Assembly: GCA_964567535.1 (NCBI GenBank)
Contig: CAZMNC010000150.1
Span: 1-62,441, forward strand
Direction of reading: 5' to 3'
DNA: 62,441 bases
Source of the DNA: an uncultured Desulfobacterales bacterium
GTDB lineage: Bacteria; Desulfobacterota; DSM-4660; Desulfatiglandales; JALVZP01
A program made the translations under genes and the position numbers. The notes under the pieces are model-generated. The model did not search any database and was not told the origin of the DNA. It worked only from the letters and a program-made list of their open reading frames with translations. This document shows, piece by piece, positions 1-62,441 of this stretch (position 1 is its first letter; every line of letters begins with the position of its first letter).

Positions 1-552
1 ATTATGAGGAATACCTGTTATATTAAGAATTTTATCATCGTGGAATGCTCCTATTATACCCACGCCTAAATGCAAGGCTTCAGCCTGTAAGAAAATATTT
101 TGAGCAATATGACCAGCTTCTATAATAGCATATCTAATCCCTCTTTCCCCGTATTTTACGGTAACCCTTCGATATTCTGCAGTTATAATAAATAAAATCG
201 GTGCATCTGCTATCCACATTTGGGATAATGATAACTCAGCTATATGTATTCTTATATCTTGAGTTAATATTATATTTATAGAATGATCTTCTGGATCATA
301 GTAGTATAAACCTTTATCTAAAGCATAAACACAGTCTTTACCTGTAGCCATATAAATATTCATTGGATATAGGGCTCCAGCAGATGGAACTGTTCTTCTA
401 AAACTTTTTGTTATACCATATGCTGCCCAAAATAGTTGAGATAATTGACTTAATGTCAAAGGCTTTGACAAAAAAGACCTTGTTGTTCTTCTATTCTTTA
501 TTGCCTCTTCTACACTTATATCTCCTTTAAATATTGGATCTGGCAACTTCAT
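1..552 (-). CDS. SagB/ThcOx-type nitroreductase-fold dehydrogenase, first 184 codons (3' end lies beyond the left window edge)
   Basis: Absent from the ORF track because no stop codon falls inside the window. Hand translation of the minus strand from ATG (552-550) gives MKLPDPIFKGDISVEEAIKNRRTTRSFLSKPLTLSQLSQLFWAAYGIT..RTVPSAGALYPMNIYMAT..GLYYYDPEDH..KYGERGIRYAIIEAGHIAQNIFLQAEALHLGVGIIGAFHDD, open to position 1. The RxSxR, PSAGALYP, EAGHxxQN and GxGaF blocks are the SagB-type nitroreductase signature. Confidence 0.8.
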   Translation of the reverse strand, partial: MKLPDPIFKGDISVEEAIKNRRTTRSFLSKPLTLSQLSQLFWAAYGITKSFRRTVPSAGALYPMNIYMATGKDCVYALDKGLYYYDPEDHSINIILTQDIRIHIAELSLSQMWIADAPILFIITAEYRRVTVKYGERGIRYAIIEAGHIAQNIFLQAEALHLGVGIIGAFHDDKILNITGIPHN

Positions 553-686
553 TGTTTTTATGTGCCTATAAAAAGTAACAAAAGTCAAGTTCTTATGAAG
601 ATCAAATAAATTTATGATATAATTTTAAATTGCATTGATTACAGATACAAATATAATAGAAAAAAATAAACTAACCAGACAAGATA

Positions 687-1442
687 ATGAAAGATTATTA
701 TAAGATATTGAATATTCCTCCTAATGCCACAAATAATGAAATAAAAAAGGCATATAGAAAGCTTGCCTTAAAATACCATCCCGACAGAAATCCTGGAGAT
801 CCTACTGCAGAAGAACGATTTAAAGATATATCAGAGGCATATGGTGTACTTATAGACCCAGTAAAAAGAAAACAATATGATGAGATAAGGACACGAAAAC
901 AAAAGGCTCAAAAATTTGGTTTTTCTCAAGAAAAGATATTCAAAGACATGTTTACAGAACCTCAATTTAGTCAAATATTTGATGAACTTTTTAAAGAATT
1001 TCATCGAATGGGTCTGCGATTTGATCAACAATTTTTTCAACGGATCTTCTTTGGTAAGAAGGGCATATTTTTTAGTGGCATATTTATATGGGGAACATTT
1101 AATAATAACTCATATAATAATACAAAGAAAGCTGAACCATTTATATTGCCAAAGATAAAACCTATTGACTTCATTAAAAAAGTAAAAGAAAAAATTAACG
1201 GATATCTTAACTTTAAGAAAGACTATCTTCCAAAACCAAAGGATACTTTTTATAAATTGACTTTAAAAGAAAAGGAAATAAGAGAAGATAAATGGGTAAA
1301 AATTGCTATTAATAAAGAAAATAAAACAGAGATTCTAAGAGTAAAAGTGCCAGCAGGAATACAATCTGGTAAACAACTTAGAATCAAAGGAAAAGGCTCG
1401 GGAGGTGGAGATTTATATCTTATAATCCATCTTAAACTATGA
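687..1442 (+). CDS. J-domain protein (DnaJ/CbpA-like, no zinc-finger domain)
   Basis: N-terminal J domain with HPD tripeptide ([35 protein letters not shown]). Phe-rich middle region. C-terminal DnaJ CTD-like segment ([33 protein letters not shown]). No CxxCxGxG repeats. Stop overlaps the next start (ATGA at 1439-1442). Confidence 0.85.
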
Positions 1443-3250
1443 AAAAAATAGCTCTTATTTCAACGCCATGGCCATTGTTTAATAGACCATCAATCCAACT
1501 GGGTACTCTTAAGGCATTCATAAAAGAGAATATTCCAGATGTACAAATAGATAACTATCATTTATATCTTTTTATAGCTCATAGATTAGGTTATGAACTA
1601 TACAATGCTATATCAGAAAGCACATGGTTATCTGAGCCATTATATGGTGCATTACTCTATCCTGAAAAAATAGATTCAATAAAAAAATTTTGGAATAGAT
1701 ATGCTTCACGGATTATTAATAAAAATAAAAAAAGATTTGATGATATCTATTCTTTATTAAAAGAAGAATCAGATTATCTATTGAATAGAATCCCTTGGGA
1801 TGAATATTTATTAATAGGCTTTTCTATATGTTTCTCGCAACTCACCAGTTCTCTTTATTTTATTAGATCCATAAAAAAGATAGTGCCCAATACCAAGATT
1901 GTAATAGGAGGGATTTCCTGTGCTGGTGATATGGGAAAAAGCCTAATGGATACATATAATGAAATAGATTTTGTCATTCAAGGTGAAGGAGAAAAACCTT
2001 TATTCCATTTAATTACATCTATTATTAAGTCTGATAATATAAATCCTTATCCAGGTCTTCTTTTAAGAGACAGTGAACACATAATAAATAATCCTATATG
2101 CCAAGTAGAGAATTTGAATAAACTTCCTGTCCCTGATTTTAAAGACTATTTCAAACAACTGGAAGACATAGCAAAACCAAAACCATTTCAACCAAAACTT
2201 TCTATGGAAATATCCAGGGGATGCTGGTGGAAAAAGTGTCGTTTTTGTAATCTTAATATCCAATGGAAAGGATATAGATCAAAATCTTCAGAAAGGGTGG
2301 TAAAGGAATTAAATCTGCTTGTTGAAAAATATAAAACATTATCAATATCTTTTATGGACAACTTACTTCCTCCTAACAAAAAAGACATATTTCAAGCTAT
2401 TATTAGGCTAAAAAAGGACTTTAAACTCTTTGCTGAAATAAGGGCTAATACTAAACTTGATGAACTATTAATAATGAAAGAAGCAGGCGTAGATGAAGTC
2501 CAAGTAGGCATTGAGGCATTAAGTTCAGGACTCTTAAAAAAAATGAACAAAGGCACAACTGCTATTCAGAATATAGAAATAATGAAAAATTGTGAGGCGA
2601 GAGGAACCCCAAAGCTTATTGGAAATCTTATATTTCAATTTCCAGGAAGTGATGAGAAAGATGTTAGAGAAACTATAAAAAATTTAGATTTTGTTTTTCC
2701 TCTAAGACCTTTAAATGGGGTTTCATTTTGGTTAGGATATGGATCTTATATATGGAAAAACCAAGACCTTTTTAATATAAAAACAATAACAAATCATAGA
2801 AATTATTCTTTTATTTTTCCAGAAGATCTACTTAATAACCTAATTTTCATGATTCAAGGTTATCAGGGCGAAATAAAAAACCAAAAAAAAATATGGAAAC
2901 CTGTAAAAGACAAAATAAAAAAATGGAAAAAATTTTATAATGAAATGCACAAAACACCAGATAGTGACCCTATATTAAGTTATCAGGATGGTGGAAATTT
3001 TCTCATTATACGTCAAAGAATTTCACAAAACAAAAATATAGTGCATAGACTGAAAGGGCTATCCAGAGAAATATTTTTATACTGCCAACACAACCGATCT
3101 GTATCAGAGATATTAGGATACTTTAATGGACTAAGCGAGCTAAAACTCATGCCATTCTTAAAAATGATGACAGAAAAGAAACTGATGTTTTGTGAAAGAG
3201 ATAGATATTTAAGCCTTGCTATTCCCTTAAAAGGCTGGAGACATTATTAA
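1439..3250 (+). CDS. Cobalamin-binding-type (class B) radical SAM enzyme, resembling RiPP-maturation radical SAM C-methyltransferases
   Basis: 603 aa. The N-terminal region (IALISTPWP..) resembles a B12-binding domain. The Cys triad [15 protein letters not shown] (TGC 2222, TGT 2237, TGT 2246) has C-x4-C-x2-C spacing. Size and the CWW..C.FC.LN block recall the family annotated as RiPP maturation radical SAM C-methyltransferase; this is from memory and needs an HMM check. Confidence 0.75.
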
Positions 3251-4167
3251 TGGAAAATTTTATCCACTATTTTCCTATTTCAGGAGTAAAGACATGTATA
3301 TTTCTCCCTCCAGTAGTTATGCTTTTAATATCATCTGCGGTATCCCTGGGAGGAATATCAGGAGCATTTATATTATTGCCATTCCAAATGAGTATTTTAG
3401 GTTATACAACGCCAGGAGTAAGTGCAACAAATTTTGTTTATAACATAGTAGCCATACCATCAGGAATATATAAGTATTTTAAAAATAGACAACTTTCGTG
3501 GACTATATCTTTAAGTGTTATGATTGGTGCTATTCCAGGAATATTTATTGGATATTATATAAGGATAAAATATCTTCCAGATCCAGTCCATTTTAAAATA
3601 TTTGTAGGATCTATTCTCGGACTTTTGGGCATAAAAGTATTAAAAAGTGCAATTAATAATTACAAAAAAAATATTTATAATATGTATATAAAAAAAAACT
3701 ATTTTTCTATTGTAAAGGAAAATTTAGGTATTTTTAAATCTGAGATATATTTAGAAAATAGCTATTATAGATTTAATACACTTTTTTTAAGTATTATATC
3801 GTTTGCTGTAGGAATTATTGGCACTTCTTATGGTATCGGAGGAGGAGCAATTCTTGCTCCGTTTTGTGTATCTGTGCTGGAACTTCCTGTATATATTGTA
3901 TCAGGTGCCGTACTCTTTTCCACATGGATAAACTCTGTTATTGCTGCTATTGTATATTCAAGCCTATCCCATAAAATGGGAGTTGATGCATTTCCAGACT
4001 GGCAATTGGGAATACTATTCGGAATAGGTGGGATATTTGGTGTATATATAGGATCATCTCTTCAAAGATGGGTTCCTGAGAGGATAATAAAATTTATATT
4101 AGGTATAGTACTTATATTCATATGTATTGAATACATGAAAACATTAAAGGCTTTTCTTGAAAGTTAA
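3250..4167 (+). CDS. TauE/SafE-family anion (sulfite/sulfonate-type) permease
   Basis: 305 aa polytopic membrane protein made of two repeated halves. Gly-rich helices (GGISGAFILLPF, YGIGGGAILAPF) are typical of TauE/SafE (DUF81). Start overlaps the radical SAM stop (TAATG). Confidence 0.7.
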   Translation: MENFIHYFPISGVKTCIFLPPVVMLLISSAVSLGGISGAFILLPFQMSILGYTTPGVSATNFVYNIVAIPSGIYKYFKNRQLSWTISLSVMIGAIPGIFIGYYIRIKYLPDPVHFKIFVGSILGLLGIKVLKSAINNYKKNIYNMYIKKNYFSIVKENLGIFKSEIYLENSYYRFNTLFLSIISFAVGIIGTSYGIGGGAILAPFCVSVLELPVYIVSGAVLFSTWINSVIAAIVYSSLSHKMGVDAFPDWQLGILFGIGGIFGVYIGSSLQRWVPERIIKFILGIVLIFICIEYMKTLKAFLES

Positions 4168-4216
4168 AACTATATATGTCATATTATTAGAAAGTCTAAA
4201 TTTAGATTAAAAGATT

Positions 4217-4582
4217 ATGGTTTACCTAACAAATAAACACAGAATTATAGGTAATATTTTGATATTATTTATAATTTTTCTCTCATCCGTATGTTCTGGT
4301 AAAAGTTTAATAAAAATTAAACATAAATCTTTATTAAAAATCCTCGAAAAATATACAAAGAAAGGATTTGATATAATAGGTCCTGCACAAATCGTTAAGG
4401 TATCGTCAAATAATATTATAGTTTATAATATTGGTAGTTTTTCCAAAGACAACAAGACTATAATTATTAATGAAAAAGGTAAGCCTACCAAATTATATGA
4501 TAATGATTGGATATATATATTAAAAAGGAACAAGCATATTATATTTATAAAGATACACAAAGAAGACAATAAAAATGAGTAA
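4217..4582 (+). CDS. Small membrane-anchored/secreted hypothetical protein, translationally coupled to the PilY1-like gene
   Basis: 121 aa with an N-terminal hydrophobic segment (IIGNILILFIIFLSSVCSG). 8-nt overlap with the next gene. No recognisable family. Confidence 0.5.
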   Translation: MVYLTNKHRIIGNILILFIIFLSSVCSGKSLIKIKHKSLLKILEKYTKKGFDIIGPAQIVKVSSNNIIVYNIGSFSKDNKTIIINEKGKPTKLYDNDWIYILKRNKHIIFIKIHKEDNKNE

Positions 4583-7500
4583 AAAACAATATCTGCTTTT
4601 CCTTGTTGTTATTATATTAACTTATCCTTTTACTTTACTTGCTAGTATGAGCGATTACTGCTCTACTCCCCCCTTTCTAACAACTGCTGTTAAAAGTAAT
4701 GCATTGCTTGTTATGGATTTTTCTGGAAGTATGCAATTTCCAGCATATTATGGATATGCATTTTATGGTTATTATTCAAGTAAAGTAGCTATGTGCGGAT
4801 ACGATGGTGATATATATGCCAATTATGATCCAAGTATTTATTATTATGGCTATTTTGAGTCAGACAAATATTATAGATATAACTCTTCAGGTGGATATTG
4901 GGAAGTAAACTCTGCTTGCACAAATACGGATAAAATAGGTAGCGGAAGCTGTATATCTGGAAATTTACTTAACTGGCTGATTATGACAAGAATAGATGTA
5001 GCCCTGAAAGCTCTTATTGGAGGAAAAGCAACTTGTGACACAAATTATTGTTATTTGAGACCACAAGGGTCCAGAAGATATGTAAGGAGTTCAAGTTTAC
5101 ATTGTAAATTTTATATAAGACCAAATAGTTATTACACTGGAGACTATGCATCCAAGGATATTTTAATAAATGTATATAATTATAATGGAAGCTGTGCTAT
5201 TGGCACATTTAGTAATAGATATGCAAAAGTAAAGATAGATAAAGAGCATCGAAATGGAATAATTCAGAACAATTTCAATCTTGTAAGATTTGGATTTATG
5301 GTGTTTGCAAGTAATCATAGATATGGAGAAATTAGATATGGATTTAATGAAAATGATATGGATACATTGATTTCAAAAATACAAAATGAGGTTCCATACT
5401 ATGGAACACCTACAGGAGAGGCGCTCTGGGAAGCATATGATTATTTAAGGCAGATAAACAGTCACAGATATGAACGCAACTCAAGTTATATAAGTAGAGG
5501 CACTATTAAAGATCCATATTATGAAAGATTGGAGGACGGTAGCCTTGTCCCTGTTAGATGCAGAAAGAACTTTGTAGTTCTTATCTCTGATGGAGAGTGG
5601 AATGGCCATGTTGATCCTGTAAGACCAGCTTATTATTTGCACACAGGTGATTTAAGAAGTGATCTAAGTGGCACTCAAACAGCAAAGGTATTTACATTAT
5701 TTGCTTTTGCCACTTCTGTGCAAGGTGAGCGTTCTATGAAAACTATATCAGCATTTGGAAGTTTTCAAGAAATTAATGGATGTAGCACTAATTGGCCTTA
5801 TACATTTAGCGGATTTCCAACAAACAGTAGATATGTGAGCTTCCCACGAACTCATTGTACACCTTCAATAAACTATAAGAACTGCTGCAATGAATGGGAT
5901 GAAAAGGATAATAATGGTATTCCTGACACCTATTATGCCGCTACTAATGGAGCAGCCTTACAAAATGCCCTAACAGAGATATTTCAAGAAATTGTAAAAC
6001 AGACCTCATCAGGAAGCGCTGCCAGTATCCTTTCAAAAGAAGCAGAAGCAGGTTCAGTCATGCTTCAAGCAGTATTTTATCCTCAAAAACAGTATGGAAC
6101 TGGATCAAGTGCAAAAGAGATAAACTGGACAGGTTACTTATATGACTGGTGGCTTTATACAGGAAAAATAAATGGCGAACCCATAAATAATATAAGAGAG
6201 GACACTATTCAAAATCAAATTTTAGATATATGTGAAGATGATAGTTCTCCAGGAGGAGATTATATTATGGAATATATATTCCAAAATGGCCAGCTTACAA
6301 TAGACGCATATAAAAGCAATTCAATTGGACAAAAGGCATATTCATCTCCCGATGTTACATATTCAAGCTTGGATGATACTCACCCCGTATGGGAAGCAGG
6401 TATTAATTTGTGTACAGAATCGAACCCATTAATTAATAGAATAATTTATACTGTTACTGGTGAATTAGAACCATCAAGTCCAGTATTAATGACAGAATTA
6501 AAAGATATAAATAACACCCCAAGTAAAAAATTTTCAAAATTATTTGGTGATGATAATGGTGATGGAGATATTGATGAATATAGTGAGACATATACACCCT
6601 CCACAGAAATAAGCTTTTCTAATCTGAAAAGGTATATATATGGAATAGAAATATCTGGCACCAGAAGTAGAAAAATAAATACAGGTAATACATGGAAACT
6701 GGGCGATATAATATATTCAACTCCAAAAATAGCAAATTATGATAATCTATCAGTGGCATTTGTTGGTGCTAATGATGGCATGATACATGCCTTTAGGATA
6801 GGAAAACTCAGGTATGATGACCTAAATGCCTACCAACAAGTCAAACTAAGAGATAGTAAAACAGAAGATGATACAAGCAAACTAGGAAAAGAAATATGGG
6901 CATTTATACCTAAGAATGTACTTCCATACTTAAGATTCTTGGCCGATCCAAATTACTGTCACCTATATTATGTAGATTTGTCTCCCTATATAATAGAAAT
7001 TGATACTAATCAGGATGGAGAAATAGACAAAAGAATATTAATAGGAGGAATGAGACTTGGAGGGGCAGTTGGATGTAGTGGTACAAATTGTGTTAATCCA
7101 CCTCGAGATACATGTTCTAATCCATCAAACTATAATCCAAATAGAGATCCTTCTACCACTACTCCAGGATGTATAGGTTTATCATCATACTTTGCATTAG
7201 ATGTAACAAATCCTGAGTCTCCCTATTTTCTGTGGGAATTTAGTAATCCTGACCTTGGATTCAGCTATACAGGACCAGCCTTTATAAAACGAAAAGATTC
7301 CAGCGGAAGTTGGCATTATTACATAATGTTTGTATCTGGCCCTACCACATATAATGGAGAATCAGCACAAGACTTGAGAATATTTATTTTAAGATTAAAT
7401 AATAATTTTACCATCTCATCCAAGATAGTTATAGATGGCAATAATACCTATAGCATAAGTGGATTTTCACACAAAAAAGATCCAGATTTATCTACATTTA

Positions 7501-8372
7501 ACAATAGTTTTGGAGGAAGACTTTTTAGTGAAGGAATAGATTACAATGAAGATGGAAATACTGATATGGTATTTTTTGGTGTTACAAAAAAATCTGGTAG
7601 TACATGGCATGGAAATTTAGTAGGTGTTAAAATCAATGACATTGATCCTATCAATTGGGACGTAATAAAAGTATTCAACAGTGCCATAAAACCTATAACA
7701 GCAAAGATAGAATATATGAAATGCTTTAATATGAATTACATATTTTTTGGAACAGGAAGATACTTTTATAAGGAAGATGATCCAGGCCAAAATGCAAATG
7801 ATGTAGAAAGATTATATGGAGTAAGAATAGATGAATGCTTACAAGGAGGAAATTGCCATATAAATGCAGCTCATTCCAGTTCCATGGCATGTATGGCATT
7901 AACAGGAGGGAGAAGTAGAAATCAATTATTTTCATGGTATCAAAAGTTAAATCCAAAAGAAAGCGGTTATTTTAAAGAAAGAAATATATCTGATCCATCT
8001 ATTTCAAATTCAAATACTATATTTTTTAGTACAACAGAACCCACATCTGATTTATGCAGTTATGGAGGTCGTTCAAGGATATGGGGACTTAATTGCGCTA
8101 CAGGAGAAGCTCTTAATAATCAGAGCTGTCCCCCATATGTAGTAAATGAAATAAAAGGTACAGCATATCTACAGACCTCTATAGGAAAAATAAATGCGTA
8201 TCCTATATCTATTGGAGGAAGTGGTGGAGGTAATAATCCTTTTACTAATAAAGAAGGAAAAGTAACTCCTTGGACACCCGGCGTTACACCTGAAAGTCCT
8301 ACCCCATTTTTTTCACCTTCTTCTGGCACTACTGGCTCAAGAGGAAAAATCCTTTATTGGTTAGAACATTAA
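4575..8372 (+). CDS. pilY1: PilY1-like type IV pilus tip adhesin with N-terminal vWA/MIDAS module
   Basis: 1265 aa with a signal peptide. MIDAS-type DFSGS at 4716-4730. Three Dx[DN]xDGxxD calcium-loop motifs: DDNGDGDID (6549-6575), DTNQDGEID (7002-7028), DYNEDGNTD (7539-7565). PilY1-type blocks NDGMIHAF, GGMRLGG, FALDVTNP. Followed directly by four prepilin-type genes. Confidence 0.8.
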   Translation: MSKKQYLLFLVVIILTYPFTLLASMSDYCSTPPFLTTAVKSNALLVMDFSGSMQFPAYYGYAFYGYYSSKVAMCGYDGDIYANYDPSIYYYGYFESDKYYRYNSSGGYWEVNSACTNTDKIGSGSCISGNLLNWLIMTRIDVALKALIGGKATCDTNYCYLRPQGSRRYVRSSSLHCKFYIRPNSYYTGDYASKDILINVYNYNGSCAIGTFSNRYAKVKIDKEHRNGIIQNNFNLVRFGFMVFASNHRYGEIRYGFNENDMDTLISKIQNEVPYYGTPTGEALWEAYDYLRQINSHRYERNSSYISRGTIKDPYYERLEDGSLVPVRCRKNFVVLISDGEWNGHVDPVRPAYYLHTGDLRSDLSGTQTAKVFTLFAFATSVQGERSMKTISAFGSFQEINGCSTNWPYTFSGFPTNSRYVSFPRTHCTPSINYKNCCNEWDEKDNNGIPDTYYAATNGAALQNALTEIFQEIVKQTSSGSAASILSKEAEAGSVMLQAVFYPQKQYGTGSSAKEINWTGYLYDWWLYTGKINGEPINNIREDTIQNQILDICEDDSSPGGDYIMEYIFQNGQLTIDAYKSNSIGQKAYSSPDVTYSSLDDTHPVWEAGINLCTESNPLINRIIYTVTGELEPSSPVLMTELKDINNTPSKKFSKLFGDDNGDGDIDEYSETYTPSTEISFSNLKRYIYGIEISGTRSRKINTGNTWKLGDIIYSTPKIANYDNLSVAFVGANDGMIHAFRIGKLRYDDLNAYQQVKLRDSKTEDDTSKLGKEIWAFIPKNVLPYLRFLADPNYCHLYYVDLSPYIIEIDTNQDGEIDKRILIGGMRLGGAVGCSGTNCVNPPRDTCSNPSNYNPNRDPSTTTPGCIGLSSYFALDVTNPESPYFLWEFSNPDLGFSYTGPAFIKRKDSSGSWHYYIMFVSGPTTYNGESAQDLRIFILRLNNNFTISSKIVIDGNNTYSISGFSHKKDPDLSTFNNSFGGRLFSEGIDYNEDGNTDMVFFGVTKKSGSTWHGNLVGVKINDIDPINWDVIKVFNSAIKPITAKIEYMKCFNMNYIFFGTGRYFYKEDDPGQNANDVERLYGVRIDECLQGGNCHINAAHSSSMACMALTGGRSRNQLFSWYQKLNPKESGYFKERNISDPSISNSNTIFFSTTEPTSDLCSYGGRSRIWGLNCATGEALNNQSCPPYVVNEIKGTAYLQTSIGKINAYPISIGGSGGGNNPFTNKEGKVTPWTPGVTPESPTPFFSPSSGTTGSRGKILYWLEH

Positions 8373-8373
8373 T

Positions 8374-8850
8374 ATGCCAAAAGGACTTACTTTAATAGAA
8401 CTTTTAGTTATACTAATCATCGTAGGAATACTTTCCGCAATATCTATTCCTATATACAGGGATTGGATAAAAAAGGTAGGTATAGAAAATGATACAAGAT
8501 CCATATTTTCTATACTAAATGAAGCAAAAGCCAGATCTTTTGCAGAAAAGAGGGTATGTGGAATTATATTTAATGGAAATATTATAGAGCTCAAATGCGA
8601 TACAAATGCCGATGATAATATAACAGATGAGACAACAATCATAAACAAGATAAGGATAAAAAATAATTTTATAAAAAATTTTTCAGGAGGTGTTTCATAT
8701 ATTAAATTTTCTGAAAATGGAACAGCATCTATCATAGGAAATATACATGCTGCAGATATCAGTACAAATCCTTCATATAGTTGTATAAATATATCTTTAA
8801 CACGTATAAAAATAGGTAAATGGGATGGCAGTAGCTGCAATATTAAATAA
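8374..8850 (+). CDS. Type IV minor pilin, FimT/GspH-like
   Basis: Prepilin leader MPKG|LTLIELLVILIIVGIL with Glu at +5. Size and position match the first minor pilin after PilY1. Confidence 0.75.
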   Translation: MPKGLTLIELLVILIIVGILSAISIPIYRDWIKKVGIENDTRSIFSILNEAKARSFAEKRVCGIIFNGNIIELKCDTNADDNITDETTIINKIRIKNNFIKNFSGGVSYIKFSENGTASIIGNIHAADISTNPSYSCINISLTRIKIGKWDGSSCNIK

Positions 8851-9202
8851 TAAGAAGGGATTTACTATTGTGGAACTTCTTATTAGTATGCTGATATTAT
8901 CTATTATATTAATAGCCCTTACTCACTCATTGGCTGTATACATGCAATATAATGTTATTAACACCTTAAGAAATGAAGCTATCAAGATTGCACAAGGATG
9001 TGCAGAAAAAATTAGAACTGGTCAAAGTTGTTCAAATAGCATAACTGTAAATTTTAGAAAATTTACAGTAAGATTTAACATAACAGCTCCTAATCCTGTA
9101 ACTTTTTCATCTGGCACAAATGATGTGCTCATTAATGTAAACTATAGATATGGAAAAAAAACATATAGCTATACTTTGAGAACAGTAATATATAAAGAGT
9201 AA
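8825..9202 (+). CDS. Type IV minor pilin, PilV-like
   Basis: Leader ..NNKKG|FTIVELLISMLIL with Glu at +5. 125 aa. Confidence 0.65.
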   Translation: MAVAAILNNKKGFTIVELLISMLILSIILIALTHSLAVYMQYNVINTLRNEAIKIAQGCAEKIRTGQSCSNSITVNFRKFTVRFNITAPNPVTFSSGTNDVLINVNYRYGKKTYSYTLRTVIYKE

Positions 9203-9206
9203 TTTA

Positions 9207-10271
9207 ATGGAGGAAAAAGGTCTTACTATAATAGAACTTTTGGTCACTATGGCCCTTTTAGGTATTGTTATAACTGCAGTTATAGAAAGTTACACTACTA
9301 TTTTAAAAACACAAGTACAACAGGAAAGCATAGCAAAAGCTAATATAGAGGAAGGGATTAGTTTAGAGATTTTGAGAAAAGATATAGAGATGGCAGGATT
9401 TGGCTTGCCATGGGATATGAATGGGTTTTCATATAATGAGGCATCCAGCAGTTCTACATATATCCCTGATCCTGCAACCTTCAATGATAATCCTTATAAT
9501 CCTCCAAGACCCTTTGTAAATTCAAATAATGGTAATATCTTAGCAAATAACTCAGATGTATTAATAATAAAATCCACAATTGTGGGATTAAGTACTGTAA
9601 GCCATAGGTGGGGATATGTATCAAATGATGGTGTAAATATATCGTACCATCCTTTAAGCCCTGATACATCTTATTCAGGTTATTTTGTGGTTCTTGATAA
9701 AAATAGAAAACTGGAATCAAAAGATTATCAAGCCTCCGTATCCACTCCACCTAATTTTCCAGATAACCTTATTACTGGAGATATATATTTTGCTTTTGGG
9801 ATTAGTAATAGTGACCCTCGTATGCCTTTTAATAGAGTTGATTATTATTTAAAAAAGCCATCCTCAGGATTCCCAAAAAGATGCTCCCCTAATACATATG
9901 AATTGTATAGAGCTACTATAAATAACTCTGATGGACAAAGAAATCCTCAACCTATATTAGATTGTGTAAAAGATTTTCAAATAGTATTTGGTATAGATAA
10001 TAATAATGATAATTCTATCGATTCATGGAGTTCTGATCTTCCATCAAGTGCCTCTGATATAAGGAATAAACTTAAACAAGTTAGAATATTTGTCATATAT
10101 CAAGAAGGCAAAAAAGAATCGAATTATATTTTTAATGGGAGTTTAACATTGGGAGATAACGACACAGGTATTATTAAAACATTTACGCCTTCAGGTGATG
10201 ATATCCATTATAGATGGAAAATATTAAGATTAGTCGTAACACCTTTAAACCTTAAGCCTCAACAAAGATAA
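9207..10271 (+). CDS. Type IV minor pilin, PilW-like
   Basis: Leader MEEKG|LTIIELLVTMALLGIV with Glu at +5. 354 aa, the size and operon position typical of PilW. Confidence 0.65.
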   Translation: MEEKGLTIIELLVTMALLGIVITAVIESYTTILKTQVQQESIAKANIEEGISLEILRKDIEMAGFGLPWDMNGFSYNEASSSSTYIPDPATFNDNPYNPPRPFVNSNNGNILANNSDVLIIKSTIVGLSTVSHRWGYVSNDGVNISYHPLSPDTSYSGYFVVLDKNRKLESKDYQASVSTPPNFPDNLITGDIYFAFGISNSDPRMPFNRVDYYLKKPSSGFPKRCSPNTYELYRATINNSDGQRNPQPILDCVKDFQIVFGIDNNNDNSIDSWSSDLPSSASDIRNKLKQVRIFVIYQEGKKESNYIFNGSLTLGDNDTGIIKTFTPSGDDIHYRWKILRLVVTPLNLKPQQR

Positions 10272-10275
10272 GGAA

Positions 10276-10779
10276 ATGGATATGATTAATTCGCAAAAGG
10301 GGGTAGCATTAATTACAACATTGATATTATGCCTCATATGCCTTTCGTTAATAGCAGGAATAATTATAATGATAAATACTGGGACTAATATCTCTGGAAT
10401 AAAAGGCAGATATACTTTTTCATTAGAAGCAGCAAAAGGTGGAATAGAAGACTTTATTCAAGATATTCCCTTTGATCATAAAGGCATAGCAAATGATACA
10501 GATTATAAATGCAAAATTCAACAGGACACAACAAACTGGAGTGTTACTTGTGCTAATCATTGTTCAGGAATAAACTGCACCAGTCATTCTACACCTAAAG
10601 ATATTATAGATTTTTATGACTGGTATAATATATATGGGAACTATACAGTATATTGCAAAATTGTAGATGCTAAAGGAACCGCAGATGGAGATTGGTATTA
10701 TACAATTGAAGCAGTTGCCAAAAGCAATAACACACCTGAAACAGCATGGTACACTATAATATACAGAAGAGAAGATTAA
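10276..10779 (+). CDS. PilX-like pilus assembly protein (pseudopilin lacking Glu+5)
   Basis: Leader ..SQKG|VALITTLILCL with no Glu at +5. Cys-rich globular part. Last gene of the minor-pilin set. Confidence 0.5.
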   Translation: MDMINSQKGVALITTLILCLICLSLIAGIIIMINTGTNISGIKGRYTFSLEAAKGGIEDFIQDIPFDHKGIANDTDYKCKIQQDTTNWSVTCANHCSGINCTSHSTPKDIIDFYDWYNIYGNYTVYCKIVDAKGTADGDWYYTIEAVAKSNNTPETAWYTIIYRRED

Positions 10780-10782
10780 TAA

Positions 10783-11562
10783 CTAATGAGCTTCTAGGCT
10801 TTCTTTAAGTAATCTATCCACAACCTTTTTAAAAAATCCTATAGATCTGGCTCCCTTTATTAATACCCCATTTATTACAAAGGTAGGAGTTGCATTAATA
10901 CCAAATTTTTTTGCTAATTCTATATCTGATTTTATTTGTTTATCAATAACATCAGACTTCATATCAGACTTAAATCTCTTTATATCCAAGCCTAAACTTC
11001 GAGCAAGATTTATATATAACTTTTTATTAAGCTTTGGAGAATTATCAAATAACATATCATAATATGGCCAAAACATCCCTTGCTTATTAGCTGCCATAGC
11101 AGCCTTTGCAGCACTTAAAGAATGCTTATGGATAGTTGGTAGAGGAAGATTCTTAAATACAAGCCTTATTTTATTAGGATATAAGTGCAACAATTCATCT
11201 ATTGTTTGACTTGCCCTTTTACAAAATGGACACTGAAAGTCTGTAAATTCTATTATAGTAATAGGAGCATTATTAGGCCCGATTGAAGGATTATATGAAT
11301 TTATAGGAATACCAGAAATCCTGTGTTTAAAAGCTACTACCAATTCATTTTTTTCTTGCTGTTCTCTTACATAGGTAGAGATTACTTCATATAGTAACTT
11401 TGGATTTTTTTTGATTACATCTATAACAATCTCCTTGACCCTTTCTTCTGTGAGAGTATTAGCATAATGATCTTGAGTCTCATATCCATAAACCCTGACT
11501 AAAAATAAAGAAATAAAGCAAGCAATAAATAAAATAAAAATTTTATAATTTTTAAAATTCAT
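10783..11562 (-). CDS. DsbA-family thiol:disulfide oxidoreductase
   Basis: N-terminal anchor. Thioredoxin-fold active site FTDFQCPFCKR. C-terminal GINATPTFVINGVLIKGA block typical of DsbA/DsbG-like proteins. Confidence 0.8.
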   Translation of the reverse strand: MNFKNYKIFILFIACFISLFLVRVYGYETQDHYANTLTEERVKEIVIDVIKKNPKLLYEVISTYVREQQEKNELVVAFKHRISGIPINSYNPSIGPNNAPITIIEFTDFQCPFCKRASQTIDELLHLYPNKIRLVFKNLPLPTIHKHSLSAAKAAMAANKQGMFWPYYDMLFDNSPKLNKKLYINLARSLGLDIKRFKSDMKSDVIDKQIKSDIELAKKFGINATPTFVINGVLIKGARSIGFFKKVVDRLLKESLEAH

Positions 11563-11755
11563 AAAAAATTCTCCTAATTTTTTATATTTTTTTGCAAATC
11601 TACATATAATATTTCATTAAAATAAATAGAATTACAAAAAATTTTTTAGATAACTTTTCTACTTTTTTTATTTTTATAAACTTTATAACACAAGTTTGCA
11701 AGGGATCTCTTTTATATTGCTATTTTTCGCAACATACTATATTTTGCTATTTTGT

Positions 11756-12541
11756 ATGGATATTATTTATGCAATAATACTGGGAATAACCCAAGGATTA
11801 ACAGAATTTCTTCCTGTGAGTAGCTCTGGACACCTTGTAATACTACAACATCTATTTGGGTTTAAAGAATCAAATGTATTATTTGATTGTTCCTTACATA
11901 TAGGCACTTTATTGGCTGTATTTATATATTTTTTTGATGATATAAAAAAACTTTTTTACTCACTTTTATCGTTTAATTTAAAAGACCCCGATTTCCAGCT
12001 TGCTATTTACATAATCGTAGGATCTATTCCAACAGCAATAATAGGTTTTGAGTTCCAGGACTTTTTTGAAAGAACATTTAACTCTCCTTTTACGGCTGGT
12101 ATAATGTTATGTGTTACAGGCATATTTTTGTGGATAACAAAATATTATTCATCAAGTAATAAAAAAAATGTAGGAATATTAAATTCTCTCTTAATAGGTA
12201 CAGCTCAAGGTATTGCTATAATTCCAGGAATTTCCAGGTCAGGTGCAACTATAAGTTGTGGATTGATATGTAAACTAGAAAGGGAAACATCATTTCGTTT
12301 TTCATTTCTACTATCTATACCTGCTATAATAGGAGCATTTTTACTCGAGGTCACAAAAGTAAATTCAATAGGAAATTTATGTCCTTTAATATCAGGAACT
12401 ATATCTTCTGTTATCGTAGGGCTTTTGGCATTAAAAATACTTTCAAAAATTGTAAAAAAAGGACAGTTGCATTATTTCTCTCCCTACTGTATTGGAATAG
12501 GTATAATCACTATAATAGTTTGCTATTTAATACATATATAA
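11756..12541 (+). CDS. uppP: Undecaprenyl-diphosphate phosphatase
   Basis: [27 protein letters not shown] and GISRSGATI blocks are BacA/UppP signatures. The start is moved from the TTG at 11696 to the ATG at 11756, which matches the conserved N-terminus. Confidence 0.9.
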
Positions 12542-12629
12542 GCTTATAATAAGCTATAACCCACAGTTGTTAAAATTATATATTTTGTTATTTTATAAGA
12601 TAAATTCCTACAAAGGAGGACCTTATAAA

Positions 12630-13160
12630 ATGAACAATATAAAACAAAGAATAGAAATAATAGAGGGAGATATTACAAAACAGCAAGTAGATGCCATTGT
12701 AAATGCCGCAAATACCTCCTTATTAGGAGGTGGTGGTGTAGATGGAGCGATACACAGAGCAGCAGGACCTGAACTGCTTGAAGAATGTAAAAAAATAGGT
12801 GGCTGCCCTACAGGAGAATCAAGGGTAACAAAAGGCTACAGACTGCCTTCAAAATGGGTCATCCATACAGTTGGACCTATATGGAAAGGAGGGACAGCAA
12901 ATGAAGATCAACTATTGGCAAATTGTTATAAAAATTCTTTAAAGACAGCAAAAGAGATAGGGGCAAAAACAGTTGCATTTCCATCTATTAGTACTGGTGC
13001 ATATAGATTTCCAATGGACAGAGCAGCAGAAATAGCATTGAAAGAAACAGCACAATTTCTTAAAAATGATAGTTTTATAAAAAAAGTGATATTCGTATGT
13101 TTTGGCCAAGAAGCATTTAATATATATAAAGATACATTTAAACGTTTATTTGAAAATTAA
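12630..13160 (+). CDS. Macro-domain protein (O-acetyl-ADP-ribose deacetylase-like)
   Basis: [43 protein letters not shown] and [12 protein letters not shown] are macro-domain blocks. ATG at 12630 is preceded by AAAGGAGGA. The longer ORF-track start at 12567 adds non-conserved residues. Confidence 0.9.
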
Positions 13161-13163
13161 TAA

Positions 13164-13784
13164 TTAGTAGCCAAGTTCTTTATCAACTATAATAACTGAT
13201 ATAGGGGTAAAAAGAGGTCTTTTGTGTAATATAACTGTTATCCTACATATCCTGGCAGGAGAATTGCAATTATTGCATTTACCAGTTTTAACACAAGGGG
13301 TATCTATTCCCAAACTCTTTGCCCTTAAAGGAGCTGCTATTTCTTTTGCCCTTTTTAAAGCAGAGGTTAAATCAGGTGTAATCTTATTTTTACCTATCAC
13401 TATGATAACTTCTTTTGGGCCAAATATAGTTGCAGAGACCCTATTGCCTATTCCATCTATATTAATTATTTCTCCGGATGCAGATATAGCATTTGCACTA
13501 CATAAAAAACAATCACATCGTCCCTGAGCTAATCTAATTTCCAAATCTTGATCCTTTGTTAAGCCATGAAACCAATGGTCATAGACTATCTTTCCATTTT
13601 TTTTTAACTCTTCCACAATATTTAATAATCGTATAGTATTAGAACCTCCAATTCCAAAAGTCTTATATTTTAAAGCCATATCTAAAATTAAGTTTTTTGC
13701 ATCTTTAACATCCTGCACAAACTGTACACAAAAACCATTCCTTCTCAAATTTGCTATACATTCTTTAACTAAGTCGTACACCAT
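13164..13784 (-). CDS. LUD-domain (LutC/YkgG-like, DUF162) protein
   Basis: 206 aa. FGIGGSNT, SANAISASGEIINIDGIGNRV and IIVIGKNKI blocks are typical of the lactate-utilisation LUD domain. C-terminal Cys cluster CVKTGKCNNCNSPARIC. Confidence 0.7.
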   Translation of the reverse strand: MVYDLVKECIANLRRNGFCVQFVQDVKDAKNLILDMALKYKTFGIGGSNTIRLLNIVEELKKNGKIVYDHWFHGLTKDQDLEIRLAQGRCDCFLCSANAISASGEIINIDGIGNRVSATIFGPKEVIIVIGKNKITPDLTSALKRAKEIAAPLRAKSLGIDTPCVKTGKCNNCNSPARICRITVILHKRPLFTPISVIIVDKELGY

Positions 13785-13786
13785 AA

Positions 13787-15712
13787 TTATATTCTCCTTA
13801 GTCTCCTTATATCCCCTACCCTCACAGTAATCTGTGTTTTATCCAAATATTCTAAAAGAGGAATGCTATATTTTCTGGATGTATTGGTTAGTTCCTTAAA
13901 CTGACCAACACTCATCTCACCATGTTTTTTTAAAAAACTGATTACCTTCCTTATCAATTCATCTACTGAATCTCTATGCATATAAAGGTCTTCCTTTATC
14001 TTTATCAATCTTTGTTCCCAAATTAAATATTCTAATATCTCATTTGCAATTTCAGAATATTTGTCTTTTATTTCTTTAAAATATGGAGGTTGAAAACCTG
14101 CTTTTTTGTATATATCTTCAATCTGCTTTTTTACAACCTTTTGTTTATCTGTCAAGTTAGGCCTATAATTAGCAAGTCTAATGCTATCCATATCTAAAAA
14201 AAGATGCCCTTTTTTTACAAGATAATCTATTAAAAAGTTAAATAGTTTTATGTCCTTCATTAATCTCATTTTAGATTTAAGTTCACCTTTTGGCATACCT
14301 GACCTAAAAGGGTATTCTTTATGATAAGCAGATACAAGATTAATAAGTATCTCGGTAAGCTCCTTAAAAAAATGATAGTGTATAATGAGTCCTTGCTCTT
14401 CATCATATTTATATACAAGATTATTATCTATTAAGTCATCTATGATAGCCATCAAATGTGGTCTTTTAATATTACTTAAAGAAACAAGTTTATTTATATC
14501 TATTCCATCAAATCCTTCCATAAAGATAAAAGCTTCAACTATATCCTTTGTTTGGCCCTGATGAATTAAATGAAGCCGTTTAATTATTTCCTCAGATAAG
14601 CCCTTTTTCTTTTTTTTGGGCATAGGATGCAATATAATACCTCCTCCTATTGTCCTTACTGGAGAATAACTCCTTATCACATATCTATCACCTCTTAATA
14701 CAGAAATAGGATGTTCAAGTCTTATCTGGGCATAACAGGAATCTCCAGGTTGTAGCTGTTCTTTATTAAAAAAGATAATATTTGCCATAACTTCAGAAGT
14801 TCCACTATGTAATCTTACCTTTTCTCTATTTTTTAAAATTCTCGGAGCACTGTAAAGAAGCTCAATAAACACGTCTAACATATAAGATGAATTTAATGAA
14901 CCCTTTGATGCAACCACATATCCTCTTTCTATATGAGATTTATCTATTCCATGAAGGCTTAAAGCAGTTCTTGTACTGGGACCAACTTGCGTAACACTTT
15001 GATTATGCACTTGTATTGATCTGACTTTACATTCTATATTTATAGGGTATATAGTTACTTCCTCTCCCACCTTTATCTCTCCAGATATAGTGGTACCTGT
15101 AACAACTGTCCCGAAGCCTTTTATAGTAAAAACTCTATCTATTGGTAATCTAAATATATGTCCTGTCTCCTTTTTAGGAAGTCTTTGGATTAATTTAGTT
15201 AACACTTCAATAAATTTATTTAGACCTTCGCCTGTAATTGAAGATACTTCAACAATAGGAGCATTTGCTAAAAAAGTATTTTTTATATATTCTTGAATAT
15301 CATCTCTAACCAATTCTAACCACTCATTGTCTACCATATCTATTTTTGTAATAACCACAATACCATATTGTATACCAAGTAATTGGCATATTTCTATATG
15401 CTCTTTTGTTTGAGGCATTACACCTTCGTCAGCAGCTACAATAAGGGCAACAAGATCTATTCCAGATGCTCCAGCAACCATGTTTTTTACAAATCTTTCA
15501 TGTCCAGGGACATCTACAATTCCCACTAAAGTACCATCTGGAAGGCTCATGTGAGCAAAACCCAATTCTATAGTAATTCCTCTCTCTTTTTCTTCTTTAA
15601 GCCTATCCGTATCTATACCAGTAAGAGCCTTAATAAAAGATGTTTTTCCATGATCAATATGTCCAGCTGTTCCAAGAATTATTTTTTTCATAGCCATTTT
15701 GAAATTATCCAA
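13787..15712 (-). CDS. selB: Selenocysteine-specific translation elongation factor
   Basis: GTPase G1-G4 motifs ([23 protein letters not shown]). About 640 aa with a long C-terminal winged-helix extension (..[23 protein letters not shown]) typical of bacterial SelB. Confidence 0.9.
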
Positions 15713-15766
15713 ATATCATATCTGTTATACTTGTTATACTAATATGCTCGTACACCTTTTATAGGA

Positions 15767-16960
15767 TCACACAATAAATACATCACATGGGGTTCTACTA
15801 ATCATTTTATAGCCTTTCTCTGTTACCAAAAAAACACTTTCTATACCAGCAGCGAATTCATCTTTAAATATTATTTTTGGTTCAAGAGCAAATACCATTC
15901 CTGGCTTCATTTCTATATCTTTATTCATAGCAATAATAGGATGTTCCACAAGTTCAAGTCCTATTCCATGACCTACAAACGATACTTTATATCCAGGAGG
16001 TCCTAAAAATTCATTTATATATCCTACATCATGTGCTATCTTTAAAGAGATATGAAATAGTTCATCCATTGAAATTCCAGGAACAACTTTATTTAATATA
16101 TGATATTGTATATCAATAGCTGCCTTACATGCATCAAGTGCCTTTTTTGGCATAGAGCCAATTGCAAACATTCTCGTTTCATCACAATGAAATCCATTTA
16201 ACATAGTGCCAAAATCTATCATTATTGGCTCATCTTTCTCTATTATTCTATGACTTGCACCACAAGGAAAAGCTGGAGAAGTGCCTTCTCCACTTGTAGG
16301 GGCATCTAATAAACCTATCTTACCACCATTTTTACCACTTAATATATGCCACGGATATCCCTCAGACCTATAGTCCCTTATTCTGAGTTGACCACCATGA
16401 CCATGCTTTCTTGCAAAAGTCTCAATTATCCCAGCAAATTCCATTTCTGTATATCCAGCTTTAAGATTTTCTTGTATATATTTGAATACCATGCAAGAAA
16501 GATTTGCTGCTTTCTGCATTTGTTCTATTTCCCAAGGAGATTTTATCATTCTTATATTGTGTATCAAAACAGAAGCATCTACACACCTTTGCTCATAAAA
16601 TACTTGCTGATCATAAAATAGAAATTCTTTTACAGGTATAACGTCAAATTCCATACCAATAGTATTGGGCATATTACCATAATATCCATATATATACTTT
16701 GGAATGTTTTTTACAGAAGTAATCTCTATTATATCTTTTATTGGAGACTCTTCTCTTGCCCTCGGAAAATATTTTTTTATCATTAACAAAGGCTTTCCTT
16801 CTGCTGGAACGTACAGATAACCATTCTGAGCAGTTCCTGTAAAATAAAAAAGGTCTACTCTTTGGACTATAAAAATAGAATCTATATCATTTTTTATTAA
16901 CTCCATCTGCAATCTATTTATTCTATTAATTATTTCTTCCTCAGGCACTTTAAACTCCAT
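15767..16960 (-). CDS. M24-family Xaa-Pro aminopeptidase/dipeptidase (creatinase-like N-domain)
   Basis: FGTMLNGFHCDETRMF, VGHGIGLELVEHP and LEPK blocks are metal ligands of M24B peptidases. Start set at MEFKV (ATG 16960, preceded by AAGGAGAAAG). The longer ORF-track start would overlap the RseC-like gene. Confidence 0.85.
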   Translation of the reverse strand: MEFKVPEEEIINRINRLQMELIKNDIDSIFIVQRVDLFYFTGTAQNGYLYVPAEGKPLLMIKKYFPRAREESPIKDIIEITSVKNIPKYIYGYYGNMPNTIGMEFDVIPVKEFLFYDQQVFYEQRCVDASVLIHNIRMIKSPWEIEQMQKAANLSCMVFKYIQENLKAGYTEMEFAGIIETFARKHGHGGQLRIRDYRSEGYPWHILSGKNGGKIGLLDAPTSGEGTSPAFPCGASHRIIEKDEPIMIDFGTMLNGFHCDETRMFAIGSMPKKALDACKAAIDIQYHILNKVVPGISMDELFHISLKIAHDVGYINEFLGPPGYKVSFVGHGIGLELVEHPIIAMNKDIEMKPGMVFALEPKIIFKDEFAAGIESVFLVTEKGYKMISRTPCDVFIV

Positions 16961-17011
16961 CTTCTTTCTTTCTCCTTGTATATTTTTTATCATTGATTTA
17001 TTATAAAAAAG

Positions 17012-17446
17012 ATGCTTACAGAACAAGGAATTGTAAAAGAAATAAACCATAATAAAGCAATTGTAAAGGTAGAAAGAACTTCGGCATGTAAGCATTGTTC
17101 TGCAAGAGGAACCTGTGGTGTAGATCTAGGCTCAGATAAAGAAATCTTGATAGAAGTAGATAATATTCTTAATGCAAAAGAAGGAGATAAAGTAGAACTC
17201 TCAATCCCATCAGGCTCACTTATAAAAATGGCTATTGCAGTATATATTTTGCCTATATTTTCTCTTATATTTGGTGCATATGAAGGAGGAAAATTATCAA
17301 CATATATCGGAATAACTTCAGGTCTTGGCTCAATTATAGGGGCTTTAGTTCTTCTTATAATCAGCTTCTTAATCCTCAGAAAGATAGATAAAAATATCAG
17401 AAGTAAAAATTCCTATAGAATTAAGATGACAAGAATAATATCTTAG
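17012..17446 (+). CDS. RseC/MucC-family (SoxR-reducing-system) membrane protein
   Basis: N-terminal GIVKEINHNKAIVKVERTSACKHCSARGTCG followed by two TM helices, which is the RseC architecture. Convergent with rnfB; the two stops overlap in 4 nt. Confidence 0.7.
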   Translation: MLTEQGIVKEINHNKAIVKVERTSACKHCSARGTCGVDLGSDKEILIEVDNILNAKEGDKVELSIPSGSLIKMAIAVYILPIFSLIFGAYEGGKLSTYIGITSGLGSIIGALVLLIISFLILRKIDKNIRSKNSYRIKMTRIIS

Positions 17447-19470
17447 TTAAGAGTTTCTTTTTTATAACATATCAGGCCACATTGAAGACATCTTTTTGCC
17501 TCTTCTCTTGCCTGTGTCTCTGTATATCCTAACTCTATTTCTAATGAAGGATCTTCAATTGTTTCTTCAATAGATCTCGTTGCCATCTTTTGTCTTGGCA
17601 CAGACTTAACCTCTCTAAGCTCTTTCACATCCAATACATAAGTATCTGATTTTATCATATTACTTGGTGCCTCAACAGGAACACCTCTAAAATAATGATG
17701 CAAAGATGCCGTCATTCTTCTTCCTGCCCCTATTGCATCTACAGCGGCTTTATAATCTGCAACAACCTCTCCAGGTCTAAAAATACCTATCTCATGTTTT
17801 GCATTAGGTCCTGCATATGGACTAATTGTCTCCCACAGCAAGTTGTCTGTGTCCTTACAAATATACATCAATTCTGGAAATCGACCTGCTCCTATCAAAA
17901 TAGTATTTACCTGAAGTAGATTTTTCTCTACTATATTGTTACCATCTGGTGTTAATTGGGCTACCTCTACCTCCTCCAAATCGTCACCTTTACCCATCAT
18001 CTTAATAAGAACAGTATTAAATAATATCTCAATACCATCTGGCATATCTTCTATTTTATTATAAAAATATTCTTCTTTAGAAAACCTCGATATTATATAA
18101 ACTTTGGATGCCCCTTTTTCTTTACATATCTTAGCTGCCTCTATAGAGGAAGTCCCTCCTCCTACTATAAGAACATCTGAGCCTATATACATTTGTTTAT
18201 CATCTTTAAAGTTTAGTATAAAATCTAATAATAATTGAATTCCCGGCATCGGAGTAAAAGGTTCAGGTAAGATTTCAGATAGATGAATCTTCATATCCCA
18301 TCCACCAGTAGCCACAAGAACAGCGGAAAAGCCTTCTTTAAATAATAATCCAATACTAATATCTTTACCAAGAACTTTATTAAATTCCACTTCGACTCCA
18401 GCTTCTAATATGCCTTTTATATCCCATTCAATTACATTCCTGGGAAGTCTATTTTCAGGAAGGCCAAGCCACAAAATACCCCCAAGCCTTGAAGTAGCTT
18501 CATAAACTTTTATATTATATCCTAACCGGTTCAAAAGATAAGCAGAAGTGAGGCCTTCCACACCTCCTCCTACAATTGCAATCTTTTCATCTCTTTCTGG
18601 TGCCCGTGGAACTTGAACATGAGCACCTTTTTGTATCTCCCAATCTGATACAAATCTTTTTAAGGGATTTATAGCCACTGGTTCATCAATAAGATTTCTT
18701 CTACATACTTGCTCACATGGATGTACACAAATTCTCCCACAAACACCAGGAAATGGATTTGACCTTTTAATAACAATAAGCGCTTCTTCATAATTACCTT
18801 CTCTAATAGCTTTTATATAGGAAGGAATATCTATACCTGCAGGACATGCTCGCTGACATGGGGCTGTACATTCATCTGTTGTATATTCATGAGTAATTGA
18901 TAATGAATTAGAACTAAGCTTGATAATGCTTTTTGGGCATATCCTTTCACATGTTCCACATCCCGTACATAGCTCTTTATCCACCACAGGTAATCTATCG
19001 GGACCAATAGAAAGTGCACCAAAGGGACAAGCCTTTACACATGTGCCAAGTCCTAAGCAGCCAATAGGACATTGCTTTTCTCCCCCATCTATAATTATAG
19101 CTCCTCTACAGTCTTGGATACCATCATAAATATATTTTCTATCAGCCTCAAATACACCATATTTACAATTAGGTTTAGCAACTTCGGGCTCTTTAAGCTC
19201 TATCTTTGCACCAACTATCTCTGCAATCTGCTGAATAATTTCAGGACTTGCGGCTACACATGAAGCAGGAGAAGACTTTCCCGCAACAATTGCCTCTGCA
19301 TTTGCACTACAACCAGGAAATCCACAACCACCACAATTTGCACCAGGAAGCAATTCATCCACAGCTTCTACCCGTGGATCTACATATACATAAAACACCT
19401 TTGATGCTATAGCAAGTCCTAATCCTAAAACTGCTCCAAGCCCTCCCATTACCAAGAGCCCTTCAATCAT
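17443..19470 (-). CDS. rnfB: RnfB fused to a GltD/NfnB-like NAD(P)H flavoprotein module
   Basis: N-terminal anchor plus LPGANCGGCGFPGCS cluster and ferredoxin motifs (CPIGCLGLGTCVKACP, CTGCGTCERICP) make up RnfB. The following ~430 aa carry CQRACPAGIDIP, GRICVHPCE and two dinucleotide folds (IAIVGGGVEGL, VLIVGGGTSSI), which is the glutamate synthase small-subunit-like arrangement. Confidence 0.85.
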   Translation of the reverse strand: MIEGLLVMGGLGAVLGLGLAIASKVFYVYVDPRVEAVDELLPGANCGGCGFPGCSANAEAIVAGKSSPASCVAASPEIIQQIAEIVGAKIELKEPEVAKPNCKYGVFEADRKYIYDGIQDCRGAIIIDGGEKQCPIGCLGLGTCVKACPFGALSIGPDRLPVVDKELCTGCGTCERICPKSIIKLSSNSLSITHEYTTDECTAPCQRACPAGIDIPSYIKAIREGNYEEALIVIKRSNPFPGVCGRICVHPCEQVCRRNLIDEPVAINPLKRFVSDWEIQKGAHVQVPRAPERDEKIAIVGGGVEGLTSAYLLNRLGYNIKVYEATSRLGGILWLGLPENRLPRNVIEWDIKGILEAGVEVEFNKVLGKDISIGLLFKEGFSAVLVATGGWDMKIHLSEILPEPFTPMPGIQLLLDFILNFKDDKQMYIGSDVLIVGGGTSSIEAAKICKEKGASKVYIISRFSKEEYFYNKIEDMPDGIEILFNTVLIKMMGKGDDLEEVEVAQLTPDGNNIVEKNLLQVNTILIGAGRFPELMYICKDTDNLLWETISPYAGPNAKHEIGIFRPGEVVADYKAAVDAIGAGRRMTASLHHYFRGVPVEAPSNMIKSDTYVLDVKELREVKSVPRQKMATRSIEETIEDPSLEIELGYTETQAREEAKRCLQCGLICYKKETLN

Positions 19471-19481
19471 ATCTATCCTCC

Positions 19482-20060
19482 TTAATGGATCATTCCTTTA
19501 AATGCAAAAAAAGCAAGGGAAAGCATCCCAGCAGTAACAAGTCCAATTGATGTATCCTGAAGAGGTTTAGGTACTCTTGCCAGTATTATCCTTTCTCTTA
19601 TAGCAGCAAAAAGGACTAAAGCAAGCCCAAAACCTACAGCATAGCTAAATGAAGACACTAAAGTTTGCATAAAATCATATTCCTCTTTCATATTTATCAA
19701 ACATACACCCAAAACTGCACAATTAGTAGTTATAAGAGGAAGATATATTCCCAAGCCTGCATAAAGAGCAGGAATATTCTTTTTTAAAAACATCTCCACC
19801 AATTGAACAAGAGCTGCAATAACTAATATAAAAGATAGAGTTCTGAGATATTCTAAATCATGTGGCTTCAATATATAATGATTTACTATCCATGTAACAG
19901 CTCCTGCCATTACCAAGACAAACACTACAGCCATAGCCATACCAACAGCTGTTTCCATTCTCTTGGAAACCCCAAGAAAAGGACAATTCCCCAAATATTG
20001 CATCAAAAGAATATTGTTTATAAAAATGCAGCTTATGGCTAAGACTATATAATTTTCCAT
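19482..20060 (-). CDS. rnfA: Rnf complex subunit A
   Basis: 192 aa polytopic protein. FINNILLMQYLGNCPFLGVSKRMETAVGMAMAV is the RnfA/NqrE-type signature. Confidence 0.9.
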   Translation of the reverse strand: MENYIVLAISCIFINNILLMQYLGNCPFLGVSKRMETAVGMAMAVVFVLVMAGAVTWIVNHYILKPHDLEYLRTLSFILVIAALVQLVEMFLKKNIPALYAGLGIYLPLITTNCAVLGVCLINMKEEYDFMQTLVSSFSYAVGFGLALVLFAAIRERIILARVPKPLQDTSIGLVTAGMLSLAFFAFKGMIH

Positions 20061-20079
20061 GACTTTAACCCCTTTTTAT

Positions 20080-20673
20080 TTACTTCTTTTTAAGCATATT
20101 CATTATGCACAACATAAGTCCTAAACATACAAATGCACCCGGAGCTTTCACCATAAAAGAAAAAGGTTTAAAACTAGGCCCAAAAACAGGTATATGGTAA
20201 AATGTCCCATATCCTAATATTTCCCTAAATGAAGCAAGAGTTGAAAGAGATAATGTATAACCTATTCCTATTCCAAGACCATCTGCTAAAGAAAGAATCA
20301 CGCTATTTTTTGATGCAAAAGCTTCAGCACGCCCTAATAAAATGCAGTTAACCACAATAAGAGGAATAAATATACCCAGTTTTAGATAAAGAGGATATGT
20401 AAATGCCTGCATAACAAGTTCTACAATAGTAACAAAAGTTGCTATAACAACAATAAAGCAGGCAATTCTAACCTGTTTAGGAATCAAATTTCTTAAAAGA
20501 GATACTATTATATTCGAACAAGTAAGAACAAATATAACCGCCATACCCATCCCAACTGCATTTTCTACTGTTTTTGTAACCGCAAGTGTAGGACAGAGTC
20601 CCAGAACTAAACGAAATGGTGGCACTTCTTCCCAAAGACCTTTTGTAAATTCGTGTATTATACCCTTTGGCAT
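20080..20673 (-). CDS. rnfE: Rnf complex subunit E
   Basis: 197 aa. LVLGLCPTLAVTKTVENAVGMGMAV is the RnfE/NqrD-type signature. Confidence 0.9.
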   Translation of the reverse strand: MPKGIIHEFTKGLWEEVPPFRLVLGLCPTLAVTKTVENAVGMGMAVIFVLTCSNIIVSLLRNLIPKQVRIACFIVVIATFVTIVELVMQAFTYPLYLKLGIFIPLIVVNCILLGRAEAFASKNSVILSLADGLGIGIGYTLSLSTLASFREILGYGTFYHIPVFGPSFKPFSFMVKAPGAFVCLGLMLCIMNMLKKK

Positions 20674-20685
20674 AATCTCACCCCT

Positions 20686-21279
20686 TTATGATTTAAAAGT
20701 TTTTAGCTTTTTAAGTATTTCAGGTCTTAATTTTTTATATATAGCAATTGCATTATTTACGGCTTGACATACACCTCGTGAAGATATAGTTGCTCCTGTG
20801 ACAGCATCTATTTGGCCACCATCCGCTTTTACCTTGAAGACCTGCATAACAGATAAACCTTTAAATTGAGCTCTAAAACTGGGATCTGTTTTTGTTCTAG
20901 AACCAACTCCAGGAGTTTCATGATGAGTTGTAACTCCTATGCCTATAATCTTATTACTATCTACGTCTATACCCACAATTACGCCTATCTCTCCTCCAAA
21001 ACCCTTGCCAAATGCTTCTAATGCTATGGCCTTTGGTTTACCATTAAAAATACCCACAAATATAGTCTTATGTGTTTTTCCATACTTTAATTTAAATCTA
21101 TCCACAATAGGGTCATTCTGACAACCTTTCATTATCTCTTTTAAAGTAGGACCTTTTACAAATTTTAACTGTTGATATTCTATCCTTGCTTGGGTACTGC
21201 TTCTAACCAGAGATAAAAGACCACCAGAAATCGCACTAAATATAGTAACAGCCAAAAATAGCTTTAACATATCACGCAT
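20686..21279 (-). CDS. rnfG: Rnf complex subunit G (FMN-binding)
   Basis: N-terminal anchor plus the flavinylation-type motif DAVTGATISSRGV. Start set at MRDML (ATG 21279), which overlaps the rnfD stop in ATGCGTGA. Confidence 0.85.
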   Translation of the reverse strand: MRDMLKLFLAVTIFSAISGGLLSLVRSSTQARIEYQQLKFVKGPTLKEIMKGCQNDPIVDRFKLKYGKTHKTIFVGIFNGKPKAIALEAFGKGFGGEIGVIVGIDVDSNKIIGIGVTTHHETPGVGSRTKTDPSFRAQFKGLSVMQVFKVKADGGQIDAVTGATISSRGVCQAVNNAIAIYKKLRPEILKKLKTFKS

Positions 21280-22240
21280 TTTCAAACCCCCTACCCCATG
21301 CCTTAGGTCTGATCTTATCAAATAATGGATTTGCAACATTCATAATAAGAATTGCAAATACCGTCCCATCTACAAATGCCCCTATGTTTCGTATCAACAT
21401 GATAAGAGTTCCAGCTCCAGCCCCATATATAATCTTTGGTATAAGATTTACTGGGGATGAGGAATCCTCTGGAGCAAGGAAAAAGGCGCCTAAGAGTGTA
21501 TAACCTGTAACTATATGAAATATAGGGGATGCATACTTGTCAGGATTATGTAGATGGAACAAATATGCAGTTATATATATACCAAGCAAAAATGATAAAG
21601 ATATCTCCCATTTTATATATCCTCTTAATATTAAATAGATACCACCTACTAATAAACCAAGCCCAAAAACCGCACCTATTGCTCCAGGTTGTTTGCCCAT
21701 AAATAAAGCATGTAAATTGTAATCTGAAACAGCAGATGCCCCAAAATGTTTTACTGCTGTTAAAGGATAAAACATTTTGAAACCAAAATCATAATTTACA
21801 AGAGCAGCATTAAAATCAAGTATATTTTTCCATGAAAGTATAAGCATTGCCATAGCCACAAGGGCTGGATTAAAAGGGTTACACCCTATTCCTCCATATA
21901 TCTGTTTTGCCACTACAATTGCTATAAAGGTTCCTACTACCACTATCCACCAGGGAGCAGTTGCTGGAAGCATCATACCAAATACAAGGCCGGTAAAGGC
22001 TGCACTGCCATCACCTATGGAAATAGGTCTTTTCATTATAAGATTCATGATTAATTCCCATAACATAGCACATGCTATGGAAAAAGTTATTACTCCTAAT
22101 GCAGGCAGACCATAAAGCCAAATTCCATATATAACAGCAGGTAATGCAGCTAATATGAGGTTATAATTCTTCTTAGTTATACTATCTCCATTATGACAAA
22201 AAGGTGCATGAGAACCTATAAACAATTTTTTATCAGGCAT
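21272..22240 (-). CDS. rnfD: Rnf complex subunit D
   Basis: Polytopic membrane protein with NqrB/RnfD-like blocks (SHAPF.., GGIGCNPFNPALVA). Start set at MPDKK (ATG 22240), overlapping the rnfC stop by 8 nt. Confidence 0.85.
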   Translation of the reverse strand: MPDKKLFIGSHAPFCHNGDSITKKNYNLILAALPAVIYGIWLYGLPALGVITFSIACAMLWELIMNLIMKRPISIGDGSAAFTGLVFGMMLPATAPWWIVVVGTFIAIVVAKQIYGGIGCNPFNPALVAMAMLILSWKNILDFNAALVNYDFGFKMFYPLTAVKHFGASAVSDYNLHALFMGKQPGAIGAVFGLGLLVGGIYLILRGYIKWEISLSFLLGIYITAYLFHLHNPDKYASPIFHIVTGYTLLGAFFLAPEDSSSPVNLIPKIIYGAGAGTLIMLIRNIGAFVDGTVFAILIMNVANPLFDKIRPKAWGRGFENA

Positions 22241-23456
22241 TTTGTTCCCCCATTTTGGAAAGCTCATGTTTTCCAAGCATTATATAATGAAATATGGGTA
22301 TCCTTGCTATACACACATAACTACATAAACCACATTCTACACATGAAAGGAGATCATATTCCTTTGCCGCCTCTTCAAAAAAACCATTTTCAAGAACTCT
22401 TATAAGCATATTTACAGGAACATTTACTGGACAAATGTTCACACACTCTCCGCAGTTTATGCAATGAGTATCAGAGGCATGAATAATTTCATCTTTCGAT
22501 TGAATAAATATTGCATCGGTATCATAATCTATAGGGAAATCAAGAGAATGTACAGTTCTACCTCTCATTAGTCCTCCAATAATTATTCTATCTTCATTAG
22601 ACAATTCTATGTCCAGCTGATTTAATATATGACCAATATTTGTTCCTATTCTCGCTTTCACATATAATATAGAGTAATCTTTTGAAATAATAGTTATAAG
22701 CTTATCAAAAATAAATTTACCCTCTAACAAACTTCCCATATTTGCCACTGCTTCTGCATTTATAAACTCAATTCCTATATCTTTTGGTTCTTTACCAGGC
22801 GGAATAATCTTTTTAAATACATCCTTTACAATAATCTTTGGAATAGCATTAGGATAAAAAGGTTTTATCACATAAATATCATTTCCTATTTCTTTGATAT
22901 ATGAATCAAAACCAGTGGGTACAATAAAACTTATCTTACCTATATGTGCTATTTCTTGAAGGTATTTTATACCTTTAGAAATATCTTGGCTTCTATTTTT
23001 TATTACTAATTGATTTGTACTCACAAATAAATCACTATCCATACCCATAATAACTATATGATTTATAGGAGGATCATATCCAATTAACGAAGAAATATTT
23101 TTAAAACCCGGTACTGAAAATGGGATATAATTTTTTGGTAAATCCTCATATTCATCATCTTCAACCTCTATAGAAACAAGGTAGAATTTCTGATTCATAT
23201 ACCCTATATATTCCGATACATCTTTTATTGTACCTGTTACAGGAGAAATAAAGTTATTATCCTTAAATCTAATTATTTGTCCTGTCTTTACTCTCTTGCC
23301 TATACACGCATAAAGCTCACTTAATCTTACACACTCTTGATCTAACAAAAGAGTTGCTTTTAAAGAAAGCGGAATCTCAGCTATAGATGCATCTTCACTT
23401 AAGAAAGGATAACGAAGTCTCGGTTTAATAAAAGAAAAAAATGGGCGTTTTACCAT
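22233..23456 (-). CDS. rnfC: RnfC homologue with degenerate NADH/FMN-binding motifs
   Basis: RnfC_N-type block ISPVTGTIKDV, IIGGLMRG block, and two ferredoxin clusters CINCGECVNICP and CVECGLCSYVC. The positions of canonical GLGGAGFP and NAAECEPY read SVPGFKNI and MGMDSDLF. Confidence 0.8.
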   Translation of the reverse strand: MVKRPFFSFIKPRLRYPFLSEDASIAEIPLSLKATLLLDQECVRLSELYACIGKRVKTGQIIRFKDNNFISPVTGTIKDVSEYIGYMNQKFYLVSIEVEDDEYEDLPKNYIPFSVPGFKNISSLIGYDPPINHIVIMGMDSDLFVSTNQLVIKNRSQDISKGIKYLQEIAHIGKISFIVPTGFDSYIKEIGNDIYVIKPFYPNAIPKIIVKDVFKKIIPPGKEPKDIGIEFINAEAVANMGSLLEGKFIFDKLITIISKDYSILYVKARIGTNIGHILNQLDIELSNEDRIIIGGLMRGRTVHSLDFPIDYDTDAIFIQSKDEIIHASDTHCINCGECVNICPVNVPVNMLIRVLENGFFEEAAKEYDLLSCVECGLCSYVCIARIPIFHYIMLGKHELSKMGEQNA

Positions 23457-23468
23457 CTTTATCCCCCT

Positions 23469-23849
23469 TTATCTTACATGACAACCAGAACACTCTGTAG
23501 GGCCAACACCCTGGTCTTCGTGGCAGCCTATACACTGCTTATGGAATGCCACAGCCCTTTTTGGAGCTTCATCACTTCCTTGAGGCAGGTGGCATTCACT
23601 ACATGGAGTAGGTTTTTCAGAATCATCTGATATATCATGATGACAATCTGTACAATCTACTCCGTAATCTTTGAAATGTGCCTTATGATCAAACAATACA
23701 TTTCCTGCAGTAGTCATTAACATAATCCTAATAGGCTGTTTCGGCTTTTTCAAAGGAAATGCAGCATAACATATTATACCTGCCATAAAACAAACTATAA
23801 TAATGATATAAGCAATTATGTTTTCTTTTTTTGATCTCATAACTAACAC
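23469..23849 (-). CDS. Membrane-anchored tetrahaem c-type cytochrome (c3-like), first gene of the rnf operon
   Basis: 126 aa. N-terminal hydrophobic anchor followed by four CxxCH motifs (CTDCH, CSECH, CIGCH, CSGCH). Confidence 0.85.
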   Translation of the reverse strand: MLVMRSKKENIIAYIIIIVCFMAGIICYAAFPLKKPKQPIRIMLMTTAGNVLFDHKAHFKDYGVDCTDCHHDISDDSEKPTPCSECHLPQGSDEAPKRAVAFHKQCIGCHEDQGVGPTECSGCHVR

Positions 23850-23872
23850 CCTCTCAATATGTCTGCACGGTT

Positions 23873-23900
23873 TTTATAACAAAGAGATTGGGTTTGTCAA
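23873..23900 (-). promoter_or_regulatory. Sigma70-like promoter of the cytochrome c-rnf operon
   Basis: The minus strand reads TTGACA (23900-23895), 16 nt, TATAAA (23878-23873). The -10 ends 23 nt upstream of the cytochrome ATG, with a GAGAGGGTG RBS in between. Confidence 0.45.
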
Positions 23901-23983
23901 GAAACATTATGTAAACAAATTTTAGATACCTAAATTCTTACGATAATTATTAAGGTAGGAGCATAAGATGAAAAAAATAAAGA

Positions 23984-25627
23984 TTACTGATTCAAAAATT
24001 CATTTGAATTTTGTTCTTGATATAAATGCCTTATAATAATCTTTAAATGTTTTTTTATACCTTCTATCCAATATCCAGAAGCATCATCCTTAAGTTGTAG
24101 AGAAATATTCTCATATAATAGATATAAATCCTGGAAGCTGTTTATAGAGGCTTTTAAATTTAGATGTTTAAGCACAAGGTCAGTATCATTTAAAAAAGAA
24201 TCTATATTAAACTGACACACGTGTATATACGACAACATTAATAAAGCTGTTAATCTATCTATTTCAGCTATATAAAAATTTTGAAGGATTTCCGATAAAA
24301 TTTTTTCAGCATCATTAAATTCTTTTATATTCATATAAACCTCAGCAAGCCTTAATTTGGCACTAATATAAGAAGGATCAATAGAAATGGCCTTTTCCAA
24401 GCTATTTTTTGCTTTTTCATATTCCTTCATCTTTATATATCCAAGGGCTAACAAATTGTATAACCTTGCAGATGGTTCAAACTTAATATATTCCTCAATA
24501 TACATAACTGATTCATCTAATTTGTCCATTTTTATAAGTAAATCTATAAGTTTCATAATACTCTCTTTTTTTAGATCATCAGAATTTGCCAGTTTCCAAG
24601 CCCTTTTATATGCATCTAAAGCCATTTTACTATAGCCCAATTTTTCATTGCATTCACCAAGATGAAGGTAATATTTATATCTAATACTTTCTTCATCCAT
24701 AGGTATAGTTACAAGAGAAAGCTTAGCTGGATTTATACTGAAATATCTGTTTAATGCTTCCTTATAATCTCTCTCCTCCATATATATTTCAGCTGTAAAA
24801 AATTTTACTATATCATTTTCAGTAAACTCTTCTTCAAGACTTAATAGTATATCTTTTGCTTCTTTGTTATTACCTTTCCGTTTCAATAAATTTGAATACT
24901 TTATAGAAGCCCCTATAAACCAATTTTCATCAAGTCTTTTGCAATCCTCAGTTAATGATGCCTTTAAATGAAGCTCAGCAAGTTGTTCTTCCTCAAGCAC
25001 CTCATATGTTTGGGCTAAAAAATAATGAGAAAACCAATTGTTTGGATCTTCAGTAAGCATTTTTTTTAATATATTAAGGTTTCTATTAGCCTTTTTTTTC
25101 AGTGTATCAAGGTCTATATAACCTTTATGTTCTATTTTAATATCAGTAAACATACCCTTTATACCTTTTCTTTTTAAAGAAGGAACAATCTGTTCGTGTA
25201 TAGGAAATTCAAATTTTACACCAGATATATTTGGAAACAATCTGATTTGATATGCAGAACTAAAGACTCCTTCTGGAGAAGGAATAATTATTTTAAAAGC
25301 ATAAGCAACATTTTTATCTTTTGGAAGATGATTTTTTAGCTCATATATCTTTTTTGCATCTTTTTGGCTTATTCTATCATCCGCATCTATATATATAATA
25401 TATTCACCCTTTGCATGTTTTATAGATTCATTTCTTGCTGCTGAAAAATCATTGCACCATTTAAAATTATATACTTTTGCTCCCATTTCTTTTGCAATCC
25501 AAGGAGTTTTATCTTCTGAACCTGTATCAACTATAATTATCTCGTCTACCACATCTTTTATATTTTCAAGACAATCTTTTATATTTTTTTCCTCATTTTT
25601 TACTATCATACAAAGAGAAAGCTTCAT
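23984..25627 (-). CDS. Family 2 glycosyltransferase fused to TPR repeats
   Basis: N-terminal LSLCMIVKNEEKNI..IIIVDTGSEDKT..YIDADD (GT2 DxD) block. The C-terminal ~330 aa contain TPR-like repeats (AYKRAWKL, YNLLALGYIKMKEYEKAKNSLEKAISIDPSY). Confidence 0.8.
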   Translation of the reverse strand: MKLSLCMIVKNEEKNIKDCLENIKDVVDEIIIVDTGSEDKTPWIAKEMGAKVYNFKWCNDFSAARNESIKHAKGEYIIYIDADDRISQKDAKKIYELKNHLPKDKNVAYAFKIIIPSPEGVFSSAYQIRLFPNISGVKFEFPIHEQIVPSLKRKGIKGMFTDIKIEHKGYIDLDTLKKKANRNLNILKKMLTEDPNNWFSHYFLAQTYEVLEEEQLAELHLKASLTEDCKRLDENWFIGASIKYSNLLKRKGNNKEAKDILLSLEEEFTENDIVKFFTAEIYMEERDYKEALNRYFSINPAKLSLVTIPMDEESIRYKYYLHLGECNEKLGYSKMALDAYKRAWKLANSDDLKKESIMKLIDLLIKMDKLDESVMYIEEYIKFEPSARLYNLLALGYIKMKEYEKAKNSLEKAISIDPSYISAKLRLAEVYMNIKEFNDAEKILSEILQNFYIAEIDRLTALLMLSYIHVCQFNIDSFLNDTDLVLKHLNLKASINSFQDLYLLYENISLQLKDDASGYWIEGIKKHLKIIIRHLYQEQNSNEFLNQ

Positions 25628-25650
25628 TTTATTTGCCTCCTTTTATATAT

Positions 25651-25677
25651 TAATCGCCTTATTTCTTCATATGTTCG
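25651..25677 (-). promoter_or_regulatory. Possible divergent sigma28-like promoter of the GT2-TPR gene: CGAACAT-N13-GCGATTA
   Basis: The minus strand reads GCGAACAT ATGAAGAAATAAG GCGATTA, then 23 nt (including AAAGGAGG), then ATG. The -10 matches 5 of 7 positions. Confidence 0.4.
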
Positions 25678-25694
25678 CGTCAAATAATTTATAG

Positions 25695-25721
25695 CGAACA
25701 TATAAAGTAGCCATCCGATAA
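25695..25721 (+). promoter_or_regulatory. Sigma28-like promoter of the cheX-cheY-CBS operon: CGAACAT-N13-CCGATAA
   Basis: Identical half-sites and identical 13-nt spacer length to the fliC site. The -10 ends 28 nt upstream of the cheX ATG. Confidence 0.5.
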
Positions 25722-25749
25722 TAATTAAAAAGCCTGAAGGAGTTAAAAA

Positions 25750-26226
25750 ATGGATAAAAAAATGGAGCATTCCCTTTTAAAAAACACAATAGAATCTACA
25801 AAGTCAGTATTTAATATGATGGCAGGCATAGATGTTAAAGGAGAAGATATTATTATATTTAATAAAGATGGAGTTAAGGGGGATGTTACAGGAATAATAG
25901 GATTATCCAATGATCATATAAAAGGATCTATGGCCATTACTTTTCCAGAAGAATTAGGGAAAGAAGTAGTGGCAAATATGCTTGCAATAGCACCTGAGGA
26001 TATTTCAGAAGAAGAGCTAAAAGATGGTTTAGGTGAAATAACAAATATGGTAGCAGGAGATCTTAATAATAGAATAGGAAATATATTTAAACTTTCTCTT
26101 CCAAGTGTTATAACCGGCAAAGATCATTTGGTTTCCTTAACTCATAATGATACACCCATTGTATTTAAATTTTTTGCATTAGATAAACCCTTTCATTTAT
26201 TAGCAACATTTGAAGAGCAAAAATAA
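25750..26226 (+). CDS. cheX: CheX-type CheY-P phosphatase
   Basis: 158 aa. One D-x3-E-x2-N motif (DGLGEITN) followed by ..SLPSVITG, the single-site CheX arrangement. Confidence 0.75.
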   Translation: MDKKMEHSLLKNTIESTKSVFNMMAGIDVKGEDIIIFNKDGVKGDVTGIIGLSNDHIKGSMAITFPEELGKEVVANMLAIAPEDISEEELKDGLGEITNMVAGDLNNRIGNIFKLSLPSVITGKDHLVSLTHNDTPIVFKFFALDKPFHLLATFEEQK

Positions 26227-26246
26227 TAAAAAAGGAGGTTGATATT

Positions 26247-26615
26247 ATGAAATTACTTATTGTGGATGACTCAGCCACTATGAGAAAAATCATAATGCGA
26301 GGGATAAGACAGTCTGGTTTTAAGGTGGACGAATTTTTAGAAGCAGGAAATGGAAAGGAAGCATTGGAAGTTATTAATTCTAATTCAGTAGATATAGTTT
26401 TAACTGACATAAATATGCCAGAGATGAATGGACTGGAATTGCTTGAAAAATTGAGAACGTCTCCTGATACTCAAAATCTTCCGGTAGTAATGATAACTAC
26501 AGAAGGTGCAGAAAGTATAGTGGAAAAAGCAAAGCAATTAGGACTAAATGGATTTATACGAAAACCTTTTACTCCTGAAGCTATAGGTTCTACATTATCT
26601 AATATAATGGGGTAG
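26247..26615 (+). CDS. cheY: Chemotaxis response regulator CheY
   Basis: Single receiver domain: LIVDDS, phospho-acceptor context VLTDINMPEMNG, GFIRKPF. Confidence 0.9.
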   Translation: MKLLIVDDSATMRKIIMRGIRQSGFKVDEFLEAGNGKEALEVINSNSVDIVLTDINMPEMNGLELLEKLRTSPDTQNLPVVMITTEGAESIVEKAKQLGLNGFIRKPFTPEAIGSTLSNIMG

Positions 26616-26619
26616 AATA

Positions 26620-27831
26620 ATGGAGCCTAACAAATTAGGTCCTATAATAAGACCCCTTTTTAAAAATATAAAAGCCCTGTTTAAAGATCTTGTTCAAGGT
26701 GACGCTGTACTTGGTTTTAGAAAAGGGGCAGATGGTAAGCTAGAAGACTTAAAACCCATTTTATGGGATAAGGCATTTGGATGCAAAGTAAAGGTCGATA
26801 ATGTTACAGATCAGGGTCTTTTTTTGATAATGGAAAGAAATGGAGGTATTTTTCTAAGTGGAAAGCTGCTTGTTCTTCCCCAAAGTAATATAGATGATCT
26901 AATGAAAAAAAATGAGGTAAATGAATCTATACTTGATGCTCAAAAAGAAATCTTTAATATGTTAGTGGGAAAAATAAATGATATTTTAATAGAAAAAGTA
27001 GAAAAAGATATACACCTTGTAATGGGTGAAAATTTCATAATAGACCAACAGGATCTATCATTTTTGCCATCAGATGAAGAATATATTTCATATACTGCTA
27101 GTGTAAAAATGGCAGGACCTATAACTTTCTCAATGGCACTTATTATTAGTAATGAATTAGCAAAATTCATTATAAAACATATATCTACAGATGATGAAGA
27201 AGAAATTGATCAGGACATAGAAAAAGATATAGATGAAAAAAGCGATGATAATATAGAAAATCAACCTGAATTTGAAAGTGAAGAAAAAGAGGTAAAACAA
27301 AATATAAATATATCTTCCTCATTCAAGAAATTAAACAAAAATTCAGATAATGCGGATTTTTATATAGAATATATTATGGAAGAAGACTTTCCTGTGGCAC
27401 AAATAGGTACATCACTATGGAGTGCACTCATTAAGATGAAAAAGTATGGAATAGATTATATAATATTAGTAGATGGCCTTAAATTTATTGGCTTATTAAC
27501 AATGGCAGACATAAGACGAGGATTAAGTCCTTTTATTGAAGATCCCTTTAAAGAATATTGCAGAGAACAAGATTTAGCTACTAAATCATTTAATGTAGAA
27601 TGGTTCTTAGAAAAAGAGATAACCCCTGTCTCTTATAATGCATCTCTTGAAGAAATCATTCAATCTTATGTGAATCAGAATACTCCTTATTTGCCTGTAT
27701 GTAAAAATCAAAGGATCATGGGAGTTATCACGCATAAAAAGCTGATTGAATTTCTTGGAGAATTATTATTTGCTCAATTTTCATCTACTCCAGAATCAGA
27801 TTTTAATTTGGCCGCAACTGGTAGCAAATAG
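26620..27831 (+). CDS. CheC/CheX-like domain fused through an acidic linker to a CBS pair
   Basis: The N-terminal ~190 aa have one D-x3-E-x2-N motif (DAQKEIFN), but Gly rather than Pro sits 23 residues downstream. Asp/Glu-rich linker (TDDEEEIDQDIEKDIDEKSDD). Two CBS repeats at the C-terminus (..YGIDYIILVDGLKFIGLLTMADI.. and ..LPVCKNQRIMGVITHKKLIEFL). Confidence 0.6.
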   Translation: MEPNKLGPIIRPLFKNIKALFKDLVQGDAVLGFRKGADGKLEDLKPILWDKAFGCKVKVDNVTDQGLFLIMERNGGIFLSGKLLVLPQSNIDDLMKKNEVNESILDAQKEIFNMLVGKINDILIEKVEKDIHLVMGENFIIDQQDLSFLPSDEEYISYTASVKMAGPITFSMALIISNELAKFIIKHISTDDEEEIDQDIEKDIDEKSDDNIENQPEFESEEKEVKQNINISSSFKKLNKNSDNADFYIEYIMEEDFPVAQIGTSLWSALIKMKKYGIDYIILVDGLKFIGLLTMADIRRGLSPFIEDPFKEYCREQDLATKSFNVEWFLEKEITPVSYNASLEEIIQSYVNQNTPYLPVCKNQRIMGVITHKKLIEFLGELLFAQFSSTPESDFNLAATGSK

Positions 27832-28621
27832 CTCCATTAATGTTTCTTCTAATCATATCTGGGCTTAAATTGGATGGAATTTCACTGGCTCCAAAAAACA
27901 AATATCCTCCTTTATTTAACATTCTATGTAAACGATTTAATATATCTTTTTTTAAAGCATTTGAAAAATATATAAGAACATATCTACAAAATATAATATC
28001 AAACTTTCCCAAGTGAGAAAAATTGTTTTTTAGATTTATAATTATAAATTTAACCATTCTCTTTATTTTTTGATCTATAACCCATCTATTCCCTTGTTGT
28101 CTAAAATATTTTGCAAGCATACGAGCAGGAAGTCCTCTGTTTACTTCAATTTGGGAGAATTCCCCTTTTTTTGCATACTCCAGAACTTTATTTGATATAT
28201 CACTTGCTATTATCTCTATATTCCACCTCAAAAGCTCTGGAAAGAATTCATATATGAGAAGCGCTATACTATATGGTTCTTGACCGGTAGAACATGCTGC
28301 ACTCCATATTCTTAGCCTTTTTGTTGATTTATTCTTTTCCATTAATTCAGGAATTATATGTCTTTTAAGTATATCAAATTGAACTTTGTCTCTAAAAAAA
28401 AATGTTTCATTAGTAGTCAATGCATCTATTATCTGGTTTAACAGTGAGTTAGTAAGACGGAATTTCGCATTGCTATAAAGCTCTTCTATTCCTGAAAATC
28501 CCAGACTTTTAGACAACTCTTCTAAACGACTTTTAATTAAATAGGCCTTATTATTCCCCAACACTATACCTGTATGCTTTAAAGCAAAATTAGAAAAAAA
28601 ATCTATTATCTCCTGTTTCAT
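27803..28621 (-). CDS. cheR: Chemotaxis protein methyltransferase CheR
   Basis: TNETFFFRD, IWSAACSTGQEPYSIA and CRYVLIYF blocks are CheR signatures. Confidence 0.9.
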   Translation of the reverse strand: MKQEIIDFFSNFALKHTGIVLGNNKAYLIKSRLEELSKSLGFSGIEELYSNAKFRLTNSLLNQIIDALTTNETFFFRDKVQFDILKRHIIPELMEKNKSTKRLRIWSAACSTGQEPYSIALLIYEFFPELLRWNIEIIASDISNKVLEYAKKGEFSQIEVNRGLPARMLAKYFRQQGNRWVIDQKIKRMVKFIIINLKNNFSHLGKFDIIFCRYVLIYFSNALKKDILNRLHRMLNKGGYLFFGASEIPSNLSPDMIRRNINGAICYQLRPN

Positions 28622-28633
28622 ATAAAACCTAAC

Positions 28634-29704
28634 TTATTTTTTTACCATATCTGAAATGAATTTAGGTACTTGATAAAGTGGCACAACCTTATCTGCAAGA
28701 CCTGCTTCAACTACCGCCTTAGGCATCCCCCATACTACAGAACTACTTTCATCTTGAGCTATTATATAAGCTCCTTTTTCTTTTAAAACTTTTGCTCCTT
28801 TCAAACCATCACTTCCCATACCTGTTAATATTATAGCCAATGTCTTTCCATTATAAACCTCAGCTACAGATCTGAAAAGCACATCTACTGCAGGCCTGCA
28901 ATTATTTTCTGGAGGTCCTTTATGAAGTCTGATTTTCACGATTCTATCTTTATTATTCACTTCCATATGATAATCTCCAGGTGCTATATATATAACACCC
29001 GCCTTTACCAATTCGCCGTTTTCTGCCTCTTTTACCTTAAGCCGACACAATTTATCAAGTCTTTCTGCAAATTGTGATGTAAACACAGGGGGCATATGTT
29101 GAACAATAAAGATAGGAACAGCAATATGAGGATCTAAATTAGACAGGAGTTCCTTTAAGGCACTTGGTCCTCCTGTAGAAACACCTATTGCCACAGCCTC
29201 TTTTTTGCGTATAGGAAGAGATAATGCCTTAGGTAATGGTTTAGATTTACTAATTATTTTATGAAAATGCCTGTTAGCAGTAATAGCAGACCTCTTTTTT
29301 ACATAACATATCTTTATTTTTGGAACCAGAAGTGACGCAATTTTATTAATATTTTGGGAAAAGGAGTTATTTGAAGGTTTTGGCACAAAATCAAAAGCAC
29401 CCTTTTCAAGTGCATCAAAAGTCATTTTAGCACCTGCTTGGGAATGGGAAGAAAAAACAATTATACCTATATTCATATTTAATTTATTTAAATAGTCAAG
29501 TGTTTCCAATCCATTCATCTCTGGCATTTCTAAATCAAGGGTAACAACATCAGGTTTTAATCTATTTATTAAATCTATTGCAATCCTTCCATTAGCAGCT
29601 GTTCCCACTACCTCTATTTGTGGATCTTGAGAAATAGTTTTAGTGATTATTTTTCTATAAACAGCACTATCATCCACTACCAACACCTTTATTTTGCTGT
29701 TCAT
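28634..29704 (-). CDS. cheB: Protein-glutamate methylesterase CheB
   Basis: N-terminal receiver (VLVVDDSAVYR, TLDLEMPEMNG) plus methylesterase domain (IGVSTGGPSAL, QHMP, LTGMGSDG). Confidence 0.9.
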   Translation of the reverse strand: MNSKIKVLVVDDSAVYRKIITKTISQDPQIEVVGTAANGRIAIDLINRLKPDVVTLDLEMPEMNGLETLDYLNKLNMNIGIIVFSSHSQAGAKMTFDALEKGAFDFVPKPSNNSFSQNINKIASLLVPKIKICYVKKRSAITANRHFHKIISKSKPLPKALSLPIRKKEAVAIGVSTGGPSALKELLSNLDPHIAVPIFIVQHMPPVFTSQFAERLDKLCRLKVKEAENGELVKAGVIYIAPGDYHMEVNNKDRIVKIRLHKGPPENNCRPAVDVLFRSVAEVYNGKTLAIILTGMGSDGLKGAKVLKEKGAYIIAQDESSSVVWGMPKAVVEAGLADKVVPLYQVPKFISDMVKK

Positions 29705-30069
29705 ATATCCTCCATAAGCATGTTTATCTTTGCAACAAGCATCTCATGATCAAAAGGTTTCATTAAATATTCATCAGCCCCTGCATTTAAAGCCTCAATA
29801 ATACTATCTTGTTGGTTTTCGCTTGTAACCATCATTATCTTTATATTTCTCCAATCAGGGTTTTTGCGAACAATTTTTAAAAATTCATAACCACTCATAC
29901 CAGGCATATTCCAATCCAAAAGTATCAAATCAAAGAAACCATGCTCATAAAGAATATGCAGTGCTTTCTCTCCATTCTCTGCTTCTAATACTTCACAATT
30001 AATACTTTTTAATATCTTTTTCATTATTCCTCTAACTGCCTTAGAATCATCAACTACAAGCACTTTCAT
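29701..30069 (-). CDS. cheY: Chemotaxis response regulator CheY (second copy)
   Basis: Receiver domain: VLVVDDSKAVR, LILLDWNMPGMSG, EYLMKPF. Confidence 0.9.
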   Translation of the reverse strand: MKVLVVDDSKAVRGIMKKILKSINCEVLEAENGEKALHILYEHGFFDLILLDWNMPGMSGYEFLKIVRKNPDWRNIKIMMVTSENQQDSIIEALNAGADEYLMKPFDHEMLVAKINMLMEDI

Positions 30070-30085
30070 GATAAACTCCTAATAT

Positions 30086-30496
30086 TTATTGTTTTTGTAT
30101 AGCTTCTGAATCCAAAATAATAAGAAGATTATTAGAAAGTTTACTTATGTTTTTTATATATTTAGTGTCTATCCCTTCCAAATGATCAGGAACAGGTTCC
30201 ATATCTTTTTCATCTACACTAATTACGTCCCCTATCTCTTCAACAAGAAGACTTACAGGTTCATCAGAAGTTTTTATTATGATATGATAATATATATTTC
30301 TATTTTCATCATATGTTAAGTTTAGTTTCTTTGCTAAATGAATAGCTGTAATTATTTGTCCTCTTAAATTGATTATTCCTTCTACATAATATGGGCTTTT
30401 GGGTACATATGTAATCTCAAAAGATCTCTTTATCTCCATAACATCTTCTACAGGAAGAGCAAATAAGAAATTACTAAAATAAAAAGTAATAAACAT
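30086..30496 (-). CDS. cheW: Chemotaxis coupling protein CheW
   Basis: 136 aa single CheW domain (VEGIINLRGQIITAIHL, LLVEEIGDV). Confidence 0.85.
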   Translation of the reverse strand: MFITFYFSNFLFALPVEDVMEIKRSFEITYVPKSPYYVEGIINLRGQIITAIHLAKKLNLTYDENRNIYYHIIIKTSDEPVSLLVEEIGDVISVDEKDMEPVPDHLEGIDTKYIKNISKLSNNLLIILDSEAIQKQ

Positions 30497-30510
30497 AAGC
30501 GTTCACCTCC

Positions 30511-33081
30511 TTAAGCTACTTTCTTAAGGCGCTTTTCAAGTAAATCTTGTAATGTATCCACTAATCTTTCCAATTTAAGCTTTGGCACATAATCATCTAT
30601 TCCTACATCTTGACCTTTTTTGATATCCTCTTCATTATTAAAGGAACTAATAGCTATGATAGGCATATGACCCATTCTTTCATCATTCCTGACCTTCATA
30701 CTTAATTCCAAACCATCCATATTTGGCATAACTATATCAGTAATTAATATATCAAAATCATATTTCTGCAATTTATCCCAAGCATCTTTGCCATCTTTTG
30801 CAGTAGTTATTTCATACCCAAAGGTAGATAAATAAGATTTTATTAAATTTCTATAAAATGTAGAATCTTCAGCTAAAATAATATTGTAAGATTTCATACT
30901 ATGACTTCTGAACCATTCAGGATTATAAAGTTCTATTATTTTATAAACATCAACAAACAATGTGGTATGTTCTCTAACAATAGCAGAACCAAGAATACCT
31001 TCAAATTGGTACAATTCTTCATCAAGTTCATAATAGGCATGAATACTATCCACTATTTTTGAAGCAAGAAATGCTATATCCCTTCCTCCTATATCAAATA
31101 CAATAATATTATACTCATCCCTATCTGATATAGGATTTATAGGCATAAACTGATCTAATCTTATCAAAGGCATACTATAACCTCTATATTGAACCACCTC
31201 CTTACCAGCCACATTCTCTATTTGATCAGCCTTTATTCTGTCCAATCTGGCAACTAATGCCAATGGTATTGCAAAGTATTCTCCAAAGTCTGAAATTTGA
31301 AATACCAAAAAGAATTGGCCTTCCTCTTTATTTCCCTTATCTTGAGTTTCTATTTTCATGCCTTCTGATTCCTCTTTCTTTATATCTAATACAGAAGATA
31401 TTCCCACAATATCCAATATAAGAGCAATCCCTCCGTCACCCATAAGAGTTGCACCAGCATATATAGGTATGCCTTGCAGATGTTTACCAAGGGGCTTAAC
31501 CACAATTTCTTCCGAATCCCATATACTATCAACTACTAAACCAAACTCTAATGTCCCTGAATTTAAAATTACAATACTCATCTTATCTTTTTTTCCATTT
31601 TCTTGAAGTCCTAAAATTTCATCTAAATAAAAAATAGGAATTATTTCATTTCTTAAGCGATAAAATTTAGAATTTCCTATGATCTGGATATCTTTATTAA
31701 TCTCATCTTTATGTAAAATAACAAGTTCTTTTAAATTAACTTGGGGTATCGCATATCTACGGTCATGACAATTCACTATTAATGCAGGAATAATAGCCAG
31801 TGTGAGAGGAATCTTCATTCTTATAGTAGTTCCTTCTCCTTTAGCCGTATATATATCAATACTTCCACCAAGCTTTTCTATATTTGTCTTAACAACATCC
31901 ATACCTACACCACGACCTGAAATATTGGTAACTTTATCAGCTGTAGAAAACCCGGGTTTAAATATCAGGTTAACTGCTTCTCTTTCAGACAATGTAGATG
32001 CCTCCGCTTCAGTGATAAGCCCTTTCTCAATGGCTTTTTTCTTAACCTTTTCAATATCAATTCCCGCGCCATCATCTTTTATCTCTATTATTACCTGACC
32101 ACCTTCATGATATGCCTTTAATAAAAGATGACCCATTGCTGGTTTTCCTGCTTTAACCCTCTCTTCAAGAGACTCTATCCCATGATCCACAGAATTTCTT
32201 ATTATGTGAGTCAATGGGTCTTTTATTGCTTCGATAATAGAACGATCCAATTCTGTATCTGCACCTTCAATACTCAGTTTTATTTTTTTATTTGCTATTC
32301 TTGCCAAGTCTCTTACTATCCTTGGAAATTTATTGAAAACAGTACCAATAGGTTGCATCCTTGTCTTCATTATCTCTTCCTGAAGCTCTGTAGTTACAAG
32401 AGATAATCTCTGAGTAGCAGAAATTACCTCAGGATCATTGATAACATTTGCTATCTGAACAAGCCTATTCCTCGAAAGAACAAGCTCTCCAGCAAGATTC
32501 ATTAGCTTATCTAATAATCCTATATCTACCTTAATATGAGTCTCTGTTAAATGAACCACAGGAGCTTTCATATCTTTGGTATCTTTATCTTGCGAAGCCA
32601 ATTGTTTACTTTCTGAAAAATGCTCATCTTCAGCTTTATTATCACTATTTTCTGGCTTATCCTCGTTTTTATGTTTTACCATCTTTTCAAGATTATCTGC
32701 GAATCCTCTTACCTTTTTTATAAACTCTTTATACGTTTCATCTTCTGGTTCTCTCTTTTCTTTTTCTATATAAGCTACTATTGCCTTGATATAGTCTGTC
32801 GCCTTTAGAAGTATATCTATAATTTCCTGATTAGCAGAAACAACTCCGTCTCTTAGCTTTGCTAATATATCTTCTGCGGCATGGGATATAGCTTGAAGAG
32901 TATTAAATCCAAAAAAACCTGATGTGCCTTTTAAAGTATGCATTATTCTAAAAATACTTGATATAAGTTCTTTATCATCAGGTTTTTGCTCAAGCTCAAT
33001 AAATTTTTCATCTAATTGCTCTATATTCTCCTTTGATTCCACCAAAAAATCTTGCAATATATCGTCATCCATTTCCATCAT
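30511..33081 (-). CDS. cheA: Hybrid chemotaxis histidine kinase CheA with two CheW-like domains and a C-terminal receiver
   Basis: Hpt (RIMHTLKGTSGFFG), dimerisation and HATPase domains (HIIRNSVDHG, DDGAGID, GRGVGMDVV), P5 CheW-like domain, a second CheW-like domain (FLVFQISDFGEYFAIPLALV..), and a receiver (IILAEDSTFYR, ILITDIVMPNMDG). Confidence 0.9.
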   Translation of the reverse strand: MMEMDDDILQDFLVESKENIEQLDEKFIELEQKPDDKELISSIFRIMHTLKGTSGFFGFNTLQAISHAAEDILAKLRDGVVSANQEIIDILLKATDYIKAIVAYIEKEKREPEDETYKEFIKKVRGFADNLEKMVKHKNEDKPENSDNKAEDEHFSESKQLASQDKDTKDMKAPVVHLTETHIKVDIGLLDKLMNLAGELVLSRNRLVQIANVINDPEVISATQRLSLVTTELQEEIMKTRMQPIGTVFNKFPRIVRDLARIANKKIKLSIEGADTELDRSIIEAIKDPLTHIIRNSVDHGIESLEERVKAGKPAMGHLLLKAYHEGGQVIIEIKDDGAGIDIEKVKKKAIEKGLITEAEASTLSEREAVNLIFKPGFSTADKVTNISGRGVGMDVVKTNIEKLGGSIDIYTAKGEGTTIRMKIPLTLAIIPALIVNCHDRRYAIPQVNLKELVILHKDEINKDIQIIGNSKFYRLRNEIIPIFYLDEILGLQENGKKDKMSIVILNSGTLEFGLVVDSIWDSEEIVVKPLGKHLQGIPIYAGATLMGDGGIALILDIVGISSVLDIKKEESEGMKIETQDKGNKEEGQFFLVFQISDFGEYFAIPLALVARLDRIKADQIENVAGKEVVQYRGYSMPLIRLDQFMPINPISDRDEYNIIVFDIGGRDIAFLASKIVDSIHAYYELDEELYQFEGILGSAIVREHTTLFVDVYKIIELYNPEWFRSHSMKSYNIILAEDSTFYRNLIKSYLSTFGYEITTAKDGKDAWDKLQKYDFDILITDIVMPNMDGLELSMKVRNDERMGHMPIIAISSFNNEEDIKKGQDVGIDDYVPKLKLERLVDTLQDLLEKRLKKVA

Positions 33082-33116
33082 TGTACCCTTCCTCCTTTTA
33101 GGATTACCTATATTCT

Positions 33117-33148
33117 TTTTCGGAAAATAAAAACAGATTTTCGGAAAA
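33117..33148. promoter_or_regulatory. Two copies of the 11-bp palindrome TTTTCgGAAAA spaced 21 bp start to start
   Basis: TTTTCGGAAAA at 33117-33127 and again at 33138-33148, in the divergent cheA/fliC intergenic region. Each copy is an inverted repeat TTTTC-N1-GAAAA. Confidence 0.5.
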
Positions 33149-33221
33149 ATTTAGAAAACATTATTTAGAAATAAATATTAAAAAAACATATGCTTAATAA
33201 ATAACCAAATTAAAAAAATAT

Positions 33222-33248
33222 CGAACATGTTAAACAAGTTACCGATAA
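33222..33248 (+). promoter_or_regulatory. Sigma28 (FliA)-like promoter of fliC: CGAACAT-N13-CCGATAA
   Basis: CCGATAA (33242-33248) matches the sigma28 -10 core GCCGATAA. CGAA lies where TAAA sits in the TAAA-N15-GCCGATAA architecture. The -10 ends 38 nt upstream of the fliC ATG. Confidence 0.55.
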
Positions 33249-33286
33249 CATAAACCAAGAAAACAAAATAAAAGGAGGTTGGGACT

Positions 33287-34117
33287 ATGGCTATTAGAAT
33301 TGCAACAAATGTTTCAGCATTAAATGTAGTTAACTGGCTTTCTCGAGCCCAGAATGGGCTTGATAAAGCATTAGAAAGGTTAACTTCTGGTTACAGAATT
33401 AATCATGCAGCAGATGATGCAGCAGGACTTGCTATTAGCAATCAATTTAGGCATGAGATTGCTGGGCTTCAAACAGCTTACAACAATGCTTCTCAGGCAG
33501 TTAATATGGTGAGAACAGCAGAAGGAACAATGGATAGATTAGTAGATATGACAAAACGTTTAAAAGAATTAGCAGTAGAAGCAGCATCAGATACAGTAGA
33601 TAGTTCAAGGAGATCTACACTTAATTCAGAAGCTCAACAGATTATAGATGAAATGGTAAAGCTGGCAAAAAGTACAAAATATGCTGGAATAAATCTGTTT
33701 AGCAATAGCTCTGATACAACTTTTACATTTGGTGTTGGTCTCACAAGCGATTCTTCTAACCTAATTACTATAACGATAAATAAAGTTACATCCTCATCTG
33801 ATTTAGGATTGCAGACCATTAATCTTTCAAATCTTACCAGTGCTCAGGCATCTTTGGACTACATTGACAATGCTTTGTCCAGCATAAACAATTGGTTAGC
33901 TAATGTAGGTAGGACAGAAAATAAACTTACATATAGACAGGCAAACCTTCAAACCATGATACAAAATTATACTGCTTCAGACTCTGTTATAAGAGATGCA
34001 GATATGGCCGCAGAAATGGCCAGTTTTACAAAGAATCAAATATTGGTACAGTCTGGTATGTCAATGTTAGCACAGGCAAATTCATTACCCAATAACGTAT
34101 TAACATTATTGAGATAA
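33287..34117 (+). CDS. fliC: Flagellin (short form, no large D2/D3 insert)
   Basis: Conserved termini: MAIRIATNVSALN..LERLTSGYRINHAADDAAGLAISN at the N-terminus and ..IRDADMAAEMASFTKNQILVQSGMSMLAQANSLPNNVLTLLR at the C-terminus. RBS AAAGGAGG 8 nt upstream. Confidence 0.92.
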   Translation: MAIRIATNVSALNVVNWLSRAQNGLDKALERLTSGYRINHAADDAAGLAISNQFRHEIAGLQTAYNNASQAVNMVRTAEGTMDRLVDMTKRLKELAVEAASDTVDSSRRSTLNSEAQQIIDEMVKLAKSTKYAGINLFSNSSDTTFTFGVGLTSDSSNLITITINKVTSSSDLGLQTINLSNLTSAQASLDYIDNALSSINNWLANVGRTENKLTYRQANLQTMIQNYTASDSVIRDADMAAEMASFTKNQILVQSGMSMLAQANSLPNNVLTLLR

Positions 34118-34123
34118 AATAGA

Positions 34124-34157
34124 GGAGCCAGTGGTATCCCATACACCCTCTGGCTCC
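34124..34157 (+). terminator. Hairpin downstream of fliC (possible attenuating terminator)
   Basis: GGAGCCAG (34124-34131) pairs with CTGGCTCC (34150-34157), with an inner GTAT/ATAC pairing. It starts 7 nt after the fliC stop. No U-tract follows, so it may be a partial terminator or a stabilising hairpin. Confidence 0.45.
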
Positions 34158-34175
34158 CCTTAATGAGGGGTTATA

Positions 34176-34544
34176 ATGAAGATCCTGGATATTTCTTATA
34201 ACAATTTTATGGAAATTGTCAAAGAGAAAATTCAGGCTGACGTAATAAAACCTCATCATATAGTAAGTAAACATATAAATAAAATAAGTGCTAAAAGTTC
34301 AGAATCTATTAACAAAGACCAGCTATTTAAAGAAATAAAAAAGTTTTTTAAAAAATTGCAGCATAGTAATTATACAGTAAGTATAAGTTTTCATGAAAAA
34401 ACCAAAACTTATGTAATAAAGGTTATTGATAAAGAAACAAAAAGAGTGGTTAGAGAGGCTCCATTGGAAAAAATTCTCGATATAATCTCCTTTATTGAAG
34501 ATCTTATAAAGAAAAGAAAATCTAATCATATAATAAGGAGGTAA
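34176..34544 (+). CDS. flaG: FlaG-family flagellar protein
   Basis: 122 aa. C-terminal block ISFHEKTKTYVIKVIDKETKRVVREAPLEKILD matches the FlaG pattern (..vkvvD.etgevIReiP.e..l.). Position between fliC and fliD is typical. Confidence 0.7.
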   Translation: MKILDISYNNFMEIVKEKIQADVIKPHHIVSKHINKISAKSSESINKDQLFKEIKKFFKKLQHSNYTVSISFHEKTKTYVIKVIDKETKRVVREAPLEKILDIISFIEDLIKKRKSNHIIRR

Positions 34545-34551
34545 ATCAAAT

Positions 34552-36645
34552 ATGCCAAGTGATTTTGCTATAAGTGGGCTGGGATCTGGCATGGATTGGT
34601 CATCTCTTATAGACAAGATTATGGAAATAGAACACAGACCTGTTGATCTTTTAGAACAGAGAAAGCAAGATTATCAAAACAAATTATCTGCATGGCAAGA
34701 AATAAATACTAAGTTATTATCTTTAAAAACAAGTGCTGAAGATATAATGTCAGAAGATGACTTTGATGTGTTTACTACTCAATTATCAAGTAATAGTAGT
34801 ACTAATGCAGAAGATATTTTACTTGCCACTTCAGGCAGTGATGCCTCACCTGGAACATATAGTATAAGAGTTTTATCTGTTGCGACACCAGAAAGTATAC
34901 AAAGTAAAAGCTTTACTGATAGCGATTCAGCTCTTGGTATCTCTGGTGATATATTAATAAACGGGCAATTAGTATCTATAGACAGTACAGATACTTTAAT
35001 GGATATAAGTGGAAAGATTAATTCTCTTAATAGTGGCGTAGTTGCATCAATAATTGAATTAGGAACAAATCAATATAGATTATCTCTTACAGCAGAAGAT
35101 ACAGGATCAGAGGGTATGACTATTCTTAATGCAAGTTCTAATAATGTACTGCAGGATCTGGGTCTTGCTGGTAGCAGCAAGACTATTCTCCATAGAAGCA
35201 GTAATGGTGCAGAAAGTAATCGTTTTAGTGATTCAACCACTGCGATTGGCAGTTTATTATCGCTGTCATCCGCACCTTCAGGCACTGTTCAGATTGCGGG
35301 TATAAGTGTAGCTATCGACCTTTCCACAGATAGTCTTACCGATATAGTAGATAATATTAATACAGCATGGCAAGCAGCTGGTAATACAGGAAATATTGCT
35401 GAGCTAAATCAAGATAGTAATGGCTACTATATCACAATAGATAGCACTAATATTGTTGACTCTAATAATGTATTAGAAACATTAGGAGTATTAAAAAGTC
35501 AACAAGAAGCCACAACAGAAGTTCAACAAAATAGTATTGCTCTTACATCAGGAGGAAATCCTGTAACTGACTCTACTCTTATTACAGATATTGATACTGA
35601 TACAGGAAATCCAAAAGTTGGAGAAACCATAACTATTTCTGGAACAGACCATGATGGAAATACAGTACAATCCACATTCACAATCAGTTCTACTTCTACA
35701 ATAGCAGATTTATTATCCAGCATTGAAAGTGCATTTAATAATACAGTAACTGCAACTGTAACATCTGATGGATATATTCAAATAACAGACAATACCTCAG
35801 GAAATAGTCAGTTATCTATTCAGCTATTGGCCAATAATGAACAAGGAGGAGGTCTGAATTTTGGAGAATTTACAGAAACAGTAGAAGGGTATGATATGGA
35901 AACCAATAGTGGCCAAGATGCACAAATAGAAGTAAATGGGAATATTATAACCTCAAACTCAAATACCATAACTGATGTTATACCTGGTGTTACTTTAAAT
36001 ATTAAAAAAGCAGATCCTGATACCACTGTAACTTTAAATGTGGAACATGATATAGACACAATAATAAATAATATAAAGACCTTCTTTAATAATGCTAATG
36101 ATCTTATAACCTATATTAATAATCAGTACGAGTTTGATGAAGACAATCCAAAACCTCTTAGTGGTGACCTTACTTTACATATGTTAAAGATGGATCTAAC
36201 AGATAATTTAAGAGATCCTGTAAGTGGATTGGATAGTAATAAAAATTTTCTTTCCTGGATAGGCATAACTACAGATGATAGAGGAATATTTTCTATTGAT
36301 GAAGAAACATTAAGAGAAAAGTTAGCTAATAATTTCGATGATGTAAAAAATCTTTTTATATCTACAGATTCAACAAATGGCGTTGCTGCGCGAATAGACG
36401 ATTTTGTAAATAATGTGACAGACAGTTTAAATAATGGGTATGTATCAGTAAGAATAGATACCCTTAATGATACAATTTCAGATATAGATGACGAAATCCA
36501 AACTATGGAAAGATCATTAGCAATAAAAAGAGAAACACTTAATCAACAATATAATGCACTTGAACAATTTGTAACTCAAATGCATCAAATGACTAATTGG
36601 CTTAATATGCAGTTTAACTTGCATATAAGTACTAATAATGGATAA
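34552..36645 (+). CDS. fliD: Flagellar filament cap protein FliD
   Basis: N-terminal ISGLGSGMDWSSLIDKIMEIEHRPVDLLEQRKQDYQNKLSAWQ and C-terminal coiled-coil (..KRETLNQQYNALEQFV..) are FliD signatures. Long Ser/Thr/Asn-rich middle region. Confidence 0.9.
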   Translation: MPSDFAISGLGSGMDWSSLIDKIMEIEHRPVDLLEQRKQDYQNKLSAWQEINTKLLSLKTSAEDIMSEDDFDVFTTQLSSNSSTNAEDILLATSGSDASPGTYSIRVLSVATPESIQSKSFTDSDSALGISGDILINGQLVSIDSTDTLMDISGKINSLNSGVVASIIELGTNQYRLSLTAEDTGSEGMTILNASSNNVLQDLGLAGSSKTILHRSSNGAESNRFSDSTTAIGSLLSLSSAPSGTVQIAGISVAIDLSTDSLTDIVDNINTAWQAAGNTGNIAELNQDSNGYYITIDSTNIVDSNNVLETLGVLKSQQEATTEVQQNSIALTSGGNPVTDSTLITDIDTDTGNPKVGETITISGTDHDGNTVQSTFTISSTSTIADLLSSIESAFNNTVTATVTSDGYIQITDNTSGNSQLSIQLLANNEQGGGLNFGEFTETVEGYDMETNSGQDAQIEVNGNIITSNSNTITDVIPGVTLNIKKADPDTTVTLNVEHDIDTIINNIKTFFNNANDLITYINNQYEFDEDNPKPLSGDLTLHMLKMDLTDNLRDPVSGLDSNKNFLSWIGITTDDRGIFSIDEETLREKLANNFDDVKNLFISTDSTNGVAARIDDFVNNVTDSLNNGYVSVRIDTLNDTISDIDDEIQTMERSLAIKRETLNQQYNALEQFVTQMHQMTNWLNMQFNLHISTNNG

Positions 36646-36660
36646 GGAGGGAAAGGTAGA

Positions 36661-37071
36661 ATGCAAGCAAACAGAACATATGAAGATGTAGAGATGAATA
36701 CAATGCCCAAAATAAATCTTGTCATAATGTGCTATGATAAGATTATAGATCTTTTAGAAAAGGCAATTAATGAGATAAATACTAAAAAATATGACAATAA
36801 ATCTGAATTGCTTTCAAAGGCCATTTCTATAATAACTGAACTAATGTCCGCATTAGATTTTAAAAAAGGCAAACAAATTGCTCATGGATTGAATAATATA
36901 TATTTATATTGTATTAACAAAATAATAGAAGCTGATAGTACTGATAATTCAGATGTACTAAAAGATGTTATATCTATTTTAAGTGAATTAAATGATGCGT
37001 GGAAGATGATAGCAAAAAAAGAATTTAATAAAACTTCTCATTATGACAATTTAAGGATACAAAGTGCATGA
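36661..37071 (+). CDS. fliS: Flagellar export chaperone FliS
   Basis: 136 aa four-helix type. LVIMCYDKIIDLLEKA and IYLYCINKIIEA blocks. Position after fliD. Confidence 0.85.
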   Translation: MQANRTYEDVEMNTMPKINLVIMCYDKIIDLLEKAINEINTKKYDNKSELLSKAISIITELMSALDFKKGKQIAHGLNNIYLYCINKIIEADSTDNSDVLKDVISILSELNDAWKMIAKKEFNKTSHYDNLRIQSA

Positions 37072-37474
37072 TACACTTTTTGTACTTTTAGATAAAAAAA
37101 TAAAGGCGCTTGATAAACTTTTAGAATTAGATGACATGTTAATGGGATTCTTGGAGAAAGAAGATATGGATTCAGTAGCGTCTTTAATGGAAAAAAAATT
37201 TTTAATAATAAATGAAATAAAAGGGATAGACAGGCGACTACACAGAGAAAAGAAAAAAAATAAAAATTTTTATGAACAGCAAAGAGATAAATTCCGATAC
37301 ATAAACAGAAGGCTAACAAAGCTAAAAGAAAAGGAGGAAAAATTGCTTTCTATAGCTCATGAGAAAATGAAAAAAGTAGAAACAGATCTTTATATTATAG
37401 AAGAGATAGAAAAAGTAAGAAAAAAATATAAGATAAACCAGCCCAAGAGAAATATATTTGAGAGGATAGGATAA
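37064..37474 (+). CDS. Coiled-coil hypothetical protein (possibly a FliT/FlgN-type chaperone analogue)
   Basis: 136 aa, Lys/Glu-rich helical protein. GTG start overlaps the fliS stop. No family recognised; the functional guess rests on position only. Confidence 0.45.
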   Translation: MHDTLFVLLDKKIKALDKLLELDDMLMGFLEKEDMDSVASLMEKKFLIINEIKGIDRRLHREKKKNKNFYEQQRDKFRYINRRLTKLKEKEEKLLSIAHEKMKKVETDLYIIEEIEKVRKKYKINQPKRNIFERIG

Positions 37475-37686
37475 TGCCAGACCCTATTCAAGTAGTAGAA
37501 AACATAGCTCGAATATATGAGAGTAGATATATAAAAAATGGTGAACAAAGACCTAAGAAGCTCTCATCTAACAATAGATATGTAGATGAAGTAGAAATAT
37601 CTATTGAAGGTAAGAAAAAACAAATTTTGGAAAATATTGTATTGGAAGCAATAGATGAATTACCAACCAAGACTTTTGAAAAATAG
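37474..37686 (+). CDS. Small hypothetical protein (70 aa) coupled to the flagellar operon
   Basis: Start overlaps the upstream stop (TAATG). No family recognised. Weak resemblance of DEVEISIEGKKK to the FlgM-type D.V.lS segment is not sufficient for a call. Confidence 0.4.
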   Translation: MPDPIQVVENIARIYESRYIKNGEQRPKKLSSNNRYVDEVEISIEGKKKQILENIVLEAIDELPTKTFEK

Positions 37687-38638
37687 GGATAAAAATGATG
37701 AGCATGAAGATGATAGATCTGATTTATTATCTGCTCTTACCTCTATCATAAGATTCTCTATAAGTACAAAGGACGACATTGAAAAATTTTTTAAAGAAGT
37801 TGTAGAAAAGATATCATCTGTTATTAATGCTGAAAAAGTTTCATTAAGTTTAAAAGGTAAGATAACATATCAATACAATCCTGATGGTTGTAGAACCATA
37901 TATATTCCTATAAATATAAATGAAAATGATTCTGATATATCTATTGGACATATCAGACTTGAAAAAAATAAAGACCAGAATATAGATCCAGAAGAACTCA
38001 AGTTTTTAGAAACAATAGCCTATATAGCAGGACTTAAATTCCAGAATAGCATCCTGCAACTCGTAATATATGAAGGTTTAGTACAAACCCTAAAAGTATT
38101 AGTAAACACTGTGGAGGCAAAGGATGTATATACTAAATTTCATTCTCAAAGAGTGGCAGAGTATTCGGTTGGAATATCCGAATTCTTGGGCCTTCCAAAA
38201 GAGGAAAAAGATACACTAAAAATAGCAGCGATTTTGCATGATATAGGAAAAATAGCTATTCCAGAAAACATATTATTGAAAAACGGAAAACTAACTAATG
38301 AAGAATTTGATATAATAAAACTTCATACTACTTTTGGTAATGAGATATTAAAACCTTTGAGATTTTTTCATCAAGAACGAGAGTTGGTATTATATCATCA
38401 TGAAAGATGGGATGGTAGTGGATATCCAGAAGGTCTTACAGGTGAAAACATACCTCTTCTTGCCAGAATACTTGCGGTAGCAGATTCCTTTGATGCTATG
38501 ACTTCAGATAGGGTTTATAGAACTGGAAGATCTTTTGAAGATGCATTAAAAGAGATAAAAGAGCTTTCTGGAATAAAATATGATTCTACTGTAGTAAATG
38601 CATTTGACTTTTTTGTGAGAAAGAAATATTTGAAGTAA
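37655..38638 (+). CDS. HD-GYP-domain c-di-GMP phosphodiesterase with GAF-like N-terminal domain
   Basis: HSQRVAEY, ILHDIGKIAIP and HHERWDGSGYPEGL form an intact HD..HDxGK..GYP motif set. Confidence 0.9.
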   Translation: MNYQPRLLKNRDKNDEHEDDRSDLLSALTSIIRFSISTKDDIEKFFKEVVEKISSVINAEKVSLSLKGKITYQYNPDGCRTIYIPININENDSDISIGHIRLEKNKDQNIDPEELKFLETIAYIAGLKFQNSILQLVIYEGLVQTLKVLVNTVEAKDVYTKFHSQRVAEYSVGISEFLGLPKEEKDTLKIAAILHDIGKIAIPENILLKNGKLTNEEFDIIKLHTTFGNEILKPLRFFHQERELVLYHHERWDGSGYPEGLTGENIPLLARILAVADSFDAMTSDRVYRTGRSFEDALKEIKELSGIKYDSTVVNAFDFFVRKKYLK

Positions 38639-38639
38639 T

Positions 38640-39248
38640 ATGAAAAAAGAGGCAAAAGAAAGAAGATCTGCTGTAAGAATAGATGATTATATCCCTTTTA
38701 AATATGAGTTACTAACAGAGGATATATACAATAATGAGCTCAAATCTTTTTATAATTCATCAAGTGGGGTGGAGCAAATAGAATTAAAATATCCCTTTTT
38801 TTCTTGGATACAGGATAGATATATTGATATGGAAGGGGATATAAGCCTTGTAGAGCAGATGGTTCTGGACTTACTTATAAGTATAAATGAAAAATTAGAT
38901 TCTTTAATAAAAAGTATTGCTAAAGACAAACTTCCTGAAAATCAAAATCTTTGTTTTAAACAGCCCCGATACGTAAACATAAGTGGAGCTGGAATAAGAT
39001 TTTTTTCTGATAGTGAAATAAAAAAGGGTGCTTGTTTGAAGCTATATATATGTGTACCATTATTTCCCCCCTTTGTAATATCTACGCTTGGCAAAGTAGT
39101 TTGGGTTAAAAAAGAAGAATTTAAATATAAAATAGGAGTCAAATTTACAGCCATTCATCAAGATGACAAGGATGCACTTATTCATTATATATTTGTAAAA
39201 CAACGCAAGATCATAAAAAAAAGCAAAGAAATTCATCCTACTCAATAA
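38640..39248 (+). CDS. PilZ-domain protein with widely separated RxxxR and NxSxxG motifs
   Basis: RRSAVR at residues 8-13 and NISGAG at residues 113-118, followed by a beta-rich C-terminal region (GKVVWVKKEEFKYKIGVKF). About 100 aa, partly helical, lie between the two c-di-GMP-binding motifs. Confidence 0.7.
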   Translation: MKKEAKERRSAVRIDDYIPFKYELLTEDIYNNELKSFYNSSSGVEQIELKYPFFSWIQDRYIDMEGDISLVEQMVLDLLISINEKLDSLIKSIAKDKLPENQNLCFKQPRYVNISGAGIRFFSDSEIKKGACLKLYICVPLFPPFVISTLGKVVWVKKEEFKYKIGVKFTAIHQDDKDALIHYIFVKQRKIIKKSKEIHPTQ

Positions 39249-39251
39249 TCC

Positions 39252-39279
39252 CGAACATATCCTCCTATTTGTTCGAAAA
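39252..39279 (+). promoter_or_regulatory. Weak sigma28-like element upstream of the first MCP: CGAACAT-N14-TCGAAAA
   Basis: Exact CGAACAT. The -10 candidate matches 5 of 7 positions with a spacer 1 nt longer. Ends 32 nt upstream of the ATG. Confidence 0.3.
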
Positions 39280-39311
39280 TAGATAATAAAAAACTCTGGA
39301 GGAGAAAGACC

Positions 39312-40502
39312 ATGATTAAAGATTACCTGCGTAAAATGAGCATCCGCCAAATCATGCTCACAGTAACAGGAATCATGGCGGTATTATGGTTTTTGGGATT
39401 TGGATATTGTATTGTTAGCTTAAAAAAGCTTGTATCCTTGAGTACAGAAAATAACCTTATGTCATTAGAAACTATTTTACATAAGGCCATCATAGATTAC
39501 TTTGGAACCCCAATCCTTGCATTTGCAATAACCTATTGGATAGGCTCTATACTTGTAAATGAGGCTAATAAACTCTTAAAAATAGCAGATCGCATAAGTC
39601 GCAAAGATCTTAAAGCAAAGATAGACGTCCCTGAAGATAGCTCTAATGAAATCCATATAATTGGAAAGGCAGTTAATCATATTGTAGATAATATAAGAGA
39701 GATCTTGGGTCATATGAAAGCCAGTATATCTAATTTTTCTTCAGCCTCTAATAAATTTTCAAAGATTATAAATCAAAATATAGATTTTACAAAGAATGCA
39801 TTTAATAATATCAAACAACTCACAGAATATATGGAGAAACTCAAAATCCAAATAAGTAATATAAACACATCTCTTAGCCAATTAACAGAAGCAGTAAATG
39901 AAATTTCCAGAAATGCTAATGAAACATCTCAGGAAGCAACAAAAGCAAATGAAGAAGCAGGAAATACAAGTAATATTTTAAATACCCTTATACAAGAAAT
40001 AGAAAATATAAAGTCTTCAGCAGACCTCATCCAAAATATAGCTGAACAAACAAATTTGTTAGCACTTAATGCCACTATTGAGGCAGCTCGTGCAGGAGAA
40101 GCTGGAAAGAGTTTTGCTGTTGTAGCTAATGAAGTAAAAGAATTATCTAACAATTCTGCAAAATCAGCAGATGAAATAAATGAAAGAGTTACAGCCCTTA
40201 TAGATAAAGGACAAATGATGGAACAAGGAATGAAACAAATTAAAGATGTTATAGCAAAAACTAACGACAGGACTATAAATGTGGCATCTGCTGTTGAAGA
40301 GCAGACAAGCACCATTTCAGAATTGGCCCAAAATGTCTCTTTTATAGACAATGAACTAAGTTCATTAAAAGAAGTACTTGAACAGATAAAAGAGAGGGCG
40401 GAACATACTGATGAAATTACATCAGAGGTAAAACATGGCTCAGAAGAATTAGCCAAAATTGCTGATATGCTTCAGGGAGAAGTAAACAAGTATCAGTTAT
40501 AA
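39312..40502 (+). CDS. Methyl-accepting chemotaxis protein (short sensor region)
   Basis: Two TM segments, HAMP, and the signalling hairpin [34 protein letters not shown]. Confidence 0.9.
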
Positions 40503-40516
40503 TATAATTATAAGGT

Positions 40517-40524
40517 GGGGGGGG
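40517..40524 (+). repeat. G8 homopolymer forming the Shine-Dalgarno region of the second MCP gene
   Basis: AAGGTGGGGGGGGTGATATTGTG: eight consecutive G in an otherwise AT-rich intergenic spacer, 7 nt upstream of the GTG start at 40532. Confidence 0.8.
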
Positions 40525-40531
40525 TGATATT

Positions 40532-42499
40532 GTGGAATATGGAAACATTAAAAAATCAGGATATCAACTCTCCATCTACCAAAGAGTATTAATTTCAATA
40601 GGAATAATGCTTCTTATAATAGCATGTTTTAGAATCTTGGAAATAAGAAGTATGTTAAAAAGGGAAAAAAGGAATTTTATATTAAATTTTAGAAAAACAG
40701 ATGTTCGTATATATGAAACAGCAAAAACATTAGCCAAAGAAAACTTAAAATTAGCTATTACAATAGCTGCTATTCCTGAAGTACAAGAAGCCATTGCATT
40801 AAAAGACAGGAATAAACTAATTGATTTACTTACACCTTTAATATCTAATCTCCAATCCCTTTCATCTTATCCTTTAAAGATCCATTTTCATATCCCTCCA
40901 GGAAAAAGCTTTCTGCGAGTATGGCGTCCTGATAAATTTGGAGATGATCTGAGGAGCTTTAGAAACACAGTAGTTAAGGTATTAGAAACAGGACATCCTA
41001 TTTTTGGGATAGAATCTGGAAGGGCAGGACTGGCTGTAAGGGGAGTAGCGCCTATCTTTTGGAAATCCCAAAATAAACCTGTAGGCAGTGTTGAAGTATT
41101 TACAAATCTTAAATCTGTAGCTCAACGACTTCATCATATTTCATATGAAGAAAATGCTCTTTTATGGCTAAAAAGAGTAAATGACACTGTAAGTACTGAA
41201 AATTTTCATGATAAAATAGGCAAATTTATAGTTCTTCTTTCTCCAGGAGATGAAAAGCTCTCTATATTACAGCATATACCTATTAAAAAGGCCTTATATG
41301 CCCCTCATGTATTTGAAACAAGTAAATACCTAATAGATGCTGTTCCTATAAAAGATTATCAAGGGAAAACAGTAGGAATATATATCAGATTTGTAGATTT
41401 ATCTGTCTTACACAATAAATTGAAAAGTCTTCTATATAGAGGATTAGTATATTTGATAATATCAATGCTTTTAGGAGTCCTTATCATTGTGTTTGCTCTA
41501 AGAAGCAGTCTTATAAGACCAATGGAAAATGCACTCTCTGCAGTAGAACAAGTGGCTCGTGGCGAATTAGATCGTTTGATAACTTCAGATGGCACAAAAG
41601 AAATCCACAAACTATCCGATAGTTTAAACAATGTAATACTATCAGTTGGGAATTATATCCTTTCCATTCAAAGAAGTATAAAGAATCTAAAAGAAATCTC
41701 CAAAAATATATTTAAACAGGTTCTTGAAGAGGCTCAAAAATTATCAGATGGTAGCGGTGGAGTCAAAGAACATACCAAAAAGATGCTTGCACTTTCTGAA
41801 ACAACTAATCAAGAAATACAAAACATTGCTTCTGCAATAGAACAATTCTCAATAGCTATTCAAGAAATTGTTAATTATGTTAGTGAAACTTCTAAAGGAA
41901 TTACTCACATAAAAGATCATGTGAATTTTGCTATTAATAAAATATCTATATTAGATGAAAGTTCTCGAAAAATAGGTGAGGTTATAAAGATAATAGATGA
42001 AATTGCAGGACAAACCAATCTTCTCGCTTTAAATGCTACTATAGAAGCTGCAAGGGCTGGTGAAGCAGGAAAAAGTTTTGCTGTTGTGGCAAACGAAATT
42101 AAAGAATTGGCTAATCAGACCACACAAGCTACTCAAGATATTAGAAATACTATAGAAAATATACAGGACGAAATAAAAGGTGCTGTTTCAGCGATCCATG
42201 AGGTAGATCAAATTGTTTCAGGAGTTAGTGATATATCCATTCAAATGGCAAACGCAACTGAGGAACAATCTGCAATGGTGAATGATATCAAAAACAATGC
42301 AGAACAAGGAGCAAAAAATATGTCACAAGTATTAGAAGAAATAAAAAGCACAACTGTACTTATGGAAGAGTTTCTTTCAGTATCCAATAGACTCAAGGAG
42401 CTACCAGATACTTTATTTAAGGTGGCAAATAATATAGAACAACTTTCTTCTAAATTTAGGGTTAAAGATGAAATATTTAAAAACAACAAAAATATATAA
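40532..42499 (+). CDS. Methyl-accepting chemotaxis protein with Cache-like periplasmic sensor
   Basis: GTG start. The region between the TM helices has Cache-type blocks ([37 protein letters not shown]). HAMP domain and the hairpin [34 protein letters not shown]. Confidence 0.9.
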
Positions 42500-42514
42500 A
42501 AGGGGGAGGTAATT

Positions 42515-44338
42515 ATGAACCTCTCAGTAAGAAAAAAATTATATGTTTTGTTTGGATTTCAAATAATAAGCTTTATTTTGCTATTCTGTCTTTTATATGG
42601 TTATATTATTCCAGCAGTAAAAAGATTACAAAAAGAGAAGTATATGACTACGAAAATAATAAGGAACATTTCCAGAATCCAATTAACAGCAGAACATTAT
42701 TTTAGTGGTGATATAAAGATTGATATGCTTATAAATAAAATAGAAAATACCAAAAAAACATTATTAGATAATAATATAAAAAATGAACTAGAAAATATTT
42801 TAAATAAAATAAAAATAATAGAAAATATTAATAAAAACAATGCCTTTTTACATAAAAAATTATTTGACATGTTAGACAAGTCTATTAAGGCATCGAATGA
42901 TTATATAAATCAGGTAAGTTATAGATTAGAAAACAAAAAAGACAGAAGAAAAGTATCAGATTTAGAAAGGATGGTTTTAAGACTTGCTGTTGTAAATACT
43001 CAAAGCAACAATGACATAAAAAGGATGTTCTTAAGTCTTTATTCAGACATAAACAATGTTTCAAAGCTATATAAGCTATTAGATATTGCGATTGAAAATG
43101 CAACACAAGCAAAAAAATCTTTATCAGGGTCTCCGCTTGTAGTTTTACCTGAAAACGCGATAAAATCTGATTTAAAAGCAAAGCAAATAGTCAAAAAATT
43201 TGAGAAAAATATGAGGAAAAAATTGGGATTAGAAGATAATATAAGAAAAGATCTAAATAATATTATTGTTGAAATGGGAAGTAATACAGAAACTATTATA
43301 TCTAAGATAAAAGAACTTGTATATGCTGCAAGCACATTAATAGTAATAATGGCATTTATAGCAGCAGTACTTATATATAGTATAATAAAAAGCATGAATA
43401 TAGCTCTTTCTGAATTAGAATCAAAACTTCCTAAGATAGCTGAAGGACATCTTACTCAAGAATTATTGGTTCATAACAAAGATGAATTTGGAGAAATATG
43501 CAATTTGTTTAATGGATTTATAAAGCGACTTAGGAATAATCTCAGAGAAATATTAGATAAGCAAAATCAATTTATCACTGTTAGTGAAAGACTTGCAAAT
43601 TCTACAGATGATATGACCACATTGAACATTGATATGATAAGAGATATGAAAGGTATTTCAGAAGATTCATCAAAAATAAAAAATGAAGCTCACAAAACAG
43701 TATCAAATATAGAATATTTAAGAAATGGAATAGATCAAGTTAATACTAAGGTATTTGATATGACAAAAGAAGTTGATGACGTTGCAAAAACTGTTCAAAA
43801 CACAAATTCTGTTATAGATAAACTTAACTACAGCACAAAAGAAATAGGAAATATATTAAAAATGATAAATGATATAACAGAACAAATAAATTTACTTGCC
43901 TTAAATGCTACTATTGAGGCAGCTCGTGCAGGAGAAGCAGGAAAAGGTTTTGCTGTAGTTGCTAATGAAATCAAGGACTTGGCAAACGAAACCACAAAGG
44001 CCACAGAATATATAAGCGAAAAAATTTCTGCCATTCAGGACAGTTCAAAAGAGACTTCAGACACTATTGCAAAAGTAAGTGCTATAATAAAGACACTTGC
44101 AGAATCTTTTGATTCAATAGCAGGTATAAGTGAGGAACAAAAAACTTCTGCTCAAGATGCTTATATGAGCATAGAAAATACAGCTCAGCATCTTAATCAG
44201 ATTGATCAAAAAATATCTTTACTTCATCAAAAAACTAAAAGCATAGAAGAAAATATAAAAAACACAAAAAATTTTATAAAAGAAATAGGTATTATGATAG
44301 AATCTACTAAAAATATGATAGGTCAATTTAAGATATAA
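42515..44338 (+). CDS. Methyl-accepting chemotaxis protein with helical (4HB-like) sensor
   Basis: N-terminal TM, about 250 aa helical periplasmic region, second TM, HAMP, and the hairpin [34 protein letters not shown]. Confidence 0.9.
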
Positions 44339-44351
44339 TTATAGCTTAGGC

Positions 44352-44711
44352 GTGAAAGGGGCATATATTTTAATAATAAAGTTACAAAAAGATATGAATA
44401 TCAAAATAGGAAAATTGGGTAATATTTTTTTTAAAGCAGGTATATATGCATATGTGGGATCTGGAATGAAAAATCTTATATCAAGGGTAAAGAGTCATTT
44501 TAGAAAAGAGAAGAAATTACATTGGCACATCGACTATCTTCTAAAGAAGGCTAAGATTCAAGCTGTAATAACCATAGAAAATGATCAGAAGATAGAATGT
44601 GATATAGCAAATACGCTATCTCAAAATTTTAAAGTTATAAAAGAGTTTGGGGCAACTGATTGTAGATGTAAAGGACATCTTTTTATTATTCTTCCAATTC
44701 CTACCTCATAA
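44352..44711 (+). CDS. DUF123 / GIY-YIG-superfamily (Uri-like) nuclease-domain protein
   Basis: GAYILII..GIYAYVGSGMKNLISRVKSHFRKEKKLHWHIDYLL is the DUF123 signature (G.Y.YvGSa...l..Rl.RH....k.hWHIDYL). GTG start. Confidence 0.75.
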   Translation: MKGAYILIIKLQKDMNIKIGKLGNIFFKAGIYAYVGSGMKNLISRVKSHFRKEKKLHWHIDYLLKKAKIQAVITIENDQKIECDIANTLSQNFKVIKEFGATDCRCKGHLFIILPIPTS

Positions 44712-44717
44712 TATCTT

Positions 44718-44744
44718 CTTTTGATACCTTACTTTTGATACCTT
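44718..44744. repeat. Tandem duplication of CTTTTGATACCTT (period 14, two copies)
   Basis: CTTTTGATACCTT at 44718-44730, then A, then CTTTTGATACCTT at 44732-44744. It lies in the 48-bp spacer between the convergent DUF123 and beta-helix genes. Confidence 0.8.
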
Positions 44745-44759
44745 GATATAAAATATCAT

Positions 44760-46145
44760 TTAAATAGAGGGGCCTATAATATCATCTTTACTAATATAAC
44801 ATCCAAGAGGAATTGCTTCAGTACTATTTCCATCGTGATTGTAGTCCTGTCTGTCTATACCTGCATTTATACAAGGAGAATGTTTACTTAAATGAAAAGA
44901 AGATAAGTCTTTAAAATTAGGATTTGAGACAAAGGAATCCAGATCTAAATTTTGAGCATATTGCCAATTTATTAATCTATTATATTCTTTTTTATCCTTT
45001 CTATATGGACTTAATATCCATTTTCCTGAAGGGAAAAAACAATTGTGATCAGAATATCTTGGTATATATATGTCGGGTCCTATTGTTTTTCTATGAGCAC
45101 CTACAAAAATGACATTTACCCAATAAAATATATTGTTCCATATTTGGAGATTAGGCGCTCCTGTAACTGATATTCCTGTTTTTAAATAAGAAAACACATT
45201 ATTCCATATTAATGTATTACGCCAATCAGAGATATATTTTCCAGTATGACTCATAGCTAATAAATAAATACCTGAGGCACAGTTTGCAATGATATTTTGG
45301 TATATCCTTGTATATAAGGTTTCTTCTTTACCATCCCAATAAGGAGATATTTCAGCATGATATTGAGTATCTCTGGAACATAAAAAGATTGCATGATTTT
45401 TACAATTGCGAATAATGTTTTTGTAAATCTTAAAATTATAATTATTTGCTTTAAAAAATATGCCTACTGTACAATTATAAATATAACAATTTTTTATTGT
45501 TACATTACTTGTAAAATAAGAAAGATAACCCGCTGAATTATGACTTAAACCTTGAGTACCATGAATTTTGCAGTTACTAATAGTAATATTTTTACAGTGT
45601 TTTAAATATATGCCTGGGTGATTGTCATTTGTATTAATAAAATGCCCTATTATTTCACATTTATTTATTATACAATTATTAGCTTCCAGCATTACCACTG
45701 CAGCATCTCCATGATCCATATGTAATGATTCAAAAATAAGACCGTTTATAATAATATTATTAGCATGTCTTATTAATAAAGGAAGTTTTTTTGCTTTTAT
45801 TACTACTCTATCTCCTGGATATGCCATAAATTTTATAGGTCTTGAAAATGTCCCTGAAACATTGATATATATTCCAATTGTACCAGGCTCGCAACCTATA
45901 GTACTAGTAAGATCAGGGGTGTGAAAATCTGATTCAATATACTCTCCTGCTTTTATCATTACTATATCGCCAGGTTTTACTATCCTTGCTGCATGTGAAA
46001 TAGTCTTCCAAGGCATATTTTCTGTCCCAGGATTTTTATCAGATGCTATATTATTGGATTTATCCACAAAAAAAATCCTTGCATGAACAGAATTACAAGC
46101 CAAGACAAAAAAAAGAATAATTATTATAGTTTTTATTTTTAACAT
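44760..46145 (-). CDS. Secreted right-handed parallel beta-helix repeat protein (polysaccharide lyase/hydrolase/epimerase-like)
   Basis: Signal peptide. PWKTISHAARIVKPGDIVMIKAGEYIE entry motif. Repeated ~22-aa units rich in N/I/G (NIIINGLIFE, NCIINKCEIIG, NITISNCKIHG, NVTIKNCYIYN). Confidence 0.7.
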   Translation of the reverse strand: MLKIKTIIIILFFVLACNSVHARIFFVDKSNNIASDKNPGTENMPWKTISHAARIVKPGDIVMIKAGEYIESDFHTPDLTSTIGCEPGTIGIYINVSGTFSRPIKFMAYPGDRVVIKAKKLPLLIRHANNIIINGLIFESLHMDHGDAAVVMLEANNCIINKCEIIGHFINTNDNHPGIYLKHCKNITISNCKIHGTQGLSHNSAGYLSYFTSNVTIKNCYIYNCTVGIFFKANNYNFKIYKNIIRNCKNHAIFLCSRDTQYHAEISPYWDGKEETLYTRIYQNIIANCASGIYLLAMSHTGKYISDWRNTLIWNNVFSYLKTGISVTGAPNLQIWNNIFYWVNVIFVGAHRKTIGPDIYIPRYSDHNCFFPSGKWILSPYRKDKKEYNRLINWQYAQNLDLDSFVSNPNFKDLSSFHLSKHSPCINAGIDRQDYNHDGNSTEAIPLGCYISKDDIIGPSI

Positions 46146-46156
46146 ATATATCGCTC

Positions 46157-47983
46157 CTATACCTTAATAAAGATTTGATACCATAGTTCTAAATTTATTA
46201 AAGCCCAAATTAATTCACATATATCATTATCAAGTTTTTCTTTAAGCAAGTTACAAACTATGTTCTTGTCATATAATCCAGATTCTGATTTATAAATTAG
46301 ATTCAAATATTGACCTAAAGATTTGTCATTTCTTAGCCATGAGCTTAATGGAACTCCAAAACCAGATTTTTTTCTATTTATTATGAGAGAAGGTAGATAT
46401 TTTTTTGCATATTTTTTTAATATATATTTTGTTCTGACTTTACATATCTTAAGAGTAGAAGATATCTTATAAGTAAATTCCACTATCCTGTGATCCAAAA
46501 AGGGGACACGAGACTCAATACCTGCTGCCATACTCATTTTGTCCTGTCGGATAAGAATAGAGACTAAATATGTTTTTAAGTCTAAAAAAAATAACTTTGT
46601 AAGAATATCTGTAATTTTTGAATTTACATGCATCATATTATATCTATATTTGAATTCAGTAGTTTTTAATCCAAATAATCTATTTAATAAATGAGGACTT
46701 ACAAAAGATGAATTAAACATGATGGTCGAGTCTTCATTCATACTTGCGAATTCTATAATTTTTTTTATCCTATGACTTTTTATAAAAATAGAAAGAGATT
46801 TCAAACAAAATAAAGCCCAAGGGAATTTTTTCAATAATGTATCTATAATAGGTATAAAATAACGCGGATATCCTGCAAAAAGTTCATCTGAACCTTCTCC
46901 TGTTAAAACCACTGTTACATAATTTTTTGCTAACTTACTGATACAATATATTAATACAGAATTAGGATGACAAAGAGGTTCATCATTATGATATATCATT
47001 TTTGGAAGCAATTCCGCAAATTCTCTTTGATCTATTTTTATCATGTGATGTTTAGTATTATATATATTGGATATAAGTTGAGCAAAACTTGATTCATCAA
47101 ACTCTTTTTCATAGAAACCAACAGAAAAAGTATGCACAGGCTCTTTTTTATATCTACACACTAAAGCTGTTATTAAACTTGAATCGATTCCACCACTATT
47201 AAATGTACCCAATGGAACGTCACTAATAAGCCTTTTATAAACTGAATCTCTAAGTAAGATATCCAATTCCTCTATAATAAATAATTCATTATCTATTATT
47301 TCTTGCTCAAAATTTATATCCCAATATTTCTTTATACTTACAGATCCATTTCTCCATATAAGCATGTGACCAGGAAGAAGATTAAACACTTTTTTAAAAA
47401 GAGTCTCTTTACCTGAAATAAACCTAAAAGTAATATATTCTTTTATTACTGAAGTATTCACTTCCTTAGGAAAGCCCTGATACTCCAAAATTGACTTAAT
47501 CTCAGAAGCAAATATTAATCCACCATCCCATATCGCATAATAAAGAGGTTTTATGCCCAATCTATCTCTAACTAAAATTAATATTTTTTCATTAGAATCC
47601 CATATGGCAAAAGAAAACATGCCGTTTAATTGATGAATACAATCGATCCCATATTCTTCATATGCATGTATAATTACCTCGGTATCACTATGGGTTGTAA
47701 AAATATGTCCTTTTGCCTTTAATTCAGTTTTAATTTCATTGAAATTATATATTTCACCATTATACGTAATCCATATGCTGCCATCCTCATTACTCATAGG
47801 TTGATGACCAGATTCTATATCTATAATACTCAATCTTCTATGAGCTAATCCCACATTTTTATTTACATATATACCACAATCATCAGGTCCTCTATGTATC
47901 ATCTTGTCTCTCATTTTTATTAGAGTATCATAAAACACTTTTTTATTAAGATCCTTATATATTATTCCACAAATTCCACACAT
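46157..47983 (-). CDS. asnB: Glutamine-hydrolysing asparagine synthase-family amidotransferase
   Basis: Ntn start MCGICGI (start set at ATG 47983 so that Cys is residue 2). PP-loop FNSGGIDSS. About 608 aa. Confidence 0.9.
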   Translation of the reverse strand: MCGICGIIYKDLNKKVFYDTLIKMRDKMIHRGPDDCGIYVNKNVGLAHRRLSIIDIESGHQPMSNEDGSIWITYNGEIYNFNEIKTELKAKGHIFTTHSDTEVIIHAYEEYGIDCIHQLNGMFSFAIWDSNEKILILVRDRLGIKPLYYAIWDGGLIFASEIKSILEYQGFPKEVNTSVIKEYITFRFISGKETLFKKVFNLLPGHMLIWRNGSVSIKKYWDINFEQEIIDNELFIIEELDILLRDSVYKRLISDVPLGTFNSGGIDSSLITALVCRYKKEPVHTFSVGFYEKEFDESSFAQLISNIYNTKHHMIKIDQREFAELLPKMIYHNDEPLCHPNSVLIYCISKLAKNYVTVVLTGEGSDELFAGYPRYFIPIIDTLLKKFPWALFCLKSLSIFIKSHRIKKIIEFASMNEDSTIMFNSSFVSPHLLNRLFGLKTTEFKYRYNMMHVNSKITDILTKLFFLDLKTYLVSILIRQDKMSMAAGIESRVPFLDHRIVEFTYKISSTLKICKVRTKYILKKYAKKYLPSLIINRKKSGFGVPLSSWLRNDKSLGQYLNLIYKSESGLYDKNIVCNLLKEKLDNDICELIWALINLELWYQIFIKV

Positions 47984-47990
47984 TTTTATA

Positions 47991-49388
47991 TTAACCGCCA
48001 AACTTTACAGGCACTTTTGATATAATCCATCTAAATTTACCGCTAACTGTTAAAGGAATCTCATTTACATATTCTATATGTATATTCATATCATTACCCA
48101 AACGTACCTTTAAACCTGAAATTAAACGCTGAATCTGTTCCTCAGAAAAGTCTTTATCTTTTACTATTTTCAATACCACATTCTTTGTATCTTCTTGTAT
48201 AATTTGAGATTTTTTTATTCCATGGATAGGTTTAAAAGGATGTGTGAGAATAGAAGGAGAAATAAATCTTCCATCATTGGTAACAATAATATCTTCAGCC
48301 TTTGTTGTAATATCCTCAATAAGAGGAAAGCTTCTTCCACATGAACACTTCTTTAATCTGTATCTTATAATATCATTAGTTTTATATCTAATAAAAGGCA
48401 TTCCAAAGTTATGAAGACTCGTTCCTACTATCCAACCCATCTCACCTTCATTAACTGGCTCGCCCTTATCATTAACTATTTCCATTATTCCATAGTCTAA
48501 ATTTATATGATGCCCTTTATGTTTTTCACATTCAGTAGCAAAAACCACTCTTTCAGCAAGTCCATAGAAATCAAAAATCTTACATTGGAACGCCTTTTCT
48601 ATAGTATCGCGTTGAAATTCATACAAAGTCTCAGATGAAGTAAACACGGCCTTGAGAGGCAAAGTCTCATTTCTGCTTTGCATATATTTTGCCAATATAT
48701 AAACAGTAGAAGGGTATCCTTCTATAGCCTTTGGTCTAAATCTACGAAGTTTATTAACATAAAATTTAAGATTTTCTTCTGACATATGAAATGCTGATAG
48801 CCATAATTGATTATGTAAATAATCCATTCTCCAAAAAGGGGGATTTTTTTGAGATATAGGCACTATCACTCTACCCAAAACTAAAGCATATTTGTCACCA
48901 TATATTACACCAGCCCATATCTTTTGCCGCCAATCAACCACATTATTGACTAAACACATGTTTAAATCCCAATAAAATTGTAAAGGAGACCCTGTGGTTC
49001 CGCTTGTATGTCCTTCCCTCAATTGAGAAAATTTAAATTTTTTAGAAATCAAACGTTTTATATTTGTTTTAACTATCTCTCGCGTCAGCAAAGGTAACTT
49101 TACAAGATCTTCTTGAGTATGAATATCATCAGGTTTTAATTTCCTTTTTTGCATAACTTCTTGAAAATATGGTACTGTCTCATAAGCAAATTTTATAAGC
49201 TGCCTTAATCTTATATTTTGATACTCTCTTAGTTCATCTATGGATAAATATTCATCTCTAATAAATTGCTCCAATAATTTTCTAAACTTAGTGCCATATC
49301 TTTCTATATGTATCTTAAAAGCATATATATTAAGAGCCAATGTCTGAAGAGGATAAGGTAAAATCTCATATAACTTTTGTGTATGCAT
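47991..49388 (-). CDS. Phenylacetate-CoA ligase-family (PaaK/CapK/F390-synthetase-like) adenylate-forming enzyme
   Basis: HTSGTTGSPLQFYW (AMP-binding P-loop-like motif). YGLAERV, and C-terminal ..SGKFRWI.. Lys motif. 465 aa. Confidence 0.75.
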   Translation of the reverse strand: MHTQKLYEILPYPLQTLALNIYAFKIHIERYGTKFRKLLEQFIRDEYLSIDELREYQNIRLRQLIKFAYETVPYFQEVMQKRKLKPDDIHTQEDLVKLPLLTREIVKTNIKRLISKKFKFSQLREGHTSGTTGSPLQFYWDLNMCLVNNVVDWRQKIWAGVIYGDKYALVLGRVIVPISQKNPPFWRMDYLHNQLWLSAFHMSEENLKFYVNKLRRFRPKAIEGYPSTVYILAKYMQSRNETLPLKAVFTSSETLYEFQRDTIEKAFQCKIFDFYGLAERVVFATECEKHKGHHINLDYGIMEIVNDKGEPVNEGEMGWIVGTSLHNFGMPFIRYKTNDIIRYRLKKCSCGRSFPLIEDITTKAEDIIVTNDGRFISPSILTHPFKPIHGIKKSQIIQEDTKNVVLKIVKDKDFSEEQIQRLISGLKVRLGNDMNIHIEYVNEIPLTVSGKFRWIISKVPVKFGG

Positions 49389-49390
49389 TA

Positions 49391-50587
49391 TTAATTTCCA
49401 ACCTTATTATAAAGATATGCCAATTTTTGGCCTATTTTTGAAAAATCATATTTTTTAAGTACTAATTCTCTACAATTTTTAGATAAATAATTACACAATT
49501 TTATATCATTGAATAATCTATCTATTTGATATACAAACTCATGAGGAGTTCTTGCCAATAATAAATGTTTTTCTGGTTCCGCTTCAATACCCTCAATAGA
49601 AACGGGATGTGCTACAATAGGTTTTGCCATCGACATTGCATCCAGTATCTTTAACTTTGTACCTCCTCCATCTCTAATAGGACAAATATATACATGTGCC
49701 TTCTCCAAATATGGCCTAACATCATCAACAAATCCTGTAACTATAAAATTACTATCTTTTTTGGCTATTGATAAAATAGATCGTGGTGGATCATGTCCAA
49801 TAATAATAACTTTAACGTTTGGCCAATTCTTTTTTAGAATAGGCCAGATTTCTCTACAAAAAAAGATAACAGCATCTCTGTTTGGGTACCAATTCATACC
49901 ACCTGCAAATACTAAGGTCTGAGGATCAAATCCTTTTTGAGAAGGCTTGAAATAGTCAACATCTACTCCATTTGGGATAACCTCAATATTAATTTCAGGA
50001 CATATTTTCAATAAACGTCTTTTATCAAGTTCAGAAACCGTAATGTTATAATTAAACATAGAACATATCTTATTTTCATAGTATCTCAGTTTCAATGACT
50101 CTATAAAAAAATAGAGTTTTCGGTATAGATTTTTTTCTTTTAAAGAACGCCTAAACATCATCTGAGACTCTATATTATGATGGTTAAGAACCTTAGGAGT
50201 ACTTTTAATTTCACGTATATATTCTGCCATATCAATAGAATCAAAATGAATACAATCAAATTTATCTAAACCAGTTAAGTTAATAATTAAATTTTTCATT
50301 CTATCAAAATACAACCATTGGCATGTATATGGTTTTAAAGAAAAAAGGCTTTTAAAAGCTATTATTTTCTTATTAATAGATACATTGATAACAGTTACTT
50401 TGTAACAAAATTTATTTAACTCAAAGATCCCCTTTTTTACATCTATTGGATATTCTACATTATGATCAACGCTAAGCAAATGAATATCATGAAATTTTGA
50501 CACATGTTTTATTAGATTATAAGTTCTCTGTAAGACCCCTCCTTTTGGAGGATAAGGAAAGATATGAGAAAGCCATAATATTTTCAT
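49391..50587 (-). CDS. Family 4 glycosyltransferase
   Basis: MKILWLSHIFPYPPKGGVLQR N-terminus and the GT4 C-terminal block GGGTKLKILDAMSMAKPIV. Start set at ATG 50587, immediately after the upstream stop at 50590. Confidence 0.8.
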   Translation of the reverse strand: MKILWLSHIFPYPPKGGVLQRTYNLIKHVSKFHDIHLLSVDHNVEYPIDVKKGIFELNKFCYKVTVINVSINKKIIAFKSLFSLKPYTCQWLYFDRMKNLIINLTGLDKFDCIHFDSIDMAEYIREIKSTPKVLNHHNIESQMMFRRSLKEKNLYRKLYFFIESLKLRYYENKICSMFNYNITVSELDKRRLLKICPEINIEVIPNGVDVDYFKPSQKGFDPQTLVFAGGMNWYPNRDAVIFFCREIWPILKKNWPNVKVIIIGHDPPRSILSIAKKDSNFIVTGFVDDVRPYLEKAHVYICPIRDGGGTKLKILDAMSMAKPIVAHPVSIEGIEAEPEKHLLLARTPHEFVYQIDRLFNDIKLCNYLSKNCRELVLKKYDFSKIGQKLAYLYNKVGN

Positions 50588-50589
50588 TA

Positions 50590-51384
50590 TTAAACCTTTG
50601 TCAATATACAATCTACCCTATTTATAAAAAATTCTCTAAAAAAAGGCAATTTAGCAAAAATATGAAGTTTTTTTATAGGTATGTACTTAAGATATTCTAC
50701 TGAGAAACCAGATTTTTTTATTATATCTTCAAATTTAGATACGGTGATCTTATTAAGTCCTCCTTCTACTTCTTCATAATGCTGTGCCCTATCCTGTCTG
50801 AAATATGATCTAATTTTCATTACTGTCTTTTCTCTAAATATTATATGAACCCAAGGAATTTTTGTGAAAAAATGCATATGCGCGCCATATGGAGCATACC
50901 ATGGGGGACCAAATGTTATATATGTCTTACCCCTTTTTTTTAAAACTCTATGCCACAATTCAACTATCTTTTCAGGATCACTATAATGTTCAAAACTATT
51001 TTGACTAATTATAATATCAAAAAATTCTGAAAATGATTTCAAATCTATACATGTATCAAACCTAACCTTATCTTCAAGATTAAAACGAGTAAGCATTTTT
51101 TTGCCTTTTTCAAATACATCCCTTCTTATGTCAATACCAAACACGAATTTGGCACCACTTAATGCCATAGCTATAGCTTGTAGTCCAACTCCACACCCAT
51201 AATCAAGTACTACTTTGTCTTTAATTTCACTTAAAAATTTTTTTCCAAAAGCCAAAATCAAAGTATCCAAAGCCGTATCAAGACTTGTTTCAGGTGAAAA
51301 TGATCTTATCTTACTAAAAGAAAGCAGTATTCTTTCTCCTATTTTCATAGCTACCTCCTTGGATATTCTTGAATATTTTGACAA
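50590..51384 (-). CDS. Class I SAM-dependent methyltransferase
   Basis: Motif I VLDYGCGVGLQAIAMALSG and post-I acidic FGIDI. 264 aa. Confidence 0.8.
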   Translation of the reverse strand: MSKYSRISKEVAMKIGERILLSFSKIRSFSPETSLDTALDTLILAFGKKFLSEIKDKVVLDYGCGVGLQAIAMALSGAKFVFGIDIRRDVFEKGKKMLTRFNLEDKVRFDTCIDLKSFSEFFDIIISQNSFEHYSDPEKIVELWHRVLKKRGKTYITFGPPWYAPYGAHMHFFTKIPWVHIIFREKTVMKIRSYFRQDRAQHYEEVEGGLNKITVSKFEDIIKKSGFSVEYLKYIPIKKLHIFAKLPFFREFFINRVDCILTKV

Positions 51385-51451
51385 ATTTATATTTCTATTT
51401 TATACAATAATTTTAAAATAAAGTGCATTTCTTATATTGTTAAAGGTTTAG

Positions 51452-52072
51452 ATGAGTATAAATATAATTTTTTTAGTGCGTCATGGCGTAACAGATTGGA
51501 ATATATATCCAAAAAGATTTCAGGGCAGAAGAGATATCCCTTTAAACACTACTGGTATTCAACAGGCTTATGCATTAGCAAATTATTTCAAAAATATCAA
51601 AATTGATTATATAATCAGCAGTCCTTTGAGGAGGGCTTATCAAACTGCAAAAATAATAAATAAATTTCACAAATTACCCATCAAAATATGCGACCAGCTT
51701 ATGGAGATGCACTTTGGACATTGGGAAGGAAAAACAATATACGAAATAAAACATAAATTTCCTCAATTATGGAATCTTTGGGAAGAAGAACCTGAAAAGC
51801 TTAGAATACCTCAAGCAGAAACCTTAGATGACCTTATAAAAAGGATATTATCTGTTATAAAAAAGTTAAGTAATATATCATCTGGGATAAAATTAATAAT
51901 TGGTCATGGTTCTTGGATCAGAGCTTTTATTGCAAATATAGTACTTAAAAAAGCATCTTTATTTAACAAAATCCCTCAAAATAATGCCGCTATTAATATA
52001 CTTTATCTTGAAAATAGCAAAAATTTGAGATTAATATTATATAATTTTACACAATATTTAAAAATTTATTAA
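51452..52072 (+). CDS. Histidine phosphatase-family (phosphoglycerate-mutase-like) protein
   Basis: Catalytic RHG (FLVRHGVTDWN), SSPLRRAYQTA, and second His in IIGHGSWIRAF. Confidence 0.85.
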   Translation: MSINIIFLVRHGVTDWNIYPKRFQGRRDIPLNTTGIQQAYALANYFKNIKIDYIISSPLRRAYQTAKIINKFHKLPIKICDQLMEMHFGHWEGKTIYEIKHKFPQLWNLWEEEPEKLRIPQAETLDDLIKRILSVIKKLSNISSGIKLIIGHGSWIRAFIANIVLKKASLFNKIPQNNAAINILYLENSKNLRLILYNFTQYLKIY

Positions 52073-52085
52073 TGAGGGAATTGAT

Positions 52086-52853
52086 ATGGGTAACTATTTT
52101 AAAGACTCTCTTTATATCCCAAAAAGGACTAAAAAGCCCAGGGAATATGGAATTACGGTTATAAGTGATCAAGGGCTTGGAATCAGAGCAATAAAAGATT
52201 TAGTCGAAACAGCTGGAGAACATATTGACTTTGTAAAATTTAGTATTGGCACCGCTTATGTAACTTTAAATGTACAAGAAAAAATAGAGTTATATAAAAA
52301 GAACAATATAGAAGTATTTTTTGGAGGAACTTTATTTGAGATATATGCAGTTCAAAATAGAGTTGACCAATATAAGATATTGCTAAAAAAATTGGGGCTT
52401 AATTATGTAGAAATATCAAATGGTTTGGCACAAATAAGTGATGAAGATAAATTAAAATATGTAAATGAATTTAAAGAAGACTTTAATGTAATTTCTGAGG
52501 TTGGATGTAAAGATGAAGAAATAATAACTCCTCCTTACAAATGGGTTCAAATGATCAAAGATACTCTGGACGCAGGGGCAGCTTATGTAATAGCTGAAGG
52601 AAGAGAAAGTGGAAATGCAGGACTATATAGACAATCAAAAGAAGTAAGAATGGGCCTTATTGAGGAAATTATATATCATATTTCGCCAAAAAAGATTATA
52701 TTTGAGGCTCCTTTATTAGAGCAACAAGTATTTTTTATTAATAAAATTGGGCCAAATGTTAATTTAGGTAATATAATAGCAAAAGATATTATACTTTTAG
52801 AGGCTCAGCGATGTGGCCTAAAATATGAGACATTTATGCTAACAAAACTTTAA
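52086..52853 (+). CDS. comA: (2R)-phospho-3-sulfolactate synthase (ComA family)
   Basis: Collinear blocks shared with archaeal ComA as recalled: GEHIDFVKFSIGTAYV, GGTLFEI, NYVEISNG, LDAGAAYVIAEGRESG, IIFEAPLLEQQVFFINKIGPNVNLGNI, LEAQRCGL. Confidence 0.85.
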   Translation: MGNYFKDSLYIPKRTKKPREYGITVISDQGLGIRAIKDLVETAGEHIDFVKFSIGTAYVTLNVQEKIELYKKNNIEVFFGGTLFEIYAVQNRVDQYKILLKKLGLNYVEISNGLAQISDEDKLKYVNEFKEDFNVISEVGCKDEEIITPPYKWVQMIKDTLDAGAAYVIAEGRESGNAGLYRQSKEVRMGLIEEIIYHISPKKIIFEAPLLEQQVFFINKIGPNVNLGNIIAKDIILLEAQRCGLKYETFMLTKL

Positions 52854-52859
52854 CAGAAA

Positions 52860-54086
52860 ATGTTTCCATATAAAAATTTTATAAGAAAGAATGGCTTTAT
52901 ACCAGTAGCTTTAGTTTTTGGTGCTGAATGGGTAAATGGCTTAGCTATTATAAGAGCCCTTGGAGAAAAAAGGGTTAATATTTATGCATTAAGTAAATAT
53001 GCAAATGCTATAGGTTTTTATTCACGATATATTAAGAATTATATAATCCATCCAGACCCTTATAAAAACCCTAAATTATTTTTGGAGGTAATGATAAATA
53101 CAGGTGAAAAATTGCTTAATAAAAATGAAAAAGGTGTTATATTTCCTGTAAGTGATTTAGAAGTTAAACTATTAACAGAAAATAAAGAAAAATTACAAAA
53201 ATATTTTATATTTACCTTTTCTGATATAAAAAGCACTGTTATCAGATGTATTGATAAAAAGTACCATTTTGAAAATGCTGTTAAAAACTCTGTTCCTGTT
53301 CCAAAAACATACTTTCCTAATAAATTAGAAGAATTATATTTTGATCTCCAAAACAATAAAATAGATTATCCTATTCTTTTTAAAGCTCGACATTCATTAG
53401 TATCAAACATTCGAGAAAAATACAGAGTCATTTTAATAAGGGATCAAAATCAACTAAATAAAATTGTTAAATTGGCTACAAAAGATAAAGTACCATTCTT
53501 GATTCAGGAAGTCATACCCGGAGGTGATGAAAATCTATATACATTGGGCACTTATATGAGCAAAAAAGGGAGTTTTAAAGCTATTTTTACAGGAAGAAAA
53601 CTTAGACAAAAACCCCCTCATTTTGGGATATGCAGAGTGGGAGAAAGCATATATTCCCCTAAAATTATAGGGTATGGGTATAAATTACTAAAGGCTATTA
53701 ATTTTTTTGGTATTTCACAGGTGGAATTTAAATATGATTATAGAGATGATGAATTTAAACTAATGGAAATTAATCCAAGGAGTTGGTCTTGGATTGGATT
53801 ACCAGTAAAAATGGGGATAAATATCCCTTATATAGCATTCTGTGATGTATTAGGTATTAATGAAAAATGTCCACCACCACATATATGCTCCAAAAGATAT
53901 CTATGGATATCTATTGAAGATGATATATTGACGTCTATTAAATTTAAGGATGGATTTCCTCTTAAGCACCTTTTGTCAAATATGAATAATCTTTGTGAAG
54001 CATATTTTTCCCTTAAAGATCCCATACCCTGGGTATATCATATTAATGAATTAATGAGCAATATGATAAAAAGATATGCAAATTAA
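52860..54086 (+). CDS. ATP-grasp-fold carboxylate-amine ligase-like protein
   Basis: 408 aa. Pre-ATP-grasp Rossmann-like N-terminus (PVALVFGAEWVNGLAIIRALG), central PILFKARHS / FLIQEVIPGG, and C-terminal GISQVEFKYD..FKLMEINPR (ATP-grasp Mg/ATP loop). Confidence 0.7.
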   Translation: MFPYKNFIRKNGFIPVALVFGAEWVNGLAIIRALGEKRVNIYALSKYANAIGFYSRYIKNYIIHPDPYKNPKLFLEVMINTGEKLLNKNEKGVIFPVSDLEVKLLTENKEKLQKYFIFTFSDIKSTVIRCIDKKYHFENAVKNSVPVPKTYFPNKLEELYFDLQNNKIDYPILFKARHSLVSNIREKYRVILIRDQNQLNKIVKLATKDKVPFLIQEVIPGGDENLYTLGTYMSKKGSFKAIFTGRKLRQKPPHFGICRVGESIYSPKIIGYGYKLLKAINFFGISQVEFKYDYRDDEFKLMEINPRSWSWIGLPVKMGINIPYIAFCDVLGINEKCPPPHICSKRYLWISIEDDILTSIKFKDGFPLKHLLSNMNNLCEAYFSLKDPIPWVYHINELMSNMIKRYAN

Positions 54087-55197
54087 CATATTATACCTAA
54101 TAGAAACCATAGGACCAGGTGGCGCGGAAAAGATGCTTATTGATTTAACTTCAAATATAAATAAAAAATTTTTTCATCCTATAGTCTGCTTAACAAAAAA
54201 AGGTTGGCTTTCCGAGAAGTTAAAATATCAAAACACAGAAACTATTATAATAGAAAGCAAAAAAAGATTTGATTTTATATGGTCTATAAAGATAGCACAA
54301 TTTATAAAAAGAAGAAAAATAGACTTATTGCATACTCATCTTTTAGATTCTAATTTCTATGGGGCAATAGCGTCTTTGCTGGCTAAGTGTCCACAAGTTT
54401 GCACAGAACACGGCGATGCCCATCATTCTATATATAAAAAAGATATATCTATATGGACTAAATATTTTTTTATAGCTTTGATTGCTCATAAAATTATTGC
54501 GGTATCAAAATTCACTGCTAATAAACTAAAAAAGATGATCTACTTCAAAGACAAAATATCTGTAATCTACAATGGAATAGATACTAGCATATTTGAACTT
54601 AATAATAAGGAAGATAGAATTCTTATAAGAAAATCCTTGGGAATTCCTGATAATGCAATAATTGTCATATGTGTTGCCAACCTATATCCTGCTAAAGGGC
54701 ATGAAACACTACTCAAAGCCATATCTTTAATATATGATAAATTACCAAATTTACATGTAATATTAGCTGGGAAGGGACAACTAAAAGACACTATTGAAAA
54801 ACAAGCAAATATTCTAAGGATTCAAAATAGAATTCATATACTTGGTCTTAGAAATGATGTGCCTGATCTTTTGAAAGCTTCTGATATATTTGTATTACCT
54901 TCTTTTTCAGAAGCTATGCCTTTATCATTACTGGAAGCCATAAGCTCTGGACTGCCCGTAATTGCAACTAACGTGGGAGGAATTCCTGAAATAATAGAAC
55001 ACAAAAAATCAGGTTTCATAATTCCTCCAGGAGATTACAAATTATTGGCAATGAAAATATTAGAATTAGCAATATGCGATAAAGAAAGAAAGGATATGGG
55101 ATTACAAGCAAAAAAAATAGCAAGAAAAAAGTTTGATATATCTATTATGACTTCACAGTACGAAGCTATCTATAAAGAATATGCCAAGAAAAAATAA
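54076..55197 (+). CDS. Family 4 glycosyltransferase
   Basis: ILYLIETIGPGGAEKM N-terminus and the EX7E block PSFSEAMPLSLLEAISSGLPVIATNVGGIPEII. Confidence 0.85.
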   Translation: MQINILYLIETIGPGGAEKMLIDLTSNINKKFFHPIVCLTKKGWLSEKLKYQNTETIIIESKKRFDFIWSIKIAQFIKRRKIDLLHTHLLDSNFYGAIASLLAKCPQVCTEHGDAHHSIYKKDISIWTKYFFIALIAHKIIAVSKFTANKLKKMIYFKDKISVIYNGIDTSIFELNNKEDRILIRKSLGIPDNAIIVICVANLYPAKGHETLLKAISLIYDKLPNLHVILAGKGQLKDTIEKQANILRIQNRIHILGLRNDVPDLLKASDIFVLPSFSEAMPLSLLEAISSGLPVIATNVGGIPEIIEHKKSGFIIPPGDYKLLAMKILELAICDKERKDMGLQAKKIARKKFDISIMTSQYEAIYKEYAKKK

Positions 55198-56455
55198 CAG
55201 GATAGATACCCCTTTTATTATATTAATGTTATATCTTTTCTTTGACTATGGCAGACCTCAAGCTTTCTTTCCTATAATTGGAAAATTACATCCCGGATAT
55301 ATATTACACTTATCACTTTTATGGTTACTGTTTAAGGAAAATAAATTATTTAACATTGAGGATACCCAAGTTAAAGCATTTATATTAATTTTGGCAATAA
55401 TGATAATCCATATACCTTTTTCAGAAAACAATTATTGGGCATTTGAAGGATGGAGAAATACTTTTCTATATTTTATAGTGTTCATGAGTATCATTAGTTT
55501 CATAACTACATATGAGCAATTAGAAAAATTTATTAAAAGATGGCTTATGATAATGATATTCTGTTCGATTGTTGGAATAAAATCTGGTGGCAAGGTCCCT
55601 AATTCTCCATTTATGGGTGATGAGAATGACTTTGCATTAGTTATGAACATGGCAATAGGAATGTCATATTTTATGTATTTTTATTCAGATACATTTAGTA
55701 AAAAAATATTTTATCTTTTTGCAATTGTATTATTTTTATGGGCAAACATAGCCTCTTTATCAAGAGGGGGCTTTGTTGGACTTATTGGTACAGCATTTTA
55801 TATATGGTTTAGAAGCCCAAAAAAAATGATTACCACCATATTTGCTGTATTATTCGCCATTATTTTTGCAAGCCTTGCTCCATCTTCTTATTGGAAAGAA
55901 ATGAAAACAATTAGACAAGAGGGAATACATAAAGGTACAGGTGGAGCACGTTGGTATTTATGGAAATGTGCATGGAAAATGTTTCTTCATCATCCTATAA
56001 TAGGTGTAGGTCAAAATAATTTTCCATGGACAGTAGGAAAATATGAACCAAAAGAAGAACAAAAAAGATATGCAGGAAGATCACATGTGGGCAGAGTTTG
56101 TCATTCTCTATATTTCACCATATTATCTGAATTGGGAGCATTAGGAACATTTTTATACTTTCTTATTTTTTTTAAATCCAGAAAAGATTTGATTCCTATC
56201 TTAAAATATGAATATTATTATTCCTCATTAATAGAAAATTTAGAAATTCATTTGTTTTTTCAGAAACTTAGGTATATAGTATATGGTGTTGAATGTAGTT
56301 TAGCAGCATATTTTTGGACAGGGATATTTTTAACAGTATGTTATTATCCACATTTTTGGGTATTTAATGGTCTTATGATAGCAATAAGAAATGTTTTAAA
56401 TAACACTTTAATAGAATTCCAGAGCAAAAAAGTATTGTTATTTAATGAACCATAA
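55181..56455 (+). CDS. O-antigen ligase/polymerase-like (Wzy_C-type) membrane protein
   Basis: About 10 TM segments. SLSRGGFVGLIGTAFYIW and GVGQNNFPW blocks are typical of the O-antigen ligase family. Confidence 0.75.
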   Translation: MPRKNNRIDTPFIILMLYLFFDYGRPQAFFPIIGKLHPGYILHLSLLWLLFKENKLFNIEDTQVKAFILILAIMIIHIPFSENNYWAFEGWRNTFLYFIVFMSIISFITTYEQLEKFIKRWLMIMIFCSIVGIKSGGKVPNSPFMGDENDFALVMNMAIGMSYFMYFYSDTFSKKIFYLFAIVLFLWANIASLSRGGFVGLIGTAFYIWFRSPKKMITTIFAVLFAIIFASLAPSSYWKEMKTIRQEGIHKGTGGARWYLWKCAWKMFLHHPIIGVGQNNFPWTVGKYEPKEEQKRYAGRSHVGRVCHSLYFTILSELGALGTFLYFLIFFKSRKDLIPILKYEYYYSSLIENLEIHLFFQKLRYIVYGVECSLAAYFWTGIFLTVCYYPHFWVFNGLMIAIRNVLNNTLIEFQSKKVLLFNEP

Positions 56456-57440
56456 TCTTTCATTAATAGAGATATTATTGGATATTGCGGTAGAGCTACT
56501 GGGAGGAGATATTGGGTCAATTATGCTTATAGATCCTAAGGAAGAGGGAATTTTAAAAATAGCTGCAGCCAAAGGCCTTCCTAAGGATCTTATAAATAAA
56601 GCAAAAGTAAAAATAGGCACGTGCATTGCGGGTAAGGTTATAACCTGTGGATTGCCTGTTGTAATAAGAGCACAACAAGAAAAAAAAGAAATTGGAATAC
56701 TAAAAGATGATCTTAAACGAAAAGACATTAATTGGTCTTTTATATTACCTATATATCACGGAAATATACCAATAGGAGTTATCAATATTGCATGTCTAAA
56801 TTCAGAAATTGAATTTGAATATCCATTAGATATTATATCTAAAAATTTGACTAAGTTAATAAACAGGTATCTTTTCTATTTATCAAAGAATGTATATATG
56901 CCTGCTATAGGTATTATATCTTATATACACGAGATAACAGTTGACCCTTTAACAGGACTTTACACCTATGGTCAACTATGGGCCAGATTAGAAGAGGAAA
57001 TAAACAGATCAAAACGATTTGGATATAATATAGCTATTGTTATGGTAGATATTGATCATTTTAAAAATATAAATATACGATTTGGATACCAGGTAGGAGA
57101 TAAGCTTTTACAAAATTTTAGTGAGTGGATGAGAGAGGAATTAAGAAAATATTCTGTTATTGCAAGAACTGGTGGAGCAAAGTTTACTATAATGCTTCCA
57201 GAAACTGATATGCCAGGTGGCATAAAAGTTGCAAAAAGGCTTCTGTGGGGAATAAATGAGATAAGCAAAAAAATGAAATTAAATGAACAAATAACTCTTA
57301 GCATTGGAATTTCAGAATTTCCAAAAAATGCAGATTCAGCTACACAGTTATTAGAAAAAGCGGAAGAGTCGCTCATTTCTGCCAAAATAATGGGCGGGGA
57401 TTCTATAAAAACAGCAACAGAACAGCCAATTTTAGAATGA
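56445..57440 (+). CDS. GAF domain fused to a catalytically degenerate GGDEF domain
   Basis: GAF (GGDIGSIMLIDPKEEGILKIAAAKGLP). GGDEF fold (DPLTGLYTYGQL, MVDIDHFKNINIRFGYQVGD) in which the signature pentapeptide reads GGAKF (57171-57185), the ND metal ligand reads NI, and the I-site position reads RKYS. Confidence 0.8.
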   Translation: MNHNLSLIEILLDIAVELLGGDIGSIMLIDPKEEGILKIAAAKGLPKDLINKAKVKIGTCIAGKVITCGLPVVIRAQQEKKEIGILKDDLKRKDINWSFILPIYHGNIPIGVINIACLNSEIEFEYPLDIISKNLTKLINRYLFYLSKNVYMPAIGIISYIHEITVDPLTGLYTYGQLWARLEEEINRSKRFGYNIAIVMVDIDHFKNINIRFGYQVGDKLLQNFSEWMREELRKYSVIARTGGAKFTIMLPETDMPGGIKVAKRLLWGINEISKKMKLNEQITLSIGISEFPKNADSATQLLEKAEESLISAKIMGGDSIKTATEQPILE

Positions 57441-58810
57441 AAGCAGAAATATTTTCATTACGTGATATTTGGGGTTGTGTTTCTATAGTTTTAATTGATC
57501 TTTTAATATCAGTGCTAATATTTTATTCTTTATTAATTGAAAGGTCTCAAACTATGGGACCATATCCATTTTTATCTGTCTTGCTACTATCTATATGTAT
57601 ATTAACAGCACTTATTATCTCGGGTATATATTCATTCCTAAAGGATTTTACTCCATTATCATTGGCAAGGTGCATACTTTATTCTCTATTTCCAGCAGTA
57701 ACATATATAGCATTAGTGTTGATATTTCTTTCTGAAACAGAATTATTAAAACATATATTACTCCTTATGATCCCTTTATACATAGCAATTTATATATTCC
57801 ACTTTTTTGTTCTTTATATATTAGATATCAATAAAAAGAGGGTAATATTTGTCGGGGCGAATGAGAAAACTGAACAAATTATAGATGGCATAAAAAAAAT
57901 AAGATTTACTTGCTATAAACCTATTGGAGTTATTACATATCTTCCTGAAAAGGTTGGCAAGAAAATATCTGATATTCCAATAATTGGAGAAATAAAAGAT
58001 TTAGAAAAATTAGCTATATCATCAAAATGTGATGTTATTGTCTTTTGTCTTAAAGAATGGCGAGGCAAGATGTCATTTCATCAATTAATAAAACTGAAAT
58101 TACTAAATATCCGATTTGAAGACGGAACGTTATTTTATGAGAAAATAATTTATGCCTTACCCATTACTGAATTTTTAAGGCCAAGCATATTCCTATTTCA
58201 ATCAGGTTTTCAAATAAGTTTATTCCATAGCACAGTAAAAAGGGCCACTGGAATTATAATGGCATTAGTTATACTCTTATTATCGTTCCCTATAATGTTA
58301 ATTATATCGATTCTGATAAAATTAGATTCTCCGGGTCCAGTTTTTTATCTTCAAGATAGAGTAGGACTTAACGGAAAAGTATTTAGATTGATAAAATTTC
58401 GTTCAATGATAAAAGACGCAGAGAAATATACAGGACCAATATTTGCTCAAAAAAAAGATCCCAGAATAACAAGAATTGGTAAAATCTTAAGAAGATTTAG
58501 GCTTGATGAACTTCCTCAGTTTATAAATATCCTTAAAGGGGATATGAACCTTGTTGGACCAAGACCCGAAAGACCAGAATTTGTAAAAAAGATGCGGGAA
58601 GTAATTCCATATTATGACTTAAGACACACTATAAGACCGGGTATTACAGGATGGGCTCAAGTAAAGTATAAATATGGAGATTCTATAGAGGATGGAAGAA
58701 AAAAATTAGAATATGATCTGTTTTATATAAAAAACAGATCTTTATTTTTAGATATTATCATAGTATTTATAACAATAAAAGTTATGTTAACAGGATGGGG
58801 AAGCAGATAA
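57437..58810 (+). CDS. Polyprenyl-phosphate glycosyl-1-phosphate transferase (bacterial sugar transferase, WbaP/EpsB-like priming enzyme)
   Basis: Multi-TM N-terminus, central Rossmann-like region, and the C-terminal catalytic block PGPVFYLQDRVGLNGKVFRLIKFRSM..DELPQFINILKGDMNLVGPRPERP. Confidence 0.9.
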   Translation: MKAEIFSLRDIWGCVSIVLIDLLISVLIFYSLLIERSQTMGPYPFLSVLLLSICILTALIISGIYSFLKDFTPLSLARCILYSLFPAVTYIALVLIFLSETELLKHILLLMIPLYIAIYIFHFFVLYILDINKKRVIFVGANEKTEQIIDGIKKIRFTCYKPIGVITYLPEKVGKKISDIPIIGEIKDLEKLAISSKCDVIVFCLKEWRGKMSFHQLIKLKLLNIRFEDGTLFYEKIIYALPITEFLRPSIFLFQSGFQISLFHSTVKRATGIIMALVILLLSFPIMLIISILIKLDSPGPVFYLQDRVGLNGKVFRLIKFRSMIKDAEKYTGPIFAQKKDPRITRIGKILRRFRLDELPQFINILKGDMNLVGPRPERPEFVKKMREVIPYYDLRHTIRPGITGWAQVKYKYGDSIEDGRKKLEYDLFYIKNRSLFLDIIIVFITIKVMLTGWGSR

Positions 58811-59860
58811 TTACAAATCTATATACTTTCGGATAAATGGACCAAAAAAATTTGCAAAAAAAATTGGCATTTTCTTCCATAATTTAACAAACATCTTATA
58901 TCTTTCTTTAACATCTATTATATTTTTATCTTCATCAGAGGGATAATATGAGTATTTATACCAATAAAGGGGGATTTCTTCTGTACCCCATTGTTTTTTG
59001 AATCTATAAGTACCTGATCCATAAGATGACCGTCCAAAACTAAAATAGCTAAACCCTTTTTTACAAGCATACTCTAACATCTTCCAATAAAGAAACATAT
59101 TAGGACTAAATTTATTATATCTTTTTAAAGAAGAAGCCCAAGGATTTTCCAAAGTATCCTTTAAACCTAAGGTAAAAGCACACGAAATTGGTATTTTTTT
59201 ATAATATGCAACAAAGATCCTTGAATATGTGGAAAAATATTTAAAAATCATATACATAAGTTTATATGAATGCACAGGAGAACCTAAATCCTTCATATTT
59301 GTAGAAAACACCTTATAAAAGTCTTTTAACAGTTCCATACCACCAATCTTAACATATATACCCTCTTTTAAAGGTCTTTTTATTTGACTTCTAAGCTTAG
59401 ATTTAAATGATAACATAAGGCTTTCTGGAGAGGTGTTTATTAGACTTTTTACCATTCTAACTTTTCTTGTATATTTTGAAAAACAATTATCAGTGTCTAA
59501 AGGCAAGGGATATGCTTGTCTTATTTCTATACTTTTACTTTTAAATTTATAAGCAATTCTTATAGCTTTGTTCAATAAACAAGTTGTTACCTCTGGAGAG
59601 TCTGATAATATACCTGCATAATCAAAAAAAGGAATAGATACAAATTTTGAACCAATAATAGGGACCTTAATCAAAATAAGAGGCAATATTCCTACAACAT
59701 TATCTTGATTAACAGCTACAAGAAATAAAGGTTTATGTCCATATACTGCTTTAATAATATAACTCCATTCAAACATATGAAATATAGAACCATCCTTCTT
59801 AGAAAGCACATATTTATTCCATATATCTTTAATATCTTTCTTTATTGTATGAATTTTCAT
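58811..59860 (-). CDS. FemAB-like/GNAT-fold acyl(aminoacyl)transferase of the type found in PEP-CTERM EPS loci
   Basis: 349 aa. N-terminal W..YV....GSIFHMFEWSYIIKAVYGHKPLFLVA...VVGILPL block and C-terminal YRFKKQWG motif typical of FemAB-family EPS proteins. Confidence 0.65.
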   Translation of the reverse strand: MKIHTIKKDIKDIWNKYVLSKKDGSIFHMFEWSYIIKAVYGHKPLFLVAVNQDNVVGILPLILIKVPIIGSKFVSIPFFDYAGILSDSPEVTTCLLNKAIRIAYKFKSKSIEIRQAYPLPLDTDNCFSKYTRKVRMVKSLINTSPESLMLSFKSKLRSQIKRPLKEGIYVKIGGMELLKDFYKVFSTNMKDLGSPVHSYKLMYMIFKYFSTYSRIFVAYYKKIPISCAFTLGLKDTLENPWASSLKRYNKFSPNMFLYWKMLEYACKKGFSYFSFGRSSYGSGTYRFKKQWGTEEIPLYWYKYSYYPSDEDKNIIDVKERYKMFVKLWKKMPIFFANFFGPFIRKYIDL

Positions 59861-60698
59861 AATAGCTTAGATATGATGAACAGGTTATAGATTCACATAT
59901 ACCTTTTAAAGAATCAAAAAAATTAGATAGCTTAATAAAGGTGTTTTTTAAGTTAAAATAATGTCTTATCCTATATTGAAACCGCATATCATCTGGTACT
60001 CTTTGATAAGGATCAATTTCCCAAGGATGTATATAGAACACATAAACACCATTTTTTTTCAAAATATACTTGACGCCAAGACAAAATAAAAACGAAGGTA
60101 TTAATCTAAAATATGCTCCTCCTGCCCATGGTAAAACAAAATTTTTGATATAGAGATTACTAACAGGAATTTCATAAAAGCCATTGAATACCCTGTAGAT
60201 ATAATTTGTTTTTTTCTTTAAAATACTGGGCCTTCCATATCTATTATTTAAATGAAAAGAATTATAGCTGGAATCGTACATATATCCAGACTTATAAATA
60301 AGATGTAATGTCTTATTATTTATTGAAAAATTTGGTGCCCTATAACCTTTAACCTCGCTCCCAACAATATCTTCCAATATTTGTTTACTTTTTACAAATT
60401 CTTCATTAAGCCTTACATTATCAAGCCTTGTTAATTGGGTATGATAATATCCATGAGAAGCTATTTCATGTCCCATATATTTTATTTCTCTTATAAGACT
60501 TGGTTCTTTTTCTGCTATCCATGCCAACACAAAAAAAGTAGCATGGATACCCTTTTCATCAAAGAGATTCAAAAGCCTATATACGTTATCATGACATTTT
60601 AATTTTTCCTGATCCCAAATATTATATGGAAACCAAGGACGCAGATTTTCTACTTGGAACCATTCTTCAAGATCTACAGTAACTATTAATTCTGCCAT
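59829..60698 (-). CDS. Polysaccharide deacetylase (NodB-type; resembles the exosortase-locus subfamily)
   Basis: TVDLEEWFQVENL N-terminal motif, HEIASHGYYH His motif, GYRAPNFS. Confidence 0.8.
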   Translation of the reverse strand: MAELIVTVDLEEWFQVENLRPWFPYNIWDQEKLKCHDNVYRLLNLFDEKGIHATFFVLAWIAEKEPSLIREIKYMGHEIASHGYYHTQLTRLDNVRLNEEFVKSKQILEDIVGSEVKGYRAPNFSINNKTLHLIYKSGYMYDSSYNSFHLNNRYGRPSILKKKTNYIYRVFNGFYEIPVSNLYIKNFVLPWAGGAYFRLIPSFLFCLGVKYILKKNGVYVFYIHPWEIDPYQRVPDDMRFQYRIRHYFNLKNTFIKLSNFFDSLKGICESITCSSYLSYYENSYNKERY

Positions 60699-60702
60699 AA
60701 AT

Positions 60703-61797
60703 TCAAAATGGCAAAAGGTTTGTTATCTTTGCCATACCTTTAAATAAAACAAAAAAAGGCCGAATTAATCTATAAAATAATAACATAAAGATATTATTTG
60801 TGCCAAATCTTACCTTTAAATAAGCATTAGAAGGAAAAAGAGATGAAATAAATATAACCAAAATATCTCTTATCTTTCTCATTCCTGAAATGTATGTAAT
60901 ATTCTCTATTTTCAAATTACCATGAGCCTTTTTTACAAATAAACAAAATCTATTTTCCAACACATTTATTTCTTTTAATAAATCATCAGGTACATTTGCA
61001 CCTAAAAGCTGTTTTGCCTCTTGCAAACCCAAAAATAACAATCTTTTTGATCTTTCATTTATTATATATTTATATATAAAATCCCACTGAATAGTCCATT
61101 TATCAATAATTTTTTTTATATCATATAACCATATAAGCCTATAATAGAAATGATGAGTTGCCATATGAATAAGAGAATGCAACAGAAGAATTTCAGGCGT
61201 AGGAATAAATATATTATCACTCAAATGAATGGCTTGAGAAAACAATCTTTCGTCCTCACCTATACCTATATACAGCCTTTCAAGATGGGTAAACAGATCT
61301 ATATTAATATTATTAGAAGTGTATGTTCTTCCACTCCCCAATCTCCTATCCCAAACATTATATTCTATATTTATTATCTTATAGCCGTTTTCTTTAAAAA
61401 AAATATTTACTTTTGTAAAATCCTTTTCTTTTACCATAATATCTATATCAGACATTGGTCTCAGATAAGGTTCGCTATAAATAGTCATTATCAATGCTGA
61501 ACCTTTTAACAACAATATTGGGATATTCTGTTTTTTTAGATGAGAAGATATTTTTGTAATCTCTTCTAAAAAGAGACTATTTTTAATTTTAGTCCAAATA
61601 TATAATGATTTTAATCCCTTTAAAAACTTTCTATGCAAATCAACTTGTTTTAATTTGGTATATAGCAGTGGCCCAATACCTTCTCTATTACATAAATCCA
61701 ACATCTCTATCCAATCCCAATCAGACATAGGACAAATCTTACCCGTTAGACACAAACTAATCCATTTTCTCTTTTTTTGAAATTCCTTATCTATCAT
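60703..61797 (-). CDS. Uncharacterised nucleotidyltransferase-family protein (NTP_transf_5-like)
   Basis: LLLKGSAL..YSEPYLRPMSDIDIMVKEKDF (nucleotidyltransferase G[SA]..D.D-type motif), about 365 aa. Start set at MIDKE (ATG 61797), overlapping the upstream stop. Confidence 0.6.
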   Translation of the reverse strand: MIDKEFQKKRKWISLCLTGKICPMSDWDWIEMLDLCNREGIGPLLYTKLKQVDLHRKFLKGLKSLYIWTKIKNSLFLEEITKISSHLKKQNIPILLLKGSALIMTIYSEPYLRPMSDIDIMVKEKDFTKVNIFFKENGYKIINIEYNVWDRRLGSGRTYTSNNINIDLFTHLERLYIGIGEDERLFSQAIHLSDNIFIPTPEILLLHSLIHMATHHFYYRLIWLYDIKKIIDKWTIQWDFIYKYIINERSKRLLFLGLQEAKQLLGANVPDDLLKEINVLENRFCLFVKKAHGNLKIENITYISGMRKIRDILVIFISSLFPSNAYLKVRFGTNNIFMLLFYRLIRPFFVLFKGMAKITNLLPF

Positions 61798-62441
61798 GAT
61801 TTTTATATAGAGTATCCAAGATATGTCTAATGATAGATATATCCTGAAGTATATCATACCCTGTAATAATATGATAACCAGGAAAACAGCACAGTTTTTC
61901 TATAAATGCCAGTTGATTAAGTAAAATTTTTTTATCTAACGCCCATAATATATGCTTATATAAATCATACCTTAATACAGAAGCAGAAACAGCTTGAAAT
62001 TTAGTCTTTTTATTTATACCACATAAAACTAAAATACTCGCTAAATCTCCTTTATCAAATTTGCAAGGCTCAATTGGATCTAAGTATAAAGAATATAAAG
62101 ATCTTTTTGATTGTATCCCAAAAAATAAGGGCAAAACTTCCACCATATTAACATTATCTTTCATTAATATAATATCGTCCCCTATTATTTTTAATCCCAT
62201 TTTTATAAATGTCTTAGCAAGGGTGGTTTTACCACTACTGCTTGGTCCTAAAAAAACAAAAGCCTTTCCTCTATATAATACTCCTGTCCCATGGAAAGGC
62301 CATATACCCTTTTTTACAAGTATAGAATTAAAAACAGAGGCTATTTCTGTAATAGAATTTTTTGGTATAAAATTAACTTCCTGAAATATGCCATTCTGAC
62401 AATCTATTTCAAATGGAGACAGAATTTTTTTTAGGTTTAAT
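61787..62441 (-). CDS. HPr kinase-related P-loop protein (5' end beyond the right window edge)
   Basis: The ORF-track Met at 62200 is internal. The frame stays open to the window end: hand translation gives ..PFHGTGVLYRGKAFVFLGPSSSGKTTLAKTFIKMGLKIIGDDIILMKD.. The Walker A loop followed by G..i.gDD matches the HPr kinase C-terminal domain pattern (G.SG.GKS..AL.L...GH.LV.DD). Confidence 0.7.
   Translation of the reverse strand, partial: LNLKKILSPFEIDCQNGIFQEVNFIPKNSITEIASVFNSILVKKGIWPFHGTGVLYRGKAFVFLGPSSSGKTTLAKTFIKMGLKIIGDDIILMKDNVNMVEVLPLFFGIQSKRSLYSLYLDPIEPCKFDKGDLASILVLCGINKKTKFQAVSASVLRYDLYKHILWALDKKILLNQLAFIEKLCCFPGYHIITGYDILQDISIIRHILDTLYKNHDR

Follow-up and report, generated by a model that had tools for sequence, protein, structure and literature searches.

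The window, a 62,441-nucleotide stretch from the low-GC (about 31%) genome of an uncultured, Desulfobacterales-like bacterium whose best genome match has 74% identity, encodes a variant of the Rnf complex. The minus-strand operon reads cytochrome c, rnfC, D, G, E, A and B (Table 1), as in the original prediction, with 8-nt overlaps at the C/D (ATGCCTGA) and D/G (ATGCGTGA) junctions; rseC is convergent with rnfB and overlaps it by 4 nt. Proteins were assigned to families with Pfam and NCBIfam profiles. The operon is kept in loci L003-L010 and L092-L094; it is a real, conserved Rnf variant whose architecture is already in genome papers, where it is known from sequence descriptions.

Table 1. Genes and protein modules of the Rnf locus.
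Feature	Coordinates	Strand	Family evidence or remark
Tetrahaem cytochrome c3-like protein, membrane-anchored, 126 aa, operon gene 1	23469..23849	-	PF02085 1.8e-14
RnfC homologue, 407 aa, without FMN Gly-loop and ECEPY; two 4Fe-4S motifs	22233..23456	-	
RnfD, 322 aa from ATG at 22240, Tyr at covalent-FMN Thr site	21272..22240	-	PF03116 3.9e-90
RnfG, 197 aa from ATG at 21279, periplasmic FMN-binding subunit	20686..21279	-	NF045876 and PF04205
RnfE	20080..20673	-	Pfam/NCBIfam; both NqrD-equivalent Cys
RnfA	19482..20060	-	Pfam/NCBIfam; both NqrE-equivalent Cys
RnfB module of the fusion, aa 1-195	18886..19470	-	PF04060 and Fer4 families
NfnB/StnC/GltD-like module of the fusion, aa 198-675	17443..18879	-	PF14691 6.9e-24 and Pyr_redox_2
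RseC/MucC-family membrane protein	17012..17446	+	PF04246 1.1e-32

RnfB totals 675 aa. Its front part is normal, with a TM helix, the CGGCGFPGC cluster and two ferredoxin-type 4Fe-4S motifs, and residues 1-190 resemble RnfB of solved structures (7zc6_B, 2.4e-49; 9eri_B, 6e-48). The predicted extension is confirmed by matches of residues 198-669 to NfnABC, StnC and NfnB (9bov_A, about 5e-65; 8oh5_C; 4ylf_B, 1.5e-53). As judged from sequence, RnfB has gained an NfnB/GltD-type module in which GGGVEG marks an FAD fold and GGGTSS an NAD(P)H fold, together with two 4Fe-4S sites. In its fold, its Cys motifs for two 4Fe-4S clusters and both Rossmann folds the module is like NfnB, StnC, the NfnABC large subunit and GltD (4ylf_B, 8oh5_C, 9bov_A, 9n5u_A), but here it follows a membrane-anchored RnfB in one polypeptide. 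By circular permutation the first CxxC has come to lie at the C-terminus (RCLQCG), so that NfnB residues 21-42 align with fusion residues 643-665; StnC and NfnABC likewise carry their RCLxCG segment C-terminally. In 50 sequences, G301-G303, E305, G306 and E324 of the FAD fold never vary. The canonical GGGNTAMD...YRR loop, with its NTAMD and YRR consensus for NADPH, reads GGGTSSIE...ISR and holds only one invariant Arg. We infer nucleotide binding by the extension, whose NAD(P)H loop does not follow the NfnB/GltD consensus; the fusion as the seat of an NAD(P)H site, as first proposed, stays among the best hypotheses, but the suggested NADPH specificity is not readable from the loop sequence.

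The nearest solved relatives of the module, in NfnABC, StnABC and NfnAB, are bifurcating subunits, and a membrane-bound, Nfn/Stn-like flavin-based bifurcation or confurcation might take place at the NfnB-type FAD, with NADPH electrons split between a low-potential branch to RnfB/ferredoxin and a second branch to docked RnfC clusters or a membrane path. Some full-length homologues of long RnfB are encoded outside rnf operons, and directly upstream of one of them (L021) lie genes that look NuoE-like and HydB/NuoF-like by eye, from N-terminal sequences only. We nevertheless consider bifurcation improbable: the operon encodes no NfnA-like or HydBC-like partner, and GltD, which has the same fold, works without bifurcation. 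The L021 neighbours, if so typed, would resemble a Stn/NfnABC-like context.

In an alignment with E. coli RsxC and the chains 8ahx_C, 7zc6_C and 9eri_C, RnfC reads SVPGFKNI at the canonical G[LM]GGAxFP, MGMDSDLF at N[AG][AS]ECEPY and YPNAIPKII at YPxGxEKQL. No intact Gly-rich or ECEPY-type motif is found in it, which upholds the predicted motif loss; the ISPVTGTIKDV block, GGLMRG and both CxxCxxCxxxC motifs are retained, also as predicted. The eight cluster Cys are all invariant (n=50 family members), mean column identity in the family is 60% with 52 invariant positions, and RnfC of the window's clade carries an extra deletion of about 15 aa (407 vs about 428 aa). In an AF2 model (pLDDT 79), the RnfC fold is retained despite the missing FMN/NADH motifs: the best Foldseek match is RnfC 9eri_C (2.6e-26), followed by 8ahx_C, 7zc6_C and then NqrA, and NqrA profiles also match the sequence.

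RnfC scores fall below curated cut-offs (TIGR01945, 167 vs 246 bits; Complex1_51K, 21 vs 31 bits), and these scores are all that speaks for an artefact or a decaying operon, in which a frameshift would have joined two genes into the fusion and RnfC and RnfD would be turning into pseudogenes. This reading, vanishingly improbable to us, is refuted by conservation, to which the column identity and invariant positions of RnfC attest. About 50 independent loci carry the fusion, which therefore is no assembly artefact; the same architecture is present in over 100 independent protein clusters (NCBI, JGI, ENA, Logan) and on long complete contigs, and the best 120 database clusters for long RnfB all span 658-703 aa with an identical domain string. 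Proteomics of D. multivorans detected the Rnf2 subunits, except RnfA2, under all tested conditions (PMC5109826).

RnfD is altered at its flavin site: Tyr replaces the covalent-FMN Thr (KMFYPL vs canonical T[TS]ATPL, aligned to 9eri_D, 7zc6_D and E. coli RsxD), and the protein is otherwise well conserved. The D-x-x-[ST]-x-A-T-P-L context is absent from RnfD in 30/30 loci with degenerate RnfC and present in 22/22 loci with canonical RnfC; this Thr loss, co-occurring in alignments with degenerate RnfC, is new here. RnfG belongs to the NF045876 family (RnfG_DVU2794; 253 bits vs cut-off 205), and its flavinylation motif DAVTGATISS is intact and conserved in all relatives. RnfE has the two Cys that correspond to NqrD C29 and C112, and RnfA the two that correspond to NqrE C26 and C120. 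At the sequence level, the input half of the Rnf/Nqr machine is intact, comprising the Fe-S chain of RnfB, the RnfA/E Cys of the membrane [2Fe-2S] and the covalent-FMN site of RnfG at the periplasmic face, and in the canonical output half both flavin sites, those of RnfD and RnfC, are degraded.

A shift of the pyridine-nucleotide site from RnfC to RnfB as a single coupled event, part of the original prediction, is unsupported. Degenerate RnfC and Thr-less RnfD stand alongside a short RnfB in three loci (L049, L052 and L093, the last in the Desulfovibrio-type order dhcA-rnfCDGEAB-apbE); the loss thus goes with the cytochrome-linked clade rather than with the fusion. The first gene does encode the anchored tetrahaem cytochrome that had been read from it, with four CxxCH motifs (residues 66, 83, 106, 120), an N-terminal hydrophobic anchor and, in addition, four conserved distal His. 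PF02085 places it in class III c3; a TmcA-like profile gives 68 bits, below its cut-off. The gene is conserved upstream of rnfC in L003-L010, and a c3-type cytochrome gene adjoins at least 20 of the loci with degenerate RnfC. No cytochrome gene is found in the available flanks of at least two long-RnfB operons (L035, L070).

Wöhlbrand et al. 2016, in Proteomics, is said to be a source for the Tol2-type Rnf. This form, also in Dörries et al. 2016, occurs in Desulfobacula toluolica Tol2, Desulfococcus multivorans (Rnf2) and Desulfobacterium autotrophicum, all of the Desulfobacterales lineage; by published description, it resembles the window in an RnfB of ~700 aa that has NAD-binding folds besides its usual Fe-S domains, an RnfC without NADH-dehydrogenase and SLBB signatures, and a small acidic cytochrome encoded in the cluster (PMC5109826). 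The architecture thus is not novel: it was published as "Desulfobacula toluolica Tol2-type Rnf" (PMC5109826), and likewise for marine Desulfovibrionaceae, in which an 'FAD-dependent oxidoreductase' replaces rnfB and the NQR analogy was already drawn (PMC11434368). The locus therefore adds a member to a known kind of Rnf. The Desulfovibrio-type dhcA-rnfCDGEAB(F) operon (D. alaskensis G20, D. vulgaris; PMC4215793, PMC4841214) also has a c3-family gene first, then rnfCDGEAB (likened by description for G20 and Hildenborough), and an RnfG of the DVU2794 subfamily; the Desulfovibrionaceae loci L092-L094 share degenerate RnfC and Thr-less RnfD. Its cytochrome, however, is decahaem, and in the short-RnfB form (L093) apbE follows rnfB. 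With canonical Rnf (A. woodii 9eri, C. tetanomorphum 7zc6, A. vinelandii 8ahx) the window shares six homologous subunits, among them very similar RnfA (1.5e-64, A. woodii) and RnfE (1.9e-55), the N-terminal RnfB module and the RnfG FMN site; unlike it, the window lacks the RnfC FMN/NADH motifs and the flavinylated RnfD Thr, extends RnfB by ~480 aa and adds a cytochrome gene.

Na+-NQR combines an NAD(P)H-flavin entry on the B/F side with an RnfC/NqrA homologue that has no substrate site. By analogy, the complex could be an NAD(P)H:menaquinone oxidoreductase that reduces quinone at RnfD, in parallel to the proposed origin of NQR (PMC4014512, PMC11434368) and in keeping with the NqrA-like profile and fold matches of RnfC. 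The odds are poor: the covalent FMN on NqrB is essential to NQR and the equivalent Thr is absent here, the Fe-S clusters lost in NqrA are kept in RnfC, the entry is of NfnB/GltD rather than NqrF/FNR type, and the co-transcribed cytochrome would be unexplained.

The reading we prefer, though its chances are about even, places the locus in a cytochrome-linked Rnf clade of Desulfobacterota, as the Tol2-type form with long RnfB, in which ion-coupled electron transfer would run from NAD(P)H or ferredoxin to periplasmic cytochrome c. The FAD of the RnfB extension would oxidize NAD(P)H, with the retained ferredoxin-like domain as a possible docking site for reduced ferredoxin too; electrons would then pass through the RnfB clusters and the RnfA/E [2Fe-2S], where Na+ or H+ translocation would be coupled, to RnfG-FMN, the anchored tetrahaem cytochrome c3 and the cytochrome c/Qrc-Tmc-Dsr network of sulfate respiration. 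The entire path would be reversible; RnfC and RnfD would act as a scaffold or offer a second Fe-S port to some partner. A connection with a periplasmic pool of cytochrome c, already suggested in the original prediction, stays among the best hypotheses and is strengthened by the RnfD Thr loss. Against this pathway, NAD(P)H to c3 leaves little driving force for ion pumping (our own estimate from textbook potentials), the off-consensus NAD(P)H loop of the extension is a further weakness, and the invariant RnfC cluster Cys and well-conserved RnfD argue for continued electron flow through the RnfC/D branch.

In support of the pathway to cytochrome, Methanosarcina acetivorans Rnf is a precedent for RnfG to cytochrome c transfer, which was proposed for this NAD(P)-independent, Na+-translocating complex; it is co-transcribed with a multihaem cytochrome c, MmcA, and its RnfC has two 4Fe-4S motifs and no NADH role (PMC4023990). 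The likeness is partial: that system is archaeal, has ferredoxin as sole donor and an RnfB without the NfnB-like module, and feeds methanophenazine and HdrDE, unlike the acceptor chain proposed here. In D. alaskensis vesicles, attempts to demonstrate ion gradients coupled to Fd:NAD+ were 'unsuccessful' (PMC4841214), which also counts for the pathway.

A cytoplasm-to-cytoplasm loop may instead have been retained, a rather unlikely reading in which NAD(P)H would react at long RnfB, a soluble partner (ferredoxin, flavodoxin or an Hdr/DsrC-type protein) at the RnfC 4Fe-4S clusters via a non-covalent RnfD flavin, and the cytochrome would be an accessory side-port. The invariant Cys and kept fold of RnfC fit such a loop, and an RnfC partner was also called for by Wöhlbrand et al. 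2016, according to a citing passage in PMC5109826. The absence of a nearby cytochrome gene at L035 and L070 and the near-dispensability of dhcA in D. alaskensis, where the cytochrome mutant is almost without fitness defect and rnf mutants have one (PMC4215793), favour the loop and weigh against exit to the cytochrome. Yet most operons carry the cytochrome gene, and the RnfD flavinylation site, needed for transfer from FMN_G to FMN_D in solved Rnf/NQR structures, is gone in every such locus.

rseC adjoins long rnfB in most loci, also where long rnfB sits outside rnf operons.

All seven minus-strand ORFs of the original prediction are present. Pfam and NCBIfam place the six subunits RnfA, B, C, D, E and G together in the window operon, and the cytochrome ORF lies 12 nt upstream of rnfC. 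The two 8-nt overlaps, read directly from the sequence, are ATGCCTGA at rnfC/rnfD and ATGCGTGA at rnfD/rnfG; they show where rnfD (22240) and rnfG (21279) really begin. In a promoter/terminator scan, promoter-like sites were fewer than in shuffles (21 vs. 32 expected), and a TTGACA-N17-TATAAA sequence picked out by eye 5' of the cytochrome gene fell short of the promoter threshold, so no promoter is claimed. At the far end of the operon, the RseC gene covers the first ~28 codons of a PepQ-like ORF, whose N-terminal extension, MLTCRSSFYLYNCF…, is probably untranslated, with the real start further in.

Features of the rnf locus and of the rest of the window
Feature	Coordinates	Strand	Evidence or remark
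RiPP-maturation radical SAM C-methyltransferase	1439-3250		TIGR03975, 389 bits
1265-aa ORF	4575-8372		
Putative SelB-type selenocysteine elongation factor	13787-15712	-	judged from its sequence
PepQ-like ORF	15767-17095	-	442 aa
RseC	17012-17446	+	PF04246, 1.1e-32; convergent, 4-nt overlap with rnfB stop
RnfE, RnfA		-	named by Pfam/NCBIfam
RnfG	start 21279	-	NF045876 'RnfG_DVU2794', 253 vs. 205 bits
RnfD	21272-22240	-	PF03116, 3.9e-90
Cytochrome c class III	23469-23849	-	PF02085, 1.8e-14, 54 bits vs. 22.9 cut-off
SunS-like glycosyltransferase domain + TPR repeats fusion	23984-25627	-	547 aa
Chemotaxis/flagellar block	25750-44338		
PEP-CTERM/XrtA-type exopolysaccharide gene set	46157-58810		

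RnfC was compared with E. coli RsxC (NC_000913.3) and with near-full sequences of the three solved chains (A. woodii, C. tetanomorphum, A. vinelandii) recovered from phmmer alignments, in a MAFFT alignment of these, the window protein and 20 family members. Profile models recognize the window protein poorly: TIGR01945 stays below its cut-off (167 vs. 246 bits) and covers model positions 155-433 only, Complex1_51K (PF01512) reaches 21.2 bits vs. a cut-off of 31.2, RnfC_N 20 vs. 26 bits, and the profile search finds no SLBB match. As had been proposed, the Gly-rich FMN loop and the ECEPY NADH motif are absent, and the alignment finds neither intact. The canonical loop G[IV][VA]G[LM]GGAxFP is replaced by LPGxxDF in the family consensus and SVPGFKNI in the window, the NADH motif N[AG][AS]ECEPY[IL]T by xG[IMV]DxDL[LF] and MGMDSDLF, and YPxGxEKQL by YPNxLPxxI and YPNAIPKII, respectively. 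The biotinyl-like N-terminal block, GGPMxG (here GGLMRG) and both CxxCxxCxxxC motifs are kept. The AlphaFold2 model (pLDDT 79, pTM 0.76) best matches RnfC of A. woodii, A. vinelandii and C. tetanomorphum (2.6e-26 to 1.6e-23), with NqrA next (~1e-16). Together, the structural matches and the motif alignment indicate that the fold is retained while the nucleotide and flavin motifs are lost. The sub-clade of the window RnfC (404-409 aa) also carries, in comparison with family members P0139-P0236, a ~15-residue deletion relative to the 426-430-aa majority, at residues ~100-115 of the window RnfC in the helix just before the lost Gly loop.

A second loss affects RnfD, in which the covalent-FMN Thr ([ST]xATPL context) is absent and the window reads KMFYPL. 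A genome contig scan with the single RnfB protein yielded 8 close loci, from Desulfobacterales or 'Deltaproteobacteria' MAGs (best 74% identity), too few for a phyletic profile; therefore metagenomes were scanned with an alignment, A2, which added 80 loci, next to two long-read contigs (6.5 and 4.1 Mb) and three Desulfovibrionaceae loci. Loci were analyzed by BLAST and alignment-column read-out, the RnfD and RnfG sites being taken from columns. Where RnfC is canonical, RnfB is short in 22/22 loci, the RnfD position is T in 21 and S in one within D-x-x-[ST]-x-[AP]-[TS]-P-L, and none of the 22 has a multihaem ORF. In the degenerate-RnfC type (the window and 29 loci), the RnfD flavinylation context is found in 0/30. 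Across the window and 26 loci, Y stands at this position 15 times and a different residue 9 times, and 3 loci (L030, L032, L033) have a T outside the D..SGA context; the Desulfovibrionaceae loci L092, L093 and L094 have Y, D and A. The degenerate-type loci with the RnfD site read fall in the listed ranges L001-L010, L012-L052, L070 and L092-L094, besides the window; in L001, L012, L023, L043, L045 and, in part, L048 a truncated or short RnfC leaves the motif columns unreadable, and these loci were typed by RnfD and operon type. RnfG keeps …GAT[IV][ST]S in the degenerate-type loci read directly. A Tyr at the RnfD covalent-FMN position also occurs in a V. cholerae NqrB chain (PDB 9ud3_B).

The same losses occur with a short RnfB. 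In L049 and L052 the order is cytc-rnfCDGEA-rseC, and a short rnfB is transcribed divergently; L093 has a Desulfovibrio-type layout of a decahaem cytochrome, rnfCDGEA, a 292-aa RnfB and apbE; in all three RnfC is degenerate and RnfD lacks the Thr. Consequently, the double loss marks a cytochrome-linked clade within which only some members have the extended RnfB, and RnfC degeneracy is not tied to the RnfB fusion as first thought. The FMN and NADH motifs are both missing, and both Fe-S motifs kept, in 16/16 sampled RnfC proteins, 11 of them with Desulfovibrionaceae names (Pseudodesulfovibrio, Maridesulfovibrio, Desulfovibrio spp.), one from a Desulfovibrionaceae MAG and 4 without names. Conversely, no long RnfB stands beside a canonical RnfC among the 22 canonical loci; an apparent case, L082, proved to be a separate GltD-like gene that matches residues 201-595 only and adjoins a canonical operon.

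Set against canonical Rnf, the window has the six subunits, the RnfG motif and the RnfA/E Cys pairs and departs in the RnfC motifs and the RnfD Thr. It shares with the Tol2-type Rnf, the published variant of Desulfobacula toluolica Tol2, a ~700-aa RnfB with NAD-binding folds, an RnfC without detectable Complex1_51K and SLBB domains and a cytochrome gene. Dörries et al. (2016; PMC5109826), after Wöhlbrand et al., describe a variant whose ~700-aa RnfB carries NAD+-binding sites, place a 15-kDa cytochrome in the D. multivorans rnf2 cluster, give D. autotrophicum the same repertoire, report proteomic detection of all Rnf2 subunits but RnfA2 in D. multivorans, and state that the hypotheses 'await experimental verification'. 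The three features of the original prediction (cytochrome gene, degenerate RnfC, long RnfB) and its main inference, a relocated pyridine-nucleotide site or a connection to periplasmic cytochrome c, are therefore already published hypotheses; the interpretation was reasonable, but neither new nor bound to the fusion. The window locus is very probably a low-GC Desulfobacterales member of this known variant, a link drawn through the published description and Desulfobacterales/Desulfobacteraceae MAG relatives. RnfB cluster members carry MAG labels only, with no cultured Desulfobacteraceae among their names. Two findings are new here and together form a concrete, testable signature: the RnfD flavinylation site and the RnfC motifs are strictly lost together, and RnfC degeneracy reaches into short-RnfB operons of Desulfovibrio-type layout. 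RnfD Thr loss in cytochrome-linked Rnf was not found in the literature searched: a 2024 preprint notes it only in two-subunit Nqr/Rnf-like systems, and flavinylation surveys (eLife 2021, 2024), considered as a source, likewise concern two-subunit systems and not the six-subunit type.

The co-encoded c3-type cytochrome is periplasmic and anchored. Its four CxxCH motifs (residues 66, 83, 106 and 120) and hydrophobic N-terminal anchor are as originally described, and four further conserved His (H55, H58, H71, H102), consistent with bis-His ligation, make it a class III (c3) tetrahaem protein; it is not assigned to TmcA, an acidic type II c3 (NF045722, 68 bits vs. 114 cut-off). A lipoprotein signal was rejected, as the conserved Cys in …VVCYAAFP… has no lipobox around it and is replaced by Ser in L009. 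Cytochromes of the degenerate-type loci have 4, 8, 10 or 14 haems and precede rnfC or follow rnfB.

The two halves of the complex differ in their predicted cofactors. The RnfB-RnfA/E-RnfG half retains all its ligands: the RnfG flavinylation motif DAVTGATISS is intact in the window, and the RnfA/RnfE Cys pairs for the membrane [2Fe-2S] are kept, aligning with NqrE C26/C120 and NqrD C29/C112. An NQR-like quinone reductase is a rival reading. The RnfD/RnfC half has lost its flavin-attachment and flavin-binding signatures while keeping the RnfC Fe-S ligands. Electrons from NAD(P)H, and possibly also from ferredoxin, would have RnfG-FMN and the cytochrome as their exit or entry route, and ion transport would be coupled at RnfA/E. 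Such a cytochrome exit is plausible, falling a little short of an even call, and the judgement on it combined with the family assignment is evenly balanced. A precedent is Rnf of M. acetivorans, an Na+-translocating complex that works without NAD(P) and has been proposed to transfer electrons from RnfG to cytochrome c (PMC4023990), and failed attempts at Fd:NAD+-coupled gradients in D. alaskensis vesicles (PMC4841214) count in support. Against it stand the almost absent phenotype of the D. alaskensis dhcA mutant (PMC4215793) and two loci, L035 and L070, with no cytochrome gene nearby. The eight RnfC cluster Cys, invariant in 50 sequences, also argue against cytochrome exit and for a still-active RnfC; a rival here is a retained cytoplasmic loop in which RnfC has a further partner. 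More tentatively still, and with more doubt than belief, we propose that the Rnf of the cytochrome-linked clade of sulfate reducers, with long or short RnfB, may not be a ferredoxin:NAD+ oxidoreductase but a one-way 'half-Rnf' connecting cytoplasmic ferredoxin/NAD(P)H with the periplasmic cytochrome c pool via RnfB, RnfA/E, RnfG-FMN and cytochrome, its RnfD/RnfC return branch lacking both flavins and the co-loss being its signature. This proposal rests on the surveyed loci, among which the Desulfovibrionaceae are represented by L092, L093 and L094.

In a half-Rnf, the RnfB-NfnB fusion would be a later add-on that feeds NAD(P)H to the same exit. The 675-aa window protein (PF04060, Fer4, PF14691 at 6.9e-24, Pyr_redox_2) is RnfB over residues 1-190 and matches 'NAD(P)-binding protein PRK12771', GltD and NfnB models over 199-669. 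A frameshift or assembly artefact had been a concern; the fusion is genuine, as the top 120 database clusters all share one domain string and a length of 658-703 aa, and they stem from NCBI, JGI, ENA and Logan data. The C-terminal 480 residues best match the NfnB-like domain of the C. saccharolyticus NfnABC large subunit (9bov_A, 3.6e-65), other top matches being S. ovata StnC (8oh5_C) and T. sibiricus NfnABC (9n5u_A), followed by T. maritima NfnB (4ylf_B, 1.5e-53), P. furiosus NfnI, GltD and DPD; Foldseek with the RnfB model leaves this order unchanged. The opening segment of NfnB (…LGYT…EA.RCLQC, 4ylf_B residues 21-42) aligns to residues 643-665 of the fusion. The proximal cluster therefore has its first CxxC at the C-terminal end, an arrangement shared with StnC and NfnABC. 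The 4Fe-4S Cys of DPD domain-I type (C201/205/209 + C661/664, and C244/248/252/256) are invariant in 50 sequences. The FAD fold IAIVGGGVEGL…VYEA (GGGVEG, E324, RLP) is kept, with G301-303, G306 and E324, the acidic residue that ends beta-2, invariant across 50 family members, and Nfn-like bifurcation at this FAD is a further rival to cytochrome exit. In the second Rossmann fold, GGGTSSIE…VYIISR stands where NfnB/StnC have the NADPH loop GGGNTAMD…YRR, only G438, V457 and R462 being invariant in the 50 sequences. RnfB thus carries a predicted FAD/NAD(P)H module and likely an NAD(P)H site, with NADH vs. NADPH specificity not callable from sequence.

Full-length long-RnfB homologues (44-49% identity) also occur outside any rnf operon (L013, L014, L015, L019, L021, L022, L024, L026, L027), often with rseC 3' of them. 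The genes directly upstream of the homologue in L021 resemble NuoE and HydB/NuoF, going by N-terminal sequence only, and would make its context Stn/NfnABC-like; an FdhA-like pair adjoins the homologue in L024. A membrane-anchored Nfn/Stn-type enzyme may exist.

Electron traffic between ferredoxin/NAD(P)H and the periplasmic cytochrome c3/menaquinone network is a long-standing bioenergetic gap in sulfate reducers, and Rnf of D. alaskensis has been modelled as a plain Fd:NAD+ pump. On the sequence evidence, the cytochrome-linked clade cannot be described by this model in its present form, because its RnfC lacks the NADH/FMN motifs and its RnfD the flavinylation site. D. alaskensis needs Rnf to grow on H2, formate and ethanol (PMC4215793). 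Metabolic reconstructions that book 'Rnf' as Fd:NAD+ may err in stoichiometry and direction for marine Desulfobacterales, including the syntrophic partners of methane oxidisers.

No further energy-metabolism genes were found among 20 scanned window ORFs. The radical SAM methyltransferase gene lies near the 1265-aa ORF, which has no NCBIfam match at 1e-10. If the SelB reading is correct, the organism uses selenoproteins. The glycosyltransferase-TPR fusion is directly upstream of the rnf operon. Beyond it, the chemotaxis/flagellar block includes a CheA-CheY hybrid, CheB, FliD and three MCPs, with small ORFs that resemble CheY and CheX by eye, and is followed by the exopolysaccharide gene set.

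Follow-up and report, generated by a model that had tools for sequence, protein, structure and literature searches.

An exopolysaccharide (EPS) operon of an uncultured Desulfobacterota bacterium begins with three adjacent genes, encoding a histidine phosphatase, a homolog of phosphosulfolactate (PSL) synthase (ComA) and an ATP-grasp ligase. Sequence and gene-context comparisons make it rather probable that this trio is a self-contained cassette for the synthesis of a C3 sulfonated acid and its attachment to a surface glycan. A broader proposition, which we put forward tentatively and hold to be a little short of probable, is that bacteria of at least five phyla place C-bonded sulfonate acyl groups (N-sulfolactyl or, in a variant, sulfoacryloyl or 3-sulfopropionyl) on surface polysaccharides by means of a portable cassette for ComA, phosphate-removal and ATP-grasp activities. 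A sulfolactyl polysaccharide had been suggested by an earlier sequence-only reading of this DNA. Comparative genomics supports that interpretation, in which the product, the acceptor and the sequence of reactions are our inference. The anionic groups so far known to decorate bacterial polysaccharides comprise carboxylates, phosphates, O- and N-sulfate esters and, occasionally, taurine amides. We know of no C-sulfonate acyl group on these polymers that is made de novo from phosphoenolpyruvate (PEP) and sulfite, and our literature search found no precedent for C-sulfonate acyl decoration of a bacterial polysaccharide.

The trio belongs to a unit of seven plus-strand genes within the window, i.e., the whole stretch of 62,441 nucleotides that was analyzed. 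The unit is part of an XrtA/PEP-CTERM-type EPS locus with the following features.

46157-51384, minus strand: divergent EPS genes (locus context) for an AsnB-like amidotransferase, a PaaK/F390-like adenylating ligase, a stp1 GT4 and a SAM methyltransferase; matches are TIGR03108 (542 bits), a DVU_1553-family and PaaK-like ligase, TIGR03087 (252 bits) and a methyltransferase
51385-51451, no strand: AT-rich intergenic region of 67 nt from which the minus-strand methyltransferase gene and the plus-strand operon diverge; presumed to include the promoter
51452-52072, plus strand: histidine phosphatase (His_Phos_1, PGM-type), 206 aa; proposed PSL phosphatase replacing ComB
52086-52853, plus strand: ComA-family (2R)-phospho-3-sulfolactate synthase (PEP + sulfite), 255 aa; PF02679, full length
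52860-54086, plus strand: ATP-grasp ligase, COG3919 group ("D-aspartate ligase"-labeled), 408 aa; proposed sulfolactate:glycan-amine ligase
54076-55197, plus strand: GT4 glycosyltransferase (PF00534, Glycos_transf_1, E 2e-43), nearest to stp2 of XrtA systems, BshA second
55181-56455, plus strand: Wzy/O-antigen-ligase-like polymerase (Wzy_C PF04932, E 4.8e-22; TIGR03097, 91.7 bits, below cut-off)
56445-57440, plus strand: GAF + degenerate GGDEF regulatory protein (PF00990, E 2.8e-32; GAF match weak)
57437-58810, plus strand: priming polyprenyl-phosphate glycosyl-1-phosphate transferase (Bac_transf PF02397, E 1.9e-67)
58811-59860, minus strand: FemAB-family XrtA/PEP-CTERM-associated protein, aminoacyl-transferase-like (TIGR03019 pepcterm_femAB, 276.3 bits, above the 260.35 cut-off)
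59829-60698, minus strand: polysaccharide deacetylase of XrtA-system type (TIGR03006, 243.2 bits, below the 276.2 cut-off)

The seven ORFs coincide exactly with the positions given by the sequence-only reading, and the tight operon that it described at 51452-58810 stands: the successive intergenic distances, all on one strand, are 13, 6, -11, -17, -11, and -4 nt, the first of the overlaps being that of the GT4 gene start with the ATP-grasp gene end. The promoter role of the 67-nt region is suggested by its position only, and a promoter scan gave no information, with 54 sites where 54.2 were expected. The call of a GAF-GGDEF protein holds for the domain matches, but its motif is degenerate (GGAKF, residues 243-247), and thus the protein is probably not an active cyclase. 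A terminator-like hairpin is present at 58715-58740.

The locus shares with XrtA/PEP-CTERM EPS loci the FemAB-like, deacetylase, stp1/stp2 GT4, AsnB-like amidotransferase and EpsB-type priming transferase genes. Two markers of the XrtA system exceed their cut-offs, TIGR03019 and TIGR03025 (priming transferase, 370 bits against 295.55); the same transferase scores just under the cut-off of TIGR03013 (384.2 against 393.35). The XrtA-system models stp1, stp2, polyde, amidotransferase and EpsB_2 are top matches below cut-off, including TIGR03088 for the window GT4 (204.5 bits). None of the NCBIfam XrtA/PEP-CTERM-system models matched ComA, the phosphatase or the ATP-grasp protein. The annotated ORFs of the 62-kb window include no exosortase, and a genuine PEP-CTERM tail is absent from every ORF; both may be encoded beyond the window.

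The ComA homolog aligns to positions 1-241 of the 243 in PF02679 (E 4.9e-83, 278.7 bits against a cut-off of 25.2), and the motif blocks that had led to the ComA call are all found in the translation. Its score with the archaeal equivalog TIGR03849 (233.8 bits) is under the cut-off of 280; the protein represents a bacterial branch of the family. The best PDB sequence match is 1U83 from Bacillus subtilis (1.5e-58), presumably the yitD product, and 1QWG from Methanocaldococcus jannaschii also matches (8.6e-41). The window protein is 33% identical (E 8e-42) to XcbB, the ComA homolog in the XcbB-XcbC-XcbD-XcbE pathway of Xanthobacter autotrophicus Py2 (PMC9457059). In an alignment with the experimentally characterized XcbB and 16 other ComAs, from cassettes and from other bacteria, it keeps all 35 invariant columns. 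Among these is K142, the EVGxK lysine, aligned with M. jannaschii K137, which reportedly has a catalytic role. As judged by this homology, the window ComA very probably adds sulfite to PEP.

The histidine phosphatase call is borne out by the match to PF00300 (His_Phos_1, E 2e-53) and by intact catalytic residues: R10, H11, R61, E85, and H152 (RHG...R...E...H) are invariant across seven cassette phosphatases. The protein scores below the cut-offs of all NCBIfam equivalogs and reaches no named subfamily among them (CobC, PspA, GpmB, SixA, and others), the best being CobC (143 bits against 162.9) and PspA. Its best PDB matches are phosphoserine phosphatase 4IJ5, PhoE, CobC and glucosyl-3-phosphoglycerate phosphatase.

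For the third protein, the ATP-grasp call of the sequence-only reading stands at the level of fold but not of sequence profile. The score with PF15632 is 27.1 bits, under the cut-off of 29.1; no sequence match to the PDB was found, and no NCBIfam equivalog cut-off is reached. The AlphaFold (AF2) model (pLDDT 95.3, pTM 0.93) has 473 Foldseek matches in the PDB at E of at most 0.001, including biotin carboxylase 2vpq (E 3.1e-17, probability 1.0, TM about 0.6) and, also with probability 1.0 and at E no higher than 3e-17, carbamoyl-phosphate-synthase-like, PurK and L-amino-acid-ligase structures. On the predicted structure, the product of 52860-54086 has a three-domain ATP-grasp fold. Among 56 members of the family, conservation reaches 90% or more at K133, K175, E289, E303, N305, and R307; biotin carboxylase serves as the model for assigning putative ATP- and Mg-binding roles to the conserved Lys and Glu-x-Asn residues. 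The ComA-linked clade alone has R189 and S359 (Q-to-R and E-to-S changes), which might fit an anionic substrate. Purely from gene context, we infer sulfolactate and a glycan amine as the substrate pair.

That context recurs in at least four phyla. Among ATP-grasp relatives of at least 39% identity, all that lie on long-enough contigs have an adjacent ComA gene. In the NJ tree, the nearest proteins to that of the window form one clade, whose members with enough flanking sequence are all ComA-linked. More distant relatives from other phyla have ComA within 10 kb, and still others are paired with GT4 without ComA; hence, the acid specificity varies within the family. Besides the Desulfobacterota window, linkage of ComA and ATP-grasp genes is observed in Verrucomicrobiota, Myxococcota, Balneolaceae, and Actinomycetota. 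The trio itself occurs in three gene orders: phosphatase-ComA-ATP-grasp (the window, L001, L002, L093), ComA-phosphatase-ATP-grasp (L094, L096, L038), and ATP-grasp-ComA-phosphatase (L009, L011, L088, L095/L100). Thus, the neighborhood check proposed by the sequence-only reading came out in its favor, as did the other computational checks that were run: the trio recurs and is usually, though not always, syntenic with polysaccharide genes. Polysaccharide-assembly genes are found near the cassette in 13 of 18 long loci, L088 being a complete Wza/Wzc/Wzy locus, but the other five (L002, L009/L089, L095/L100, L012, L038) lack both glycosyltransferase and assembly genes over a distance of about 10 kb, and the target of the cassette is therefore perhaps not always EPS.

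Two loci, L008 and L012, carry a variant in which the phosphatase is replaced by a FAD_binding_2 flavoprotein (fumarate-reductase-like or NadB-like) and an XcbC-type lyase. L088 and L008 are alike in architecture apart from this replacement, and the ATP-grasp proteins of L008 and L012 share the NJ clade of the phosphatase-type cassettes. The lyase shows 39% identity (E 3e-95) with Xanthobacter Xaut_5053, a protein taken to be XcbC since its gene lies beside that of the synthase. Because XcbC eliminates phosphate from PSL in X. autotrophicus Py2 (PMC9457059), the conversion of PSL to sulfoacrylate is likely shared with Xanthobacter. The remaining Xcb steps differ: XcbD (cysteine addition) and XcbE are not in any cassette, in L008 and L012 the flavoprotein and ATP-grasp follow instead, and the window has a hydrolytic phosphatase in place of the lyase. 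The exchange of phosphatase and lyase ties this gene position to PSL processing. Both enzymes would remove the phosphate of PSL, and the lyase route would leave the carboxylate as the sole reactive group, which speaks for the carboxylate as the site of ligase action. The lyase and flavoprotein together would yield a sulfoacryloyl or 3-sulfopropionyl group.

Neighboring genes suggest the nature of the acceptor. In every Verrucomicrobiota locus, a polysaccharide deacetylase gene is located next to the cassette, and FemAB-like genes directly adjoin it in L088, L078, and L087; this repeated association fits an amine acceptor. In the window, the deacetylase, for which hydropathy indicates no signal peptide (the N-terminus is not hydrophobic), is a candidate source of a free sugar amine, and the FemAB-like protein may be a partner in making or using an amine of the repeat unit. 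Here, both are standard parts of XrtA loci on the opposite strand, and their presence is thus not cassette-specific.

The proposed pathway is as follows. By homology, ComA would join sulfite and PEP to give (2R)-2-phospho-3-sulfolactate, i.e., PSL. PSL is the sulfonate analog of 2-phosphoglycerate, a classic ligand of the PGM-type fold, and the histidine phosphatase would convert it to 3-sulfolactate in place of the unrelated ComB. The cytoplasmic ATP-grasp enzyme would then turn the sulfolactate carboxylate into an acyl phosphate and pass the acyl group on to an amine of the EPS repeat unit, itself linked to a lipid or a nucleotide. The likeliest acceptor would be a hexosamine de-N-acetylated by the cytoplasmic deacetylase of the locus, or an amino acid added by FemAB. 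The polymer bearing the sulfolactyl group would be built by GT4, Wzy polymerase and priming transferase, all encoded further along the same transcription unit, and the end product would be an EPS whose N-sulfolactyl (C-SO3-) substituent is permanently anionic. The window contains no source of sulfite; a gene of the TauE/SafE sulfite-exporter family is located at 3250-4167.

If this proposal is correct, PSL has a third biological fate, besides coenzyme M (CoM) and spore sulfolactate, and a non-orthologous PSL phosphatase exists in the PGM (histidine-phosphatase) fold. An ATP-grasp clade that is widespread but unannotated would gain a function, as would the bacterial ComA genes outside CoM metabolism, and XcbC-type chemistry would operate outside cofactor synthesis. 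The cassette would represent an unrecognized route by which sulfite is fixed, in sediments and soils, as part of extracellular polymers that resist hydrolysis and are permanently anionic. Such a sulfatase-resistant, strongly acidic type of EPS could matter for metal binding, desiccation and phage resistance, with possible relevance to organosulfur cycling in anoxic sediments and soils.

A comparable system, by mechanism only, is the glucuronamide system of the Campylobacter jejuni HS:2 capsule, where an ATP-grasp and a phosphatase of the capsule locus likewise attach a small group derived from a phosphorylated precursor to a sugar, by a linkage that derives from a carboxylate. The C-terminal amidoligase of Cj1438, described as a "TupA-like ATP-grasp" fold, acts there with the phosphatase Cj1435; the carboxylate of polymer GlcA is activated, and serinol-P or ethanolamine-P supplies the amine (PMC11800379). 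The small molecule of the cassette is instead an acid that has no amine, and so the cassette probably works with the opposite polarity. By analogy with Cj1435, the ligase could also act on PSL first and the phosphatase later. We consider it unlikely that the cassette retains the polarity of Cj1438C, with the ATP-grasp activating the C6 carboxylate of a polymer uronic acid and the ComA-derived compound as the nucleophile. The phosphatase would then unmask the 2-OH of sulfolactate for ester formation, as in VanA-type D-Ala-D-lactate ligases. UDP-glucose dehydrogenase genes beside the cassette in L001, L008, and L088, along with the capsule GlcA precedent (PMC11800379), agree with this scheme. 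However, PSL and sulfolactate have no amine, the sulfoacrylate or sulfopropionate expected in L008 and L012 has no nucleophile at all despite the same ATP-grasp clade, the EPS region of the window has no UDP-glucose dehydrogenase gene, and the deacetylase neighbors indicate a sugar amine as the acceptor.

Another scenario, also improbable, is a soluble small molecule built by bacillithiol- or mycothiol-like logic, an X-GlcN-sulfolactate cofactor or compatible solute, with no decoration of a polymer. GT4 would glycosylate the 2-OH of sulfolactate (a malate analog), the deacetylase would free the GlcN amine, and the ATP-grasp would add an amino acid. The recurrent set of phosphatase, deacetylase, ATP-dependent ligase and, often, GT4 is parallel to the MshA/A2/B/C and BshA/B/C steps, and BshA (TIGR03999) is the second-best profile for the window GT4 (161 bits, E 3.8e-47). 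This score is, however, far under the BshA cut-off of 273.7, the best match being the XrtA-system stp2. The stand-alone modules without assembly genes (L002, L089, L100), which would suit a soluble product, have no GT4 nearby, whereas the window, L088, and L008 cassettes are situated amid Wzy, Wzc and priming-transferase genes. In addition, the product of the lyase variant lacks a hydroxyl for glycosylation.

The ATP-grasp Aslfm attaches D-Asp to UDP-MurNAc-pentapeptide at the amine of Lys (Bellais et al. 2006, cited in PMC4155827). The logic proposed for the cassette is the same, an acidic small acid activated by an ATP-grasp and joined to an amine of a cytoplasmic envelope precursor; the cassette differs in that its proposed donor is a sulfonate acid made in situ, and in its location in an EPS operon rather than in peptidoglycan synthesis. 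That location could be incidental, the sulfonated acid being attached, as by Aslfm, to a peptidoglycan precursor or to an LPS or lipid-linked amine, which seems distinctly unlikely. Homologs of the ligase do bear the automated JGI label "D-aspartate ligase," PF01522 deacetylases act on peptidoglycan too, and in Verrucomicrobiota stand-alone modules of deacetylase and cassette occur among housekeeping genes. Against it, the ligase meets no equivalog cut-off, the deacetylases have no signal peptides, and in the window the genes for GT4, Wzy and priming transferase are translationally coupled to the cassette, which favors EPS.

The archaeal CoM pathway (ComA-ComB-ComC-ComDE) and B. subtilis 1U83 share the PF02679 synthase with the cassette, and the second archaeal step, removal of phosphate from PSL, is chemically the same. 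However, the cassette phosphatase is His_Phos_1, a fold other than that of ComB, and the cassette lacks ComC and ComDE and runs on instead to an ATP-grasp ligase within a polysaccharide operon. Sulfolactate accumulates in Bacillus spores. It is very improbable that the trio yields free sulfolactate or detoxifies sulfite, as in these spores, or serves CoM biosynthesis, with a functionally unrelated ATP-grasp: 1U83 is the best structural relative of the window ComA and the TauE/SafE-family gene is present, but ComB/YitC, ComC, ComDE and XcbC/D/E are all absent from the annotated ORFs of the 62-kb window, as the sequence-only reading had noted for the Com proteins, the host is a bacterium whose window has no sign of CoM-dependent metabolism, and the adjacency of ComA and ATP-grasp survives across phyla and gene-order shuffling, which would be unexpected for unrelated genes.

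Seven plus-strand genes occupy 51452-58810, and their open reading frames coincide exactly with those predicted in the earlier sequence-only reading, which proposed that the first three (the trio) supply a sulfolactyl group to an exopolysaccharide (EPS). Successive genes are spaced by 13, 6, -11, -17, -11 and -4 nt. Profile searches against Pfam and NCBIfam bore out the proposed families, the ATP-grasp assignment being the weakest by sequence:

51452-52072, plus strand: histidine phosphatase (HisPhos; Pfam His_Phos_1, E 2e-53)
52086-52853, plus strand: phosphosulfolactate (PSL) synthase ComA (PF02679, full-length, E 4.9e-83, 278.7 bits)
52860-54086, plus strand: ATP-grasp protein
after the trio, plus strand: GT4 glycosyltransferase
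next, plus strand: Wzy_C protein
56445-57440, plus strand: GGDEF protein with a weak GAF domain
last, plus strand: priming transferase (Bac_transf; TIGR03025 score above its cut-off)

The GAF-GGDEF assignment holds for the domains, but the signature motif is degenerate. Because it reads GGAKF and lacks an RxxD I-site just upstream, the protein probably binds or senses c-di-GMP and does not act as a cyclase. About 18 kb upstream, an HD_5 (HD-GYP-like) protein (37655-38638) and a PilZ protein (38640-39248) are encoded together. A sigma-70 promoter scan of the window was uninformative (54 sites versus 54.2 expected), and a terminator scan found only weak internal terminator-like hairpins.

The unit is flanked on the minus strand by the accessory genes typical of XrtA/PEP-CTERM-type EPS loci:

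flanking, minus strand: AsnB-like amidotransferase (TIGR03108)
flanking, minus strand: PaaK/F390-like ligase
flanking, minus strand: stp1 GT4 glycosyltransferase
flanking, minus strand: methyltransferase
flanking, minus strand: pepcterm_femAB protein (score above its cut-off)
flanking, minus strand: XrtA-type polysaccharide deacetylase

Within 44000-62441, the pepcterm_femAB match is accompanied by several XrtA-system matches near their cut-offs. In the window we found no exosortase gene and no protein with a PEP-CTERM sorting signal, a motif scan yielding one spurious antisense ORF; such genes may sit beyond the contig end at 62441.

The three enzymes of the trio appear intact. ComA retains each of the 35 alignment columns found invariant among 18 ComA proteins, the characterized XcbB among them, and its K142 corresponds to K137 in the enzyme of M. 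jannaschii; the active-site roles are presumed from the alignment. The phosphatase keeps the catalytic-type residues R10, H11, R61, E85 and H152. The ATP-grasp protein scores 27.1 bits against PF15632, under the cut-off of 29.1, and a PDB sequence search with it returned only noise. Its AlphaFold model (alignment of 49 homologs, pLDDT 95.3), however, is matched by Foldseek to biotin carboxylases, a carbamoyl-phosphate-synthase-like protein, PurK and an L-amino-acid ligase (E ~1e-14 to 1e-17, probability 1.0), so that the predicted fold upholds the family. K133, K175, E289, E303, N305 and R307 are retained. At two positions the ComA-linked clade of ATP-grasp proteins stands apart, with R189 in place of Q and S359 in place of E; these substitutions lower the negative charge and might fit a sulfonate substrate, which we regard as a lead only.

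Among the closest ComA homologs on long contigs, one locus (L001) carries GT4, HisPhos, ComA and ATP-grasp genes, and another (L002) HisPhos, ComA and ATP-grasp genes. With the ATP-grasp protein as a specific marker, we collected 80 loci each from reference genomes and metagenomes and screened their neighbors by tblastn. ComA is adjacent in every ATP-grasp relative of at least 39% identity whose contig is long enough to judge; HisPhos is likewise present, except in L008 and L012. Recurrence of the trio, anticipated from the sequence, is thus observed in three gene orders: HisPhos-ComA-ATP-grasp, ComA-HisPhos-ATP-grasp and ATP-grasp-ComA-HisPhos. The cassette carriers identified were MAGs without exception. 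In a neighbor-joining tree the relatives of at least 39% identity form one clade, every member of which with sufficient flank is ComA-linked. More distant relatives have ComA within 10 kb in Myxococcales (L038), Balneolaceae (L078, L087) and Thermoleophilia/Actinomycetota (L017, L021, L022, L039, L054). Because the adjacency survives shuffling of gene order and spans phyla, it is strong evidence that the three enzymes act together. In most Thermoleophilia/Miltoncostaeaceae loci (L018-L086; e.g., L032 9114-10972), a GT4 gene and a distant ATP-grasp family member make up a conserved pair; a priming transferase follows about 4.7 kb downstream, and ComA is absent within 10 kb. Tandem ATP-grasp duplicates occur in L020, L021, L028, L033 and L064.

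ComA in polysaccharide loci is not a general bacterial theme: in Larkinella (L171) and Gracilimonas (L172), ComA lies in unrelated contexts and is linked neither to the ATP-grasp gene nor to EPS genes. The ComA gene of a capsule locus (L005) also has no ATP-grasp gene and is flanked by genes for a TPR protein, discarded as a candidate partner, and a small membrane protein. A recurring pair was noted here: in Bacteroidota, ComA without an ATP-grasp partner immediately precedes a gene for a small membrane protein; the one in L171 (8001-9453) has a VTT/DedA-like domain, and the one in L005 (10001-11247) is of the PF06695 "small multidrug export" family.

The two exceptions, both Verrucomicrobiota MAGs, contain variant cassettes:

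L008 (Limisphaerales), 9411-12145: in place of HisPhos, a flavoprotein (FAD_binding_2) and a lyase (Lyase_1/ASL_C2) are encoded between ATP-grasp and ComA
L012, 12331-15056: same arrangement

The best relatives of the lyase (35-40% identical) are plasmid-borne, in Methylocystis iwaonis and in Xanthobacter Py2, Nocardioides JS614 and Mycolicibacterium chubuense NBB4, the last three of which we take to be CoM-using alkene oxidizers; genuine ArgH matches are only about 30% identical. The match on pXAUT01 is Xaut_5053, encoded directly after the phosphosulfolactate synthase gene (39% identity, E 3e-95), whereas the next gene, XcbD by gene order, gives E 0.002. The lyase is of the XcbC type. XcbC eliminates phosphate from phosphosulfolactate to form sulfoacrylic acid (PMC9457059). 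Since an enzyme type that dephosphorylates PSL fills the gene position of HisPhos, the suggestion that HisPhos is the PSL phosphatase gains support. The accompanying flavoprotein most resembles succinate dehydrogenase/fumarate reductase flavoproteins and L-aspartate oxidase (NadB-like), and a fumarate-reductase-type reduction of sulfoacrylate to 3-sulfopropionate would suit it. As an observation in its own right, an enzyme type known from phosphate elimination in the CoM pathway occurs here in a polysaccharide locus.

On the lyase route, a carboxylate would be the sole reactive group left; this speaks for the carboxylate as the target of the shared ATP-grasp ligase. One rival explanation reverses this polarity, the ATP-grasp enzyme acting on a uronic acid, for which Cj1438 is a precedent (PMC11800379). 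A second has a bacillithiol-like soluble glycoside as the product; the window GT4 as a BshA-like sulfolactate glycosyltransferase is not favored, because the XrtA-system stp2 family is its best match.

Sulfolactylation of an EPS precursor, our preferred reading, can be set against the gene contexts of the relatives. The proposed synteny with polysaccharide genes is found in 13 of 18 distinct long loci, whose fetched flanks encode glycosyltransferases, Wzy, Wzx, Wzc, priming transferases or UDP-glucose dehydrogenase (UGDH), but not in the other five (L002, L009/L089, L095/L100, L012 and L038), where assembly genes were not seen nearby. The cassette is therefore portable and its target may vary between loci, and a third rival places that target in the envelope but outside EPS. 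A complete locus, L088, encodes Wza, Wzc, GT2, a methyltransferase, GT4, Wzy, GT2, a FemAB-like protein, ATP-grasp, ComA, HisPhos, a deacetylase and UGDH; L008 shares this architecture apart from the swapped genes. Next to the cassette, all Verrucomicrobiota loci carry a PF01522 deacetylase gene, including L089 and L100, which are modules of four genes standing alone. By hydropathy the deacetylases lack a signal peptide or transmembrane segment, and a cytoplasmic, NodB-like role exposing a sugar amine would fit them. A FemAB-like gene is directly beside the cassette in L088, L078 and L087. In L001 (4858-8570), from a relative 63% identical, the trio is followed by FkbH_N, PP-binding carrier and MBOAT acyltransferase genes, resembling a glyceryl/acyl-carrier O-acylation module and possibly a second decoration route in that locus.

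Free sulfolactate or CoM synthesis is the least likely outcome: no ComB, ComC, ComDE or Xcb proteins are among the annotated ORFs of the window, and CoM biosynthesis is rejected there because the downstream genes are absent. In the sulfolactylation pathway, ComA would, by homology, convert phosphoenolpyruvate and sulfite to PSL; intracellular sulfite would be available if the host reduces sulfate. PSL is the sulfonate analog of 2-phosphoglycerate, a natural ligand of the HisPhos fold. Judging from gene context, HisPhos would hydrolyze PSL, and the ATP-grasp enzyme would form sulfolactyl phosphate, from which the acyl group would move to an amine on a cytoplasmic EPS precursor. Either the deacetylase would expose this amine or the FemAB-like enzyme would supply it, and assembly of the polymer would fall to the GT4, Wzy and priming transferase encoded in the same transcript. 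We lean slightly towards this pathway as a whole being correct, and as a hypothesis it is coherent, widely conserved and amenable to experiment.

The trio enzymes belong to known families; the pathway itself was not found described. Our literature searches turned up no relevant work connecting sulfolactate or phosphosulfolactate to polysaccharides, glycosyltransferases or ATP-grasp enzymes, and none on glycans that bear sulfolactyl or sulfopropionyl groups; a SAR11 paper mentioning phosphosulfolactate synthases concerns a transporter island, and glycans are not its subject. The trio shares the logic of ATP-grasp-dependent glycan decoration in C. jejuni and of D-Asp ligation to peptidoglycan precursors, and its first step is common to both CoM pathways, but it differs from all of these in donor, phosphatase fold and context.

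Elsewhere, the window carries genes for chemotaxis, flagella and type IV pili, an Rnf cluster, and genes for UppP, SelB and a TauE/SafE-family permease; scans for tRNAs and Rfam families gave no matches. Among named sequences, SelB is closest to those of MAGs assigned to Deltaproteobacteria or Desulfobacteraceae, RLB09214.1 belonging to the cluster at 69% identity, which places the source in an uncultured lineage of Desulfobacterota whose GC content is about 30%. The (sulfite/sulfonate exporter-like) permease gene follows a B12-binding radical SAM gene with overlapping stop and start codons (1439-4167, plus strand), and this pair, 47 kb from ComA, holds the only other sulfur-related gene of the window. 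In the Rnf-type cluster (17443-23456, minus strand), the last gene (17443-19470, 675 aa) encodes an RnfB-type Fe-S domain joined to a module of Fer4_20 and pyridine-nucleotide-disulfide-oxidoreductase (GltD-like). One edge of the EPS locus (44760-46145, minus strand) encodes a right-handed beta-helix protein with weak PelN/NosD-like matches and a hydrophobic N-terminus, which may be a glycan lyase or epimerase; the other (60703-61857, minus strand) encodes an NTP_transf_5 "uncharacterised nucleotidyltransferase".
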